In this document: positions 1-64,000 of the stretch, one piece after another
Layout: each line of letters starts with the position of its first letter
How positions within the stretch are numbered: position 1 is the first letter of the stretch
NCBI GenBank assembly: GCA_963664815.2
Contig: CAXXHB010000003.1
Location: 2,048,001-2,112,000 of the forward strand
Length of the DNA stretch: 64,000 nucleotides
Direction: 5' to 3'
Source: Spirochaetota bacterium
GTDB lineage: Bacteria; Spirochaetota; UBA4802; UBA5550
Notes under the pieces: generated by a model
What the model was told of the DNA's origin: nothing
The model's input: only the letters and a program-made list of their open reading frames with translations
Database searches by the model: none
Translations under genes and position numbers: made by a program

Positions 1-1141
1 GATCAAGCATAAGCTGTTCAAGAACAGACCTTAATCCCCTTGCACCGGTTTTACGTTCAAGTGCTATTCTGGCTATCTCTTCTATGGCTTCATTTTCAAA
101 TTCAAGTTCAATCTCTTCAAAAGAGAAAATTTTCTGGTATTGTCTTATTATTGAATTTTTAGGTTCGGTTAATATTCTTACAAGAGCTTTGTGATCCAGT
201 TCATGCAGATGGGCAATGGTAGGTACACGCCCTACAAATTCCGGGATAAGTCCATATTTAATAAAATCTTCAGGTGTCAGATTCTTTGCTATATCTATAC
301 TGGTTATATCCTTGGTTGATTGAATTTTTGCGCCGAAACCGAGAGATTTATTTCCGAGCCTTCCCTGTACAATTTTATCAAGCCCTATAAAAGCGCCGCC
401 CAGTATAAAAAGGATATTAGTTGTATTAATTGTAATAAACTCCTGGTGGGGATGTTTTCTTCCACCCTGAGGAGGCACATTGGCAATAGTTCCTTCAATA
501 ATTTTGAGAAGCGCCTGCTGAACTCCCTCCCCTGAAACATCACGGGTAATTGACGGATTATCTGATTTCCTTGAAATTTTGTCAATTTCATCAATATAGA
601 TAATACCTACCTCCGCTTTCTTTATATCTCCATCAGCATTCTGTATAAGCCTTAAAAGAATATTTTCAACATCTTCACCCACATATCCCGCCTCAGTAAG
701 CGAAGTAGCGTCAACAATTGCAAAAGGTACTTTCAGAAGCCTTGCAAGTGTCTGTGCAAGAAGGGTTTTCCCCGATCCGCTTGGTCCAGCTAAAAGTATA
801 TTGCTTTTCTCAAGTTCTACATCATTTTTTGAAAGATTCTTATTTGAAGCTATTCTCTTGTAATGATTATATACAGCTACAGATAGAATTTTCTTGGCGA
901 CATCCTGATCGATTACATACTGATCAAGCACTTCTTTGATCTCTTTGGGTTTGGGGAGAGAAGTAAAACTGTTATCAAAATTTACATCCGCTTCCTCAAT
1001 AAGAATTTCATTGCATAATTCTATGCATTCATCACAAATATATACATCAGGTCCTGCAACAAGCTTCTTTACAGATTCCTGACTTTTACCACAAAATGAG
1101 CAGGTTAATGATGCGGTGGAATCTTTCTTTTTTGTTGTCAT
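1..1141 (-). CDS. clpX: ATP-dependent Clp protease ATP-binding subunit ClpX (3' end runs off window)
   Basis: Manual minus-strand translation from ATG at 1141: C4 zinc finger [28 protein letters not shown], then VAVYNHYKR and a Walker A motif; directly follows clpP. Confidence 0.96.
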
Positions 1142-1149
1142 AGATTTAC

Positions 1150-1737
1150 CTATTTTTCAGTCCTTTCTATTACCTTGTCAATAATACCGTATGTAACAGC
1201 CTCTTGTGATGACATGAAATTATCACGTTCCATGTCATTCTCGATTTTATCAACATCTTTACCTGTATGGTGAGCATATATCTCATTAAGCCTGGCCTTA
1301 ACCCTCAAAGTCTCCTTGGCGTGAATAGCAATATCTGAAGCCTGACCCTGGAAACCTCCTGAAGGCTGATGAATCATTATTCGTGAATTAGGGAGAGCGG
1401 ATCTTTTTCCCGGAGCACCTGCTGCAAGAAGCAGTGAACCCATTGACGCAGCCTGACCAAGACAAATTGTCGCAACATCACATTTTATGTACTGCATTGT
1501 ATCATATATAGCCATACCTGAAGTTACAACTCCACCCGGTGAGTTAATATACAGAAAAATATCCTTATCAGGATCCTCTGCTTCAAGGAATAGAAGCTGT
1601 GCAATAACCAGGCTGGCTATGTGATCATCAATAGCCTCTCCAAGAAAGATAATTCTATCTTTAAGCAGTCTGGAATATATATCGTATGAACGCTCCCCTC
1701 TGCTTGTCTGTTCTACTACTATCGGTACAAGGCTCAT
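1150..1737 (-). CDS. clpP: ATP-dependent Clp protease proteolytic subunit
   Basis: [30 protein letters not shown] and RIMIHQP motifs. Confidence 0.98.
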
Positions 1738-1926
1738 TTATAGTACACCCCTATTCTGATTTAAATTTATTCCGGCATCTGGTGAGATTAAAATAATTTT
1801 CATAATTTTATAGTATATTTATCGGATTGCAGGTTAATTTTTTTTTATAATTAATATGGATGAATCAGGACTTAATTTTATTTATGATGATTAAGATAAA
1901 ATTACCCGATCCATCCGACGTATCTT

Positions 1927-3327
1927 TTACTGTCCCATATTCACATTAAGATTTACAAATTCTTCAAGCGATATTGGAGATAATTTCTTAATATTGGCAT
2001 TAATATAGATCAAATTCATAGCATTATCAAGCACTATATCATTTTCAACCGATTCTTTACTTTTATTTTCCTCAATCATCCCTTCAATTTCCTGTACAGA
2101 TTTCCCCAATTGTGCTGAAAATTTCTTCAATGTTTCCTGATATTTCTCAGCAGATACTTTCAAATCCTCTTTTTTTGCTACTTCAGAAAGAACCAGGGTA
2201 TGTTTAATAGATATAAAGGCATCTTCTCTCAATTTTTTTCTGTACTCTTCAGGATCAAGCCCAAGAGCCATGGCAAAGTGCTCGATATTATCAGCATTAT
2301 AACCTATACGTTGCTGGGTTTTTTTAAATATTGAATACATTTCATTTAAAACCATTGTTTCAGGAATATCGAAAGTACATTTTTCAATAACTTTATTCAT
2401 CAAATCGTTTTTTACATCAGTTGAAATTCGATCATTTATAAAATTTTCCAGATATTCTTTTGTTTTAATTTTCATATCTTCGGCAGATTCATAGCCTGAA
2501 CCTTTTGCAAATTCATCATCAACTTCAGGAAGCTCAACAGTACTTACCTCTGCAAGCCTGATTACATACGTTATCTCCTTTCCTGTAAACTCTTTTATGT
2601 GATAATCGTCAGGGTATTTAATTGTTACAGTTTTTTCATCCCCCTTTTTCATCCCCAATAAATCTTTGTCCAGCGTATACTTATCCTTACTTTTACCTAC
2701 AACTATTGAATATTCTTTGAATTCAACATTCTGGACTTCTTCCTGGGAAACATTATCTATTCTTTTAAGGTTAAATTTTACAAGGTTTCCTTTAATAACT
2801 TCAAAGCCTGGATCTTCTATTACAGTTATATTTGCGTACCTTTCCCTTACAGTGTCTATTTCAGATTGTATATCTTCTTCTGAAAGATTACAGACTTTTT
2901 CTTCAGAAATAATGCCCTTATAATCTCCAAGTTCAATTGTAGGCATAACTTCAAATATAGCCTTAAACTTAAAAGGCTCATCTCTGCTGATGTTTTCAAA
3001 AGAAATTTTTGGTTCAACTATAGGTGCTAGTTCTTTCTTTTCCACTGCTTCATAAAATGTAATTCGTGCAAGGTTCTCTGCGACTTCTCCCCCGGCATAA
3101 TCTTTATATTTAGTTTCAATTAATTGAATGGGCGCTTTCCCCTGTCTGAAACCGTCAATTTTTGCATTTTTCTGCAGTTTATTAAAAACTGTTTTATACT
3201 CATTTTCAACTCTTTCAACAGGAATTTCTATTTCCAGTTCAACAACGGCATTTTCGAGTTTTTTTTCACTTAAGATATTCAATTTGTACCTCTTTTTTAG
3301 TAATAAATATTCGTTGCCTGACTTCAA
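1927..3327 (-). CDS. tig: trigger factor (true start may be about 15 codons downstream)
   Basis: GFRQGKAP ribosome-binding motif; tig-clpP-clpX order. Confidence 0.95.
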   Translation of the reverse strand: MKSGNEYLLLKKRYKLNILSEKKLENAVVELEIEIPVERVENEYKTVFNKLQKNAKIDGFRQGKAPIQLIETKYKDYAGGEVAENLARITFYEAVEKKELAPIVEPKISFENISRDEPFKFKAIFEVMPTIELGDYKGIISEEKVCNLSEEDIQSEIDTVRERYANITVIEDPGFEVIKGNLVKFNLKRIDNVSQEEVQNVEFKEYSIVVGKSKDKYTLDKDLLGMKKGDEKTVTIKYPDDYHIKEFTGKEITYVIRLAEVSTVELPEVDDEFAKGSGYESAEDMKIKTKEYLENFINDRISTDVKNDLMNKVIEKCTFDIPETMVLNEMYSIFKKTQQRIGYNADNIEHFAMALGLDPEEYRKKLREDAFISIKHTLVLSEVAKKEDLKVSAEKYQETLKKFSAQLGKSVQEIEGMIEENKSKESVENDIVLDNAMNLIYINANIKKLSPISLEEFVNLNVNMGQ

Positions 3328-3630
3328 TCAAAATATTTAAGCCCAACTATTATAAAAATTCTATATTCATAAATATTTAGTGATTAATTTCATTATCATT
3401 CTTTAACACTTCCATAGGATAAAATAATTTATCAACAGCCTTTTTTTCCGGCCATCATATGAAAAATCTATTTTTAAACTAACAAGATTTTTTAAAGAAT
3501 TATTAATTCAATTATTTGCACAGTACATTAACTTTAAACTATGAATTCAAAACAAGGTTATGCGTCAAACATTTTTTATTTATCTTTTGAATGAATACGA
3601 GGTATTATATGTGTAAACATTTAAAATAAA

Positions 3631-3658
3631 AAAGGCGCTTAACACTTTAAGCGCCTTT
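3631..3658 (-). terminator. intrinsic terminator downstream of the tRNA pair
   Basis: aaaggcgcttaa-cact-ttaagcgccttt hairpin followed by a T-run on the minus strand. Confidence 0.75.
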
Positions 3659-3662
3659 CATG

Positions 3663-3734
<72 letters not shown>

Positions 3735-3749
3735 GTATTCGGCCTCTTT

Positions 3750-3831
3750 TGCGAGCGAAGGGAGTCGAACCCCCACACCTTACGGTACCAGATCCTAAGT
3801 CTGGCGTGTCTGCCAGTTCCACCACGCTCGC
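3750..3831 (-). tRNA. tRNA-Leu (TAG)
   Basis: GCGAGCGTGGTGGAACTGGCAGACACGCCAGACTTAGGATCTGG, long variable arm, GGTTCGACTCC T-arm. Confidence 0.95.
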
Positions 3832-4025
3832 TAAAGACGATTGTTATATTTATTAATGGGCAATATAATGCAACTAAATTTTTTATTTTTATCTAAAAAT
3901 TTTTTCGTGGAACATTCTTCTCCAATCATGGGTCAAAAGAATATCAGGCATGAAAAATTCGTTGTTACATAACTAAAGTTACATATATTAAACAATCTCA
4001 TGTGGACTGATCTCTGTTCATTATA

Positions 4026-4463
4026 TTGAAGTCTCAATGGAGTTTACCGGTAATGATTAATCGGTTTCAAATTCTGTCATGCTGCATAGCAGCAGTTTTT
4101 ATTTTTTTTACCGCATGTGATGATCCGTCGGTACCTTCAACCTATAACTTCAAGGTAATGTCATCAGACGGACCATTTACCGGTTATTACTCGGTTGATG
4201 GCGGTTCATTCCAGTATTTTGACGGTTCACTGGCATCCGGAAGTTCCTATTTCTACAGTTATGAGAAAAATTTATCATCTCCTGATTCAATAATGGTCTA
4301 CGCGATAGGTACAGATACATCGGCAACATCAATATCAATTTTTATATATGAAGACGGCGCCCTGGGCGACAGTATAACAGTCTCACAGTCAACCGATTCT
4401 TATGGTAATGATTTAAAGGTTGTAGCAACGATTTCATATACATTCAATGAATCAGATGACTGA
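4026..4463 (+). CDS. putative lipoprotein, unknown function
   Basis: Hydrophobic stretch ending FTAC (lipobox-like); Ser/Tyr-rich mature part; start probably ATG 4053. Confidence 0.6.
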   Translation: MKSQWSLPVMINRFQILSCCIAAVFIFFTACDDPSVPSTYNFKVMSSDGPFTGYYSVDGGSFQYFDGSLASGSSYFYSYEKNLSSPDSIMVYAIGTDTSATSISIFIYEDGALGDSITVSQSTDSYGNDLKVVATISYTFNESDD

Positions 4464-4587
4464 TATTATTTCTATTGACTAAACTATCCCTGTTTCTTTA
4501 TTTTTAAAATATGCTGTATATATTTTAAAAAACGGTAAAATTTATGTTTCCAGAAGAGAACATAACCCACAATCAGCCGGGGAAGAA

Positions 4588-5328
4588 ATGACTCCTGAAA
4601 TTCTGTACGAAGACAACCATATAATAATTATCACCAAACCTCCAGGTATGCTTTCACAGGGAGATTCCTCCGGAGATGAATCCATGCTGGATATTCTCAA
4701 GCAATATATTAAAAAAAAGTATAAAAAAGATGGCGATGTTTTTTTAGGTCTTGTTCACAGGCTTGATAAACCGGTTTCCGGTGTAATGGTTTTTGCACGA
4801 ACCTCCAAGGCTGCAAGACGACTTCATACGGAAATAATAAACGGGAATATGGAAAAATATTATGCAGCAGTTATTGAAAAAAAATTACATACAGATAAAA
4901 AATGGCATTTGCTTGAAAACTTTCTGGTAAGAGAAAACAATCTTACAAAAGTTACAGATAATGTCAGCAGCAACTCCCAAAAAGCAGATCTTTACTACAG
5001 AGTAATATTATCATCTGATAAATATTCCCTGATTATTGTAAAACTCGGCACAGGGAGAAAACACCAGATACGTGCTCAATTATCTGCAATCGGTGCACCT
5101 GTTGCCGGTGATAAAAAATATGGTGCTAAGTCGGAATTAAATAACAGAATTTGTCTTCATTCTGTGCTTCTTGCATTTAAACATCCCACCCTGAACAGTA
5201 AGATGTCATTCTACTCGGATATACCGGAAGTATTTAATAAATTAATTCAAACAGATTCAGAAAAAATAAAAAATGAAATACTTGAATTGGCCGCTGACTT
5301 TAAGCCTACGCTTTGGCATCAAAATTAA
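4588..5328 (+). CDS. RluA-family RNA pseudouridine synthase
   Basis: ILYEDNH, KPPG, HRLD catalytic motif, TGRKHQIR, GDKKYG. Confidence 0.95.
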   Translation: MTPEILYEDNHIIIITKPPGMLSQGDSSGDESMLDILKQYIKKKYKKDGDVFLGLVHRLDKPVSGVMVFARTSKAARRLHTEIINGNMEKYYAAVIEKKLHTDKKWHLLENFLVRENNLTKVTDNVSSNSQKADLYYRVILSSDKYSLIIVKLGTGRKHQIRAQLSAIGAPVAGDKKYGAKSELNNRICLHSVLLAFKHPTLNSKMSFYSDIPEVFNKLIQTDSEKIKNEILELAADFKPTLWHQN

Positions 5329-5500
5329 TACCCCTGGTATCCTTAAATGTTTTAATGGTTTTTTCAGTTTCCAGTGCCGTTTTTATTCTTTTACTCTCCT
5401 GTTCCCTGATTCTTTTATCAGAATTTTCAAATACACCCTTTTGCAGCATTTGTACGGAATCTGTTTTGTCAATTTTCATGTTCACCCCCCTCTGAATCAT
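5306..5500 (-). CDS. small hypothetical protein, C-terminus resembling YjfB-like motility proteins
   Basis: GAGGGG RBS-like run before the internal ATG (MKID); ends RGINFDAKA. Confidence 0.45.
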   Translation of the reverse strand: MIQRGVNMKIDKTDSVQMLQKGVFENSDKRIREQESKRIKTALETEKTIKTFKDTRGINFDAKA

Positions 5501-5766
5501 GAAACATCACTACAGGCTTCTTTTATCAGAAACAACTTTAAACCTTATTTATATTATATGCTATAAATATTATAACCTGCAGTATAACTGTTTTCAATAT
5601 TACCCTATACATAGTATAAAAAGAAAAAGTGTAAAAGTCATCTATTTTTCAGCATTAAACTGTCATTTTCTTTTATAATGCATGTTAATTCCTTAACTTA
5701 TATTTCAGTTTAAAATACATGAATTTATTTAATCTGTCTTAGGCGTCGGAAAAAAAATAAAAATTT

Positions 5767-6570
5767 TTATTTTGACCTGATTATCAGTCCATGCTGGACC
5801 TTAAGAACTACACTGTTCTTTATCAGATTACTGATACCCTCAGCCATATCCAGATCACTGATATTACTCTCAGATCTCTGTAAATTCAGATACTGGCAGC
5901 TTTTCCCATCTATCTGAAATGTAAGCACATTGGATTTTATACCCTGTATAATCCGCTTCCTTGTAAGTTTTGTCATGGCTTCATCAACAAGTCCTATGGA
6001 ATTCTCAGGATTATGCAGAACATCAACTCCATCAAGTCCAAGATTTTCAGCAGTCAGCTCCGGAATTATATTTATTTTGTTAAACTGGCTGAATTTTGCA
6101 TTCATATTAACCTGGTTTAACATCTGAGATATTTCAGTCTGTATCAATTCCCTGTCCTCTGCGGTAAAAATTCCGCTTGAAGCCTGAATAATAAGCAGTC
6201 TTATCCTCTGAAGAATATTCTGATCCTCAGCAGCTGCTGATTCAATTGCATTATGAAAATTCCTCATGTCTTCGGCATTCATTGATTCGCGGCTTAACTG
6301 GTTTAAAAGGCTGCTCATTTTTTCGGCAACTGCAAATCCGGATGGATCATCTGAGGCGCTGTTAATTCTTTTCCCTGTTGATAATTGTGCCATCTGTTTA
6401 TCGAGATTGAACGATGTAATCCTGCTCTGATTGAGTATGAAAGTATTCTGTCCATATCCGTAAACATAAAAATTTGCTCCATCCGGCCGGAACAGAAAAC
6501 TGGCATCTTTACCGGGTGCATTCAATGATAAAAGTAAAATCAATGATGCCGCGTATAACAACTTTTTCAT
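5767..6570 (-). CDS. flagellin-family protein with N-terminal signal peptide
   Basis: LSTGKRINSASDDPSG flagellin N motif; SESNISDLDMAE C motif; GGAG RBS before MKKLLYAASLILLLSLNA. Confidence 0.88.
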   Translation of the reverse strand: MKKLLYAASLILLLSLNAPGKDASFLFRPDGANFYVYGYGQNTFILNQSRITSFNLDKQMAQLSTGKRINSASDDPSGFAVAEKMSSLLNQLSRESMNAEDMRNFHNAIESAAAEDQNILQRIRLLIIQASSGIFTAEDRELIQTEISQMLNQVNMNAKFSQFNKINIIPELTAENLGLDGVDVLHNPENSIGLVDEAMTKLTRKRIIQGIKSNVLTFQIDGKSCQYLNLQRSESNISDLDMAEGISNLIKNSVVLKVQHGLIIRSK

Positions 6571-6776
6571 AATTTACACTCCATAAAAAAATAGTAATAA
6601 ATCTAAAAAAAGTTCCAATTTTAAAAGGGAATATTAAACTTAATCTTCAATCTTTAATTCGTGATAACTACGAAATTCTTACATGAAAATAATCAAATTA
6701 CAGCAAAAGCTTTAATTATGAAAATACTGCTTCATAAAAAAAATACAGAATAATTTTCTGTTATTCCTGCTTTTTT

Positions 6777-8633
6777 TTATCTCTTCAGTATTTTATCAGT
6801 ATCAAGGAGCTGCTGGTTCAGATGAATTACGTTTATATAATTCTTCAACCCTGCAGCTGATTGAATATTTGCACTATCTCCAATAATATTATTTTTTTCG
6901 GATGGATCCTTTTCAAGGTCAAACAGGTATTCCTTACCGTTTTTAAGGTTTGTTATATATTTCAGAGGGTATTCAACCACCTGGAGAAAACGCCCGTTAT
7001 ATGGCTGTACCAGAAAAACCGGGTGTCTGCTTTTACGGTCAAATACCGACAACCCGGTCATCGTATGCGCAACATCTGTTATGCCCAGCATATCTGTAAT
7101 TGTCGGTCCGATATCAATCTGAGAATAAACCCTCCGGCTTATCCGTTCAGGTTTAATTACTCCGTCCCACAGTATAAGAAACGGGATACGGAAGGTTTCA
7201 TCGTAGAAACAGACCTCGTTATTATATATGCCATGCTCTCTCATCGGAAAGCTGTGATCGGCGGTGATTATTATAATCGAGTTCTCAAGGTATTTCCTTT
7301 TATTTAACAATTCAAAAAACACCGGAAGCTGGCTGTCACTAAGTCTTAATGCATTTGAATACTTTTCCTTTATATTCTGAGGATTTTTATATATAGTACG
7401 CTTTTCAGGGGGCATTCCGTCGCAGGGTATATGAGTCCCGATAGTCATAAGCGAAGCGAATACAGGTTTTTGTGGGGTTTTATTATGCAGGGAGTCAAGC
7501 ATACCGAAAAATCTTTCATAGAATATTTTATCTTCAACACCCCATCCCCATATAAACGGTTTGTCTTCTTTCTGTCTGAACTCGCTGTAGGATTTTATTA
7601 TGGAAAAACCGGCTTTCTTCATACTGTTTTTTGTATTATCAAACTGCAGATTATGATATGCCTGGAAAAAAACCGTTTCATATCCTTCTCCTGCAAGTAT
7701 TGAAGGAAAACCCCTGATATTGAGATTCGGGTAATCGACAAATATTTTTCCTTTGAAACTCGGCAGAACTGAAAAGAATATGGAGGCCTGGCCTTTGCAT
7801 GTCTGAACCGAATTGCCGTAAAAACGATCTATATATAACCCTTTTTTTATCAGAGAATTAAAATATGGTGTATAGTCCAAACCATCTGGAGCTTTTGACT
7901 CAACAAAATTAGCATTGAATGATTCAATCATTATAAGGAAAATATTTGGTTTATTTTTTTTTGCCGGTGGAACCGATGAACTTATTGATGTCAAAGGAAT
8001 ACTCTTCCTTTCATAGGGATATTCGGATGTTGATGGATGTGCATAAAGTTCTGAACTTTTACCCGGCAGTGCGCTTTTAGCGAAAAGAGTTAATCCATCC
8101 CCCCCCTGCACCGGAAGTAATACGAGAACAATCCACACAATAAATGAAACCGCAGCCGGTTTGAATTTAAATTTATCATTTATTTCTGCCGTACTGAACC
8201 TGAACTCAATGAATGCAAAGACTGAAAGAAAAACTGAAAGAAAAATTATATCCATTTTGCTGAATGGTGTACTGATCATGGTAAATGCCTCTGCTGAAAA
8301 ACTTATCCCGATATTATCCTTTACCAAAGAAAAATCAAGGGGCGAGCCCGAAGTAAGCTGGTATGCATTTAGTCCCCACAATATGGAGGAAAACAATGGA
8401 AAAAATATTCTCCGCAATATTTTATTTACCAGTAAAATCTCAAATACTGATGAAATCAGATAAAGAGTAAATACGCTGAAAACCGCAAAAAATAAACCGG
8501 AGGGATTTAAAGAATAATCCTGAATATTGTTTATTATAAACAGAACGGTATAAAAAAGCTGAATTACAATCAGCGAAAAGAATAAAAATCCAGGGGCAGG
8601 TATATACGATTTAAATTTACTGTTAATATTCAT
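6777..8633 (-). CDS. LTA synthase / sulfatase family membrane protein
   Basis: N-terminal TM helices, KPNIFLIMIES, catalytic Thr region (NSVQT), TADH, YLFDLEKDPSE. Confidence 0.88.
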   Translation of the reverse strand: MNINSKFKSYIPAPGFLFFSLIVIQLFYTVLFIINNIQDYSLNPSGLFFAVFSVFTLYLISSVFEILLVNKILRRIFFPLFSSILWGLNAYQLTSGSPLDFSLVKDNIGISFSAEAFTMISTPFSKMDIIFLSVFLSVFAFIEFRFSTAEINDKFKFKPAAVSFIVWIVLVLLPVQGGDGLTLFAKSALPGKSSELYAHPSTSEYPYERKSIPLTSISSSVPPAKKNKPNIFLIMIESFNANFVESKAPDGLDYTPYFNSLIKKGLYIDRFYGNSVQTCKGQASIFFSVLPSFKGKIFVDYPNLNIRGFPSILAGEGYETVFFQAYHNLQFDNTKNSMKKAGFSIIKSYSEFRQKEDKPFIWGWGVEDKIFYERFFGMLDSLHNKTPQKPVFASLMTIGTHIPCDGMPPEKRTIYKNPQNIKEKYSNALRLSDSQLPVFFELLNKRKYLENSIIIITADHSFPMREHGIYNNEVCFYDETFRIPFLILWDGVIKPERISRRVYSQIDIGPTITDMLGITDVAHTMTGLSVFDRKSRHPVFLVQPYNGRFLQVVEYPLKYITNLKNGKEYLFDLEKDPSEKNNIIGDSANIQSAAGLKNYINVIHLNQQLLDTDKILKR

Positions 8634-8660
8634 TTAAGCTTTACCATGTCAGTTTTTTTA

Positions 8661-10646
8661 TTACTGTTTTCTTTTTTCGCTGAAAGCTTTGTCAACCATG
8701 GAGTGGTCACCCCCCGGATTCCAGAATGAGTATGACTTACCCCCTCCATCAGTAACCCCTTTAACCTGTTTCATTATATAATCAGTACCCCATGTAGGAG
8801 AATTGTAATTCCAGTCCTGTATCCACTGACGTATTACAGTTCTTCCCCTTGAGTGATAAATTGAACGGATCGAACTGTCCTTTACTATCTGATAAGGCCT
8901 CTCCACATCCGAAAAACGCCTGTAAAATGCAGCACCGAAGTGTGAAGGATATACCATGGGATATATGGCGTCAACAAACCTTGAAAGGAACTGGATGTCC
9001 TGCCCGATAAGGTTGCCGAACCTGTACCATGCATTAAACCCGTAAATGTCTATAGAAACAGGAACACCGGCTTCTTTACGCGCCTGCTGAAGAAAATCCC
9101 CCATAATTTCAGACTTGAACGTGTCATCCTTCTCCCTGTACCTGTACAGACATCTTTTCACAGGTCCGTCAGTCGGGAATCTTATATAATCAAACTGAAT
9201 TTCGTCAAATCCAAGTTTAGCCGTTTCCCTGGCAATTTCAATATTATAGTCACGGACAAACTTCGAATACGGATCGCACCATTTCTCTCTCGGCAGTCCC
9301 ACCCATGGCCTGTTTGAAACCTTATCCCATATGGCATACTTCCCGCCGAAGGCTTCGTAGAGTTTTTTATCTTTAAAGGTAACGTTGCGGGCAATTACAT
9401 AAATTTTATTTTCATGCAGTTTTTTAATTACCTCTTTAATGTTTGTCTTTTTTATTGCGCCGAGCTCACGGGCTGTTCTGGAATCAACAGGGGCATTTAT
9501 CATCCCGTGATCATCCTTGACGTCTATAACCACAGCATTAAATTTATTACGAAGGACTATATCAAGAAATCCGTCAAAGTTTTTATCTATCATCCCCCAG
9601 CTTACATATAAAGCCTGTTTATTTCCCGATTTACTCTTTTCATCCATCGTATACTTCGTTATATCTCTTTTAATAAAAACAGGGGGGTTCTTTTTACTTT
9701 CTTTTACAAATAGCATGGCGGGACCATTATCATTAAAGCATTCCTTAATTTCTCCATAGGCAGGCGAGAGTATAATCTTTTTATCCGCAGGATTGTACTG
9801 GTACAATGCTTCAGTAGTCGCTATAAAAACAGTATCATTAAATGGACTTATTCCATATACACCCTCGGAATTTACATTTTTTACCGGTATATTTACCGGA
9901 TTCCATTTTTTTAAGTCGGTTGTTTCAGCAACTCCGCGGCCGAAAAGATACCCCGAATACAGTTTTCCTTTAACCGCTGCAATAGATGAAACACCTTCAC
10001 AGAAACAGAAATTTCCGGCATAATACTCTTTCGGTATACCGTCGTTTATCTCTTTAGTAGCTGCCGGTGTTATCCGTACAACACCATTGAAAGATGTTCC
10101 CGCATAGATCACATTATCAGCAACTGTCAGTGAAGTAAAATAATATGAATTTTTGTTTTCAACAACATCAATTTTCTGCCAGCTTTTGCCGCTGTCAGCT
10201 GATTTATAAAGGACATGCTTGGTCGCAAGGTATAGTTTAGACTGGTCCGAAGGGTCTATGCAGAATGCCGATATGGATCTGTACTCATCAACACCTGCCA
10301 GCTGAGTTCGCCTCTTCATAAGAGGGGATGATATATTTATCCACGAAGTGTCGCTCTGCGCACGTCTGAATATTCCCGAATATTCAGTTGTAAGGTAGAG
10401 AGTGCCGTTTTTATCGGAAGTAATATACTCCGCCTCAATGTTATCCGGAAGCCCTTCAGACATTTTGTGCCATGAACTGCCGTTATATCCCTTTATCCCT
10501 TCACCAGGGAAATAGCCAATATATATAAAACTCTCAGCCCCCCCTGAACATCCGGCTGTACATGAAAAAAGTAATAATGATATTATTATATATTTAACAG
10601 GATTTCCCCTGAAAACGAATCTGCATATTTTTAAAGAAGAAAACAT
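8661..10646 (-). CDS. exported protein with propeller-like repeats and putative glycoside hydrolase (DUF4015-like) domain
   Basis: NAVVIDVKDD, IARNVTFKD, GFDEIQFDYIRFP, PMVYPSHF motifs; SxDxGxSW Asp-box. Confidence 0.8.
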   Translation of the reverse strand: MFSSLKICRFVFRGNPVKYIIISLLLFSCTAGCSGGAESFIYIGYFPGEGIKGYNGSSWHKMSEGLPDNIEAEYITSDKNGTLYLTTEYSGIFRRAQSDTSWINISSPLMKRRTQLAGVDEYRSISAFCIDPSDQSKLYLATKHVLYKSADSGKSWQKIDVVENKNSYYFTSLTVADNVIYAGTSFNGVVRITPAATKEINDGIPKEYYAGNFCFCEGVSSIAAVKGKLYSGYLFGRGVAETTDLKKWNPVNIPVKNVNSEGVYGISPFNDTVFIATTEALYQYNPADKKIILSPAYGEIKECFNDNGPAMLFVKESKKNPPVFIKRDITKYTMDEKSKSGNKQALYVSWGMIDKNFDGFLDIVLRNKFNAVVIDVKDDHGMINAPVDSRTARELGAIKKTNIKEVIKKLHENKIYVIARNVTFKDKKLYEAFGGKYAIWDKVSNRPWVGLPREKWCDPYSKFVRDYNIEIARETAKLGFDEIQFDYIRFPTDGPVKRCLYRYREKDDTFKSEIMGDFLQQARKEAGVPVSIDIYGFNAWYRFGNLIGQDIQFLSRFVDAIYPMVYPSHFGAAFYRRFSDVERPYQIVKDSSIRSIYHSRGRTVIRQWIQDWNYNSPTWGTDYIMKQVKGVTDGGGKSYSFWNPGGDHSMVDKAFSEKRKQ

Positions 10647-10744
10647 TATGATCCCCCTGAAATATTGTATACTATAATAATGGCGGCACTCTGCTGAACA
10701 AACAGCGTTTTACAGTTATTGTCTTTATCGGAGGTAAAAAGTTG

Positions 10745-11869
10745 TCAATTCTTTAAATTGATGTTTAATATCCTGTTAAAATAGTCCATATTTGCATAAT
10801 AGATAAAATCGAGAGCCGAAAAGTTCAGCATTATTAATAGATTATTTTTTATTCCAAGAGAAGTATAGCATGTAAAAGTGGATGTTTCGCTGTCAGCATC
10901 CCATAGTGAAAGCGAAAGCGACCTGTTTTTTAAATCTATCTTTACTGTATCGGCAATTACGCATGACTGAAACATTAATGAAGATGTAAATGTATCTATA
11001 TCATTTTTTTCAAATTTCATGTTTTTTAATTCGATTGATTCAATCCCTATCTGCGCATCCCTTGAAGTAAATTTACTCAGTTCGTATGTATCGTAAATAT
11101 CAAGAGCGAGATCCCCCTTTTCAAAATGCCAGTTTTTGTCCAGGGCAAGCGGAATATTATCAAGCTTTACATTCATACCCTCTGTTTCCGTGATTATATA
11201 TTTTTTATCTTCTGTCCTGGTATTATAAAATACAGGCAGCTTGCTGATCCTTGTGAACATATCCGGATCTTCCTTAAGAACAGAGCCGAAACATACCAGT
11301 TTCAGGGATTTGTAACCCTTCTCACCTGAAGAGTCAGTTTCGGCATTACTGCTTGATTCAAGTTTATAAAATGGAATCCACCATCTGTAGCTGTTGATCA
11401 GTTTTCTTTTGTAGGCTGACCATTCCGAGGCAACAGTTATATCTTTCCTGTTATTTATATCCTGTAAATTTTTACTGGTTTCACCGCCCATATATTTCAT
11501 AAGGTTAAGAAGATCGGCCATTATAAGCGATCCCTCTTTTGCATCACCCTGCATTTCATCTGTAAAAAAATCCATTCCGCCTTTATCCAGATAAAAATGC
11601 CCGAGAAAAAGAAAAGACTCACCGTTACTTATATTGCATGCTCGTATTATATACTGTTTATTATCAGCTTTCATGATCCCAATAAGCCTGTTTACCGGTT
11701 TCACGCTGCCGTATATCCCTGTTCTCATATCGTGGTAGTATACATACTGTCCCGGCCTCTCTCCGGGGAACGGATCAGCTTTAACCATTGTACTCTTTTC
11801 TGCAAAGACAGCAACCTGAATAAAAATTACAGAAAATGCGATAAACAGACATTTCAATTTATTTAACAT
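10745..11869 (-). CDS. hypothetical exported protein
   Basis: 374-aa ORF with signal peptide ending AVFA. Confidence 0.65.
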   Translation of the reverse strand: MLNKLKCLFIAFSVIFIQVAVFAEKSTMVKADPFPGERPGQYVYYHDMRTGIYGSVKPVNRLIGIMKADNKQYIIRACNISNGESFLFLGHFYLDKGGMDFFTDEMQGDAKEGSLIMADLLNLMKYMGGETSKNLQDINNRKDITVASEWSAYKRKLINSYRWWIPFYKLESSSNAETDSSGEKGYKSLKLVCFGSVLKEDPDMFTRISKLPVFYNTRTEDKKYIITETEGMNVKLDNIPLALDKNWHFEKGDLALDIYDTYELSKFTSRDAQIGIESIELKNMKFEKNDIDTFTSSLMFQSCVIADTVKIDLKNRSLSLSLWDADSETSTFTCYTSLGIKNNLLIMLNFSALDFIYYANMDYFNRILNINLKN

Positions 11870-12197
11870 GTGATCTCTTCTCCTTTTTATATATTAACCT
11901 GATTCATAATTCATGATTTCCGGCCGGATCATAATTTTTAATTTTAAAGTATTAAAACTGATTTATTATATTATCTTTATATATAATGTCTTTAAGTTCA
12001 CATTAAATTTTAATTTTATAAATAATATTATTACAGATTTCATCAATCATAAAATTCAGTTTTTTAACTCTTTTATTCACATGAATTATCATCCGGCAAT
12101 ATCATGACAATTATTGATTATTTAATTTTTTTTTGCACCTTAAAATCAAATCCGCTGTTTAAATAAATAAAATTAAATCCTATACGGAGCTGACGTA

Positions 12198-12839
12198 ATG
12201 AACATTTTAAAACAGGAAAAAGTATCAGCTTATTCACATGGCGCCTTGATACCAATAATGCTTGCTGGTGCAATACTTCTTGCTATCCTCGCAGGTAACA
12301 ACATGAAACTTGAGTTTTTTATAATTGTTTACGGAATTTCATCAGTGACTCTTTTCACTGCCAGCTTTCTCTACCATGCCAAAAAGAAAACTGTGGATGA
12401 AAGGTCGGTATGGCGCAAACTGGATCGTTCCGCTATTTTTGTTTTAATAGCCGGCACTGCAACACCGATGTGTTTTATCTATCTTGACGGTGCCATGAGA
12501 ATATGGGTTCTCGCTGCACAATGGTTTCTTGTTGTATCAGGAATTGCATTCTGCTTTTTTACAAATGCACACCGTAAAATAAGTACAGTTTTATATCTGA
12601 CAATGGGATGGCTTGTTGTATTCCCTTTTAAACTCAAGCTTGCCGCAATCCCTTCAAGTGTTCTTGAACTGTTCTTCGCAGGGGTAGTATTCTACACCGC
12701 AGGAGCAATAGTTTATGCTGTCAAAAAACCGAATCTCCAGAATCTCGGGTTTCATGAAGTATTTCACATGTTTGTTAATGCCGGCGCCATTTGTCATCTT
12801 TTTATGATCATAAACGGAGTGAATATTTATCTGGGTTGA
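12198..12839 (+). CDS. hemolysin III / PAQR family membrane protein
   Basis: SAYSH, SFLYH, RKLDRSAIFVLIAGT, GFHEVFHMFV motifs. Confidence 0.92.
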   Translation: MNILKQEKVSAYSHGALIPIMLAGAILLAILAGNNMKLEFFIIVYGISSVTLFTASFLYHAKKKTVDERSVWRKLDRSAIFVLIAGTATPMCFIYLDGAMRIWVLAAQWFLVVSGIAFCFFTNAHRKISTVLYLTMGWLVVFPFKLKLAAIPSSVLELFFAGVVFYTAGAIVYAVKKPNLQNLGFHEVFHMFVNAGAICHLFMIINGVNIYLG

Positions 12840-12908
12840 AAGAAGTAAACAATACTGATTCAATATATATTTGATGTTAATGCCTTAATATATATTTTAG
12901 TGTAAAAT

Positions 12909-12961
12909 AAAATGCTATATTATATACGCCGCCTCCGGCGGCGTATATAATATAGCATTTT
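12909..12961. terminator. perfect 25-bp inverted repeat, possible bidirectional terminator
   Basis: aaaatgctatattatatacgccgcc-tcc-ggcggcgtatataatatagcatttt between convergent genes. Confidence 0.6.
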
Positions 12962-13019
12962 CTATTATTATTATTATTATTAAAATTTCAGGAATTATTA
13001 TTGATATATATTTATATCT

Positions 13020-13886
13020 CTAAAGATATATTGAGTTTTTCTCAATTGCTGCATATAACTTCATCGGAGGCACAACGAATTTTTGTGCATTATCAATTAT
13101 TATTTCAAGCTCCTCATCAGTATGTACCGGGTCATGATGAAAAGCAAAAAGATTTTTAACATTGTACCTGTTGCCGATTTCAACAGCCTTGTTGATTGTT
13201 GTATGGCCCCAGCCGATCTTGTTTTTATACTCTTCTTCAGTATATTGACAGTCTGCTATAAGCACATCAGCATTTTTTATAAGATTACCGATATTTCTTT
13301 CATTTATCATTTCAATTTCCGGGTCATCTGAAATTTCATTATCTGTTGCATACACAACGACTTTACCTTTGTATTCAATGCGGAAACCGAGGGAAAGCGA
13401 GGGATGAATCAGGTGAGTATAATAAATTTTCACATCATTAATGTAAAACGGATTATCTGCAAGAGTATTGAATACCACAGTTGAAGCGAGTTCAAGAACT
13501 GATACCGGGAAGTATTCCTTTTCCATCTGGCCGTATATAAGTTTTTCCAGCGCTGACACACTGTTACCACCATAAAATGACAACCTGTTACCCGGAAGAT
13601 ATGCCATATGAAAAAATGGAAATCCCTGAATATGGTCCCAGTGTGTATGGCTTATAAGTATATGGTATTCACGCGGAGTTGCGCCAAACTCATGAAGAAG
13701 AGATGCACCCAGTTCCCTGATACCTGTACCGGCATCCAGTATAATAATCGTATCACCGCATCTAATCTCAACACAGGGGGTATTCCCGCCATATTTTAAA
13801 AAGTATCTCCCGGGCGTAGGTATTGAGCCCCTTGTACCCCAGAACTTTACTTTTATATTATAATTATCTTTATTTATATCAGACAT
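13020..13886 (-). CDS. MBL-fold metallo-hydrolase
   Basis: WGTRGSIP, GGNTPC, SHTHWDHIQG, GWGH, FHHDP. Confidence 0.92.
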   Translation of the reverse strand: MSDINKDNYNIKVKFWGTRGSIPTPGRYFLKYGGNTPCVEIRCGDTIIILDAGTGIRELGASLLHEFGATPREYHILISHTHWDHIQGFPFFHMAYLPGNRLSFYGGNSVSALEKLIYGQMEKEYFPVSVLELASTVVFNTLADNPFYINDVKIYYTHLIHPSLSLGFRIEYKGKVVVYATDNEISDDPEIEMINERNIGNLIKNADVLIADCQYTEEEYKNKIGWGHTTINKAVEIGNRYNVKNLFAFHHDPVHTDEELEIIIDNAQKFVVPPMKLYAAIEKNSIYL

Positions 13887-14011
13887 AAATATATACCAGA
13901 ATATTTATAACTCATATATCATATAATTATTGTTTGTCAACAATATATCATTATCCCTTTACAGTATTTATTATACTGTCAGGCACTCACTTTGATAATT
14001 TTTACCGGATA

Positions 14012-14833
14012 TCATTTTTTAAAGTTCCATTCATCTGATAAGAATTTTCTGGAACATGATTCCATAATTATAGATTCAGTTTCAGACAGATTATCCATAC
14101 TGAAATCGATATTAAATGCTCCTGAAAAATCGTTTATCAGGCTTACAGTAAGATTATCAATAAACTTCTCGGTTATCTCCTCCCCGGTTTCCTTTTTTAT
14201 GGATGTTACAGTATCACAGGCTGAAGTGAATCCCCTGTCGTTTATTTTTTTTTCATCATGGATTAATGCGGAGGTTATCACATCGCTGTCAATGTCCATA
14301 ATAAGCGTTCCATGCTGCTGAAGTATCCCCCTTTTTCTCGCCTGTGCACTCCCTGAAATTTTTCTTTTATCAATGACAATATCGTTTACCGGCCTGTATT
14401 CAGCTTTAATTGAAAGCAGTCGCAGTGATTTTATTATGGGTGAAATTATAGCTCTGAACGAATCGTCTACAGATTCCGGAACAATACCCGATTTTACAGG
14501 CACGGTAAAACTGTATGTAAGTTCCATATGATGCATTACCGTACCGCCGCCTGTCTCCCTCCTGGTCACTGTAATTCCGTTCTTTTTACAGTAACACATG
14601 TTCACGCACTCAAGAATTTTCTGAAAATACCCGAGAGTGACAGATGCACGTTCCCAGCGGTATAAGCGTAGAGTCGGTAAAGAACCTGACATTGACAGTC
14701 CCTGCAGTATCGCATGATCCTTGGCCATGTTAACAGCGCTGTTAAGCGGTGGATCTATTATAAGTCTGAATCTGTTCATTTTTTCATATACCTTTAACAG
14801 GATGATTTTAATTATGCCACACACAGGCAGCAT
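14012..14833 (-). CDS. lipoate-protein ligase / octanoyltransferase family
   Basis: NMAKD, LRLYRW, RRETGGGTVMH, KISGSAQ, QHGT; start probably near 14779. Confidence 0.92.
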   Translation of the reverse strand: MLPVCGIIKIILLKVYEKMNRFRLIIDPPLNSAVNMAKDHAILQGLSMSGSLPTLRLYRWERASVTLGYFQKILECVNMCYCKKNGITVTRRETGGGTVMHHMELTYSFTVPVKSGIVPESVDDSFRAIISPIIKSLRLLSIKAEYRPVNDIVIDKRKISGSAQARKRGILQQHGTLIMDIDSDVITSALIHDEKKINDRGFTSACDTVTSIKKETGEEITEKFIDNLTVSLINDFSGAFNIDFSMDNLSETESIIMESCSRKFLSDEWNFKK

Positions 14834-15659
14834 GATATGAGCTTCTTACATTGGGTGCGCTTAAAACTTTTTCAAATCCCATACTTATACCCGTCTTTTC
14901 AATCTCATCGAATTCATCCGGGTGATAATACTTTTCCACTGAATAGCTGTTTCTGCCGGGACTAAGATATTGTCCCACTGTGAGAATTCTGCAACCTGAT
15001 TCTATAAGATCAGACATAGTAGAAGATATGTCATCAATGGTTTCTCCGAATCCGATCATAAGACCAGATTTAACCCTGAACCCGCAATCAGAAGCTGTTT
15101 TTATAAGGTTAAGCGATCTCCTGTAATCCCCTGAGGGCCTCAACAGCGGGAAGAAACATTCAACAGTCTCAATATTATGGTTGAGTATATCCGGCTCCGA
15201 TTCCCTTATAATATTTAACGAGCTCAGGCATGAATCTCTGAAATCCGGAACAAGCAGTTCAACACCGCAGCCGGGAACCCTTTCTTTTATTCTGTATGAC
15301 GTTTCAGCAAAATATGAAGCGCCTCCGTCAGATAGATCATCACGCGTAACAGAGGTTATAACAACGTATTTCAGACCGAGACGTGCAACGGCTTCACCGA
15401 TTCTTTGCGGCTCCATACTGTCCGGATAATCCGGTTTGCCGCTGTCCACCGCACAATACAGACAATGACGTGTACATTTATTGCCCAGTATCAGGAAAGT
15501 TGCTGTATTCTCTGAAAAACACTGCCCTGCATTTGGACACTTTGCCTCCGAACATATAGTATTCAGCTTCAGCTCACTTAAACATCTTTTAACATTCAGA
15601 TAACCGGGACCGCCCGGAGTTTTATACCTTATCCACCCGGGGATTCTTTTATCTGCCAT
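14808..15659 (-). CDS. lipA: lipoyl synthase
   Basis: CSEAKCPNAGQC plus radical-SAM CTRHCLYC; RSSY C-terminal motif. Confidence 0.97.
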   Translation of the reverse strand: MADKRIPGWIRYKTPGGPGYLNVKRCLSELKLNTICSEAKCPNAGQCFSENTATFLILGNKCTRHCLYCAVDSGKPDYPDSMEPQRIGEAVARLGLKYVVITSVTRDDLSDGGASYFAETSYRIKERVPGCGVELLVPDFRDSCLSSLNIIRESEPDILNHNIETVECFFPLLRPSGDYRRSLNLIKTASDCGFRVKSGLMIGFGETIDDISSTMSDLIESGCRILTVGQYLSPGRNSYSVEKYYHPDEFDEIEKTGISMGFEKVLSAPNVRSSYHAACVWHN

Positions 15660-17091
15660 TATCCCATACCAGAACAGGTTTTTTAGCAGCCATTACCGTA
15701 TCAACTCTTTTTACAGAAGTATTATGAGGAGCCCCAAGCACAAGACCGGGATTTTCATCACACTCTTTCCTTATTTTTTTCATAGCGTCGATAAACCGGT
15801 TCAGCGACCGGAGTGTTTCTGTCTCTGTCGGTTCAATCATCATTGCACCATGTATCAGCAGAGGGAAGTAAACTGTCGGTGAATGAAATCCGTAATCAGC
15901 AATTCTTTTCCCTATATCATTGGTAGTAATACCCCCCGGAAGGTCCCGGTCGCTGACTACAAATTCATGCATACAACTTCTGTTAACCGGAATATGGTAA
16001 AATCCACGCAACTTCGACATAAGGTAGTTGGCATTAAGTACTGCTGTATCCGATACTTCACGAATACCATCATAACCGAGCATATTTATATAAACCCATG
16101 CCCTGAGACAGACTCCGAAATTCCCATGGAAAGCGTGAATCTTCCCTATTGAATCAGGCAGATCATATGCCATTATATATCCATTCTCTTTTTTCCTGAT
16201 AACTGGCACCGGAAGAAATGATACAAGATGACCGGCGACTCCAAGCGGACCGGAACCCGGACCGCCTCCGCCGTGAGGGGTGGAGAAGGTTTTGTGAAGA
16301 TTTATATGCATCAGGTCAAAACCCATATCATGGAAACGGACTCTCCCCACAGTTGCATTAAGGTTTGCGCCATCACCGTAAAATAATGAACCGTTTTTAT
16401 GCAGTGCATCACCTATTTTTAAAAGATTCCGGTCAAAAAGCCCGAGAGTATTCGGACTTGTAAGCATCATTGCAGCGACATTGCCATCAAGCGACTCCAT
16501 GAATTTTTCCAGATCAATATCGCCTTCGGCTGTAGATGGTATTTCACGGACTTTAAATCCGCACATGGCTACAGAGGCAGGATTGGTTCCGTGGGCGGAA
16601 TCCGGTATTAATATTGTATCTCTCTTTTCACCCTTACTTTCAAAATATTTTCTGATTATCATGACTCCTGTAAGTTCACCATGCGAACCGGCCGCAGGAG
16701 ATAAAGTAAATTCAGAAAAACCTGTTATAGCACATAAATATCCGGAAAGTTCATACATAATCTGAAGAGCTCCCTGTACCAGGTTTTCTTCCGACATGGG
16801 ATGAAGTGACGAGAAGCCTTTACTGCGCGCTATTCTTTCATTTATTTTAGGGTTGTACTTCATTGTGCAGCTTCCCAGAGGATACATCCCGTTATCCACT
16901 CCGAAATTCATTTTTGACAGGTTGTTGTAATGCCGCACAACTTCCGGCTCGCTACAATCGGGAAGGTCTGTATTATCCCGGAGATATTTTTCAGGTATAT
17001 TGCTGTAATCTTCCCCCACCCACGAAGGTAATCTGTAATGATTCTGACCCGGCGTACTCTTTTCAAATATCAGTTCCGTGTTCATCTGCAT
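15649..17091 (-). CDS. gcvPB: glycine dehydrogenase subunit 2
   Basis: YPLGSCTMKYNP, SAHGTNPAS, NLHKTFSTPHGGGGPG. Confidence 0.97.
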   Translation of the reverse strand: MQMNTELIFEKSTPGQNHYRLPSWVGEDYSNIPEKYLRDNTDLPDCSEPEVVRHYNNLSKMNFGVDNGMYPLGSCTMKYNPKINERIARSKGFSSLHPMSEENLVQGALQIMYELSGYLCAITGFSEFTLSPAAGSHGELTGVMIIRKYFESKGEKRDTILIPDSAHGTNPASVAMCGFKVREIPSTAEGDIDLEKFMESLDGNVAAMMLTSPNTLGLFDRNLLKIGDALHKNGSLFYGDGANLNATVGRVRFHDMGFDLMHINLHKTFSTPHGGGGPGSGPLGVAGHLVSFLPVPVIRKKENGYIMAYDLPDSIGKIHAFHGNFGVCLRAWVYINMLGYDGIREVSDTAVLNANYLMSKLRGFYHIPVNRSCMHEFVVSDRDLPGGITTNDIGKRIADYGFHSPTVYFPLLIHGAMMIEPTETETLRSLNRFIDAMKKIRKECDENPGLVLGAPHNTSVKRVDTVMAAKKPVLVWDNGR

Positions 17092-18425
17092 CCCCCGATA
17101 ATCTCCGCATACTCATCAGCATCATCTTTTGAAATCATTTCTGTAGCGCATACAAGAAGACATCCTTCATATTCAGGGTAAAACCGTGAAATTTCAAGAC
17201 CTGGATTAATACCTCTTTTTATAAATTCATTCATTGCCATGCCGCTGTTTTCCGGTTGAATTATGAATTCATTGAAAAACGGTTTGTTGTCATGGAATGT
17301 TTTTATTCCTGATTCAATAAGCCTTCTGTGAAGATAGCATGCTGTTCTGTGATTTACCGAAGCGAGTTCTTTAAGCCTGACACCGATAAGGCTCAGAAAT
17401 ACCGCCGTTCTGAGAGCTATTAGTCCCTCATTTGTGCAGATATTTGATGTTGCTTTCCCGCGTCTGATATGCTGCTCCCTTGTCTGTAGTGTAAGCGTAT
17501 ATACCCTGCTCCCTTCCGAATCCACCGTCTGTCCGACGAGCCTTCCGGGAATTCTGCGAATAAACGCCTTCCCTGCAGATATATATCCGGCATATGGCCC
17601 TCCGAAATTCAGCGGATTCCCGAAGCTCTGAACCTCTCCGCAAACAACATCGGAACCCAGTTCTCCTGGCCCCTTAAGCATACCCAGGCTCATTGCCTCA
17701 ACAACAACCGTAATCATTATTGCACCGGATTCAACAGCTGTTTTGCTGAATGAATTTATATCCTCAATCAATCCGAAGAAGTTGGGCGACTGAATTATCA
17801 CTGCCGATGTATCTGAACCGGCAGCATTACAGCATGCTGAAATGTCAGTAATCCCGTCAGACATAGGCAGTTCCGCAACCCGGAAGCCGCATGCACGGGC
17901 GTATGTATCAAGGACATCCCTGTAATATGGATGTATCCCCCTGCTGACCAGGACTGTTTTCCTGTTATTTGTACGAACAGCCATCATCGCCGCCTCCGCC
18001 ATGGAAGTAGCGCCATCGTACATGCTGGCGTTTGTCAGATCCATCCCTGTCAGACGGCTCATCATTGTCTGAAATTCGAAAATGGCCCCGAGCGTCCCCT
18101 GGCTCACCTCCGGCTGATATGGCGTATAAGCGGTGTAGAACTCGGATCTTGATGAAATTTCATCAACAACAGGGGGAACATAATGATTATAGGCCCCCGC
18201 TCCGGTAAATGTTTTTGAAAACCGGATATTTTTATTTTCAATGAAAGAGGCGATTCTTTCTATACTGATTTCAGATGCCGGGAGAGGAAGGCCGTCAATA
18301 TTAGCAATCTGTATGCCGGCCGGAATGTCGCTGAACAGATCATCAACTGATAAAACCCCTATATCAGCAAGCATTCTGTTGATGTCAGCTTTTGATAACC
18401 CGGTAAAACTCATCTCATTCACCAT
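17082..18425 (-). CDS. gcvPA: glycine dehydrogenase subunit 1
   Basis: YTAYTPYQPEVSQG, NASMYDG, REQHIRRGKATSNICTN. Confidence 0.97.
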   Translation of the reverse strand: MVNEMSFTGLSKADINRMLADIGVLSVDDLFSDIPAGIQIANIDGLPLPASEISIERIASFIENKNIRFSKTFTGAGAYNHYVPPVVDEISSRSEFYTAYTPYQPEVSQGTLGAIFEFQTMMSRLTGMDLTNASMYDGATSMAEAAMMAVRTNNRKTVLVSRGIHPYYRDVLDTYARACGFRVAELPMSDGITDISACCNAAGSDTSAVIIQSPNFFGLIEDINSFSKTAVESGAIMITVVVEAMSLGMLKGPGELGSDVVCGEVQSFGNPLNFGGPYAGYISAGKAFIRRIPGRLVGQTVDSEGSRVYTLTLQTREQHIRRGKATSNICTNEGLIALRTAVFLSLIGVRLKELASVNHRTACYLHRRLIESGIKTFHDNKPFFNEFIIQPENSGMAMNEFIKRGINPGLEISRFYPEYEGCLLVCATEMISKDDADEYAEIIGGCR

Positions 18426-18828
18426 CTTTAATAAGTTTAAGATAATCCGCCGGTTTTAAGAGTTTATCAATCCCCTTTTTGTCAGTAAGCTCAAGTCTGA
18501 ACAGCCATCCGTCACCATATGGATCTTTATTGATAATTTCGGGTGTATCTTCCACATCACGGTTTACTGTAACCACTTTACCCTTTAATGGAGAATATAC
18601 GTCAGATGCGGCTTTTGGAGACTCGATAATTACCACAGGTTCACCCTGTTCCACAACCGATTGTACAATATTAGCAATAAATTCAACAAAAACAATATCT
18701 CCAAGCGCATTCTGCGCGTGATCCGTTATACCGCATACACCATGCATTTCATCAATAATTCTGATCCATTCATGTTCCTCAGTGTATAATAAATCTTCAG
18801 GTACCTTCATCCCCTTTTCTTTTGTCAT
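18415..18828 (-). CDS. gcvH: glycine cleavage system H protein
   Basis: YTEEHEW, GITDHAQNALGDIVF, ESPKAASD lipoyl-Lys, DPYGDGW. Confidence 0.97.
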   Translation of the reverse strand: MTKEKGMKVPEDLLYTEEHEWIRIIDEMHGVCGITDHAQNALGDIVFVEFIANIVQSVVEQGEPVVIIESPKAASDVYSPLKGKVVTVNRDVEDTPEIINKDPYGDGWLFRLELTDKKGIDKLLKPADYLKLIKDGE

Positions 18829-18933
18829 TTATATACCTCCGGTTTAAACTGTCATTTTTTCGATTTCATCCGCCGGTCACGGAACATAGTGGAGACGGAC
18901 TTTAAAATATTATACTTTTACTAAAAAATTATT

Positions 18934-20040
18934 TCAAGTATCCATTGAAGCATGGCGGCTATTAAATTTATAAAACGGTTTTTCGACAATTCTGCCGTCT
19001 ACTCTCTTATCACGGATTATAACCTGAACGGTATCACCGACGGAAACGGAACCTCTCAAAGCCCTTAACAGCGCCAGACCTTTCCTGAATGTCGGGGAGT
19101 ATATTCCGCTTGTCAATGTACCTATCTCATTATTTCTGAATAATACTTTGTATCCTTCATGAAGAACACCCTTACCGGTAAGCTCAAGACAGTACTGCCC
19201 GTATTCCGCTCCCGTTTTTTTTAACTCTTCCAGAGCAGGCTTACCAACATAAGGAAGGTCGGAGCTTATCAGCCATGAAAGCCCGGCTTCGAATGGATTT
19301 ATATTCTCATTGATTTCATGCCCGTAGAGCGGGTAACATGATTCCAGCCTCAGGGTATCTCTGGCACCCAGGCCCGCCGGTTTTATACCAATTCCGGCCC
19401 CCTCCAGCATCAACCTTTCCCAGAGTAATTCTGCCTTTGAATTCTCTATGAAGAGCTCATATCCCTGTTCACCGGTGTAGCCTGTATTTGAAATCATGAT
19501 TTCTGAACCATTAAACTCATCGAAGTAAAACCTGAATCGCGGCAGGTTATCGATACCTTCTTTACGGAATATTTTACTCAATACCTGCGAAGATAGCGGC
19601 CCCTGAATATCAATTTTAGAAGTGGAATCCGATATGTTTTTTATTTCTGTTTTTTCAATAAGATGTTCTTTCATCCATGCAAAATCTTTTTCAATGGTTG
19701 AAGCATTCACTACAAGGTAGTAGCTGCTATTTTCTATCTTAAAGATAAACAGATCATCTATCACCCCTCCGTTTTCGAGGCAGAAGAGAGTGTACATACC
19801 CATGCCGGAAACCAGTTTTGACATAGATGTAGGTATCAGGCTGGAAAGATAAAGTGCCGCATTTTCACCCTTTACGGTAAACTCACCCATATGCGAAACA
19901 TCAAAGATTCCCGCTGAATTTCTGACAGCTTCATGTTCATCAAGTATCGACTTGTACTGAACCGGCATTGAGAAGCCGGCGAAATCGACCATACGTCCGC
20001 CATATCTGAGATGCATATTATACAGAGATGTTTTTTTCAT
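18934..20040 (-). CDS. gcvT: aminomethyltransferase
   Basis: FAGFSMPVQY, FDVSHMG, TGYTGEQGYE, GLGARDTLRLE. Confidence 0.97.
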   Translation of the reverse strand: MKKTSLYNMHLRYGGRMVDFAGFSMPVQYKSILDEHEAVRNSAGIFDVSHMGEFTVKGENAALYLSSLIPTSMSKLVSGMGMYTLFCLENGGVIDDLFIFKIENSSYYLVVNASTIEKDFAWMKEHLIEKTEIKNISDSTSKIDIQGPLSSQVLSKIFRKEGIDNLPRFRFYFDEFNGSEIMISNTGYTGEQGYELFIENSKAELLWERLMLEGAGIGIKPAGLGARDTLRLESCYPLYGHEINENINPFEAGLSWLISSDLPYVGKPALEELKKTGAEYGQYCLELTGKGVLHEGYKVLFRNNEIGTLTSGIYSPTFRKGLALLRALRGSVSVGDTVQVIIRDKRVDGRIVEKPFYKFNSRHASMDT

Positions 20041-21437
20041 CTTCTGTTCATCCTCCTCAGGCCGAAATCTGCAGCACGGAGAAGCGGATCATAGACTTCG
20101 CTCACGGAAGGGACATAGGCCATTTCAGTTCTCCACAATTCATCAAGTGTAATGCCGAACTCAATGGCCATGCTTATTAAATTGATCCTCTCTGCCGCAC
20201 CCCTCTCCCCTGCGCACTGGGCCCCCAGTATGATCCCCGAATTTTTATCAAAAATTATTTTTACCGTAATTTCGCAGTTATCTGGATAATATTCCGGCCT
20301 TATCCTGGATGTTATCTTACCTGCAGCCGGTTCAAACCCCTTTGCGGCGGAAAGTGCAGTGTTAAAACCTGTTCCGGCTATTTCAAAACTCCCGATCCTT
20401 GTAACAAATGTTCCGGTACTTCCCCTGTATTTTTCATTTCCACCCATAACATTAATTGCCGCTACGGTTCCCTGCTTGTATGCCGAGGTTGCAAGTTTTG
20501 AAGTTACCGGTTTCCCGTCAATAGATGAGTAATTCATTATACAGTCCCCCGCCGCATATACATCCTTTACCGAGGTCATCAGCATTTCGTCAGTTTTTAT
20601 TCCTGATGATGTTGTTTCAATAGATGAATTAATTGCGAGAGATAATTCAGGCCTGAATCCCGCTGCAATAACTGCCATATCTGCCGGAATCTGAATATCG
20701 CGGCAGATAACCTGCCTGAGATATTCACCGCCATCAAAAGATAAAACAGCCTTCTCTTTTAAAACACTGATTCCCGTTTTTTCAAGATGATTCTCAACGA
20801 GTGCCGCAATATCGGGATCAAGAATGCTCTTGAAAATCTGATTCTCAGTTTCAACAATTGTAGTTTTTTTTCCATGACAATGCAGTGCATATGCAGTTTC
20901 CAGACCTATTGCGCCCCCCCCTATAATGATAATATTACGCGCAGTTTTCATCCTTTCCATTATAAAAGAGAGATCACGCAAGCCGGCAAAGGTAAATACG
21001 GAGAGGTTCATGTACCTGTCAAGATTGGAAAGAGGCGGAATAAAAGGGATACAGCCGGTTGCAATAATCAGCTTATCGTAGTGTTCAGTTTTAATACCTT
21101 CAGAGGTTGATACTGTTATTGTTTTCTCATCATGGTTAATTTTTTCCACTTTACCTCTTATTTTAACCGCCCCCTGTTTCTGAAGATTCAGATCAAGAAC
21201 AAGGTTTTCAGCTTTTACTATACCCTCAAGGGCATAAGGGAGTCCGCAGGGATGAAAAAGGTCATTTTCTTTAGGATCAATAATTCTTACATCAGCCTTC
21301 GGGTTATTTCTCTTGATTGTTATAGCAGCAGCATAACCGGCAGATCCGAAACCACATATTACAATTCTCATAAAAACCCCGAAACTGTTATATTTGATGA
21401 CTGCTGCTATAATAATATAACATGGCGGAATTTTCAA
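20037..21437 (-). CDS. NADH oxidase / CoA-disulfide reductase family flavoprotein
   Basis: GxGxxG, single redox Cys in HPCGLPY, second GGGAIG, AAGDC, C-terminal dimerisation domain; likely start MRIVICG near 21371. Confidence 0.88.
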   Translation of the reverse strand: MKIPPCYIIIAAVIKYNSFGVFMRIVICGFGSAGYAAAITIKRNNPKADVRIIDPKENDLFHPCGLPYALEGIVKAENLVLDLNLQKQGAVKIRGKVEKINHDEKTITVSTSEGIKTEHYDKLIIATGCIPFIPPLSNLDRYMNLSVFTFAGLRDLSFIMERMKTARNIIIIGGGAIGLETAYALHCHGKKTTIVETENQIFKSILDPDIAALVENHLEKTGISVLKEKAVLSFDGGEYLRQVICRDIQIPADMAVIAAGFRPELSLAINSSIETTSSGIKTDEMLMTSVKDVYAAGDCIMNYSSIDGKPVTSKLATSAYKQGTVAAINVMGGNEKYRGSTGTFVTRIGSFEIAGTGFNTALSAAKGFEPAAGKITSRIRPEYYPDNCEITVKIIFDKNSGIILGAQCAGERGAAERINLISMAIEFGITLDELWRTEMAYVPSVSEVYDPLLRAADFGLRRMNRR

Positions 21438-21529
21438 TTGCCGGAAACTTTTTTATTTTGCTGTTTTTAATGTTTTTTAAAAGGATTTTAATCAGAGCAT
21501 AGGTGGGTTTTATTTAAATTTATCATTAT

Positions 21530-22663
21530 TCAGGTTGATCTGTTTTTCTTATCTGAATTCTGAAGGAATGAACTATTAATTCTTTCATCTAACCCATCGC
21601 AGAAAGTATCAACTGTTGCCGAGTTAATAGCGGGCTTGATTAAATAACTGATTATTATATCAAAACAGACCCCTGTTATAAATAAAGCCGCAACTGTCAG
21701 AAAGCAGTGAACCAAAAAAAAGTGTGAATTATAATAGGCACCCCTGTTCACAGCAACACCCCAGATCCACTCCCTTAATATAAAATTCTCATGGAACAGA
21801 TATACTCCGAATGTGGAACCTGCTATATAGTTTATAAGCCTGTTAGTGTTAATAGAAATCTTCAGGAATAAAAGAAATAGGCTTACTCCAAGTACAAGAG
21901 AAAATATATTATTCATATCAAGAACCATGTTGTTAAACAGTTCAATATTCAGAAAATGACCGATGGGATATGTTGAATATGAAAGCGCCCAGAAACCGGT
22001 TATTGTAATTAAAAGTCCGGATTTGGTTATTCTATCCTCCGGATGATACTTTTTAATATAACCGGCAATTGTATAGAGAATTAAAAAAGTTAAAATACCA
22101 TTTCTTTCATTGGACATTGAGAAAGCCCTGTTTGTGGAAATACCGAAAACAAGTATTATCGATAAAAGCAGAAACAGTTTATGCTGCCCTTCATTGCATC
22201 GTTCCATGAGCAGATCCATAAATGGAGCAAGCAGGCACATACCAAGATATGGCCCGACAAACCAGTAGGCTTCATAACCGTACATAAATGGGATAAAGGA
22301 TCTTATGACCATACCGGCGTCCCGGCGTATATGTAAAACGTATATTCCGGCAAGAAGAGATAAAAGAGAAAAAGCTACAACCTGGATTAACAGTGAGACT
22401 ATTCTTTTTGTTTTAAATTTACCTTCACCGGCCATAAAATAGCCGCTTATAAGAACAAATGCCACCAGAGCCGGGTAGCCGGTAGATCTGAAAAGATGAG
22501 CAATATTATTATTAAAATTAAAAACATCGTAAGTTTCAACAATACCCCTTCTTGATACATAGTGATTCAATACTATGATGGCCATGCATATAATGCGCAG
22601 AAGTTCAATATTGGATTTACGGGCTTTCATAAAATTTCTCCATTTCGTTTCGGCTCTGCTCAA
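21530..22663 (-). CDS. acyltransferase family 3 membrane protein
   Basis: RKSNIELLRI, FVLISGYF, YWFV, TFGVYLFH. Confidence 0.88.
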   Translation of the reverse strand: MSRAETKWRNFMKARKSNIELLRIICMAIIVLNHYVSRRGIVETYDVFNFNNNIAHLFRSTGYPALVAFVLISGYFMAGEGKFKTKRIVSLLIQVVAFSLLSLLAGIYVLHIRRDAGMVIRSFIPFMYGYEAYWFVGPYLGMCLLAPFMDLLMERCNEGQHKLFLLLSIILVFGISTNRAFSMSNERNGILTFLILYTIAGYIKKYHPEDRITKSGLLITITGFWALSYSTYPIGHFLNIELFNNMVLDMNNIFSLVLGVSLFLLFLKISINTNRLINYIAGSTFGVYLFHENFILREWIWGVAVNRGAYYNSHFFLVHCFLTVAALFITGVCFDIIISYLIKPAINSATVDTFCDGLDERINSSFLQNSDKKNRST

Positions 22664-22759
22664 CGAACGACGTTTGCATTAACTGTTCGTTTCGACTCCG
22701 CTCAACGAGCGTCGTTTTGCATTAACTGTTCGACTCCGCTCAACGAACGAAGTTTGCAT
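22644..22759 (+). repeat. three tandem ~40-bp REP-like units
   Basis: Core TTCG(A/G)CTC(C/T)GCTCAACGA(A/G)CG..TTTGCAT repeated three times. Confidence 0.8.
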
Positions 22760-22788
22760 ATATACTCCGGATACAGGAGTCTTCTTAA

Positions 22789-23391
22789 TCAGATTTCATG
22801 TTTTTTAAATGATGAACTTAATAGTGTGAATCCCTGGAGTGTCATTACCTCATTGAGCGCAGGTTCAAGTTCAATGCTCTCTATTTCCGATTCCTTCTTT
22901 GTCATAACAAGGGTAAGGTGTGATTCGATTGCATCTTTTAATGTTTTCAGAAGATTTACAGCTTTCTCTTCCCACTCTCTTTTACAGGTGTCAACAGCAC
23001 AGAGTGTTCCGAAAACCGTACCGTCAGGCCATAACAGCGGTACACCAAGGTATGCAATTATACCCGCTTTTGCGGTGGGTGAATCCGACCATTGTTCTTC
23101 GCTGCCTGCATCATTTATATGAAGCATCTGCTTTTTTACTGCAATATCTGTACAGTATACTCCATCCATCTGCATTCGCGTACCGGAAGGAAGAGGGTTC
23201 CCAGGGCTGATGTTTGAGAGTAATATTTCCAGTTCCGGCGGTTCAAAGCGATTAATCATTACACTCGGTACTGACAGATAAATTGCAACAGAATCAACAA
23301 TCCTCTGCCAGATTTCGGCTATTCCGTCAGGTATTGGCAGGTTTCTTGTTTCCAACTCCACAATATCACATCCGTGTTTTAACTTAAACAA
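22789..23391 (-). CDS. GAF domain protein
   Basis: YC..., AYLGVPLLWPDGTVFGTLCAVD GAF signature. Confidence 0.85.
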   Translation of the reverse strand: MFKLKHGCDIVELETRNLPIPDGIAEIWQRIVDSVAIYLSVPSVMINRFEPPELEILLSNISPGNPLPSGTRMQMDGVYCTDIAVKKQMLHINDAGSEEQWSDSPTAKAGIIAYLGVPLLWPDGTVFGTLCAVDTCKREWEEKAVNLLKTLKDAIESHLTLVMTKKESEIESIELEPALNEVMTLQGFTLLSSSFKKHEI

Positions 23392-23500
23392 TTACAGATG
23401 ACTTACTGATATATTTAACCTGCAGTATTGTCAATTATATTCTTTCTGAAAGTTCCGTTACATTGAAATCCATGCAGTTAATTACCCTGCAGAACAACAG

Positions 23501-24262
23501 TTATATACTGAATAAATATGCTGCTGAAAGTGTTATCCCGTAAAATTTACTTTTATTGCTGAATCCATCCTCATATTCTGTTTTAATATACTGGTATCTG
23601 CCGCCGATACTTATTGATGTAGAAGCCGGTTCAATGTAGTATGCCAGGGAAATACTTGCGTTAAATCCATAATCTTTAACATCAAGATTACTGGTATACC
23701 CGTTAGTGTCTGAATATTCTTCATCACCCCACAAATAGAAACTTCCTGCATTTCCTGTTATAAAAAAATTATCCGATACAGGCAGCGTTACAGATAAACC
23801 AGCACCAGGACCGAATGTTCTGTGATCAAACTCACCTGTATATGTGGAAGCTTTAATATCATAAGCAAACCCGGAATATTTTGCTCCTAAATATATTCTG
23901 AAATAGCTGTTTAACTTGTAGTTAAGCGCTGTATCGCCATCAAACCTGTCTATATCATATGTGTAATAACTGACCGGGCCGCCGTAAAGAACTGAATCAC
24001 TGTAATTTCTTGCATCTGCATTAAAATTTCCATAAAGGAAAAGAAACGTAAAACTTAATTTTTCAGTAAAATTTATCGAAAATGTCGGTCCATAAACAAT
24101 ACCCGGATCTGTTGTAACCTTTTCGTATCTGTCTTCAGGAAAATCCCACCACGCATACCATGTGTATACCCCGGCTGACATATCAACAGCAGATACTGTT
24201 GCTGGATTAAAGACTGAAATCATAATAAGTGCCGCTGTAAATATTAATAATATTTTTTTCAT
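23501..24262 (-). CDS. outer-membrane beta-barrel protein
   Basis: Signal peptide, alternating aromatic beta-strands, C-terminal AAYLFSI. Confidence 0.75.
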   Translation of the reverse strand: MKKILLIFTAALIMISVFNPATVSAVDMSAGVYTWYAWWDFPEDRYEKVTTDPGIVYGPTFSINFTEKLSFTFLFLYGNFNADARNYSDSVLYGGPVSYYTYDIDRFDGDTALNYKLNSYFRIYLGAKYSGFAYDIKASTYTGEFDHRTFGPGAGLSVTLPVSDNFFITGNAGSFYLWGDEEYSDTNGYTSNLDVKDYGFNASISLAYYIEPASTSISIGGRYQYIKTEYEDGFSNKSKFYGITLSAAYLFSI

Positions 24263-24532
24263 ACTATATACCTTTACTATTTATATTTTATTCACGAAAC
24301 TGAATTTACAAACACTACGATCAGATATGAACAATAGTGAACCGCATTAACTGAAATCTTATCAACATAATAAAAAAAAAGAGCCGCGGCTGACAAATAC
24401 TTTTTTTGGGGTATGTTAAAATTCAATAACAATTTCTCATTTTTTTATTACATAAATACCGTTGACAACCCTTTCATCTTCATTTACCGTTAAATTAAAA
24501 TTTAATCCGTCAACATACATCAGGAGGCGTTC

Positions 24533-25333
24533 ATGGCAGAGACAAGAAGAGATTTTGAAAGCTGTTTTGTAACAATAAAGGAAAACATCGCAATCATAAC
24601 ACTTAACAGACCTGATAAGATGAACGCGCTTAATCCTGAACTTTTTGAGGGTATTGCCGGATCTTTTGCCTTCCTCGCCTCAGAGGATAAAGTCAGATCG
24701 GTTATCCTGACAGGCGCAGGGGATCACTTCTCGGCAGGAGGTGACGTTGAAAAAGATATAGATCCGCTCAGGACAAAGACAGTCAATGAATTCAAGGCAT
24801 ACTTCGAGTCGCTTGCGGAGCTCTACGAAATGATTTACAATTACAGCAAGCCGACTATCGCTGCAATCAACGGCTATGCGCTCGGCGCAGGGATGGAACT
24901 CACTCTGATGTGCGACATCCGTATAGCTTCGGAGAATCTTCAGATGGGTGAATTTTTTGTACGAATGGGACTTGTGCCGGAAACCGGTATGTGCATGCTC
25001 CCGAAAATCGTCGGACTCGGCATGGCAAAACTTATCTGTATGACCGGAGAACTGATAGACGCGAAGGAGGCGTTCCGCATCGGACTTGTTGAAAAGGTTG
25101 TACCGTCAGCCGGGCTTTTGCCTCAGGCTGAAATGTTAGCCCTGAAGCTTGCAGGCAACCCGTCTTCAGTGAGAATCATAAAGCGCGCTATCAATGAGTT
25201 CGCAACAATGCCTTTTGAAGCAACGGAGACTGCTACAATCGGATACCAGTTTGAAGCCGCAAGAACCGCTGATCATGCCGAGGCTGTCATGGCATTCATG
25301 GAAAAAAGAAAACCGGTCTTTAACGGGGAGTGA
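24533..25333 (+). CDS. enoyl-CoA hydratase/isomerase family
   Basis: TLNRPDKMNAL, FSAGGD, IAAINGYALGAG, FMEKRKPVF. Confidence 0.93.
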   Translation: MAETRRDFESCFVTIKENIAIITLNRPDKMNALNPELFEGIAGSFAFLASEDKVRSVILTGAGDHFSAGGDVEKDIDPLRTKTVNEFKAYFESLAELYEMIYNYSKPTIAAINGYALGAGMELTLMCDIRIASENLQMGEFFVRMGLVPETGMCMLPKIVGLGMAKLICMTGELIDAKEAFRIGLVEKVVPSAGLLPQAEMLALKLAGNPSSVRIIKRAINEFATMPFEATETATIGYQFEAARTADHAEAVMAFMEKRKPVFNGE

Positions 25334-25414
25334 AGACCGGACGCACACCCCTTCAATCCGTTTTTATATCCGGCGGAATCTTAAATTTTAATTATTTATA
25401 ATAAGAGGCAAAAC

Positions 25415-25765
25415 ATGGATGAAAACAATTTTATTTTTTCAATCATTAACCAGTATAAATACCCGATAGTTTTTGTTAATAACAATCATATTATTGAATA
25501 TCTGAATACAGCTGCAATCAGTAAATACAGTAAACGCGGAATAAACGATTTACTGCATAAATCAATATTTGACTGCCATAACCCTGCATCTAAAAGTAAA
25601 ATTCTTGAATATCATAAAAAATTTATTGATGGTGAAAACGAGTTTTTTATACAGATTAACAGGAATAATCAAAGAGTATACATGGTTGCCGTAAGAGACA
25701 AAGCCGGAAATCTGACCGGATATTATGAGAGATTTGAAGACATAAATAATCCTGTTGACAGATAA
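25415..25765 (+). CDS. small PAS-domain protein
   Basis: IEYLNTAA, KSIFDCH, VRDKAGNLTGYYE. Confidence 0.75.
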   Translation: MDENNFIFSIINQYKYPIVFVNNNHIIEYLNTAAISKYSKRGINDLLHKSIFDCHNPASKSKILEYHKKFIDGENEFFIQINRNNQRVYMVAVRDKAGNLTGYYERFEDINNPVDR

Positions 25766-25826
25766 TTTCTTTTGTTTCCTGTTTATCAACTGATTATTAA
25801 TTCCATTTTATAAACAGGTATCAATT

Positions 25827-26279
25827 ATGAAAATATTTATTAAGGCAATCCTTGGAGTTGCAGTATGGTTTGGCTTCTTCTATTTCTATGCCGTGAAGAT
25901 CTCCGGAAGCAACGCCGGGGTGAACATGCTCGTATTTTTTTCCTCTTTTGCACTTTTACTGATTTTTATACTGTGGATCTCGGGCGTAATTGAAATGGCG
26001 ATGTCAGGTATCCGCAGGGAGAAGCTTCTGAAAAGCGGGACAGCTGCTTCGGGCTGTATTGTAAGCTGTGAAAAGACAGGTGTTAAAATGTCTGTAAACT
26101 CAGACTACCCAAGATATGGCGCCGTGCTTGTTATTGATATAGAAACGTCAGATGGGGAGAAATTCCAGGCCAGTACAAAGATGATGCTGCCTGAACATGA
26201 ATTAGCCGGAATAAGACCGGGAAAACAGGTGCAGGTTCGATTTGATCCGCGTAACAGAAATAATGTTATAATAGAATGA
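25827..26279 (+). CDS. membrane protein (DUF3592-like)
   Basis: Two TM helices and OB-like tail PGKQVQVRFDP. Confidence 0.65.
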   Translation: MKIFIKAILGVAVWFGFFYFYAVKISGSNAGVNMLVFFSSFALLLIFILWISGVIEMAMSGIRREKLLKSGTAASGCIVSCEKTGVKMSVNSDYPRYGAVLVIDIETSDGEKFQASTKMMLPEHELAGIRPGKQVQVRFDPRNRNNVIIE

Positions 26280-26345
26280 TTTATTCCGCAGGAGTTTATA
26301 ACCTCCTGCATATTTTATATGCTTAACAGATGAGAGTTTCAGTGA

Positions 26346-27128
26346 TTAAAGAAGATAAATGATATCATTTAAATTGTTAAACTCATAAACCGGATTAATG
26401 TCTGTTTTATTCTCCTTTAAATTTCTGTTAAGCCAGACCGATGTAATCCCCATGTTATTAGCTCCCCGGATATCCTTTTCAAGGCTGTCTCCGATCATTA
26501 TGGAATCATCTTTTTTACTGTTTACCTGTTTCAGGCAATAATTAAATATCTCTACCCCCGGTTTTTTATAACCTATTTCTCCGGATATAACAATTGTATG
26601 GAAATATTGCTCAATATTGCTTTTCCTGATTTTCTGCCATTGCAGATCCGGAGTTCCATTTGTAATAAGCGCAATTTTCAGATTTAACCCGGACAGCTGC
26701 TTTAAAAATATTTCTGTATCATCAAAGAGTATATGCCTGTTTCTTCTGTCTTCTATATAAACTAAAGACAATTTTAATGCAAGTTCATCATCAACAATCC
26801 CATATTTTAATAAAGCATTACGCCATGCCGTTTTCTGATAATACGACCTGAGGCTTTTTAACTCTTTCTGATTTTCATCGGTATCTGAAAAATCAGCCCA
26901 TAAAGCCTCCCATGAACTGATCCCGATTTCCTTTGCATATTTAATTGTCGGTAGAGAGTACCACAGATCTCTGGCGGAATTACGTACAGTATTTATGAAA
27001 CCCTCTGAATCTATATTATGAAATTTACCAAGGTATTCCGCAGAGGCCATAAAAGACTCCTGTGCCGATTTTTCTTCAACAATCAGAGTATCATCCAAAT
27101 CTATTAATACAGTTTTGTAATTCATCAA
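26346..27128 (-). CDS. HAD-superfamily hydrolase
   Basis: DLDDTL, ITNG, KP, GDSLEKDI motifs. Confidence 0.92.
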   Translation of the reverse strand: MMNYKTVLIDLDDTLIVEEKSAQESFMASAEYLGKFHNIDSEGFINTVRNSARDLWYSLPTIKYAKEIGISSWEALWADFSDTDENQKELKSLRSYYQKTAWRNALLKYGIVDDELALKLSLVYIEDRRNRHILFDDTEIFLKQLSGLNLKIALITNGTPDLQWQKIRKSNIEQYFHTIVISGEIGYKKPGVEIFNYCLKQVNSKKDDSIMIGDSLEKDIRGANNMGITSVWLNRNLKENKTDINPVYEFNNLNDIIYLL

Positions 27129-27391
27129 TCATTAACCTTAATACCAATATCATAGCTGATACAAAGAACCTGATTCAGATTCTTTTTTTTATCTGACAAG
27201 TAAGACATACTATTTTTCATGAAATTATTTAATCGTAAATTAGTAATATCTTACAATTACTTCTTCGATTTTTAAGATTATATTATTTTAATATTACAGC
27301 TATAATGATAAATAATGATAAATAATGAAAATATACTGTTATTTCCGCGGAATTCATATCCGATGCTTAAATTAACAACCATTTTCTTTTC

Positions 27392-28024
27392 TCATTTTCT
27401 TAAATATAATTCAATGTGATTAAATTCATTTCTTTTATTTACAACTTTATCTATAACATAGAGTCCAAGATCTTCAAGTTCTGCCAATAAAAATTTTTCT
27501 GCCGGAATAAACCGATATGGTAAATTATCAGAATATTTTGTATGATTTTCAGCGTCAGGGCTGGATAAACTGCTGATAAATAAAATTCCACCCGGAGACA
27601 ACATCTTGTACAGATTTTTTAAAAATCTTTGCCTGTCGTCACCGATTATACAATGGAGACAATTCCCGTCCATAATAACATCATAAGTCTCATTGAAGTT
27701 TATACCCGGCACAGTTAAATCCGAATGAACATATTTAATATTCATCAGCATCGATTCACTTTTCCGGATTGCCCAGTCAATGGCCACTTTTGAAATATCA
27801 ACCCCGGTGACCAAATATCCTTTTTTATAAAATTCCCTGCATAAAACGCCTTCTCCACAACCGGCTTCCATTACTTTACCGGATTTCGGAATAAAGCCTG
27901 AATGAAGAATATTTTCACATTGATTTAATTTCTTTATAAATCTTTCGTTACCGCCCCAGCATTCATAGCCATTTTCAAGAGCAGATTTATATTGGTTATC
28001 ATAAAATGATTGTTTATTAAACAT
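27392..28024 (-). CDS. class I SAM-dependent methyltransferase
   Basis: EAGCGEG, GVDIS, LSPGG. Confidence 0.9.
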   Translation of the reverse strand: MFNKQSFYDNQYKSALENGYECWGGNERFIKKLNQCENILHSGFIPKSGKVMEAGCGEGVLCREFYKKGYLVTGVDISKVAIDWAIRKSESMLMNIKYVHSDLTVPGINFNETYDVIMDGNCLHCIIGDDRQRFLKNLYKMLSPGGILFISSLSSPDAENHTKYSDNLPYRFIPAEKFLLAELEDLGLYVIDKVVNKRNEFNHIELYLRK

Positions 28025-28119
28025 ATTAAAATCCGGCGTCCTGTTTATATTCTGATAAATACATCAGGTACCGGCAATCAAAGTATTGCGGAACACCAGT
28101 CAGTGCCGGTAAGACAGGT

Positions 28120-28896
28120 TTAATTTTTAAAAATATATGAATGCTGATATTTATTTGCATAATAATGACTTCTTGATGCCAGAAAATATGAACCATCTTT
28201 TTTTATGATCATTATATCAGAAAATTGATCAACCGATTCATATTCCCCCTTTTTTATATATGGAATATCCCTTTTTTCAACAGGGGAATACCATTCATCA
28301 TATCCGCCATAGGGATGATCAATGCAGTATAATACAAAATATGAATCACAATTATTACAATGCTTAATTATCCTTGAATTATCGCTTGTACCTGTTTTCG
28401 ATATTTCGACAAAACTACTTTCATGACATAATAAACAATCGCAGTATTTTGATAACCCCTTCTCAAGTTTTATATCTTTTTCATAATCAATAAATGATTC
28501 AATACTTATCAGATCGTCTTCAACAGAATATATGCAATCTGAATATTTTTTAAGGAAAACATTCAGATCCTCTATTCCAATATTAACTTTTCTGTTTTTA
28601 TTATTGATACTTATCTTTATATTTGAATTACAAAAATTAAAAATTTTTGGTTTATCATACCATGCTAAAAGCAGGTTTTTAAATGAAACTGCTGCATCAT
28701 TCTGAATCTCAAAGCGGTTGTAATTTCCGGTTTTATTGTTATTTATTCGTGCTGATATTAATGAAAGATCACCCTTCAATAAAAGAAAGTATCTGTTATT
28801 TACCATGAAATTTACAGGAATCTTCTCATCCAGAAGAATAAAGAGGGACGATTTCCCTTTAGTGCATGTTATCAATATTTCAAAAATATCTTCCAA
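28120..28896 (-). CDS. hypothetical protein with C-terminal CxxC pairs
   Basis: 258-aa ORF; CLLC and CNNC could bind Zn. Confidence 0.55.
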   Translation of the reverse strand: MEDIFEILITCTKGKSSLFILLDEKIPVNFMVNNRYFLLLKGDLSLISARINNNKTGNYNRFEIQNDAAVSFKNLLLAWYDKPKIFNFCNSNIKISINNKNRKVNIGIEDLNVFLKKYSDCIYSVEDDLISIESFIDYEKDIKLEKGLSKYCDCLLCHESSFVEISKTGTSDNSRIIKHCNNCDSYFVLYCIDHPYGGYDEWYSPVEKRDIPYIKKGEYESVDQFSDIMIIKKDGSYFLASRSHYYANKYQHSYIFKN

Positions 28897-28918
28897 TTAT
28901 TGTACCCCTGTAGAATTC

Positions 28919-30079
28919 TCAGTCATCTGCTGTGAAATTCCCGGGCCTTTTCCTGAGGTTTTTATTTTCCTTGTCCAGATACATAAGGTCATCTACAGTC
29001 TTTATAATTTTTTCTATAGACAGATTCTCATCTTTTCTGAAAATTTCAGCCCCCATGCTGAAAGACAGAGTATATGGCTTTCCGCTGCTTATATTCCATT
29101 CAGCGGTCTTTTTCCTTATTCTTGCGACGGCATCATCAAGAACCGACCTGTCCCCCATATCAAGCAAAACGAGAAATTCATCACCTGCATAGCGGGCTAT
29201 TATATCCCCGGTACGCAGAGACTGCTGGATAATTCTTACTGCAGTTCCAAGCGCAGCATCCCCTTCAATATGGCCGAAACGGTCATTGATTGTCTTGAAA
29301 TCATCAATATCCAGCATTATAAGTGAAAATTCCGCTCCACCGAAACTGATTCTCCTGTGCAGTATTGAATCAAACTGTCGTCGGTTAAATATTCCGGTGA
29401 GATAATCTGTTGTAAGAAGACTGTTCTGTATATTAATAAATATCAGCAGAATTGATATTGTCATGGAGGGCCATAAGAGTGTTATACCAAATACAGAAGC
29501 CTGAATTATTCCGGCAATTATAGGCGGTACAGCAAAAAACAGAAGGGTTTTAAATATTCCCGGTTCCGCCATCTTCCTGTTGAACAATATCATTAAAAAT
29601 GTATAGGCAATGAACAGATAGCACGCTGAAAAAAAATATATGAAGCAGTATCCCCTTGTATAATAATTTTCTTCATTGATATAGAAAATATAACCTTTCC
29701 AGATGCTTGCTATTATAAAAAAAATAAAAACAGAATTAACGGCTGTTAGGACTATTCCAGCAATTTTTATTTTTTTTAAATTCCTGAAAATTGAAAAATC
29801 GGCATACAGTGTCCAGAAGGTAAGAATCAGAGGATGTGAAATATAATATATAACCGATGACAGTATATTCAGTTCCCTGAGCAATACACCCTTTTTCCCG
29901 TCCAGGTACCAGTTTACTGAATCTGTAACCAGAAGAACAATTGTTATAATGGCCATTGTATTAAACAATATCTGGGTGAAGGAAATTCCGGAAGATGACA
30001 CTTTTCTGTTAAGTATAATAAGAAGAACAAAAATACAAAATAAATTCAGTATAATATATCCGCTCACTGAAACGGTCAT
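28919..30079 (-). CDS. membrane diguanylate cyclase (GGDEF domain, AGDEF variant)
   Basis: About seven TM helices; DYLTGIFNRR, DIDDFKTIND, RYAGDEF. Confidence 0.92.
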   Translation of the reverse strand: MTVSVSGYIILNLFCIFVLLIILNRKVSSSGISFTQILFNTMAIITIVLLVTDSVNWYLDGKKGVLLRELNILSSVIYYISHPLILTFWTLYADFSIFRNLKKIKIAGIVLTAVNSVFIFFIIASIWKGYIFYINEENYYTRGYCFIYFFSACYLFIAYTFLMILFNRKMAEPGIFKTLLFFAVPPIIAGIIQASVFGITLLWPSMTISILLIFINIQNSLLTTDYLTGIFNRRQFDSILHRRISFGGAEFSLIMLDIDDFKTINDRFGHIEGDAALGTAVRIIQQSLRTGDIIARYAGDEFLVLLDMGDRSVLDDAVARIRKKTAEWNISSGKPYTLSFSMGAEIFRKDENLSIEKIIKTVDDLMYLDKENKNLRKRPGNFTADD

Positions 30080-30304
30080 TTTAACATCCTGTCATGCGTT
30101 ATGCATTATCTATTTAAAACAGATTAACCTGAAAGCAGTTTACTGTCAACAATAACAATAATCTGCTGATTCACTCACACGACTCCATAAATCTATTTTC
30201 ACCGCTGATGTTTTGTTTTATCATAAGTGAATGAATTATCTTTTATATAATTCCAGATTTTATCCAATGCATAATCAAGTGGAGAAAATATTTACAGGGG
30301 ATAT

Positions 30305-30763
30305 TTAATCCTGTCGTTTTTCAAACAGGTTTTTGAATATTGTTTTTCCTTCATTTACATCTGATTTAAAATCCAGGTAGATCTTGATTACAAGAAAAAA
30401 GATAACAGTAACAAATACCGGCATAATACCGGACAATGTATATTTATCTTTATGTTCATTTAAAAAATACATTATAAATAATACAAAAACAGTTACCGGT
30501 ATAACAATCATACGGAGATCAATCTTAAATTTTACATCAATTTTATTTTCATAAATTTTCCCGGTTATTAGCGCCGGTACATGTCGGCGATAGCCGGACA
30601 TGCGTACTAATTTAAAATCAGAATTATTCACTTCACCAATTAATCGGTTCATTGTAACATAAGGAACAAAGGCTTCCCTTGGCAATACACTTTCTTTAAG
30701 TTTCTCAATAATCCGTGATGAATTCATATCTGTTTCTATAGTCATTTTGTAAGATGTCATCAT
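30305..30763 (-). CDS. hypothetical membrane protein
   Basis: 152-aa ORF with two C-terminal TM segments. Confidence 0.6.
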   Translation of the reverse strand: MMTSYKMTIETDMNSSRIIEKLKESVLPREAFVPYVTMNRLIGEVNNSDFKLVRMSGYRRHVPALITGKIYENKIDVKFKIDLRMIVIPVTVFVLFIMYFLNEHKDKYTLSGIMPVFVTVIFFLVIKIYLDFKSDVNEGKTIFKNLFEKRQD

Positions 30764-31037
30764 ATTCTGTTTTCCTTTTAAAACTGAAGTATTTATAAAT
30801 TCAGACTGTTTTTATGCAACTTTATCTCTCAATATGCAATTAATTTGTAAAGCATTATACTTACGTATTCCGGCCCAAACCTGCCACCCATTCCGGAAAA
30901 TGCCTGCCACCTGTTCCGGTGCAAAGTTGCCACCCATTCCGGTTGAAACCTGCCACTTGTAGGATTTTACCGGAATAAAAAACAAACCATTTCCTTTTAA
31001 AACAGAGCCTGAATTATCTGATAAAAAATCAAATCAG

Positions 31038-32615
31038 ATGGAGTTACCGGGCATGTCACAAAGGAGAATATCGATGAAAAAAATCAGGGAAATCATTCGT
31101 CTTCACGAGCATTCAAAACTCAGCCAAAGGCAGATATCTCAGGCAATGGGAATGTCACGTCCGGTTGTCAGTGATTATATTAACAAAATTAAAACACTCG
31201 GTTTAACTTTTATTGATATAGAAAATATGCCGGATGAAAAACTTCTGAATGTTCTTCAGGGAAATAAAACACCGGACAACAAACGCCATGAAATGCTTCA
31301 AAATCAGTTCCTTCATTTCACGCAGGAGCTCAAACGCCTCGGAGTGACCCGTCAAACTTTATGGGAGGAATACATTCTCGAAAATCCAGGCGGATACAGC
31401 TACTCACAGTTTTGTTATCATTTTCAGGTCTGGCAGAATATGTCAGAAATTACGATGCATATCGAACACAAAGCGGGAGACAAACTCTTTGTGGATTTTG
31501 CCGGTAAGAAACTTTCCATAACAGACCGGTCAACGGGAGAGATAAGAGAGGTTGAAGTATTTGTGGCAATACTTGGGGCAAGCCAGCTTGTTTATATTGA
31601 AGCTTCGATGAGTCAGAAGAAGGAGGAATGGATAAGACTAAATGAAAATGCATTAAGATATATTGGAGGCGTTCCACAGGCCATTGTGCCGGACTGTTTA
31701 AAATCTGCAGTAACAAAGACAGATCGATATGAACCGGATATCAATCCGGAATATCTCGACTTCGCCCGGCATTACGGCATAACAATTCTTCCAGCTCGTC
31801 CGGCAAAACCGAAAGACAAAGCTCTGGTTGAAGGGGCGGTACGAATTTCATATTCATGGATTTACGCTAAACTTCGTGACCGAATATTCTTTTCACTTGA
31901 AGAACTCAATGTCGCGATCATAGAACTGCTTGAAGAATTTAATGCCCGGATAATGCAGCGTCCAGGTGTAAGCAGACGGGAACTTTTTAACAGCATTGAG
32001 AAGAGTGAATTGCAGCCTCTTCCGGCAGATCGTTATGAACTCAAGAGATTTAAAAGTCTTACGGTACAATTCAATTATCACATTTATCTGAGTGATGATA
32101 GTCATTACTATAGCGTACCATATCGCTATAAAGGACGGAAAGTTGACGTATTCTTCACTGAAAGAGCTGTGGAAGTCTACTCGGGCAATGTAAGGATAGC
32201 TTCTCACCTCAGAAACAAGAGAAAAAACGGTTACACGACTGAACGGGTTCATATGCCGGAGTCACACAAATGGGAGGATAACTGGAACCCTGAAAAACTG
32301 ACAGATATGGCAAGCGGTAAAGGAGAAGCTGTGGCAACTGTAATAGAGACGGTTCTTGCATCACGTCAGCATCCGGAGCAGAGTTACAAGACATGCCTCG
32401 GAATAATCGCCCTTGCAAAAACTTACGGAGAGTCCCGTCTTAACCTCGCTTGTGAGCGGGCAATCTATTATGAAAACTGCACATACAAAATGATCAAAAA
32501 CATTCTAAGTAACAACATGGATCAGGCGGGAGAAGAAGACAAATATTCGGAGTTCACTCTGCCTGAGCATGACAATATAAGAGGACGTGAATATTATATG
32601 GAGGAATTACGATGA
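31038..32615 (+). CDS. istA: IS21 transposase
   Basis: N-terminal HTH, HKAGDKLFVDFAG, VPDCLKSAV, PKDKALVE, HDNIRGREYY. Confidence 0.96.
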   Translation: MELPGMSQRRISMKKIREIIRLHEHSKLSQRQISQAMGMSRPVVSDYINKIKTLGLTFIDIENMPDEKLLNVLQGNKTPDNKRHEMLQNQFLHFTQELKRLGVTRQTLWEEYILENPGGYSYSQFCYHFQVWQNMSEITMHIEHKAGDKLFVDFAGKKLSITDRSTGEIREVEVFVAILGASQLVYIEASMSQKKEEWIRLNENALRYIGGVPQAIVPDCLKSAVTKTDRYEPDINPEYLDFARHYGITILPARPAKPKDKALVEGAVRISYSWIYAKLRDRIFFSLEELNVAIIELLEEFNARIMQRPGVSRRELFNSIEKSELQPLPADRYELKRFKSLTVQFNYHIYLSDDSHYYSVPYRYKGRKVDVFFTERAVEVYSGNVRIASHLRNKRKNGYTTERVHMPESHKWEDNWNPEKLTDMASGKGEAVATVIETVLASRQHPEQSYKTCLGIIALAKTYGESRLNLACERAIYYENCTYKMIKNILSNNMDQAGEEDKYSEFTLPEHDNIRGREYYMEELR

Positions 32616-33370
32616 ACAATCAAGCAACAATAGAGAAGATGCAGGAGATGCGTCTTCATGGAATGCTCAGCTCATTCAGGGAAACATTCTCTACCGGGAT
32701 GCAGAATAAATTTACTGCTGATGAAATGGTTGCTCATCTCATCGATGCTGAATGGGACGAGAGGTATAACAGAAAATTTAACACTCTGCTTAAAAGTGCG
32801 GACTTCAGATACAAGTCAAGTATCGAAGAGATCGACTATAAGCCGTCAAGAAAAATTGACAGGAATATGATACTCCGATTTTCGACCTGCGACTGGATCA
32901 TAAAAGGAGAGAGTATTATCATTACCGGATCAACAGGTGCAGGTAAAAGCTTCATGGCCTGTGCACTCGGTCACAAAGCATGTGTTCTTCGTTATCATGT
33001 TGGATACTATAACTGTATGAAATTGTTTTCACATTTGAAGTATTGTAAAGTTGATGGATCATATTTTAAAGAGATGAATAAAATTAAAAAACAGGATTTG
33101 ATAATTCTTGATGACTTCGGATTGAAGCCCTTTGATTCTGACTCGCGATTAATGCTGCTTGAAATGCTTGAAGATCGCCACGGCACCAGATCAATAATTA
33201 TTAGCTCTCAAATCCCCACAGATATGTGGTTTGATCTTATTGGAGATGCGACTATTGCGGATGCTATCTGTGACAGACTTCTTCATACATCACATAAAAT
33301 TGACATCGGTGGGCCCTCAATGAGAAAGGAAAAAGCAAAAAATTCTGGACGAAACCTGCCACCTGAATAA
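32612..33370 (+). CDS. istB: IS21 helper ATPase
   Basis: GSTGAGKS, LIILDDFG, ADAICDRL; ATGA overlap with istA. Confidence 0.96.
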   Translation: MNNQATIEKMQEMRLHGMLSSFRETFSTGMQNKFTADEMVAHLIDAEWDERYNRKFNTLLKSADFRYKSSIEEIDYKPSRKIDRNMILRFSTCDWIIKGESIIITGSTGAGKSFMACALGHKACVLRYHVGYYNCMKLFSHLKYCKVDGSYFKEMNKIKKQDLIILDDFGLKPFDSDSRLMLLEMLEDRHGTRSIIISSQIPTDMWFDLIGDATIADAICDRLLHTSHKIDIGGPSMRKEKAKNSGRNLPPE

Positions 33371-33588
33371 TGGTGATTTAGAAAATGGAAATGGATTAAA
33401 AATGGTAAACTTAAAACCGGAATAGGTGGCAGGTTTCACCGGAATACATATACTAAAAATGTAAAGCCTGCACCTTCCAATTTAAACTGGTTAAATTAGA
33501 ATTGACATACTTATTTTAATTATCAAAAATTATACATAGATCAATAAAACTAAATCCTGATCAGAAATTTTTAAGGAGAAATTATTTA

Positions 33589-34149
33589 ATGAAAAATTTA
33601 AAAACAATTCTATTCATCCTCACATTAACTGCTGTAACAGCCTGTTCATCGCGATATAATTATATCTTAGACCCGACTCCTCTGGTTAAAGGCAAAACTG
33701 CTTACTCTGTGAAGAGTGTGAAAGTAACAATAGTTCAATCCGGTATTAAACTGAATAAAGATGCAGAGGTTAAAGGCTATTTGTCTGAAGCGGATATGGG
33801 AAAAGCATTTCAGGAAAAAATTATCAATGAATTGAAAAATAATAATATTCTTGAAGCCGGCAAAAATGCCGGGTACAATTTATCTATCACTATTAATTAT
33901 AAAAGAAGTTTTGCCGTTAATTCAAATCAGGTAATACACCCGGATTTTTCATACGAATGGGTAATAGAAAAAGATAATAAATCTATCGCTTCATTCAAAA
34001 GCGGAGCTATGACAATGTCCGGATTAAGTCTTGCGGCGGAATTTGCAAGGACTGGCCGTTCAGATATTAATCCACAGGCTGAATTTGAATATATTGAAAA
34101 GATATCAAAAACTATTGTCGAAAAAGACATTATTGATATCGGAAAATAG
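33589..34149 (+). CDS. putative lipoprotein
   Basis: AAGGAG RBS; lipobox VTAC. Confidence 0.75.
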   Translation: MKNLKTILFILTLTAVTACSSRYNYILDPTPLVKGKTAYSVKSVKVTIVQSGIKLNKDAEVKGYLSEADMGKAFQEKIINELKNNNILEAGKNAGYNLSITINYKRSFAVNSNQVIHPDFSYEWVIEKDNKSIASFKSGAMTMSGLSLAAEFARTGRSDINPQAEFEYIEKISKTIVEKDIIDIGK

Positions 34150-34172
34150 TTTTATAATTATCATTTATAAAT

Positions 34173-34210
34173 AGCCGAAAGCCCGCATTGGATAATACGG
34201 GCTTTCGGTA
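34173..34210 (+). terminator. probable terminator hairpin
   Basis: ccgaaagcccg...cgggctttcgg just after the lipoprotein stop. Confidence 0.6.
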
Positions 34211-34235
34211 TACTCTCTCTCCTTTGAACCACATC

Positions 34236-34336
34236 GCATAATTGACGTTAAGCTTTCGCTTCGCACATCTCCGGACTCAACGTATCAGAAATTTTGTCCA
34301 GCTCTCCGGCGCCGTCGCTTAACTATGCAATTATTG
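34236..34336 (+). repeat. attC-like imperfect hairpin, copy 1
   Basis: GCATAAT-tgac-GTTAAGC ... GCTTAAC-tatgca-ATTATTG; homologous to 38112-38212 and 41472-41570. Confidence 0.6.
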
Positions 34337-34470
34337 TATGTATTGTATTGTGATATTGTTACATCTCTGTTAAGTCCCTCTGCAGATGTTTCCGGTTTGG
34401 TTATTGTTATTGTTCCTGCTCCTATTGTGGCCAGGTTTGTCTGTCTGTTGTCTGTGTAGCCGTAGTTTAA
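34335..34470 (-). pseudogene. truncated CdiA anchor-1 fragment (NYGYTDNRQ...SQYNTY)
   Basis: Matches the full-length gene near 52068-52203; breaks at the attC-like hairpin. Confidence 0.85.
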
Positions 34471-34720
34471 GGGCGTGACACTGACGACCTTAAATATCAT
34501 TTGGCGTAATGTTTTACGCCCCTAAATGTTGTTAATATTTTTTATTATATAATAAATGATTATTTCACATTCGTCAGTTCCGGGCTTTCCGTTTGTATAA
34601 AACGGCCAATCTGTTGATTTCTATTTACTCTTTATTGATTGCCGTTTTATATCGCTGCAATCCCTCACGCGGTGTGCTTTTATATTGTTGGTTTTCAAGG
34701 AACTTAAGTCATTAGTTGAT
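34465..34720 (-). repeat. spacer A copy (REP doublet plus Flavo-1-like structured element)
   Basis: Near-identical to 39035-39272, 43235-43500 and 61671-61935. Confidence 0.9.
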
Positions 34721-34817
34721 AAATTAAAAAAGTACTACTCACAAATTATATTTTCTATAGTTGGACTTTAGCGAAATTCCGTGACTTGTTGTGTTAATTG
34801 ATTCACATTAAAACTTT

Positions 34818-35129
34818 TTATTTTACTTTTATCAAGTTAATTATAGCACTAATCGCCAAATAAGAAAAAAATATTATTAACAACAATGCCAATATGTCTT
34901 CATAATTAGTAAACTTTCGAGAACCCAACATTAAAATTATAATAATTGCAAATAATTTATTATACCATTTTGTTTCAACAATAGGAGCTTTTTCAATTTT
35001 TTCAATTTTTAACAAATCACCTTTTTTTTTTGCATTAAAAAATTTTATAAAAAACAAAATAAGTGTAATAATCATCGAAAAAAATAAAACTACCTCTGAT
35101 ACTAACAATATATTTTTTAAACTAATCAT
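34818..35129 (-). CDS. putative membrane immunity protein (duplicate of 62024-62335)
   Basis: Identical 103-aa translation; overlaps the stop of the upstream tip fragment. Confidence 0.75.
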   Translation of the reverse strand: MISLKNILLVSEVVLFFSMIITLILFFIKFFNAKKKGDLLKIEKIEKAPIVETKWYNKLFAIIIILMLGSRKFTNYEDILALLLIIFFSYLAISAIINLIKVK

Positions 35130-35401
35130 TTAACTTGTATCTTTGCACTGACTCAATATACTTTTGCTGTTCAGCTTGTATCAGTGCTTCCGTTCCTTTT
35201 ACAATTTTATAATTATAAACTGGTGTACTAGTAATTGGTTTACTTAATGTAGCTGAAAAATTTGATGTTGAACCACCAGTTTGTATCGAAAAATATTTAT
35301 CTCCAAAATCAATTTCTCCAGGAATATGGTTATATGTAGCACTTAACGAACCAGGATTTCCATTCCCATATCCGAATCCAACAACTCCAGTAACCCACGC
35401 G
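35122..35401 (-). pseudogene. toxin-tip fragment duplicated from 62328-62607
   Basis: Near-identical nucleotide sequence; 5'-truncated at CCCTATG. Confidence 0.8.
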
Positions 35402-35664
35402 CCCTATGCTATATGGGGAACTTTCTGTGAAAGTGAACTGAGCTATTGTATGTATCAACATCTGCCTGTACACAATCACATGAAAAAGATTTTTACGGAT
35501 ATCTGGAGAAAGAGATATTTTTTTTAATATATCAACGAATTTTTTTATACTAACATTTTAATTCCGAATTTATACTCGTATAATCATTAATCAGCGTTCC
35601 TTAATTGGTACACTTCTGTTTAATTTACATTGTTTGTGGCACCGTAAGTAGCAGTATATAATGT

Positions 35665-35976
35665 TTATAATAACTTTCGACTATTTATAATATCATCTAT
35701 AACATTTATACTCCAAAATTTTACTTCTTCAAATGTTGCTTTTAATTCATTATGATGGTAAATAAAAAATTCAATTACATCAAACAAATTATCCTCATAA
35801 TAAAAATCTAACACTACTTCAGAAGTATAACTATTATCATCTGAGTATGTTCTTTTTATTTCTATATTGCCAAATGTCAGACCTACTCTTTTAATTTCTT
35901 CTTTTTTCTGTATCAAGATCTGATTTAGCAAATATATATATTCATTTTCTATATTTAAAATATCTTTATCTTTCAT
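35665..35976 (-). CDS. putative immunity protein
   Basis: Small acidic ORF overlapping the toxin stop. Confidence 0.7.
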   Translation of the reverse strand: MKDKDILNIENEYIYLLNQILIQKKEEIKRVGLTFGNIEIKRTYSDDNSYTSEVVLDFYYEDNLFDVIEFFIYHHNELKATFEEVKFWSINVIDDIINSRKLL

Positions 35977-36679
35977 CTTTTTTATCTATTTTCGGATATT
36001 CAACCCATTCATCTGGAAAACTTTTTACTGTTCCATATTTTCCAACATAATCTTGTTGTTGATGAATAATTTCACCATCTTTTTCTACTTGGTGAGTTTT
36101 AGAAATAGTAGTACCATTTTCTTTCTCTATTATATGTTTCGAAGTTGCACCATCACCACCTAAACTTTTTCTAACTATTTCTTCTTTTGTGATTATACTT
36201 TCGCTGTTTTTAACAACATCCTCAGTCCCATTAATAGCTTTTTCGATTCCAGCTTTAGCTTCCCTTCCTACTAATCCACTGGATGCAGTTGTCACATCTC
36301 CTAAACTTATATGTTCAGGTATATTGTCAGCTGCTTCCTTAAACACTACACCTAAAGCTAAATTGAATGCCTGCTTCAACGTACTATCAGAATTTCCGGC
36401 ATTTGCAATCGATTCAATCGAACTTTCAGTTAATTTGTCTTTAACTATACGTAATAGTTTTGCATCAGGAGAATTGGAATCAGTATTATCAATCCCCATT
36501 GTATTAACTGTTCCCGAAAGATTGACAACATTATTTGCTATCTCATTTCCCTGCTGTATCTCCGCATCTCTTAAACTTGAATTTACCGCCAGTTGCTTAG
36601 CATAGGCTATCTCCGCCCTTTCCTCCGCAAACCTAACTTTAATTGCATGTGCCGCATCAGGATCAATTTCTTTAAGCAC
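35966..36679 (-). CDS. orphan CdiA-CT cassette, unassigned His-rich tip
   Basis: Shared block AYAKQLAVNSS...AADNIPEHIS, then unique tip GGDGATSKH..KTHQV..IHQ..FPDEW. Confidence 0.8.
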   Translation of the reverse strand: MLKEIDPDAAHAIKVRFAEERAEIAYAKQLAVNSSLRDAEIQQGNEIANNVVNLSGTVNTMGIDNTDSNSPDAKLLRIVKDKLTESSIESIANAGNSDSTLKQAFNLALGVVFKEAADNIPEHISLGDVTTASSGLVGREAKAGIEKAINGTEDVVKNSESIITKEEIVRKSLGGDGATSKHIIEKENGTTISKTHQVEKDGEIIHQQQDYVGKYGTVKSFPDEWVEYPKIDKKDER

Positions 36680-36940
36680 ATAGGGTCACGCGGGGTGTTA
36701 TTATATTGATGGTTTTCAAAGAACTTAAGTTATTAGTGGATAAATCAAAAAGTACTATTTACAAATCCCATTTTCTATAATCGAACTTCCTGCTGCTCTT
36801 CAGGACTCAGTTTTTCTCCGACAGCTTTTTTTAACTCATAATAATCAAGCTTCTCCTGCGCACTTACCGGTTCCCCGTTTTCAACCTTCTTCGCGTACTT
36901 ATCCATTGTCTGGTATGATGATACATTTAATTTTATTAAT

Positions 36941-37162
36941 TCATCTAATAAAACCTAATTTTATTGTCAGTGTAAAAATTAAAAATAGAAAACTAATAAT
37001 TACTAAAAGTTTTTCAGTAATTTTTATTTCTCTTTCACTAAAGTTAAAACCCATTTTTTTATTCTGATCTAATATTATTTTTTTTGCTATTTTTTTATTA
37101 AAGATAAGTACAATTATAAAAAATATTAATGCTAATATAAAGGATAGATTATTCGTAACCAT
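36941..37162 (-). CDS. small membrane protein, putative immunity
   Basis: 73 aa with two TM helices, after a degraded tip. Confidence 0.55.
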   Translation of the reverse strand: MVTNNLSFILALIFFIIVLIFNKKIAKKIILDQNKKMGFNFSEREIKITEKLLVIISFLFLIFTLTIKLGFIR

Positions 37163-37731
37163 TTATTTTTTACCATAATTAACAGATGGTTTATTTAAAA
37201 TGTTAGTAATAGGATTAAATATATAATATCCAGTTACAGAAACCCCAGCAGGTGCTCCAAATCCAAGTTCTCCAAACTTCCATTATTTTGGAAACTATAA
37301 CCGGTTTGACCAGCTACAACATTCTGTGCTTGCAAACCAACATTAAATCCGCTACTTGCTTCTGAGGTTGAAATAGTTAAAGCACCACTAACACCGGGTG
37401 TTACCAAACCTACGCCTAAATATGGATATAGATTACCATTATTACTTAAAATTTAACCACCAGTTATACCTCCAATATATCCACCAGAAATATTTAAATC
37501 TATATATCCATTTTTAGAAGATGATATTATTTTCTTACTATAAGTTGTATTTTCTGTATCACCTCCCATTTCAAGAGGATAAGCCAATTCCGGTCTATTT
37601 TCAAAAGCCTGTAATGGTTTAACAATCAATTCTCCCGAAGATAAAACATTGATTAAATTTCCATCTTCACTTATAATGCTGAATCCCTTCAATGATCTTA
37701 CATCTTCAATTCCATTCTTTTCTAAATCCAC
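37163..37731 (-). pseudogene. degraded Gly-rich toxin tip
   Basis: ORF 37453-37731 followed by interrupted Gly-rich frames up to the immunity gene. Confidence 0.55.
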
Positions 37732-37741
37732 ATTATATTCT

Positions 37742-37978
37742 TCAAGTTACATCTGAATCTTTATTAAGCCCAAACTCCCCGACGTCAATCAGGTTACCAG
37801 TCTTTTCTATTGTTGTTTCAATTTCCTTATCTACCTTCTTCGCTGTTTTCTCTGCTTCAGTTAATCCACTTTCCAATGCATCTACTGTATCATATATAGT
37901 CTTTTCCCTGTCTTTTATCAGTGCTACTGTTGCGGTATCTACCGTAACTCCGCTTTTCAGTCCTCCGCTGTATGTATT
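37742..37978 (-). pseudogene. CdiA anchor-1 fragment (NTYSGGLKSGVTVD...)
   Basis: Matches the full-length gene; joined directly to spacer B. Confidence 0.8.
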
Positions 37979-38212
37979 AACATCTGCCTGCGCACAATCC
38001 TGCAATAGCGATTTTTCCGGTATATAACAGAAAAAAATTACTTTCAAAGATCAATAATTAACTGATTCAGAGTTATAGAACAGATCAATAAAATGTCAAC
38101 ATGTCCACTCAACATAATTATTTCTGGACGTTCACTACGCACATCGCCGGACTTATCGAACCAGAAACTTTATACATCCACCGGCGACGTCGGTCTAGCT
38201 ACTCAATTATGC
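37979..38212 (-). repeat. spacer B copy (GCAGATGTT end, promoter, attC-like hairpin)
   Basis: Homologous to 41338-41570; partial copies at 45506, 63699 and 35457. Confidence 0.88.
38072..38099 (-). promoter_or_regulatory. sigma70-like promoter facing into the orphan cassette
   Basis: TTGACA-N16-TATAAC; equivalents at 41432-41459 (TTGATA-N16-TATAAT) and 45599-45626. Confidence 0.6.
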
Positions 38213-38241
38213 AACATGGGGAGTTATTAATTATAGATCGA

Positions 38242-38562
38242 TCAATAAAACTTATAAACAATACCTATAATAAACCAGTAAAATAGGTAACCACATAAAC
38301 TGATAAAGAATATTAAAAAATGATCTACTTTTCGTTTTTCATTCAGTAAGACCAACCCGACAGTTAGACCAAAAATAAAAAATCGCCACTTCACCGCGAC
38401 GAAAAAAGAGACTACAGGATAGGATTGAAGATTGTATATTTGAAAATAATCTTCAAGCCACCATTTATAAGCGAAACTTAAATGAAACGCAACTATGGCA
38501 AAATAGCTGAACAACAATACTAAAGTTAAGATAATTGTTAATGATTTATTTATTCTATCCAT
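38242..38562 (-). CDS. orphan membrane protein, putative immunity
   Basis: Three TM helices, AT-rich, within the array. Confidence 0.6.
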   Translation of the reverse strand: MDRINKSLTIILTLVLLFSYFAIVAFHLSFAYKWWLEDYFQIYNLQSYPVVSFFVAVKWRFFIFGLTVGLVLLNEKRKVDHFLIFFISLCGYLFYWFIIGIVYKFY

Positions 38563-38584
38563 AATTCTCTTTGTTGCTGTTTTT

Positions 38585-38998
38585 TTAATTATACACCAAA
38601 TAAGGACGGAATATAACTGTTAAAAATACACCGGACATTAATATTGCGTTTATCCAAAAATGTAATTTAAAATGATTAATCACTATACTCTTCTCATGCA
38701 AAATAACGAGTAGTATATACATTATTAACAATATAAGACCTATATGGTCTGTTGAACACCACCGAGAACTAAAATATTGTATTTTTTCATAAGTACTTCC
38801 GGGGTATATTAATTCATAGTATTTATTTTTAAAAAAATAAGGCAACATAATGTAATCAAATAAATCAAAACAATCAATAATTATCACTGATATATAAATA
38901 ATAATTGGTGATATTTTAAACAGTCTTACTAAATTATTCACTATCGTACTTCCAATCTTTTTGGCTTGCTTTGTCATAATATGGATACGGACGACCAT
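38585..38998 (-). CDS. orphan membrane protein, putative immunity
   Basis: Three TM helices; LLVILHEK resembles LVLLNEK of the neighbouring ORF. Confidence 0.55.
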   Translation of the reverse strand: MVVRIHIMTKQAKKIGSTIVNNLVRLFKISPIIIYISVIIIDCFDLFDYIMLPYFFKNKYYELIYPGSTYEKIQYFSSRWCSTDHIGLILLIMYILLVILHEKSIVINHFKLHFWINAILMSGVFLTVIFRPYLVYN

Positions 38999-39034
38999 TA
39001 TTTTTATCTTGAATACTGTTATCTGTGTAGCCGT

Positions 39035-39272
39035 AGTTTATGGGCGTGACACTGACGATCTTGAATATCATTTGTCGTAATGCATTACGCCTTTTCATGT
39101 TGTTATTATTTATAATAAATAAATGTTTATTTCACATTCGTCAGGTCCGGGCTTTCCGCTTGTATAAAACGGCCAATCTGTTGATTTTCATTTAACTATT
39201 TATTGATTGCCGTTTTATATCGCTGCAATCCCTCACGCGGTGTGACATTAAATTGTTGGTTTTTAAGGAACT
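39035..39272 (-). repeat. spacer A copy
   Basis: Same REP doublet and Flavo-1-like core; only about 25 bp of anchor-1 remains next to it. Confidence 0.88.
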
Positions 39273-39403
39273 GAATTAAATGCTTATAAATAATAACAGA
39301 GAATATAAATAAAATTAAATCTTTCGTACAATATAATCGAATTCCAAACTTGTGCATCAGGAAATATTTATTTAAATTTACTTAATGTTTATATATAATT
39401 AAA

Positions 39404-40009
39404 TCAAATTAACTCAACCTCTTCAAAAGAGTACCCCGTAAATCTATTATCTTCAAATATTTTTTTAAATTTTCCCGATACAAAATATCTTAGATCATAA
39501 TCTTTTAAACGAATAATATCAAAATTTTCCAATTTATCTTTATTCAATACAAATTTTTTAACACCTGATATTTTACCTCTTACATTAGCGTTTGGAAAAT
39601 CATTACTGAATCTATCATATTCTGATTTTTTATAATCTAATGCTTCAATAAAATTAAGTAAATTTACAATGCAGAAACCATCTATAATGGAATTATCAGA
39701 TTTCATAACATTTATTTTCAAATATTGTATACCAGTAGTATTACTATTTTTTAAAACATTTATTAATTTTTCAGAATAAATTGGAATACCAAGATAATTT
39801 TGTAAAACATCATCTGGATCTCCATCATTTTTTTTCTTTTTCGATTGAAATATTATTGATTCATTCCAATTTTTAATTTCCTCTCCTTTTATAAAATCCC
39901 ATTTAGAAAAATTATACTTTTCTAAATTTGAATAATCACAAACTAAAGGATTTTTTACAGTATTATCGCATTCATACAGTTTAAACCATTTCATACTATT
40001 TAATCCCAC
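39404..40009 (-). CDS. immunity protein (Imm11/Imm43, DUF1629-like)
   Basis: PIYSEKL, IVNLLNFIEALD, FVSGKFKKIFEDNRFTGYSF pattern; follows an AHH toxin. Confidence 0.75.
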   Translation of the reverse strand: MGLNSMKWFKLYECDNTVKNPLVCDYSNLEKYNFSKWDFIKGEEIKNWNESIIFQSKKKKNDGDPDDVLQNYLGIPIYSEKLINVLKNSNTTGIQYLKINVMKSDNSIIDGFCIVNLLNFIEALDYKKSEYDRFSNDFPNANVRGKISGVKKFVLNKDKLENFDIIRLKDYDLRYFVSGKFKKIFEDNRFTGYSFEEVELI

Positions 40010-40550
40010 CTTTATATGGTATTCTCGGATTATTGATTAATTCTGTTTTCAAATCTATTAAAACTTGTTTTAACGCTTTGTTTGCATCATCTCCAGACAA
40101 TCCTCTTGTAGCATTATCTAATTTATCGAGTACATATTCTTTATATTTAACTGTGTGTCCACCAGAATGATTTTCTAAAAATACTTTATTTGCATCATCA
40201 TCTAAAGTCATACCTGCATTATTAAAAATATTTTCGAATTGTTCTATATATCCACTTTTTATTGCTTTATCTGATGCAATATGGTGGATTTCTCCCTTAA
40301 CAATTTTTTCAACTCCACTTTCTATTTCATTAGCATGCTCAGCAATCTCCTCAGACCCTTTTACTGCAAGTTTTTCTATACTACTTGCATGCTCAATTAC
40401 TTCTTCTCCTATTTCTTCAACTACTTTCCCCGTCCCTCCAATTGGTATAATAGGGAGAATAATAGCAGCGGCAGCAAAGCCTTTTTCTGTATCTGTTACT
40501 TCCTCACCATACTGATTTTTACCTGTAGCTAAAGTGTTAGCACCTATCAC
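39996..40550 (-). CDS. orphan toxin: pre-toxin TG-like segment plus AHH (HNH-family) nuclease
   Basis: ATGKNQYGEE..; IHHI...LDDDANKVFLENHSGGH...Y. Confidence 0.8.
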   Translation of the reverse strand: MIGANTLATGKNQYGEEVTDTEKGFAAAAIILPIIPIGGTGKVVEEIGEEVIEHASSIEKLAVKGSEEIAEHANEIESGVEKIVKGEIHHIASDKAIKSGYIEQFENIFNNAGMTLDDDANKVFLENHSGGHTVKYKEYVLDKLDNATRGLSGDDANKALKQVLIDLKTELINNPRIPYKGGIK

Positions 40551-40632
40551 AGCTCCAAATAAAACATCATCTACACCACCGCAAATTGCCTGAGCGCGGG
40601 ATGATTCTCAACAAAATTTGCATTACCTTGAT

Positions 40633-41337
40633 TTATCTCGTCACATTTTTTTCAAATGATACTTTTAATTGATTCAAATATGAAGGAGGTCCTAACCGTG
40701 GCACAACTCCATTCCCTTCAGTGGTACCCAATTCATTTGCTTTCTCTGTACCAGCACTTAAATAATCCGCATTTGAATCATTCCAGCTGTTGATTTTAAA
40801 ATCTGGTGACGATGTAGTTGAATCTGTTGAAGCTGTTTCCGAAAACCTGTTCCATAAATTTCCTGCCTGCTCTCCACGTGAAGATGCAAGTGTAAGCTGC
40901 TGTCCTGCATCAAGGTCCAGCCCATTAGTAGTGTTATCCTTCCTCTGGGCTTCCCAGAAGAGTGATGTAATAATATCTCCACCCTTTGATATATCTGTTC
41001 CTTCGGTATTCAGATATGTTTCATTATTATTCTGGTCATATGCTGCTGCATATCCATTCATCGCGTTATCTGTTTCATCACCCTGATACAGATTTACATG
41101 AGATATTTTATCATCCTTAACTCCATCGCTGCTCTGAACAGTTTCAGAAACCTTATTAACCGCTTCTTTTAATGATGCCGCATCTTTATCAAGTGCATTA
41201 TCGAGTTTTTCAGCTAAAGCCTTGTTCTCTGCCAGGGCTGCTATTGTTAATACATCCTTACGGGCATTAATTACAGCCTCGAGTGTACCCGCGAATCCAA
41301 GACCTTCTTTAGCTTTGGCAGTTTCTGTTGCCTCTTC
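40633..41337 (-). pseudogene. anchor-2 fragment with truncated tip
   Basis: Near-identical to 44870-45505 and 63200-63698. Confidence 0.8.
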
Positions 41338-41570
41338 AACATCTGCCCGTATACAATCCTGAGAAAACGGTTTTTCACTGTATATAATATAAAAAAATTA
41401 CTTTCAAAGATCAATAATTAACTGATTCAGAATTATAGAACAGATCAATAAAATATCAATATGTCAACTCAACATAATTATTGCCAGATGTTCACTACAC
41501 ACTTCGCCGACTCGATGTATCAGAAACTTTATCCAACCACCGGCGACGTAATCAAGCTACTCAATTATTG
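41338..41570 (-). repeat. spacer B copy
   Basis: AACATCTG start, promoter, hairpin 41472-41570. Confidence 0.88.
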
Positions 41571-41644
41571 CAAAATGAGAAACTTTTCTGGAATTGTTTT
41601 CCATTACTCACCCAGTGTTGAAGAATTTTTTTGTTCAATATTTA

Positions 41645-42253
41645 CTATAAGTTGTTACTCTTTTTATTTTTCCAGAATATGTATCTAAATATTGGATTTT
41701 CGCCATTTTCATTGAGAGAGATATCAAATATAGATTTGATTAATCTTGAATCAATATCTTTTTTCCCCGTACTAATATTTACATTTAGTGTAAAAGGTAT
41801 ACTATCAACTTCAAAATCATAATATATATCAATGGCCCCGCCATCAACTTTAATTTTAGCAGGTTTATTAATGTCTACATTTTTAAGAATATTTCCTTTA
41901 TAAAAATTAAGAAATTCATGAAATGTTTTGTTAAGTTTACCTTTATCCGACTTAATTACAAAATAAGTTTCTCCCCATCCTTTTTCTAAAAGATTGTTTT
42001 TATAACAATAATCAAGAAATTCCTTATATGAAATATCACCTGAATTTCCTTGGAATATCGGAATCATTAACCGCTTCCCGTTCTTTTCATAAATAAGATT
42101 AGAGAATTTTATTATAAATTCAGATTTACTAAATTCCTGTACATCGCCCTTTTTTATTTTATCATTTGTTTCACTTACGGCATTCATATAATTACAGTTT
42201 AAAATTATAATCATACATATTAAACAGACAATTCTATTTGTTTTTAATTCCAT
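41645..42253 (-). CDS. putative exported/lipoprotein immunity protein
   Basis: AGGAG RBS; hydrophobic N-terminus with ILNC. Confidence 0.65.
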   Translation of the reverse strand: MELKTNRIVCLICMIIILNCNYMNAVSETNDKIKKGDVQEFSKSEFIIKFSNLIYEKNGKRLMIPIFQGNSGDISYKEFLDYCYKNNLLEKGWGETYFVIKSDKGKLNKTFHEFLNFYKGNILKNVDINKPAKIKVDGGAIDIYYDFEVDSIPFTLNVNISTGKKDIDSRLIKSIFDISLNENGENPIFRYIFWKNKKSNNL

Positions 42254-42349
42254 TTCTACTTCACTCCTTATTTTTTATTTGCAGCTATATTACTATTTTT
42301 CTTTATAGGTAAATAACTTGAAACAGGTATAATCTCTTTTGTTACTTTT

Positions 42350-43270
42350 TTACTTAATTCTGGTGATATTGGGATCATCTGGAATAGATATATTACTAGC
42401 ATCAATACCTTTAACAGCCGCAACACTGTTGATTAAGCCTGGAAAATTCTGTACTCCGTAAGTACCCCAGTCAACATCAACTCTTCTATTTTTCTTAGCA
42501 TCTTTATAAATTGCTGCAACATCTTCAGGCGATAATGTAATACCCATAGCATCGGCTGCACCATATACTGTTGAAAGAAATACGCATGCTCCAGAATGTT
42601 CAGGTAATCCAGCTGCTTTTAGTGCATCCATACTCGTCTGATCAATAACCTTTGGATTTTCTGTATTTTCAATCGGATCTCCAATCCAGTCAGCATCTCT
42701 CATAATTTCATTTGTTTCTTCTGTGGGAGTTCCTCTTCTAGCCAATTCATCTGCTTTCTCTTTCGCTGCCTCGTTACCTTCAGCAAGTTTCTGATCTGCC
42801 AAGTCCTGAATTGATTTATCAGTACTATTCACATTCTGTGGATTCTCAGCACTTTCCTTTTCTTCCTTCGCTTTGGTTTCATCAAACTTTACTTCTTCAT
42901 CGGTATTGAACCAGTTGTCATCAATCCAGGTACCCGCATTATCTATTGCTGTCTTTGCTTCCTGTTCTATCTTATCTGCTGTTTTATCTGCTTCAGTTAA
43001 TCCATCTTTCAATGCACCCACTGTATCATATATAGTCTTTTCCCTGTCTTTTATCAGTGCTACTGTCGCGGTATCTACCGTAACTCCGCCTTTCAGTCCT
43101 CCGCTGTATGTATTGTATTGTGATATTGTTACGTCTCTGTTCAGTCCCTCTGCCGATGTTTCCGGTTTGGTTATTGTTATTGTTCCTGCTCCTATTGTGG
43201 CCAGGTTTGTCTGTCTGTTGTCTGTGTATCCGTAGTTTATAGGCGTGACACTGACGATCTTGAATATCAT
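42350..43270 (-). CDS. orphan CdiA-CT cassette (anchor 1), possible Cys-peptidase tip, probably truncated
   Basis: Anchor-1 N-terminus; tip contains SGACVFLS; a leftover tail lies in another frame at about 42268-42348. Confidence 0.7.
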   Translation of the reverse strand: MIFKIVSVTPINYGYTDNRQTNLATIGAGTITITKPETSAEGLNRDVTISQYNTYSGGLKGGVTVDTATVALIKDREKTIYDTVGALKDGLTEADKTADKIEQEAKTAIDNAGTWIDDNWFNTDEEVKFDETKAKEEKESAENPQNVNSTDKSIQDLADQKLAEGNEAAKEKADELARRGTPTEETNEIMRDADWIGDPIENTENPKVIDQTSMDALKAAGLPEHSGACVFLSTVYGAADAMGITLSPEDVAAIYKDAKKNRRVDVDWGTYGVQNFPGLINSVAAVKGIDASNISIPDDPNITRIK

Positions 43271-43500
43271 TTGGCGTAATGTTTTACGCCCCTAAATGTT
43301 GTTAATATTTTTTATTATATAATAAATGATTATTTCACATTCGTCAGGTCCGGGCTTTCCGCTTGTATAAAACGGCCAATCTGTTGATTTCTATTTACTC
43401 TTTATTGATTGCCGTTTTATATCGCTGCAATCCCTCACGCGGTGTGCTTTTATATTGTTGGTTTTCAAGGAGCTGAAGTTATTAGTGGATAAATCAAAAA
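43235..43500 (-). repeat. spacer A copy
   Basis: Near-identical to the other copies. Confidence 0.9.
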
Positions 43501-43740
43501 ATAAAAAACAGAGTATTCGAAAATTCTTTCATTTGCACTCCCTAACTTCAACGATTAAAAAGAAATTATAACTCGCAAGTTTCTCTATCTTTTAATTGTC
43601 AACAAAGCTTGTTTGATACAGTTTTCTTTGCAAATAGCCTTGAATTTTTCTATCATAATCCTAACCAATATTTATTTAAAAACAGTTGTCAATTAATCGA
43701 TTTAAAACGATTTTATTAGAATCACACTAAATAATAAATA

Positions 43741-44280
43741 TTATTCACATTCTTCTATTGGTATAAATTTATATAATTCTTTTACTATCGATTTATCTAT
43801 CTTATATGTTCCAATTTTAATACTTGGTGAATTTCTACTATGTTCAATTATTTTTAAAGCTACACAATCATAGTCATATAAATCAATCTGCAAACCATAA
43901 AATAAGGAATCATTATTATCTGTTATGCATCCAAATATAGTTACATTATCTTGACTGATAGATTTTTGTCCTTTGTGAAATTCACAACTAATTTTTTTTT
44001 TATTTATTGATGAAATATATTCATCAGTTAATAAATTAATGTTTGAATTTATACATAAAAATCTTTTTATTTTTTCAATGAATTCAATTTGATTTTTTAA
44101 ATTTGATAAATATTTTTTATCAATATCTACTTCATTTGAATATATTATCATAACATAACCAAGCTTTACTTCTTGTTTATTACTTTTTATTACATTTGAG
44201 GTATTGCAAAAACACAATAATAAAATAAATATTGTTGATTTACAAATAATATTTATTTTATTATTTCTCACTGGGTTCAT
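43741..44280 (-). CDS. putative lipoprotein immunity protein
   Basis: Overlaps the toxin stop; hydrophobic segment ending LCFC. Confidence 0.65.
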   Translation of the reverse strand: MNPVRNNKINIICKSTIFILLLCFCNTSNVIKSNKQEVKLGYVMIIYSNEVDIDKKYLSNLKNQIEFIEKIKRFLCINSNINLLTDEYISSINKKKISCEFHKGQKSISQDNVTIFGCITDNNDSLFYGLQIDLYDYDCVALKIIEHSRNSPSIKIGTYKIDKSIVKELYKFIPIEECE

Positions 44281-45505
44281 ATCCTGATATAGTGTGATTT
44301 ACGTCACTTTGTCTTAATGGTAGTTTTAATTCTGAGCGAATTCTGTTTTCATTTTCTATTGCATTTCCCATACCATAATCTACGATTTGTGGAATTGCAT
44401 GTCCCACTAATTCATGCATTAAAGTATCAGCCATATCAACTGATAAAATATTATTATTCTTATCTTTAATTTTATTTGCAATATTATCTGGCATTTTTTC
44501 GGATGATACGATAACTGCGCTTAATTGTTCTGGTATTACTTCAGTTGTAACACCACCACCATACCAATCCATAACATTTCTTTCTGTATAAACAATTGAT
44601 CCATCAACTTTTCTTCTATAACCGCTATCCACCTTTTTTTCATCATTAATATCTAAAGTAATTTCACCTTCGCTTGCTATCGCTTCATTCAATTTTTTAC
44701 TATATTCTGAAGAACCTTCATCGCCTAACAATCTAGCGAAAAATCCTTTTTCTTGACTTATCTGCTTTAATTCGTTATTCTCATCAAATTTATATTCTCC
44801 CAGAGTATATTTATTAATATAATTTTCCAATTTAGTATTATTCTCTTTATTTCTTGAAATTATTCTCGGCACAACTCCATTCCCTTCAGTGGTATCCAAT
44901 TTATTTGCTTTCTTTGTACCAGCACTTAAATAATCCGCATTTGAATCATTCCAGCTGTTGATTTTAAAATCTGGTGACGATGTAGTTGAATCTGTTGAAG
45001 CTGTTTCTGAAAACCTGTTCCATAAATTTCCTGCCTGTTCTCCACGTGAAGATGCAAGTATTAGCTGCTGTCCTGCATCAAGGTCCAGCCCATTAGTGGT
45101 GTTATCCTTCCTCTGGGCTTCCCAGAAGAGTGATGTAATAATATCTCCACCCTTTGATATATCTGTTCCTTCGGTATTCAGATATGTTTCATTATTATTC
45201 TGGTCATATGCTGCTGCATATCCATTCATCGCGTTATCTGTTTTATCACCCTGATACAGGTTTACATGAGATATTTTATCATCCTTAACTCCATCGCTGC
45301 TCTGAACAGTTTCAGAAACCTTATTAACCGCTTCTCCCAATGATGCCGCATCTTTATCAAGTGCATTATCGAGTTTTTCAGCTAAAGCCTTGTTCTCTGC
45401 CAGGGCTGCTATTGTTAATACATCCTTACGGGCATTAATTACAGCCTCGAGTGTACCCGCGAATCCAAGACCTTCTTTAGCTTTGGCAGTTTCTGTTGCC
45501 TCTTC
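44261..45505 (-). CDS. orphan cassette (anchor 2) with M91-like zinc metallopeptidase tip
   Basis: TLMHELVGHA...NAIENENRIRSELKLPLR; frame stays open up to the spacer-B junction at 45505. Confidence 0.75.
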   Translation of the reverse strand, partial: EEATETAKAKEGLGFAGTLEAVINARKDVLTIAALAENKALAEKLDNALDKDAASLGEAVNKVSETVQSSDGVKDDKISHVNLYQGDKTDNAMNGYAAAYDQNNNETYLNTEGTDISKGGDIITSLFWEAQRKDNTTNGLDLDAGQQLILASSRGEQAGNLWNRFSETASTDSTTSSPDFKINSWNDSNADYLSAGTKKANKLDTTEGNGVVPRIISRNKENNTKLENYINKYTLGEYKFDENNELKQISQEKGFFARLLGDEGSSEYSKKLNEAIASEGEITLDINDEKKVDSGYRRKVDGSIVYTERNVMDWYGGGVTTEVIPEQLSAVIVSSEKMPDNIANKIKDKNNNILSVDMADTLMHELVGHAIPQIVDYGMGNAIENENRIRSELKLPLRQSDVNHTISGYEPSEK

Positions 45506-45740
45506 AACATCTGCCCGTATACAATCCTGAGAAAACGGTTTTTCCGGTATATAACAGAAAAAAAATTACTTTCAAAGATCAATAATTAACTGATTAGTGT
45601 TATAGAACACAAAATTATAATGTCAATATAACATTTGCTATAACCATAACAGCCATTACTCAAACAGTGTCGAATGAAGGTACTTTTTGTAAACTTAACA
45701 ACTATACCAACCAATAACTCCCAGTTATTGATCTACGGTT

Positions 45741-46358
45741 TTAAATCTTTATTTTAAAAAATGGTGTAAAAAAAACTTTACCTTCTTTTCTTTTTAATAA
45801 TGCCGATTTCTCTATAATATGTATTTTGCCTTTAATTGACAAAGTAAGTTTGATATGAAAATTTACTGTTTTCAAATCAGATGTATCTTCGTATAGATAC
45901 ATTATATAATAAAATAATGGGCTATTGCTCAAAGACGGTTTACTATCAACATATTTTTTTTCGTTATTAAAAGAAATGACCGATTCTGATGGAACTACAT
46001 CTGGTTTTACAATAATGCTTTTAAATGGGAAGATTGTATTATTTTCACCTCTTAATTCGACATGACAATCTATAATTTTACTTATAGGTTCATTTTTATT
46101 ACTATTTGGTCCTTTGATTTCAATATATGTTTGTTCATAGCTAATCATTTCTTTAGTAACAGAATGTCCATGAATATCGGGATATGATGGGTATGTCCCG
46201 ATATATTTGATACTAACTTTACAACCATCTTCATTAAACAATTCAATATAACTTTTGTTATTCTCGTCAACATAATCTAAAACTGAGTAAATACATGTAC
46301 AACCTGAAAATAAAAGAAGTGATAGTATTATTGCATATAATAATTTAATCCATTTCAT
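45741..46358 (-). CDS. orphan lipoprotein, putative immunity
   Basis: Lipobox FSGC; preceded by a short toxin-tail remnant ending ..AAKVENKL* that overlaps its ATG. Confidence 0.7.
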   Translation of the reverse strand: MKWIKLLYAIILSLLLFSGCTCIYSVLDYVDENNKSYIELFNEDGCKVSIKYIGTYPSYPDIHGHSVTKEMISYEQTYIEIKGPNSNKNEPISKIIDCHVELRGENNTIFPFKSIIVKPDVVPSESVISFNNEKKYVDSKPSLSNSPLFYYIMYLYEDTSDLKTVNFHIKLTLSIKGKIHIIEKSALLKRKEGKVFFTPFFKIKI

Positions 46359-46640
46359 AATTTGTTCTCCACTTTTGCAGCTTCTTTCTTACTACCAATC
46401 AATGTTCCATGCGACAACTATCTTGGCACATAGGGTTTTCATTTAACTATTTATTGATTGCCGTTTTATATCGCTGCAATCCCTCACGCGGTGTGCTTTT
46501 ATATTGTTGGTTTTCAAGGAACTTTTTCATTTACACGATATGTGACGTAGAAAGGAACTACAAGTCTACATTATCAGAAATTTATAATTCTTAAAATAAA
46601 ATCGATTTACATTCCATGGTTTCGTTATTCGTTAGTTGAA

Positions 46641-47048
46641 TTATAATTTATCAATTTCCATTTCAGAAAAAAATAAATGAAATGGAACTTTTTCTTTAGA
46701 CCAATAATCTACAACAGTTAACCAACTTTCTATTAATTTACCAGCTGTCATCGGACATCTTTGCCATATTTTTTTTGAATTAAGTATAACTAATATCAAT
46801 CCCTCTTTTAATTCAAGCCAGTCAAGATCTCGTAGGCATTCATCCAATGCATCCCAATTTTTCCCAAAATAATCAGGAAATTTCATTACATTTGCAATTG
46901 AATTAAATAGATCTTTATCATTTTCTATAGAATTATTATCAATTATTAAAATATTAAAATTATTATAATTCTCTTTTAAATAATTATTTATATTATCAGT
47001 TGTAAAATGAATACAGTCATACAAATATTTTTCTAATTTATTTATCAT
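46641..47048 (-). CDS. barstar-family immunity protein
   Basis: FPDYFGKNWDALDECLRDL. Confidence 0.92.
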   Translation of the reverse strand: MINKLEKYLYDCIHFTTDNINNYLKENYNNFNILIIDNNSIENDKDLFNSIANVMKFPDYFGKNWDALDECLRDLDWLELKEGLILVILNSKKIWQRCPMTAGKLIESWLTVVDYWSKEKVPFHLFFSEMEIDKL

Positions 47049-47050
47049 TT

Positions 47051-49822
47051 TTATTTTTTCTTTGGATTTATTTGTATAAAATTTTCATAGTGGTCATCAG
47101 TATAATATGTATTACCACTATTTTGATCTACTAAAATTCTACGAGTTCCTCTATTAGATGCGCCTGGTGTATTAACTGTATATTCTCTATAATCACCATC
47201 AGCTGGTAATTTTTTTTTGTCATTTCTAAAAAGAGTTCCATCTTTTTTATAACAAAAGTTATCTCCTTGCTCAATTCTATCAAGAGTTTTATTAATTTCA
47301 GTCAAGCGATCTGAATCTTTAAATGGAAGATTTCTTTCCACAAGGTTAGCAGCATCTTCCGTTTCATTAACAATTTGTTTTTCTACCTTTCCAAAAACAT
47401 TTCCTGCAGCTTCAGAAAGCCCTACGTCAGCAACACTTATATGTTCAGGTATATTGTCTGCTGCTTCCTTAAACACTACACCTAAAGCTAAATTGAATGC
47501 CTGCTTCAACGTACTATCAGAATTTCCAGCGTCTGCAATTGATTCAATCGAGTTTTCAGTTAATTTGTCTTTAACTATACGTAATAGTTTTGCATCAGGA
47601 GAATTGGAATCAGTATTATCAATCCCCATTGTATTAACTGTTCCAGAAAGATTGACAACATTATTTGCTATCTCATTTCCCTGCTGTATCTCCGCATCTC
47701 TTAAACTTGAATTTACCGCCAGCTGCTTAGCATAAGCTATCTCCGCCCTTTCCTCCGCAAACCTAACTTTAATTGCATATGCCGCATCAGGATCAAGCTT
47801 TTCAAGCAGCGCTATCTTGGCATTTATTACCAGTGCACCATCTTTTGTATATGTGTCAAGAATATCCTGCTTCAGATTATTTGCTACTTCTTTGGTTCTT
47901 TCTTTAATTGCATTCTTTTTATCGCACTGTTCTTCATCTGTCAATGGTTCTCCGACAGCTTTTTTTAACTCATAATAATCAAGCTTCTCCTGCGCACTTA
48001 CAGGTTTCCCGTTTTCAACCTTCTTCTCGTATTCATCCATTGTCTGGTATGATGATACATTTTTATTTTCTGTATAGTGGTCAAATTTTAACAGGTTCTC
48101 AGTCTTCTCTATTGTTGTTTCAATTTCCTTATCTATCTTATCTGCTGTTTTATCTGCTTCTTTTAATCCATCTTTCAATGCATCCACTGTATTATTTAAA
48201 GTCTTTTCCCTGTCGTTTATCAGTTCTACTGTCGCCGTATCTACCGTAACTCCGCCTTTCAGTCCTCCGCTGTATGTATTGTATTGTGATATTGTTACAT
48301 CTCTGTTAAGTCCCTCTTCCGATGTTTCCGGTTTGGTTATTGTTATTGTTCCTGCTCCTATTGTTGCCAGGTTTGTCTGTCTGTTGTCTGTGTAGCCGTA
48401 GTTTAAGCTTGAACTGTACGTATTTTCTGTTGGTTTGAAGCTGCCGCCTGCGCTTCCACCTGCATTGAAAGATACGTCCTTGTCCTTTATGTTGCTGAAC
48501 TCGAGGCTTCCGGTTGTAAGTGTCAGGTTATCTGTTGTTGATGCTATTACTGCACCTTTAAGGGTTGTCTTGTCTTCAACGTCTACGTTTACTGTCCCGC
48601 CGGTTAGGGATGTCTGTTCTGTTACCCAGCTTTTCTTCCCCGTGGAGAAGTTTGCGTTTACTCCGGCATTTCCCGATACGTTTTCGCCTGTTACACTTAC
48701 TCCACCGCTTGCGCCTATGGTCTGCGAGCTGTTTTTGCTCTTATCCTGCAGTGATTGTACCACAAGGGAGCCGTTTACATCAAGGTCAAGTTCGTTTTTC
48801 GCCTTTACCACTCCGCCGATTACGGTTGTGTCTTCGCTGCTCTTTATTTTTATGTTGTTTCCGCTTAAATGTGCGTTGGTATATGTTTTGCTTTCGCTAT
48901 CTGTCTCCGTGCTGTCTGCTGATGCATTAACTCCAATTGCTCCCGATGTTCCGAAACTTACCTTCATGTTGGCATGTTTCTTATCTTCGCTGCTGCTCTC
49001 TCTGTTCTCCGCCGCGCTTATCTCCACATTCTCTGCGTCAAGGGTTATATCCTCACCGGCTGCCACGCTGCTCCCCTTTACCTCCGCTTTGCTCCCCGCT
49101 GTTACGGTAAAGCTCCCTCCGGTTTTTATTGTCGATGCCTTTGCAGTTGTGCTTTCCGATGTCGATTTTGTTTTTGTGGCGTCTATTTCAAACTGGGCAT
49201 CTCCGCTGAAGCCGAATGTCTCTGCAGATCCCGCCGCCCCCGCTGCGCTTTGCAGCAGTGCCGCTGTCTTTGCTACCACGTTCTCCCCGCAGAGCGCTAT
49301 ATTCGCAATGTAAAAGGCCTCCTGCTCTCTTATTGAATCCAGATCATCCTGGTCTATAAGGTTGTTTTTATGGTCATCTTCCGCTTTCTTCAGGCTCTCC
49401 CTGTATTTCTCATAATCATTCTTTGCCTTTACAACTGCTTCCTTTGCCTCTACCAATGCCTTTGTTGCGTATGCCACATCAGTTGCGGCATTCTTTCCAC
49501 CCACTGAAAATTCCACGCTTCCGTGAGTCTCTTCTGCTGTATGGCTTGTCTTCTCTTCTGTTGTCTTTATACTTACGTTTTCTGCCGCCGTAAGGGTTAC
49601 ATCTCCACCGGCATTTATCTCAGATCCAGCTACTGTTATATTCTTTCCGCTGTTTACCGTAAGGTCTTCCGATACATTAAGTTTGGATGAGCTCTGTGTC
49701 TCCCTGTCTGTCCTCTCCTTTACACTGTCGTAGCTCCCCCCTGCAAGCGTTACAGAAGCTCTCCCCTGGTCATAGTCAAAGGCGTTTTTGGGGTTGGTAA
49801 ACAGGTCCATGTTTATCCCCAT
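47051..49822 (-). CDS. large orphan CdiA fragment with RNase Sa/barnase-like tip
   Basis: About 600 aa near-identical to the full-length gene; tip DGTLFRN..LP..YREYTV..RGTRRI..YYTDDHY. Confidence 0.9.
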   Translation of the reverse strand: MGINMDLFTNPKNAFDYDQGRASVTLAGGSYDSVKERTDRETQSSSKLNVSEDLTVNSGKNITVAGSEINAGGDVTLTAAENVSIKTTEEKTSHTAEETHGSVEFSVGGKNAATDVAYATKALVEAKEAVVKAKNDYEKYRESLKKAEDDHKNNLIDQDDLDSIREQEAFYIANIALCGENVVAKTAALLQSAAGAAGSAETFGFSGDAQFEIDATKTKSTSESTTAKASTIKTGGSFTVTAGSKAEVKGSSVAAGEDITLDAENVEISAAENRESSSEDKKHANMKVSFGTSGAIGVNASADSTETDSESKTYTNAHLSGNNIKIKSSEDTTVIGGVVKAKNELDLDVNGSLVVQSLQDKSKNSSQTIGASGGVSVTGENVSGNAGVNANFSTGKKSWVTEQTSLTGGTVNVDVEDKTTLKGAVIASTTDNLTLTTGSLEFSNIKDKDVSFNAGGSAGGSFKPTENTYSSSLNYGYTDNRQTNLATIGAGTITITKPETSEEGLNRDVTISQYNTYSGGLKGGVTVDTATVELINDREKTLNNTVDALKDGLKEADKTADKIDKEIETTIEKTENLLKFDHYTENKNVSSYQTMDEYEKKVENGKPVSAQEKLDYYELKKAVGEPLTDEEQCDKKNAIKERTKEVANNLKQDILDTYTKDGALVINAKIALLEKLDPDAAYAIKVRFAEERAEIAYAKQLAVNSSLRDAEIQQGNEIANNVVNLSGTVNTMGIDNTDSNSPDAKLLRIVKDKLTENSIESIADAGNSDSTLKQAFNLALGVVFKEAADNIPEHISVADVGLSEAAGNVFGKVEKQIVNETEDAANLVERNLPFKDSDRLTEINKTLDRIEQGDNFCYKKDGTLFRNDKKKLPADGDYREYTVNTPGASNRGTRRILVDQNSGNTYYTDDHYENFIQINPKKK

Positions 49823-49850
49823 TGTGGTCTTTTCATGGATGCTGTATTCT

Positions 49851-49932
49851 ATTATGGGCGTGACACTGACGATTTAAATTGTCATGGGCGTAATGTTTTA
49901 CGCCCATACATGTTGTTAATATTTTTTATTAT
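49851..49932 (-). repeat. partial spacer A (REP doublet only)
   Basis: GGGCGTGACAC...GGGCGTAATGTTTTACGCCCATAC joined to a different point of the toxin gene. Confidence 0.85.
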
Positions 49933-50241
49933 ACATCAATATTTTTCCTGCAACACGGAGAAATTAAAAACTATATCCATTATCTTGAAAAAATGAAGTC
50001 ATTCTATAAAAAATTCACTTGCTTTAGTAGTATAATTATATTTCATTATTAAACCAAAATGTATTTTTCTTCCTTTTGCTTTTTCATATTTATAAAATAA
50101 TTCATTACTTTCTATATTGCTTAAATATTAATTCATCCTCCTAATCATGATCATCTAATATTGACAAAACAAGTTCTTCTGTTTTCTTACCAAGACCAAT
50201 TAAATCAATAACATCTTTTTTTAATAGCCATATTATTTTTT

Positions 50242-50844
50242 TCAATCAGTATTATATTTTCTCTGTTTAATCAATGGATCAATATATTTATTAATAATTG
50301 GAATCAGATGTAAATTTCTTAACACTACAACACCTTCACTACACCCTTTAGAAATTTCCTTTTCATCACAATCTGGATTTTTTAAAATTACTAATTGCCC
50401 ACAATCATTTAACGGATTATTTCCGAAATAATTATGTCCGTCAACAGTTAATTGCTTTTTGCATTTATCATTATATTGGATGTCTTTATAATAACGTATT
50501 CTATAATTTTTCCCTTCATACCTGAAATTTAATAAATATCTATCCCCATAACCACCAATGAAAGAAGTTTCTCCATAATTTATCTTTAATGCATCACAAA
50601 TTTCCTTTATTATTTTTTTATCTTTTAAATTGGCATTTTTAGCCGTTTTACCCCAATTGTATATAACATTTATTTCATCTATTTTATTACTATCTGCCAT
50701 TAAAAATACAAATTCACTTTCAGCAATTCGAATTTCCTCTTTTGAATGTAATTTATAAAGATGGACAAATAATGCAATGACAGCACCACCAACTCCTATT
50801 AAACCGAATATAGTTGAAGTTTTAATTTTTAATTTCATATTCAT
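50242..50844 (-). CDS. cognate immunity protein of the full-length toxin (putative)
   Basis: Starts 3 bp after the toxin stop; N-terminal TM anchor. Confidence 0.7.
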   Translation of the reverse strand: MNMKLKIKTSTIFGLIGVGGAVIALFVHLYKLHSKEEIRIAESEFVFLMADSNKIDEINVIYNWGKTAKNANLKDKKIIKEICDALKINYGETSFIGGYGDRYLLNFRYEGKNYRIRYYKDIQYNDKCKKQLTVDGHNYFGNNPLNDCGQLVILKNPDCDEKEISKGCSEGVVVLRNLHLIPIINKYIDPLIKQRKYNTD

Positions 50845-50847
50845 ATA

Positions 50848-53800
50848 TTATTCGGATAAATATCCCTTAGTATTTCCGATATTTCGTGTATAAGTAGGAT
50901 AATATCCTCCTGATGACCAACCCAGGCCAGTACCGAAATCAACGCCTATAGTTTTTCCTGAATATGATCTTTCGTAATTAACTGAAGCTGAAGTGCCTGG
51001 AATAGATAAGGTATAATTATTAGAAAATTGAAGCATATCATCATATGCATTATTCATATTTTCAATTTTTTCGCCCTGTGTTGTTTTCATTGTCTCATAA
51101 ACACCTGCAGATTGCACATATGCAACTGGATAATCAGTAGTTTTATCAGAAATTAAGTCTTGATTACCAACAACAGCAGTAGCATTATATGTAGCATAAC
51201 CCATACTATCAACAGAATTAAGTGCATCATGAATAAGGTTTCCTACTAATGGCCCAACAACTGGCATTGTTACTGTATAAGATAAACCTATCACTTGTTT
51301 TATTAATGAATCTTGGCTATTATCGACCTGCAACATAACTCCTCCTTCAATTCCTCCACTCAAAGCCATTCCTGGTCTTCCATATGTTGCATTAGCACCA
51401 ATTCCATATGTTTTATAAACTATTGATTTTTGATTATCTTCTTCTTGCTGTTCAACTATTTCTCTAATATTTGTAAGTGTTTGCATTGACTGGTTATAAA
51501 TTTCATCAGAACTATCTTTCGCCTGAGCTAAATTATTCGCCGCCCTCTCCTTCGCGAACTTAACCTCAATCGCATGTGCCGCATCAGGGTCAATCTCTTT
51601 AAGCAGCGCTATCTTGGCATTTATTACAACCGCAGTATCTTTCGTATATGTATCAAGAATATCCTTTGACAGACTATTTGATAGCTCCTGCTTTACAGTT
51701 TTGTAAGCATTCAGCATATCCATCTGCTCATCGGGGCTCAGTGCTTCTCCGACAAGGTTTTTTGATCCGTAATATGCAAGTGTCTCTGATGCACTTACAG
51801 GTTTCCCGTTTTCAACCTTCTTCTCGTATTCATCCATTGTCTGGAATGATGATACATTTTTATCTTCTGTATAGTGGTCAAATTTTAACAGGTTCTCAGT
51901 CTTCTCAATTGTTGTTTCAATTTCCTTATCTACCTTCTTCGCTGTTTTCTCTGCTTCAGTTAATCCACTTTCCAATGCACCCACTGTATCATATATAGTC
52001 TTTTCCCTGTCTTTTATCAGTTCTACTGTTGCGGTATCTACCGTAACTCCGCCTTTCAGTCCTCCGCTGTATGTATTGTATTGTGATATTGTTACATCTC
52101 TGTTAAGTCCCTCTGCCGATGTTTCCGGTTTGGTTATTGTTATTGTTCCTGCTCCTATTGTGGCCAGGTTTGTCTGTCTGTTGTCTGTGTAGCCGTAGTT
52201 TAAGCTTGAACTGTACGTATTTTCTGTTGGTTTGAAGCTGCCGCTTGCGCTTCCACCTGCATTGAAAGATACGTCCTTGTCCTTTATGTTGCTGAACTCA
52301 AGGCTTCCGGTTGTAAGTGTCAGGTTATCTGTTGTTGATGCTATTACTGCCCCTCTTAGGGTTGTCTTGTCTTCAACGTCTACGTTTACTGTCCCGCCGG
52401 TTAGGGATGTCTGTTCTGTTACCCAGCTTTTCTTCCCCGTGGAGAAGTTTGCGTTTACTCCGGCATTTCCCGATACGTTTTCGCCTGTTACACTTACTCC
52501 CCCGCTTGCGCCTATGGTCTGCGAGCTGTTTTTACTTTTATCCTGCAGTGATTGTACCACAAGGGAACCATTTACATCAAGGTCAAGCTCGTTTTTCGCC
52601 TTTACCACTCCGCCGATTACTGTTGTGTCTTCGCTGCTCTTTATTTTTATGTTGTTTCCGCTTAAATGTGCGTTGGTATATGTTTTGCTTTCGCTATCTG
52701 TCTCCGTGCTGTCTGCTGATGCATTAACTCCAATTGCTCCCGATGTTCCGAAACTTACCTTCATGTTGGCATGTTTCTTATCTTCGCTGCTGCTCTCTCT
52801 GTTCTCCGCCGCGCTTATCTCCACATTCTCTGCGTCAAGGGTTATATCCTCACCGGCTGCCACGCTGCTCCCCTTTACCTCCGCTTTGCTCCCCGCTGTT
52901 ACAGTAAAGCTCCCTCCGGTTTTTATTGTCGATGCCTTTGCAGTTGTGCTTTCCGATGTCGATTTTGTTTTTGTGGCGTCTATTTCAAACTGGGCATCTC
53001 CGCTGAAGCCGAATGTCCCTGCAGATCCCGCCGCCCCCGCTGCGCTTTGCAGCAGCGCTGCTGTCTTTGCAACCACGTTCTCCCCGCAGAGCGCTATATT
53101 CGCAATGTAAAAGGCCTCCTGCTCTCTTATCGAATCCAGATCATCCTGGTCTATAAGGTTGTTTTTATGGTCATCTTCCGCTTTCTTCAGGCTCTCCCTG
53201 TATTTCTCATAATCATTCTTTGCCTTTACAACTGCTTCCTTTGCCTCTACCAGAGCCTTTGTTGCGTATGCCACATCCGTTGCGGCATTCTTGCCCCCAA
53301 ACGAAAATTCCACGCTTCCGTGAGTCTCTTCTGCTGTATGGCTTGTCTTCTCTTCTGTTGTCTTTATACTTACGTTTTCTGCCGCCGTAAGGGTTACATC
53401 TCCACCGGTATTTATCTCAGATCCAGCTACTGTTATATTCTTTCCGCTGTTTACCGTAAGGTCTTCCGATACATTAAGTTTTGATGAGCTCTGTGTCTCC
53501 CTGTCTGTCCTCTCCTTTACACTGTCGTAGCTCCCCCCTGCAAGCGTTACTGACGCTCTCCCCTGGTCATAGTCAAAGGCGTTTTTGGGGTTGGTAAACA
53601 GGTCCATGTTTATCCCCATTGTGGTCTTTTCATGGATGCTGTATTCGTAGCTTGTCTCTTTTGCGCTTGTTTCTGTAAAACTGCCGGTTGTGTCAAATTC
53701 CGCAATGCCGGCGTTTATGGCGCTCCCCTCCATCAGAAAATCGCCGCCTGTGGATGCTTTAAGTTTTCCGGCAGTTATTGCAGATCCCGCGGCTGTTGTT

Positions 53801-56800
53801 GCTCCGTTTCCGGCTGCGTCTATCGATTTGGCGTACAGATCGCCGTCTGTTGTCAATACTCCGCTCTTCTCTGTTTTATGCTCTTCCGCATGTTCGTTGT
53901 ATGCGGCCCTTACATTTAAACTGCCGCCGGTGGTTATATCGGCTTCGCCCCCTATATTAAGTGTGCTCCCTGTTATATCGGTATCTTTCCCCGATTTTGA
54001 TGCGTACTGCCCTGCTATGTCAATGGCAGATCCGCTGACTGTCTTGTCCGACACCATGTCGCTTTTCTTCTCGGAGCCGTATAATGCCCCACCTGTGGCA
54101 AAACCTGTCTTTTCCGTTGTCCTGCTGTAGTATGATTCGTCATGAACTGCTATTATCCTTTCGGTACCTTCAGCGTCAAGTTCGGCATCTCCACCCGATT
54201 TTATATCGCTTCCAACTATATTTATGTCGTTTCCGCTCTTTACCTTAAGGTTTCCCCCTGTTGTGAAACCGGAGCTTACAACGGTCTTTGTACTCATATC
54301 CACTGTTGTGGTTTCACTGCTGAAGGTTTTATTCTCTTTCTTTGTGCCGTGATAACTACTGGTATCATAGTCGTTAAGAAGATTAAAATTACCCGCTGTA
54401 GTTATATCGGCGCTTCCTGTAATGTCAGCTTTGCTCCCGACAAAGTTTATATCCCTTCCCGATGCAAGTACAAGGTTTCCCCCTGATGCAAGCGTGGAAC
54501 CGGCAGATTCGGAGGTAGTTGATATTCCGCTTGTATCGTCAGCTTCCTTATAAACGGTATTATTGATCTTAATCGTTTCAAAATTTATATTCCCGCCGGC
54601 TTCAATTACCGCGTCACCCCCCGATTTTACTTCTGCCCCCCTGTTTGTAAAATTACCCCCGGCGTTTACAGTCAGTTTTCCCCCTGCTTCTATGGATGCT
54701 GCTGCACCAACGGTTGTATTTACATAGTCCGGATTATATACTGCAGTGCTTACTTCTGTTTCATTTATAATATTTCCATTTACTGCTGTAAGGGTAAGGG
54801 AACCGCCGCTTTTTATTGTTCCCCCGCTATTTGTTATATTGCCATTCGCGGTTATTTCCACAGAGCTTTTCCCTTCAATCCTGCCGGCATTGCCTACATT
54901 GCCATCAGCATTGATATTAACCGAATTACCCGCTATTGTTGAACTGCTGTTCTTTGAAAATCCCTCTATTATATGTTCAGGTATATATATCTTCGGTACA
55001 AGGACTTTCTGACCCATTACCTCATCTTCCACATACCATATAATTGGCTGCTGCAGCCTGTTTATCTGGTCTTTGCTCAGTTCAACTCCCACTGCAAGTT
55101 CAAGATCCCTGTAGGCGCTGGCTGCGTTGTCAAGAAGCCATGTCATCTGCTCCTGGTCGCTCTTTATACTCTCGTCAAGGTACCTGTTTGAAGTGGCTTT
55201 AAGGATGGATTCCGTAACAAGCTTCTGCTCATAAAACGCATCACCGAGAAATTTCACATCCTTTTCAGGGTTAAATCCTATCCTGGTCAGCAGGTACTGT
55301 GAACCCTTAAGCTTTTCTACATCTATATATTCATTTCTTGTTTCTATAAGGTAGGTCGAACCTGGAGCGCTGTTTACTGTAAAAAGAGCATTTCCGTCAT
55401 TGTTTATATTTATATTTTGAGAAAGATCAATGGCTCCATTATTTGCAATTGCTTCATATGCCTTATCAACAGTATTTCCGGATAGTACAACTCCCGGCTT
55501 ATTCTCCTCTACAAATCCATTGTTAACCGCACCGCCTGTTAAAGTAACCTTTCCGCCGGCGCTTATAATGGCTTTATCATTGGATACTACATTAATGTAT
55601 CCGGCTTCCCACACTTCCGAATAATCATCCCCTTCATCATATTCTGTCCAGCCCCAGTGGCAAAATTTTTTTGTCCAGTGATGTTTATGCCCCATATAAT
55701 TAAGCTGCGCTACATATTCATTCCTGTTGTTTGTTTCATTTATAAGAGTGGCTGCATTTATTGTAATATCAGCTCCTGCGGATATTACGCTTCCATGGTT
55801 TTTAACCTCTCCGGATGTTATGTCCAGATTTCCACCCGCCTTAATAGTGGAATAATCAGTATGCATCAGAGACTGGGAGAGCACATATTGATCCATTACA
55901 GCCCAGCATTCATCCCCATAGTCCCCTACATGAACAAATGTTGTGGTATACCCGTAGGTATCCTCCCCCGTATTTTCAAGCCTGCCGTCTGCTCCAAGGT
56001 TTATTGACATGTTTTTTTCAGATTCAATATTTGAGGAATAATTATATATACTGTTCCCTGTTGGAGCGGTACCTGTAATTGTCATATCTCCCATAGAATA
56101 TATATAGCTCTCATTAAGGCCGTTCCTGGTATTTTTAAGGGAACCTGTCTCAATAGTCATCTTGTTGCCTGAAAATATCAGGGCTCCGCTGTTAAGAATT
56201 GTATCTGCGTGTATAGCAAGATCATTTCCCGATGATATTTCTTTATAATTACTTATATTTTTCCCATTTATAGCCATATCTGATGCGCTGCTTATAATGC
56301 CGCTGTTGACAATATTACCGCCGGATGATATTGACACCCCCTGTTTTGAAACAATGCTGCTTCCGCTGCTGTTGACTATATTACCGGAGGCGTTTATCCC
56401 TATTGCTCCGTTCATTGAGAGGTTAATGTTGTTTGTAAAGTCAGCAGAGGATATGCCGAGGTGCTTCTCTGCATATATGGAAGATATTCCGCTGTTCAGG
56501 GTAACGTTTCCGGTCATATCTATCCCGATATTACCGGCAGACTTTATCTCTCCGCCAAGTATGTCAAGGCTGCCGTTACCATGTATGCTTATTGTGCCGT
56601 TTTCACCAGCTGTTGTAATACTCCCGCCGTTATTGTCGAGAGTTCCTGTTGCGGCTATATCTATATTCCCCGAGGAGGCTATTTTCCCCCCGTTATTGTC
56701 AATTAACCCTGCCAGCGATATATCCTTAAGGGCCTTTATGCTCCCCCTGTTGGTTATATTTTTAGCGGAATAGCCTGCATTCTCCATGGCAAAGGTATTG

Positions 56801-57768
56801 CCGTTCTGTTTTATATCACCTGAAATGGAGGTTACTGTTACATTTTTCGCAGACTGTGCATTTTTCAGTTCAATATTGCCGTCAGCCGATATTTTTATAT
56901 CCGATACATCGGCAACCATATCACCGTCCGATTTTACGCCAACGCCCTTCTCATTGCTTACCACTGTAATTCGCCCTGCATATATGCTTCCAAGGGCGGA
57001 GGCGTCAATCCCTATCTCAGGTTTCGGTTCGCCTGTATCCTTCTGTGTAAATGTTTTGTCATTATAGTTATAAAACCCGGTTCCCGTATTTATGCTTACA
57101 TCCTTTCCCCATATGCCGCCGTTAAGGGAGGCTACCCTTGATACTATTTCAAAATAGTTCACCTGCCCGGCATCTATCCCCTTCCCCTCAACTATCAGTG
57201 AACCGCCGCTTATATCTATGCCTTTAAAGACATCGGAATCGAAGACAGCCCTCCCTGTGGCCAGGGTTACCCTGGGCATATTGATAAATGAGGCACCGTT
57301 GCACATTATACCGTTGGGGTTTACAAGGACAAATTCCGCAGATTTACCAAACATCTCCGTGGCTCCCAGCAGGCTGCTTCTTCCGGTGCCCGTCACTTCG
57401 TTTATTACAAGAGAGGCGGCGACGCCGCTGCTCTGGTAATTGGGATTTCCATACATGGCGCCCCCGAGAACAGACACACCCATATTTACGGAGTTGTTGA
57501 GTATTACGCCGCCGGTACCTACATTATAGTTCTGAAACATGTTGTGCGAAACGCCGTTTGAGTTTGCTGTTGCGAGGTTTACTACTGTTACGCCGTTCTG
57601 TGCGGTATCCAGAGTGGGCTTGTTCGCCGCCGAGGTATCGACAGTTATATCCGCAGCGTATAATGGAGGCAGTGCAAAGGTACACATCTCACCTGCCAGC
57701 AGAAGTACAAGTAATTGCTTTAAGATCTCTTTTAACCTTTTCATAACACTTATCTTCCCGGGTAACAT
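50848..57768 (-). CDS. CdiA/TpsA-like filamentous haemagglutinin polymorphic toxin, 2306 aa
   Basis: Signal peptide; TPS domain (GVSHN, NPN, NPNGI); haemagglutinin repeats; YEQKLV..QEQMTWL..WYV motif; variable C-terminus. Confidence 0.93.
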   Translation of the reverse strand: MLPGKISVMKRLKEILKQLLVLLLAGEMCTFALPPLYAADITVDTSAANKPTLDTAQNGVTVVNLATANSNGVSHNMFQNYNVGTGGVILNNSVNMGVSVLGGAMYGNPNYQSSGVAASLVINEVTGTGRSSLLGATEMFGKSAEFVLVNPNGIMCNGASFINMPRVTLATGRAVFDSDVFKGIDISGGSLIVEGKGIDAGQVNYFEIVSRVASLNGGIWGKDVSINTGTGFYNYNDKTFTQKDTGEPKPEIGIDASALGSIYAGRITVVSNEKGVGVKSDGDMVADVSDIKISADGNIELKNAQSAKNVTVTSISGDIKQNGNTFAMENAGYSAKNITNRGSIKALKDISLAGLIDNNGGKIASSGNIDIAATGTLDNNGGSITTAGENGTISIHGNGSLDILGGEIKSAGNIGIDMTGNVTLNSGISSIYAEKHLGISSADFTNNINLSMNGAIGINASGNIVNSSGSSIVSKQGVSISSGGNIVNSGIISSASDMAINGKNISNYKEISSGNDLAIHADTILNSGALIFSGNKMTIETGSLKNTRNGLNESYIYSMGDMTITGTAPTGNSIYNYSSNIESEKNMSINLGADGRLENTGEDTYGYTTTFVHVGDYGDECWAVMDQYVLSQSLMHTDYSTIKAGGNLDITSGEVKNHGSVISAGADITINAATLINETNNRNEYVAQLNYMGHKHHWTKKFCHWGWTEYDEGDDYSEVWEAGYINVVSNDKAIISAGGKVTLTGGAVNNGFVEENKPGVVLSGNTVDKAYEAIANNGAIDLSQNININNDGNALFTVNSAPGSTYLIETRNEYIDVEKLKGSQYLLTRIGFNPEKDVKFLGDAFYEQKLVTESILKATSNRYLDESIKSDQEQMTWLLDNAASAYRDLELAVGVELSKDQINRLQQPIIWYVEDEVMGQKVLVPKIYIPEHIIEGFSKNSSSTIAGNSVNINADGNVGNAGRIEGKSSVEITANGNITNSGGTIKSGGSLTLTAVNGNIINETEVSTAVYNPDYVNTTVGAAASIEAGGKLTVNAGGNFTNRGAEVKSGGDAVIEAGGNINFETIKINNTVYKEADDTSGISTTSESAGSTLASGGNLVLASGRDINFVGSKADITGSADITTAGNFNLLNDYDTSSYHGTKKENKTFSSETTTVDMSTKTVVSSGFTTGGNLKVKSGNDINIVGSDIKSGGDAELDAEGTERIIAVHDESYYSRTTEKTGFATGGALYGSEKKSDMVSDKTVSGSAIDIAGQYASKSGKDTDITGSTLNIGGEADITTGGSLNVRAAYNEHAEEHKTEKSGVLTTDGDLYAKSIDAAGNGATTAAGSAITAGKLKASTGGDFLMEGSAINAGIAEFDTTGSFTETSAKETSYEYSIHEKTTMGINMDLFTNPKNAFDYDQGRASVTLAGGSYDSVKERTDRETQSSSKLNVSEDLTVNSGKNITVAGSEINTGGDVTLTAAENVSIKTTEEKTSHTAEETHGSVEFSFGGKNAATDVAYATKALVEAKEAVVKAKNDYEKYRESLKKAEDDHKNNLIDQDDLDSIREQEAFYIANIALCGENVVAKTAALLQSAAGAAGSAGTFGFSGDAQFEIDATKTKSTSESTTAKASTIKTGGSFTVTAGSKAEVKGSSVAAGEDITLDAENVEISAAENRESSSEDKKHANMKVSFGTSGAIGVNASADSTETDSESKTYTNAHLSGNNIKIKSSEDTTVIGGVVKAKNELDLDVNGSLVVQSLQDKSKNSSQTIGASGGVSVTGENVSGNAGVNANFSTGKKSWVTEQTSLTGGTVNVDVEDKTTLRGAVIASTTDNLTLTTGSLEFSNIKDKDVSFNAGGSASGSFKPTENTYSSSLNYGYTDNRQTNLATIGAGTITITKPETSAEGLNRDVTISQYNTYSGGLKGGVTVDTATVELIKDREKTIYDTVGALESGLTEAEKTAKKVDKEIETTIEKTENLLKFDHYTEDKNVSSFQTMDEYEKKVENGKPVSASETLAYYGSKNLVGEALSPDEQMDMLNAYKTVKQELSNSLSKDILDTYTKDTAVVINAKIALLKEIDPDAAHAIEVKFAKERAANNLAQAKDSSDEIYNQSMQTLTNIREIVEQQEEDNQKSIVYKTYGIGANATYGRPGMALSGGIEGGVMLQVDNSQDSLIKQVIGLSYTVTMPVVGPLVGNLIHDALNSVDSMGYATYNATAVVGNQDLISDKTTDYPVAYVQSAGVYETMKTTQGEKIENMNNAYDDMLQFSNNYTLSIPGTSASVNYERSYSGKTIGVDFGTGLGWSSGGYYPTYTRNIGNTKGYLSE

Positions 57769-57848
57769 GTTTTTTCAACAGGTGCCCTTTACCGGTTTGT
57801 TTATGTATGTCCGGTTTTATATTTTTTTTAAATAAGATAACTCCCTGG

Positions 57849-58214
57849 TTACTTTTTTATGGCCTTGATCATTTTATTGCATATGTCGTTAAAGATCTCC
57901 GCTTCAGCCCCTTTAAGCTTGGCCCTCTGCATAAAGAAAAGAAAATTTTTCGCCATTGGAAGGGGGAAATCAATTTCAACCGACTTTTTTTTATCTGAAC
58001 TTACACTCTTGTATTCATCTACAAGAAGATTCTTGATATCTATGAACGGCATTACCTCATCGCCTCTGAGGTCAATAGTGTTAAGAATATTTATACAAAG
58101 GGCTAGCTCTTCAGAGGTGAATTTTATACTTACCTTCGGGTCCTTTGCAACTGCCGCTGTCATTATACCCATTATTAACACTGCACAGATTGATGTTTTA
58201 AAAAAATTATTCAT
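57849..58214 (-). CDS. small exported protein upstream of the toxin
   Basis: Signal peptide ending AVA; two internal ~45-aa repeats. Confidence 0.65.
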   Translation of the reverse strand: MNNFFKTSICAVLIMGIMTAAVAKDPKVSIKFTSEELALCINILNTIDLRGDEVMPFIDIKNLLVDEYKSVSSDKKKSVEIDFPLPMAKNFLFFMQRAKLKGAEAEIFNDICNKMIKAIKK

Positions 58215-58411
58215 AAAAGCATGGTTTCCTTTTTTTAAATATTTATTTACCCGTATTATATTCCTGAATAAACAGATAAAATATATTTAAATCTCCTGCG
58301 CAATTTGCTCCGGAGATTATATTATTTCTTTATTCACACTAAAATATATCTTCAGGAATCAATACATAAATTATATTAATATTTTTATATTCTTAAAATT
58401 GTCAACTCAAA

Positions 58412-58635
58412 TTACTCTTTTTTATCATTCTTTTTTGTAAACATATTCCATGTTTCTTCGCCAAGACCGGAAATACTCATAGTGGCAATACAGTAAATGA
58501 TATGGCTGTTTTCATCCAGGAAATCGGGCTGGCGGTGCTTCCTCGAATAGGTAAAGTTTACATTTATAATCCCGGATGAGTAGACAATACCGGTTGAATA
58601 CCCGGTTATATAACCTTTTCCCCTGCCGTAATTGG
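58412..58635 (-). pseudogene. probable C-terminal remnant of a TpsB/CdiB (ShlB-family) transporter
   Basis: Start-less open frame NYGRGKGYITGYSTGIVYSSGIINVNFTYSRKHRQPDFLDENSHIIYCIATMSI... cut by the IS66 end at 58636. Confidence 0.6.
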
Positions 58636-59084
58636 GTAAGCGTTAAATTCCCCGCGTACCAGTATTCTGTCCGTAAATCCTTTCATTTGTGACAAAACAT
58701 GGTAGAAGCTTCAACATTTCCTCTCTGGTCGACACCAATGGAAACTCAGAGAATAGAAATCGCAGGTATGCATACGGCTCAAGACTGTTAACTTCAGCAC
58801 TCTCTACCAGACTGTACATCATTGCGCTCGCATCCGCACCACGAGGTGTATTTGAAAACATCCAGTTCTTGCGGTAGCCCGCGCGGTGCCCATGCCAGTG
58901 CCGGATTATACAGCATAATCGAGACGGCAAAGGCAAATGGTCTTGAGCCATACTGGTATCTTAGATACCTGTTTGAAAAATTACCTGCCTGTACAAGTGA
59001 TAATGAAATCCGGTCAATTATGCCAAATAGAATTGATCCTGAAGTTATCAGTAAATTCAGAGGTGGGGTTAATTAAGCACATAC
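58636..59084. mobile_element. two fused IS66 transposase (tnpC) 3' remnants, back to back
   Basis: RKNWMFSNTPRGA..YSLVESA on minus and SPRGAHASAGLYSIIETAKANGLEP on plus; outer ends GTAAGCGT and ..GCACATAC. Confidence 0.85.
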
Positions 59085-59274
59085 AAATAAACAGGGCGAT
59101 TGACCGCTTGAGAAAAATCCACGCCCGGCAGGATATAAAAAACTTCAAAACAGAAATGCCTACCGTGTAAGGGCGGGCAACTACAGAATTATTTATGAAA
59201 TCAAGGACAGTGAACTCTTTATCCTGGTTATCCGCGTCAGACACCGGAGTGATGTTTATAAAAACATGCCGTAA
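59085..59274 (+). pseudogene. RelE/ParE toxin fragment
   Basis: NPRPAGYKKL..YRVRAGNYRIIYEI..VIRVRHRSDVY; frameshifted and 5'-truncated by IS66. Confidence 0.85.
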
Positions 59275-59291
59275 CGTAGCTTATTTATTCT

Positions 59292-59675
59292 TCACCAAAA
59301 AGCCGTTTCATCAATATTTAAAAGCCCGATAACGGTCTTATGAAGTTTTATTACTTTTTCAACAGCATCTTTTAGAACAACTTGAACTTCAGACTCTTCC
59401 TCTGCACCAACCTGCGTGGAGTATAAATACCATTTATAACCATCAATTCCAGCATCAAACTCAGCCGTCTTTAGAAAAGCCTGAATATCAGCATCAACAA
59501 TCTTATCCCGGTTTTTCAGCAACGCATCATATGAGCCAGGATTAATATCTGAAGTAACATAATAATATTCTCGCGATACCCCGGAACCGAGAATCCTTAT
59601 CTCCCTTGACAGATATACCTGCGAATATGGGACTCCTTCGCCCCATAAATCTCCGGTTTTATCGTCACGTTTCAT
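59292..59675 (-). CDS. hypothetical protein (cassette-like)
   Basis: GGAGG RBS; ATG about 45 bp after the attC-like hairpin. Confidence 0.65.
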   Translation of the reverse strand: MKRDDKTGDLWGEGVPYSQVYLSREIRILGSGVSREYYYVTSDINPGSYDALLKNRDKIVDADIQAFLKTAEFDAGIDGYKWYLYSTQVGAEEESEVQVVLKDAVEKVIKLHKTVIGLLNIDETAFW

Positions 59676-59717
59676 TTATTCCTCCAATAGCTGTTACTAA
59701 ACTCTCTCTTCCGCACC

Positions 59718-59843
59718 CCCGAACTTCAGCGATAAAATGGATTATGCCGCAGCGCTCCGCGACGTACCCTCAATCTCATCGGGCGGGGAGCATCCCGCCA
59801 TTGTTCATTCGGCGCACATAATCCATTTTATCGAAAGTTCGGG
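59718..59843 (-). repeat. attC-like hairpin with AAC/GTT cores
   Basis: Minus strand CCCGAAC-tttc-GATAAAATGGATTATG ... CATAATCCATTTTATC-gctgaa-GTTCGGG. Confidence 0.65.
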
Positions 59844-60027
59844 AAATTGCTGTGGTAATTGACTGGACTTCTTTACTATTAACAGTTTATGATCCATCAA
59901 AACTTTTTATTTCTGTGAACTTACTAGATTAATACTTTTTACAAACTAGAAACGAATGGATTGACCAGTGCCATCACTAAAAACATTTATATTTAAAGAT
60001 TAAAGAATGTTTTTTGAATAGCCTCGA

Positions 60028-60282
60028 CTAATCCACATCTATTTCATCTTTAAATGGTTCTCTAACCTTATTAATATATTTTTTTGAAATAGCTTTAAAT
60101 TGTTTATAATTGATTCTCGCTTGATTTAAACTTTCAACATTTGCCCCACCTTTATAATCAGGATCATTGAATTGAACATTATCATCTTCCCAATAACAAA
60201 CAGGACATATTTCAAACGTACCTGTAGGTTTTTCAGTTAAGGTTAAATTATTACAACATGGGCATTTGTATTTTTCTCTCAT
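60028..60282 (-). CDS. CPCC cysteine-rich protein, putative immunity
   Basis: CPCC..FEICPVCYWEDD..GGAN..SLNQAR.NY. Confidence 0.88.
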   Translation of the reverse strand: MREKYKCPCCNNLTLTEKPTGTFEICPVCYWEDDNVQFNDPDYKGGANVESLNQARINYKQFKAISKKYINKVREPFKDEIDVD

Positions 60283-60302
60283 AAAATTAATTACTCTTGA
60301 TT

Positions 60303-61706
60303 TTATTTTTGCTTATTAAAATATTCTACACCATTATCTGGCTTGAACATGGTCTTAGGTGTACCATTAGAAGTTTTAACACCAAAAGTATTTGTTTCTG
60401 GATGATAAATGATAATCTCACCATTCGTCCGAACTTTAAACAAAGAACCATCTGGTGGATTATTAACAAAATCCTTTGCTTTATCAACATATTGCTTACT
60501 ATTTTGAATATCTGAAAATTCATCGCCATGTTTTTCCCAATGACTATAAGCATTCTCTACTGAAGATTTATTTTTAGTTGATGACCAGATACTTTTACTA
60601 CCTGCTACGTCATTCGCCCCATCAGCAATAACTTTTTCTATTTCACCAGTCGCTTTAGCTTCCCTTCCTACTAATCCACTGGATGCAGTTGTCGCATCTC
60701 CTAAACTTATATGTTCAGGTATATTGTCTGCTGCTTCCTTAAACACCACACCTAAAGCTAAATTGAATGCCTGCTTCAACGTACTATCAGAATTTCCGGC
60801 ATTTGCAATCGATTCAATCGAATTTTCAGTTAATTTGTCTTTAACTATACGTAATAGTTTTGCATCAGGAGAATTGGAATCAGTATTATCAATCCCCATT
60901 GTATTAACTGTTCCCGAAAGATTGACAACATTATTTGCTATCTCATTTCCCTGCTGTATCTCCGCATCTCTTAAACTTGAATTTACCGCCAGCTGCTTGG
61001 CATAAGCTATCGCCACCCTCTCCTTAGCAAACTTAACCTCAATTGCATGTGCCGCATCAGGGTCAATCTCTTTAAGCAGCGCTATCTTGGCATTTATTAC
61101 AACCGCAGTATCTTTCGTATATGTATCAAGAATATCCTTTGACAGACTATTTGATAGCTCCTGCTTTACAGTTTTGTAAGCATTCAGCATATCCATCTGC
61201 TCATCGGGGCTCAGTGCTTCTCCGACAAGGTTTTTTGATCCGTAATATGCAAGTGTCTCTGATGCACTTACAGGTTTCCCGTTTTCAACCTTCTTCTCGT
61301 ATTCATCCATTGTCTGGAATGATGATACATTTTTATCTTCTGTATAGTGGTCAAATTTTAACAGGTTCTCAGTCTTCTCAATTGTTGTTTCAATTTCCTG
61401 ATCTACCTTCTTCGCTGTTTTCTCTGCTTCAGTTAATCCACTTTCCAATGCATCTACTGTATTATATAAGGTCTTTTCCCTGTCTTTTATCAGTGCTACT
61501 GTCGCGGTATCTACCGTAACTCCGCCTTTAAGTCCTCCGCTGTATGTATTGTATTGTGATATTGTTACATCTCTGTTAAGTCCCTCTGCCGATGTTTCCG
61601 GTTTGGTTATTGTTATTGTTCCTGCTCCTATTGTTGCCAGGTTTGTCTGTCTGTTATCTGTGTAGCCGTAGTTTAAGGGCGTGACACTGACGATCTTGAA
61701 TATCAT
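60303..61706 (-). CDS. orphan CdiA-CT cassette with putative RNase tip
   Basis: Anchor 1 plus shared middle blocks; tip NAYSHWEKHG.EF..YHPETNTF..PKTMFKP. Confidence 0.85.
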   Translation of the reverse strand: MIFKIVSVTPLNYGYTDNRQTNLATIGAGTITITKPETSAEGLNRDVTISQYNTYSGGLKGGVTVDTATVALIKDREKTLYNTVDALESGLTEAEKTAKKVDQEIETTIEKTENLLKFDHYTEDKNVSSFQTMDEYEKKVENGKPVSASETLAYYGSKNLVGEALSPDEQMDMLNAYKTVKQELSNSLSKDILDTYTKDTAVVINAKIALLKEIDPDAAHAIEVKFAKERVAIAYAKQLAVNSSLRDAEIQQGNEIANNVVNLSGTVNTMGIDNTDSNSPDAKLLRIVKDKLTENSIESIANAGNSDSTLKQAFNLALGVVFKEAADNIPEHISLGDATTASSGLVGREAKATGEIEKVIADGANDVAGSKSIWSSTKNKSSVENAYSHWEKHGDEFSDIQNSKQYVDKAKDFVNNPPDGSLFKVRTNGEIIIYHPETNTFGVKTSNGTPKTMFKPDNGVEYFNKQK

Positions 61707-61935
61707 TTGGCGTAATGTTTTACGCCCCTACATGTTGTTAATATTTTTTATTATATATGAAATGTTTATTTCACATTCGTCAGGTCCGGGCTTTCCGCTT
61801 GTATAAAACGGCCAATCTGTTGATTTCTATTTACTCTTTATTGATTGCCGTTTTATATCGCTGCAATCCCTCACGCGGTGTGCTTTTATATTGTTGGTTT
61901 TCAAGGAGCTGAAGTTATTAGTGGATAAATCAAAA
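61671..61935 (-). repeat. spacer A copy
   Basis: Contains canonical CGCCCCTAC (GTAG-REP) and the GAGGGATTGCAGCG..AGCGGAAAGCCCG core on the minus strand. Confidence 0.9.
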
Positions 61936-62023
61936 AAGTACTACTCACAAATTATATTTTCTATAGTTGGACTTTAGCGAAATTCCGTGACTTGTTGTGT
62001 TAATTGATTCACATTAAAACTTT

Positions 62024-62335
62024 TTATTTTACTTTTATCAAGTTAATTATAGCACTAATCGCCAAATAAGAAAAAAATATTATTAACAACAATGCCAATA
62101 TGTCTTCATAATTAGTAAACTTTCGAGAACCCAACATTAAAATTATAATAATTGCAAATAATTTATTATACCATTTTGTTTCAACAATAGGAGCTTTTTC
62201 AATTTTTTCAATTTTTAACAAATCACCTTTTTTTTTTGCATTAAAAAATTTTATAAAAAACAAAATAAGTGTAATAATCATCGAAAAAAATAAAACTACC
62301 TCTGATACTAACAATATATTTTTTAAACTAATCAT
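62024..62335 (-). CDS. putative membrane immunity protein
   Basis: Three TM helices; overlaps the toxin stop. Confidence 0.75.
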   Translation of the reverse strand: MISLKNILLVSEVVLFFSMIITLILFFIKFFNAKKKGDLLKIEKIEKAPIVETKWYNKLFAIIIILMLGSRKFTNYEDILALLLIIFFSYLAISAIINLIKVK

Positions 62336-63698
62336 TTAACTTGTATCTTTGCACTGACTCAATATACTTTTGCTGTTCAGCTTGTATCAGTGCTTCCGTT
62401 CCTTTTACAATTTTATAATTATAAACTGGTGTACTAGTAATTGGTTTACTTAATGTAGCTGAAAAATTTGATGTTGAACCACCAGTTTGTATCGAAAAAT
62501 ATTTATCTCCAAAATCAATTTCTCCAGAAATATGGTTATAAGTAGCACTTAACGAACCAGAATTTCCATTCCCATATCCGAATCCAACAACTCCAGTAAC
62601 CCACGCGGCAGGACTTTCTCCAAGTGTTAAGTAAGTATCTCTTGAAGCTGAAAACGTACCTTCAGCTAGATTTACATTGAGAGAGTAACCAATTGTACCA
62701 CCTCCACCAAGATTAGTTGCACTATTTTCTATCGCCCCTGTAATGATGACGCTTCCTTTGCCATTTGGCAAATATTCAATTACTTTTCCTAAAACAGTTG
62801 GTTCAATCCCAGTTACTACTTCTGTAATAATTCTATCACCTGCTTTTATATTATCCGGATTGGCAATCTGAGGATTATTCGCCATAAGCTTAGCATATTC
62901 TGTATCAAAATCAGTTTTAATGCTTTTATCAGCTAGAGCTTTTACATTACCTTCAACAATTTTAGCTATTGTATCCCCTTTATCTATCTGTTCGGTTTTA
63001 ACCCCGATGGTACCTTTTTTATCATATTCTTCAAATGAAGCGCAATAAATCTTTGGTTTAGAACGTGCTACTACTCCACCATCTTCACTTGTATCAAGTT
63101 CCTTCGCCTTTTCGCTACCCTTAACCAGTGTATCTGATTCAGCATTCGCATTATTCCAGTTAATTACAGCATCATGATTTGTAGTTGTTGAAGCAGTATC
63201 CGAAAACCTGTTCCATAAATTTCCTGCCTGTTCTCCACGTGAAGATGCAAGTATTAGCTGCTGTCCTGCATCAAGGTCCAGCCCATTAGTGGTGTTATCC
63301 TTCCTCTGGGCTTCCCAGAAGAGTGATGTAATAATATCTCCACCCTTTGATATATCTGTTCCTTCGGTATTCAGATATGTTTCATTATTATTCTGGTCAT
63401 ATGCTGCTGCATATCCATTCATCGCGTTATCTGTTTTATCACCCTGATACAGATTTACATGAGATATTTTATCATCCTTAACTCCATCGCTGCTCTGAAC
63501 AGTTTCAGAAACCTTATTAACCGCTTCTCCCAATGATGCCGCATCTTTATCAAGTGCATTATCGAGTTTTTCAGCTAAAGCCTTGTTCTCTGCCAGGGAT
63601 GCTATTGTTAATACATCCTTACGGGCATTAATTACAGCCTCGAGTGTACCCGCGAATCCAAGACCTTCTTTAGCTTTGGTAGTTTCTGTTGCCTCTTC
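62328..63698 (-). CDS. orphan cassette (anchor 2) with LysM-like domain and Gly-rich tip
   Basis: IDKGDTIAKI...NPQIANPDNIKAGDRI; frame open up to the spacer-B junction. Confidence 0.75.
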   Translation of the reverse strand, partial: EEATETTKAKEGLGFAGTLEAVINARKDVLTIASLAENKALAEKLDNALDKDAASLGEAVNKVSETVQSSDGVKDDKISHVNLYQGDKTDNAMNGYAAAYDQNNNETYLNTEGTDISKGGDIITSLFWEAQRKDNTTNGLDLDAGQQLILASSRGEQAGNLWNRFSDTASTTTNHDAVINWNNANAESDTLVKGSEKAKELDTSEDGGVVARSKPKIYCASFEEYDKKGTIGVKTEQIDKGDTIAKIVEGNVKALADKSIKTDFDTEYAKLMANNPQIANPDNIKAGDRIITEVVTGIEPTVLGKVIEYLPNGKGSVIITGAIENSATNLGGGGTIGYSLNVNLAEGTFSASRDTYLTLGESPAAWVTGVVGFGYGNGNSGSLSATYNHISGEIDFGDKYFSIQTGGSTSNFSATLSKPITSTPVYNYKIVKGTEALIQAEQQKYIESVQRYKLND

Positions 63699-63782
63699 AA
63701 CATCTGCCCGTATACAATCCTGAGAAAACGGTTTTTCACTGTATATAATATAAAAAAATTACTTTCAAAGATCAATAATTAA
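63699..63782 (-). repeat. partial spacer B, interrupted
   Basis: Matches 41338-41421, then homology stops abruptly. Confidence 0.8.
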
Positions 63783-64000
63783 TTCGAGTTAGGCGTTTTT
63801 TAAAAGAAAAAGATAATGAGGCAAAAAATTGTATTAATTTTAAGCCCCATTATGAATAGTATTTTAAAAACGACTTAACATGGATAAAAAAATAAACAAC
63901 AGAGAGCAGAAGACAAGTACTTTACAGCAGCAGAAGAAATATTTTCAAAGCCTCAGATGAGACATTTCAAGACGATGCTGATGGGAATAATAGAATATGA
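63783..64000 (+). mobile_element. possible start of an IS701/IS4-like element
   Basis: Interrupts spacer B; frame ..KYFTAAEEIFSKPQMRHFKTMLMGII resembles DDE transposase N-termini and needs a -1 shift after ATG 63880. Confidence 0.4.

Follow-up and report, generated by a model that had tools for sequence, protein, structure and literature searches.

The toxin array and its cassettes

The window analysed here, a stretch of 64,000 nucleotides from the genome of a Spirochaetota bacterium, holds a CDI/TPS orphan toxin-immunity array, in which a full-length TPS exoprotein gene is followed by CT-immunity orphans that repeat its pretoxin region. The full-length gene (50848..57768, minus strand) encodes a TPS/CdiA-like exoprotein of 2306 aa with a TPS domain and haemagglutinin repeats (Fil_haemagg_2). 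The homology of the orphans to its pretoxin region is evident from junction alignments, with 12 pretoxin matches found in the genome. Domain matches identify, within the cassettes, an orphan with a barnase-type ribonuclease CT (47051-49822) and its barstar-type immunity gene (46641-47048), which together span 46641..49822 on the minus strand, and an AHH nuclease toxin (39996-40550) with an Imm11 immunity gene (39404-40009), which span 39404..40550 on the same strand. The array end is adjoined by an IS21-family element (IstA-like and IstB; 31038..33370, plus strand). On contig C3 the toxin arrays are separated from the GC-skew maximum by 170-215 kb, and on C2 the distance to the skew minimum is about 100 kb.

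Poole et al. (2011) reportedly described orphan cdiA-CT/cdiI modules that lie downstream of CDI loci, and the spirochaete array resembles them in having tandem toxin-immunity pairs whose 5' ends repeat pretoxin sequence from the main gene. The published literature searched contained no conserved, structured hairpin that separates such modules.

Hairpins between the cassettes

Imperfect inverted repeats punctuate this array, with three copies on the minus strand of the window. Copy 1 (34213..34356; 117.7 bits) is a terminal copy at the array end, copy 2 (38089..38232; 140.7 bits) lies 9 nt past the stop of ORF 38242-38562 and copy 3 (41449..41591; 132.1 bits) lies 53 nt past the stop of ORF 41645-42253. 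The preliminary description took the three to be homologous and this is borne out, with a mean column identity of 78% (alignment A1) and with the outer inverted repeat CATAATT...AATTAT, the L-box pair and the inner CCGG stem present in all three. It also held that the L boxes differ between copies yet stay complementary, which is true of copy 1 (GTTAAGC/GCTTAAC, 7/7 pairs), the only window copy with a perfect L box, but less so of copy 2, with five Watson-Crick pairs, one G-T and one mismatch, or of copy 3, with 5/7 paired. Similarly, homology ends at the right-hand core in copy 1 only, whereas in copies 2, 3 and most others it extends for a further 10-16 nt (GCAAYATGGGGAAC), an extension that forms the lower part of the stem in intact relatives. 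When folded as single-stranded DNA, none of the three copies does better than its dinucleotide shuffles on either strand (z-scores for copies 1-3: plus strand +0.71, -1.27 and +0.14; minus strand -0.56, -1.18 and -0.02), with the minus strand giving the more stable fold in each case. The window copies are worn members of a hairpin family.

Next on the gene strand, copies 2 and 3 are each followed by a leader. The leader of about 125 nt at 37979..38102 (minus strand) has a promoter-like TTGACA-N16-TATAAC that leads into the next orphan toxin, with an open frame that runs from ...SLLQDCAQADV into NTYSGGLK. Its copy at 41338..41462 (minus strand) has TTGATA-16-TATAAT at 41459-41432, the best promoter match of 33500-46500 (11/12), and a frame that runs from ...SQDCIRADV into a second toxin family (EEATETAKAKEGL...). 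A leader without a hairpin is found at 45506..45629 (minus strand), upstream of the orphan toxin 44261-45340, and a partial one, also without a hairpin, at 63699..63782 (minus strand), upstream of the orphan toxin 62328-63533. In six of the ten genome copies the hairpin stops about 10 nt short of the -35 hexamer in the leader, and a damaged seventh (C2_472) has lost that stretch.

Just past copy 1 on the gene strand is a canonical, bidirectional intrinsic-terminator-like stem of 15 pairs (34175..34208). The hairpin itself was considered as a classical intrinsic terminator and rejected, because it has no U-tract; it also falls outside the nine terminator-like sites of 33500-46500.

A structured family confined to cassette arrays

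The hairpins constitute an undescribed family of 125-145-nt imperfect hairpins. A scan of the genome with a covariance model of the family (R1), a check proposed in the preliminary description, gave ten copies, all within the three TPS/CdiA-like toxin arrays of the genome, and the terminal motifs of the hairpin were found nowhere else in it. Of 64 genomes in the same Spirochaetota family 13 also had a match, as did two genomes of a sister family, a range that covers several genera of one order. In Rfam the window gave two tRNAs and nothing else at the gathering threshold, and the hairpins of six loci with intact copies were unmatched at E up to 1.

Covariation is weak when only the three window copies or the 18 closest copies are used, with RNAalifold retaining five pairs and 9 of 500 shuffles reaching the observed score, and it becomes strong only with 40-41 copies, other genera included. 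In the MAFFT alignment A5 (40 copies) 71.2% of cells are paired, against 27.6-39.5% when slid, and the covariation score is 0.198, against 0.116 when shuffled (reached by 0/500 shuffles) and 0.044-0.072 when slid; in the covariance-model alignment A4 (41 copies) the score is 0.277 against 0.119. The covariation claimed in the preliminary description is thus significant across 40-41 copies. There are seven distinct fully complementary L-box variants, which together account for 16 of 40 copies, and in A5 the L box is 81.3% paired with both sides changed in 6/7 pairs. Judged by comparative sequence evidence, the stems are maintained through compensatory change and are a real structure.

The predicted folds of intact copies have an asymmetric internal loop that separates the outer stem from the L box, and a variable tip that defines two subfamilies, which have the outer and L stems in common and different inner stem-loops. 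Two C2 copies are perfect palindromes (24/24 pairs), whereas other copies are decayed, and two mismatch positions are conserved rather than homogenised. Unpaired motifs are kept across genera, namely GUAG in the internal loop, GCGAAC in a bulge and AAGUUUCUGAUAC in a loop, and these point to a specific binding partner. The hairpin is more conserved between genera than the DNA that flanks it, which fits an element that travels with the cassettes or moves them.

Placement is equally regular. Nine of the ten genome copies begin 9-99 nt after a non-IS ORF and the tenth follows a toxin stub, and in relatives 27/30 copies are preceded by a sense-strand frame, 60 aa or longer, that ends -25 to +200 nt before the hairpin, a raw and uncontrolled count. 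There is a single fixed orientation relative to the genes, with the start of the hairpin 0-200 nt past the last sense-strand ORF. The hairpins do punctuate toxin-immunity cassettes, as was first proposed, and in relatives toxin-antitoxin cassettes too, with 18/60 neighbouring ORFs matching type II TA families. The hairpin-bounded cassettes are 0.7-3.9 kb long and stand in arrays, and behind one toxin-immunity pair, present in three genomes, the hairpin is of a different subtype in each.

Breakpoints at and within the hairpin

At 34337..35401 (minus strand) there is a 1,065-1,067-bp duplicate of 61541-62607, with 98.2% identity, that comprises the 3' part of a toxin, a 103-aa ORF and a MIFK..NTY stub. 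It sits between the core of copy 1 and the displaced upstream flank of that hairpin (TATGCTATATGGGGAACTTTCTGTGAAAGTGAACTGAGC...; 35402..35450, minus strand), to which it is joined via 3-4 filler bases. The upstream outer core of copy 1 is joined to the truncated toxin stub at 34336/34337, so the statement that the orphan toxin fragment MIFK...QYNTY is cut exactly at the outer core stands, and a further break at an outer core is the leader junction at CAATTATG. The downstream arm has been lost in 9 of 41 copies, at least some of these losses lying between an internal direct repeat (CACATCGC). Junctions occur at both cores and inside the hairpin, one of them with filler bases, and no single core position is fixed. 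The expectation that breaks would fall at the hairpin core is accordingly upheld at 34336/34337, but other breakpoints are scattered and some resemble slippage across the internal direct repeat.

Possible role of the hairpin

The reading preferred here, to which we give a probability of about 0.45 and so somewhat less than even odds, is that the hairpin is a 3'-end module of the cassette that acts in the transcript, and at the same time a block of homology and instability by which cassettes are shuffled. The hairpin would close each toxin-immunity cassette (and each toxin-antitoxin cassette in relatives) and would work in cis in the transcript. Stop codons on its 5' side may halt translation in any frame, the stable stem-loop might then protect or end the toxin-immunity message, and it would separate this message from the promoter of the next cassette. 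Being a long palindrome liable to slippage, and conserved as no other non-coding block between the variable cassettes is, the hairpin would also supply homology and fragile points, at which cassettes could be shuffled, truncated and duplicated by RecA-type, slippage or illegitimate events.

Of the two strands the gene-sense one folds better, and for four intact relatives the sense RNA exceeds the antisense in fold stability by 1.1 to 10.9 kcal/mol (z of -3.2 to -6.3). On the sense strand the 5' side of the hairpin has stop codons in two or three frames, and 19/40 copies have a stop in every frame within their first 30 nt, against 1.6 expected from shuffles. Within the helices the plus strand has 75 cases of A·C, equivalent to G·U on the sense strand, against 23 of G·T. 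Two positions at which A·C is the majority state (14/18 and 22/30) account for most of this excess; the counts fall to 39 against 23 when these are removed and to 27 against 23 when a third is removed as well. A strand bias that derives mostly from two or three conserved positions counts against the hairpin acting in the transcript, as does its confinement to mobile toxin, immunity and TA cassettes, since an element that generally ends mRNAs should also follow other genes. The conserved unpaired motifs, the lack of a U-tract and the stronger conservation of the hairpin than of its flanks weigh on the same side.

A G·T pair in single-stranded DNA would favour the same strand too.

An integron-like site is unlikely, although much of the layout agrees with it. 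Folded single-stranded DNA would here be cut and joined by a tyrosine recombinase other than IntI (Xer/XerA-like and acting in trans, or neighbouring in some genomes), with cassettes captured, excised and reordered at the outer core. The attC site is an imperfect hairpin at the 3' end of a cassette, with R and L boxes, an unpaired spacer and a variable terminal structure; its cores are RYYYAAC/GTTRRRY, extrahelical L-box bases impose the choice of strand and the bottom strand is recombined (Loot et al. 2017, PMC5371416). The spirochaete hairpin is like attC in closing the 3' end of each cassette, in its outer (R) box, which is conserved, and its paired L box, whose sequence is free but covaries, in the unpaired, asymmetric spacer between them, in its variable tip with two alternatives and in a stop codon within the first box. 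Its arrays of hairpin-bounded cassettes, rich in TA modules as chromosomal integrons are, the three subtypes behind one toxin-immunity pair, the breaks at outer cores and a folding strand that is, partly by inference, the lagging-strand template on both replicons also agree. Clusters of attC sites that have no integrase are reportedly known as CALIN (Cury et al. 2016).

The recombinases argue both ways. The best match to IntI (TIGR02249) in the genome reached 220.7 bits, short of the cut-off of 265, and left profile positions 180-234 unmatched, and none of five further hairpin-bearing genomes (0/6 in all) had an IntI over the cut-off. The suggested search for an integrase is thus negative for IntI only, and a recombinase that passes NF040815 ('tyrosine recombinase/integron integrase'; 235 bits against 220) is present in the genome. 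The tyrosine recombinases are at least 100 kb from the chromosomal arrays (the nearest at about 110 kb) and none is on the second replicon, and neither a Y1 transposase nor a serine recombinase was found when looked for here. The XerA-like gene has no hairpin array beside it and occurs in 51/64 genomes of the family, hairpins present or not. In one relative (G084) two loci have hairpin cassettes with a trio of tyrosine recombinases 1-5 kb away, but across five genomes a recombinase was found on only 2 of about 14 hairpin-bearing contigs, many of which are short.

The site itself also departs from attC. Its cores are (G)CATAATTG / CAATTATG(C) rather than RYYYAAC / GTTRRRY, with no conserved AAC/GTT in the alignments. 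Extrahelical L-box bases are absent from the 16/40 copies with 7/7 Watson-Crick L boxes and from the predicted folds, and the arrays have imprecise junctions and no attI platform. The sense strand folds better than the bottom strand and has the conserved G·U/G·T positions; either strand may act in the cell. The cassettes, unlike those of integrons, consist of two genes, often with their own promoter. As an integron attC site in the strict sense the hairpin was therefore rejected, and of the variant attC first proposed what survives is a covarying hairpin of attC-like layout that punctuates cassettes. That Spirochaetota hold a new integron-like gene-capture system, in which sense-strand hairpins with AATTAT cores are used by a non-IntI tyrosine recombinase (Xer/XerA-like in trans, or the trios) to build toxin/immunity and TA arrays behind TPS/CdiA genes, is quite unlikely.

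Housekeeping-type tyrosine recombinases can act on comparable sites: phage CTX has a folded single-stranded attP recombined by XerCD, and Acinetobacter plasmids have Xer-dependent dif modules, often with TA genes. The spirochaete element is like these in being a hairpin of about 100-150 nt or paired inverted sites; it differs from them in that the arrays are away from the replication terminus and the L box is not conserved in sequence, and the likely dif (C3:1935217-1935245) has only a short AT-rich core in common with the hairpin box.

Rather improbable is a selfish or neutral MITE-/ERIC-like palindrome that hitch-hikes with the cassettes, its arms equalised by hairpin-templated repair or gene conversion and not by functional selection. 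Templated repair in quasi-palindromes yields multi-base compensatory switches such as those of the L boxes, and the perfect copies beside decayed ones, the loss of one arm and the poor folding of the window copies are all in keeping with such an origin. ERIC/IRU, REP and neisserial Correia repeats lie in transcribed intergenic DNA as imperfect palindromes some 100-130 nt long; they fold in mRNA and alter its stability or processing, and Correia elements also carry promoters. They number tens to hundreds per genome and are scattered throughout it, whereas the spirochaete hairpin has ten, all in toxin arrays, with fixed orientation and strong covariation. The conserved mismatches, the unpaired motifs kept across genera and the missing Y1-type transposase also speak against this origin.

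A double-stranded operator or protein-binding platform for the leader promoter just downstream would suit the dyad symmetry and the spacing of about 10 nt to the -35 hexamer, but it is very improbable given that the hairpin is kept without a leader at terminal positions and in every copy from the other genomes searched, and that covarying L boxes of free sequence 60-100 nt apart argue for intramolecular pairing and not for two half-sites.

Implications for toxin arrays

Ross et al. (bioRxiv 10.1101/471110) define the rAID-1 clusters of gut Bacteroidales by a XerD-like recombinase gene at the 5' end; these clusters are arrays of orphan immunity genes and toxin fragments with repetitive intergenic sequences, which the authors found reminiscent of integrons. 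The spirochaete arrays are similar in gene content and repetitive intergenic sequences and differ in having no adjoining recombinase and in being attached to full-length TPS/CdiA-like genes. Within the phylum, integrons are reported only from Treponema (PMC3607928, abstract).

Arrays of orphan toxin-immunity genes are thought to diversify by homologous recombination alone. A conserved, covarying hairpin at module ends across several genera of one order bears on how the boundaries of such modules are set, and the covariance model R1 provides a handle for finding arrays of this kind. If the integron-like reading were true, site-specific cassette exchange would be added to the homologous-recombination model of toxin diversification. 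If the hairpin acts as DNA, it would offer a second, integrase-independent route to cassette arrays, and if it acts as RNA, it would be a portable module for cassette ends that ensures that the immunity gene is expressed.

Hairpins in the toxin array and the source genome

The three hairpins of the window lie on the minus strand, the sense strand of the cassettes (copy 1, 34213..34356; copy 2, 38089..38232; copy 3, 41449..41591), in an orphan array downstream of a TPS/CdiA-like gene of 2306 aa (50848-57768, minus strand), the toxin-immunity pairs recognised there being an AHH nuclease with Imm11 and a barnase-type ribonuclease with barstar. The preliminary description held the three stretches to be homologous, and they are, with a mean column identity of 78% and with three parts common to all: the outer inverted repeat (CATAATT...AATTAT), a pair of L boxes of 7 nt and an inner stem containing CCGG. 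It also held that the L boxes stay complementary, which is true in full of copy 1, whereas copies 2 and 3 form 5/7 pairs, copy 2 with one further G-T. A toxin fragment is indeed cut at 34336/34337; the homology, however, was said to end at the right-hand core, and copies 2, 3 and most other copies have 10-16 more bases in common. As single-stranded DNA the window copies fold no better than shuffles on either strand (z +0.71 to -1.27), and the window hairpins themselves are weak. A coding role was rejected, given indels between copies that are not multiples of three and stops in all frames.

In the source genome (5.2 Mb, 3 contigs, 38% G+C) searches by BLAST and covariance model yield 10 copies, six in two neighbouring arrays of contig C3 and four in one array of contig C2, all within TPS toxin arrays. 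In nine of the 10, a non-IS ORF of the gene strand has its stop codon 9-99 nt before the hairpin start; the remaining one, copy 1, is preceded by a truncated toxin stub. A MITE was rejected, the terminal motifs being absent elsewhere in this genome.

Other repeated elements share these arrays. The 'MIFK...' and 'MGINMD...' orphans are preceded by a second junction element (49852-49933, 43237-43319, 34467-34549, 39038-39128). It begins as a perfect stem-loop of small size, GGGCGTAA-AACA-TTACGCCC, after which comes ...ATCGTCAGTGTCACGCCC; it joins the cdiA coding sequence at differing points, and its RNA folds have z of -2.9 and -3.6. An 88-nt intergenic block (34618-34705, 39185-39272, 43388-43474, 46437-46524, 61824-61910), also present on C2, is 94-95% identical between copies, the one copy folded (within 46420-46540) giving no significant fold (z +0.33). 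IS21 (IstA/IstB, 31038-33370) adjoins the array end, IS66-like fragments lie upstream of the main gene (58643-59244), and a complete IS66 (orf1, TnpB_IS66 and DDE_Tnp_IS66 by Pfam) sits inside the C2 array (locus L052, 9022-11317).

Distribution and neighbouring genes in relatives

Beyond the source genome BLAST finds the hairpin in four of seven congeners. A pattern scan gave 2 loci in genome_contigs and 11 in metagenome_contigs, the latter being five true copies (three new sequences) and six chance matches. A covariance model built from 18 copies, run with an E limit of 0.01, matches 13 of 64 family genomes, which belong to 5 of the 25 genera; with a limit of 1e-4 it matches 12 of 122 order genomes, including 2 of the 12 genomes of a second family. 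No Rfam family matches the hairpin, plasmid and phage collections hold no match to an intact one, and no description of such an element was found in the literature searched. The sole trace in a complete congener genome (locus L100, G006:C1, 9759-9894) is a decayed relic of 50 bits. Some 1.6 kb away is the OmpA-family gene which, in another congener, directly adjoins the terminal hairpin, so that the relic may mark a former array site whose cassettes are lost.

Neighbouring genes were surveyed for 30 of the 31 copies outside the source genome, the omitted copy starting at its contig's first base. In 27/30 (a raw count) the sense strand has a frame of 60 aa or more whose end lies -25 to +200 nt ahead of the hairpin. 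The 66 neighbouring frames listed, less 8 that were short, overlapping or duplicate and with 2 added, gave 60 for Pfam, where 18 matched type II toxin-antitoxin families (ParE, HicA/HicB, BrnT/BrnA, PIN, HEPN/MNT) and 8 matched repeat or DUF families (ankyrin, LRR, DUF3467), which we take to be immunity-type. Units from hairpin to hairpin measure about 0.7-4.3 kb in the source genome and in the relatives G084, G005 and G087. The pretoxin region was rejected as a partner of the hairpin, since its distribution does not track it (9/64 family genomes match the query, 4 of those with hairpins).

Structure, covariation and strand

Covariation, which had been claimed from the window copies, is real at the level of the family. 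Among 18 close copies 80.7% of cells are paired against 18-38% when the pairing is slid, and the covariation score is reached by 9/500 shuffles; the support from these copies is modest, that from the wider set strong. In the 41-copy alignment fitted to the model the score is 0.277, against 0.119 for shuffles, none of 500 reaching it, and 0.024-0.067 for slid controls, with both sides changed in 19 of 24 pairs. An independent MAFFT alignment of 40 of these copies, one N-containing copy being omitted, gives 0.198 against 0.116 (0/500) and 0.044-0.072, with 71.2% of cells paired against 27.6-39.5% slid; its L box is 81.3% paired, with both sides changed in 6/7 pairs. The shuffles overstate significance because the copies are related, yet the slid controls retain this relatedness and fall far under the observed score. 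Fully complementary L boxes occur in 16/40 copies as seven different variants: GTTAAGC/GCTTAAC, GCTAGAC/GTCTAGC, GCAGCCC/GGGCTGC, GGCAGGC/GCCTGCC, GCTATAC/GTATAGC, GCTATGC/GCATAGC and GCTATAT/ATATAGC.

Intact copies have an outer stem of up to 18 bp, CCCCACATCGCATAATTG paired with CAATTATKCGATATGGGG, which accounts for the conserved 'flank' ATGGGGAAC. Predicted folds of intact relatives are one long hairpin (z -2.8 to -6.3), and a second subfamily has the same outer stem and L box with another inner stem-loop.

Where the helix is present, plus-strand A·C, which is G·U or G·T on the sense strand, exceeds plus-strand G·T by 75 to 23, an excess that comes mostly from two positions with the mismatch as majority state (14/18, 22/30) and a third (12/29), counts elsewhere being near even. 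Both strands were folded for four intact relatives, and in each the sense fold is the more stable (by 1.1, 9.0, 10.9 and 7.7 kcal/mol), as it is in the three window copies. The first 30 nt of the sense strand have stops in all three frames in 19/40 copies, where mononucleotide shuffles predict 1.6, and in at least two frames in 38/40. An example of a three-frame stop stretch is CATAATTGAGTAG, the 5' part of the hairpin lying for instance at 38232-38200, minus strand; a conserved unpaired GUAG belongs to one of these stop codons.

Recombinases and the integron-like reading

The hairpin may be an integron-like site for a recombinase other than IntI, a reading close to that first proposed, and its architecture does closely parallel attC; as to the attC strand criterion, the sense strand is the better-folding one in predicted folds. 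Beyond this layout the hairpin nevertheless failed the tests of integrase, core sequence, extrahelical bases and fixed junction, and we consider such a site rather unlikely. The IntI-like integrase once suggested is absent from the source genome, where the best TIGR02249 match scores 220.7 bits against a cut-off of 265, does not match the section of the profile specific to IntI and passes the XerA-type model NF040815; IntI profiles gave nothing over the cut-off in five other hairpin genomes. Some 110 kb separate this XerA-like gene from the arrays, no repeat array adjoins it, and as a partner it does not track the hairpin, homologues occurring in 51/64 family genomes, with or without hairpins, and hairpins in 13/64. 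PF00589 has nine matches in the source genome, none of them on C2 or less than 100 kb from the arrays of C3, and neither an IS200/IS605-type Y1 transposase nor a serine recombinase was found there.

Among the five other hairpin genomes only G084 has a recombinase and a hairpin on one contig. At two of its loci, toxin cassettes bounded by hairpins have a trio of tyrosine recombinases at a distance of 1-5 kb. At L097 (G084:C16, 17380-19924) two tandem genes have recombinase motifs and a 239-aa ORF precedes them, and at L099 (G084:C11, 153-1109) one gene stands at the cut contig start. By their layout the tandem genes resemble a 'recombinase in trio' element; the source genome has no such trio.

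A dif/IMEX relationship was rejected, the arrays lying away from the GC-skew extremes and the candidate dif at C3:1935217 being unlike the hairpin box. That candidate dif-like site (C3:1935217-1935245), located with a generic pattern, has both an XerD-like gene (1.943 Mb) and the maximum of the cumulative GC skew (1.91 Mb) close by. A repeat of about 1 kb outside the window (C3:1973915-1974970) has more than 25 copies of 78-91% identity, three of which adjoin XerA-like recombinase genes or fragments (C3:1972139, 3590287, 3696569).

Breakpoints at the hairpins

At copy 1 a 1,067-bp duplicate of 61541-62607 lies between the upstream core and the displaced flank of that hairpin (35402-45), with 2 nt of shared bases on one side and 3-4 filler bases on the other; this insertion is an illegitimate join. 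The downstream arm is missing in 9/41 copies and the upstream arm in none, and in at least two copies the loss falls between an internal direct repeat, CACATCGC, and its second copy, the pattern expected of slippage. Three genomes share one LRR-immunity cassette, and the hairpin after it is of a different subtype in each. Over 33400-46600 the Logan contigs of four runs are short unitigs that break at repeats, too short for strain differences, and their joints 38222>35422, 41535>38181 and 41442>41542 are accounted for by paralogous copies. That the hairpin is a hitch-hiking palindrome seems improbable.

The leader and the role of the hairpin

On the gene strand a leader of about 125 nt follows 7/10 copies in the source genome, and its open frame (...SQDC.(R/Q)ADV) continues into either of two toxin families; two more leaders stand without a hairpin. 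The second of these families, MGEAVNKVSETVQSSDGVKDD... (40633-41061, 44261-45340, 62328-63533), has variable C-termini and no Pfam match, shares the leader with the CdiA-type orphans, and has no full-length parent gene in the window. The leader contains a promoter-like TTGACA/TTGATA-N16-TATAAC/T, the best promoter match in 13 kb being the leader copy at 41459-41432, with such sites no commoner across the whole region than in shuffles; in the relatives searched the leader was not found, except for two weak partial matches. That the hairpin is an operator for this promoter is very improbable. What likelihood the main reading and these three rivals leave over goes to something else.

Several features go with the sense strand: a fixed position following an ORF, conserved wobble pairs, stop codons, a promoter downstream of the hairpin and, past the last copy, a canonical terminator. 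What fits them best is a module at the end of the cassette that works at the level of the transcript. A role at the level of DNA keeps some plausibility, as the hairpin is confined to mobile toxin and toxin-antitoxin cassettes and is conserved across genera. We read the hairpin tentatively, with a probability of about 45%, as a sense-strand 3'-end module that would close each cassette at the RNA level and is also a block of homology and instability.
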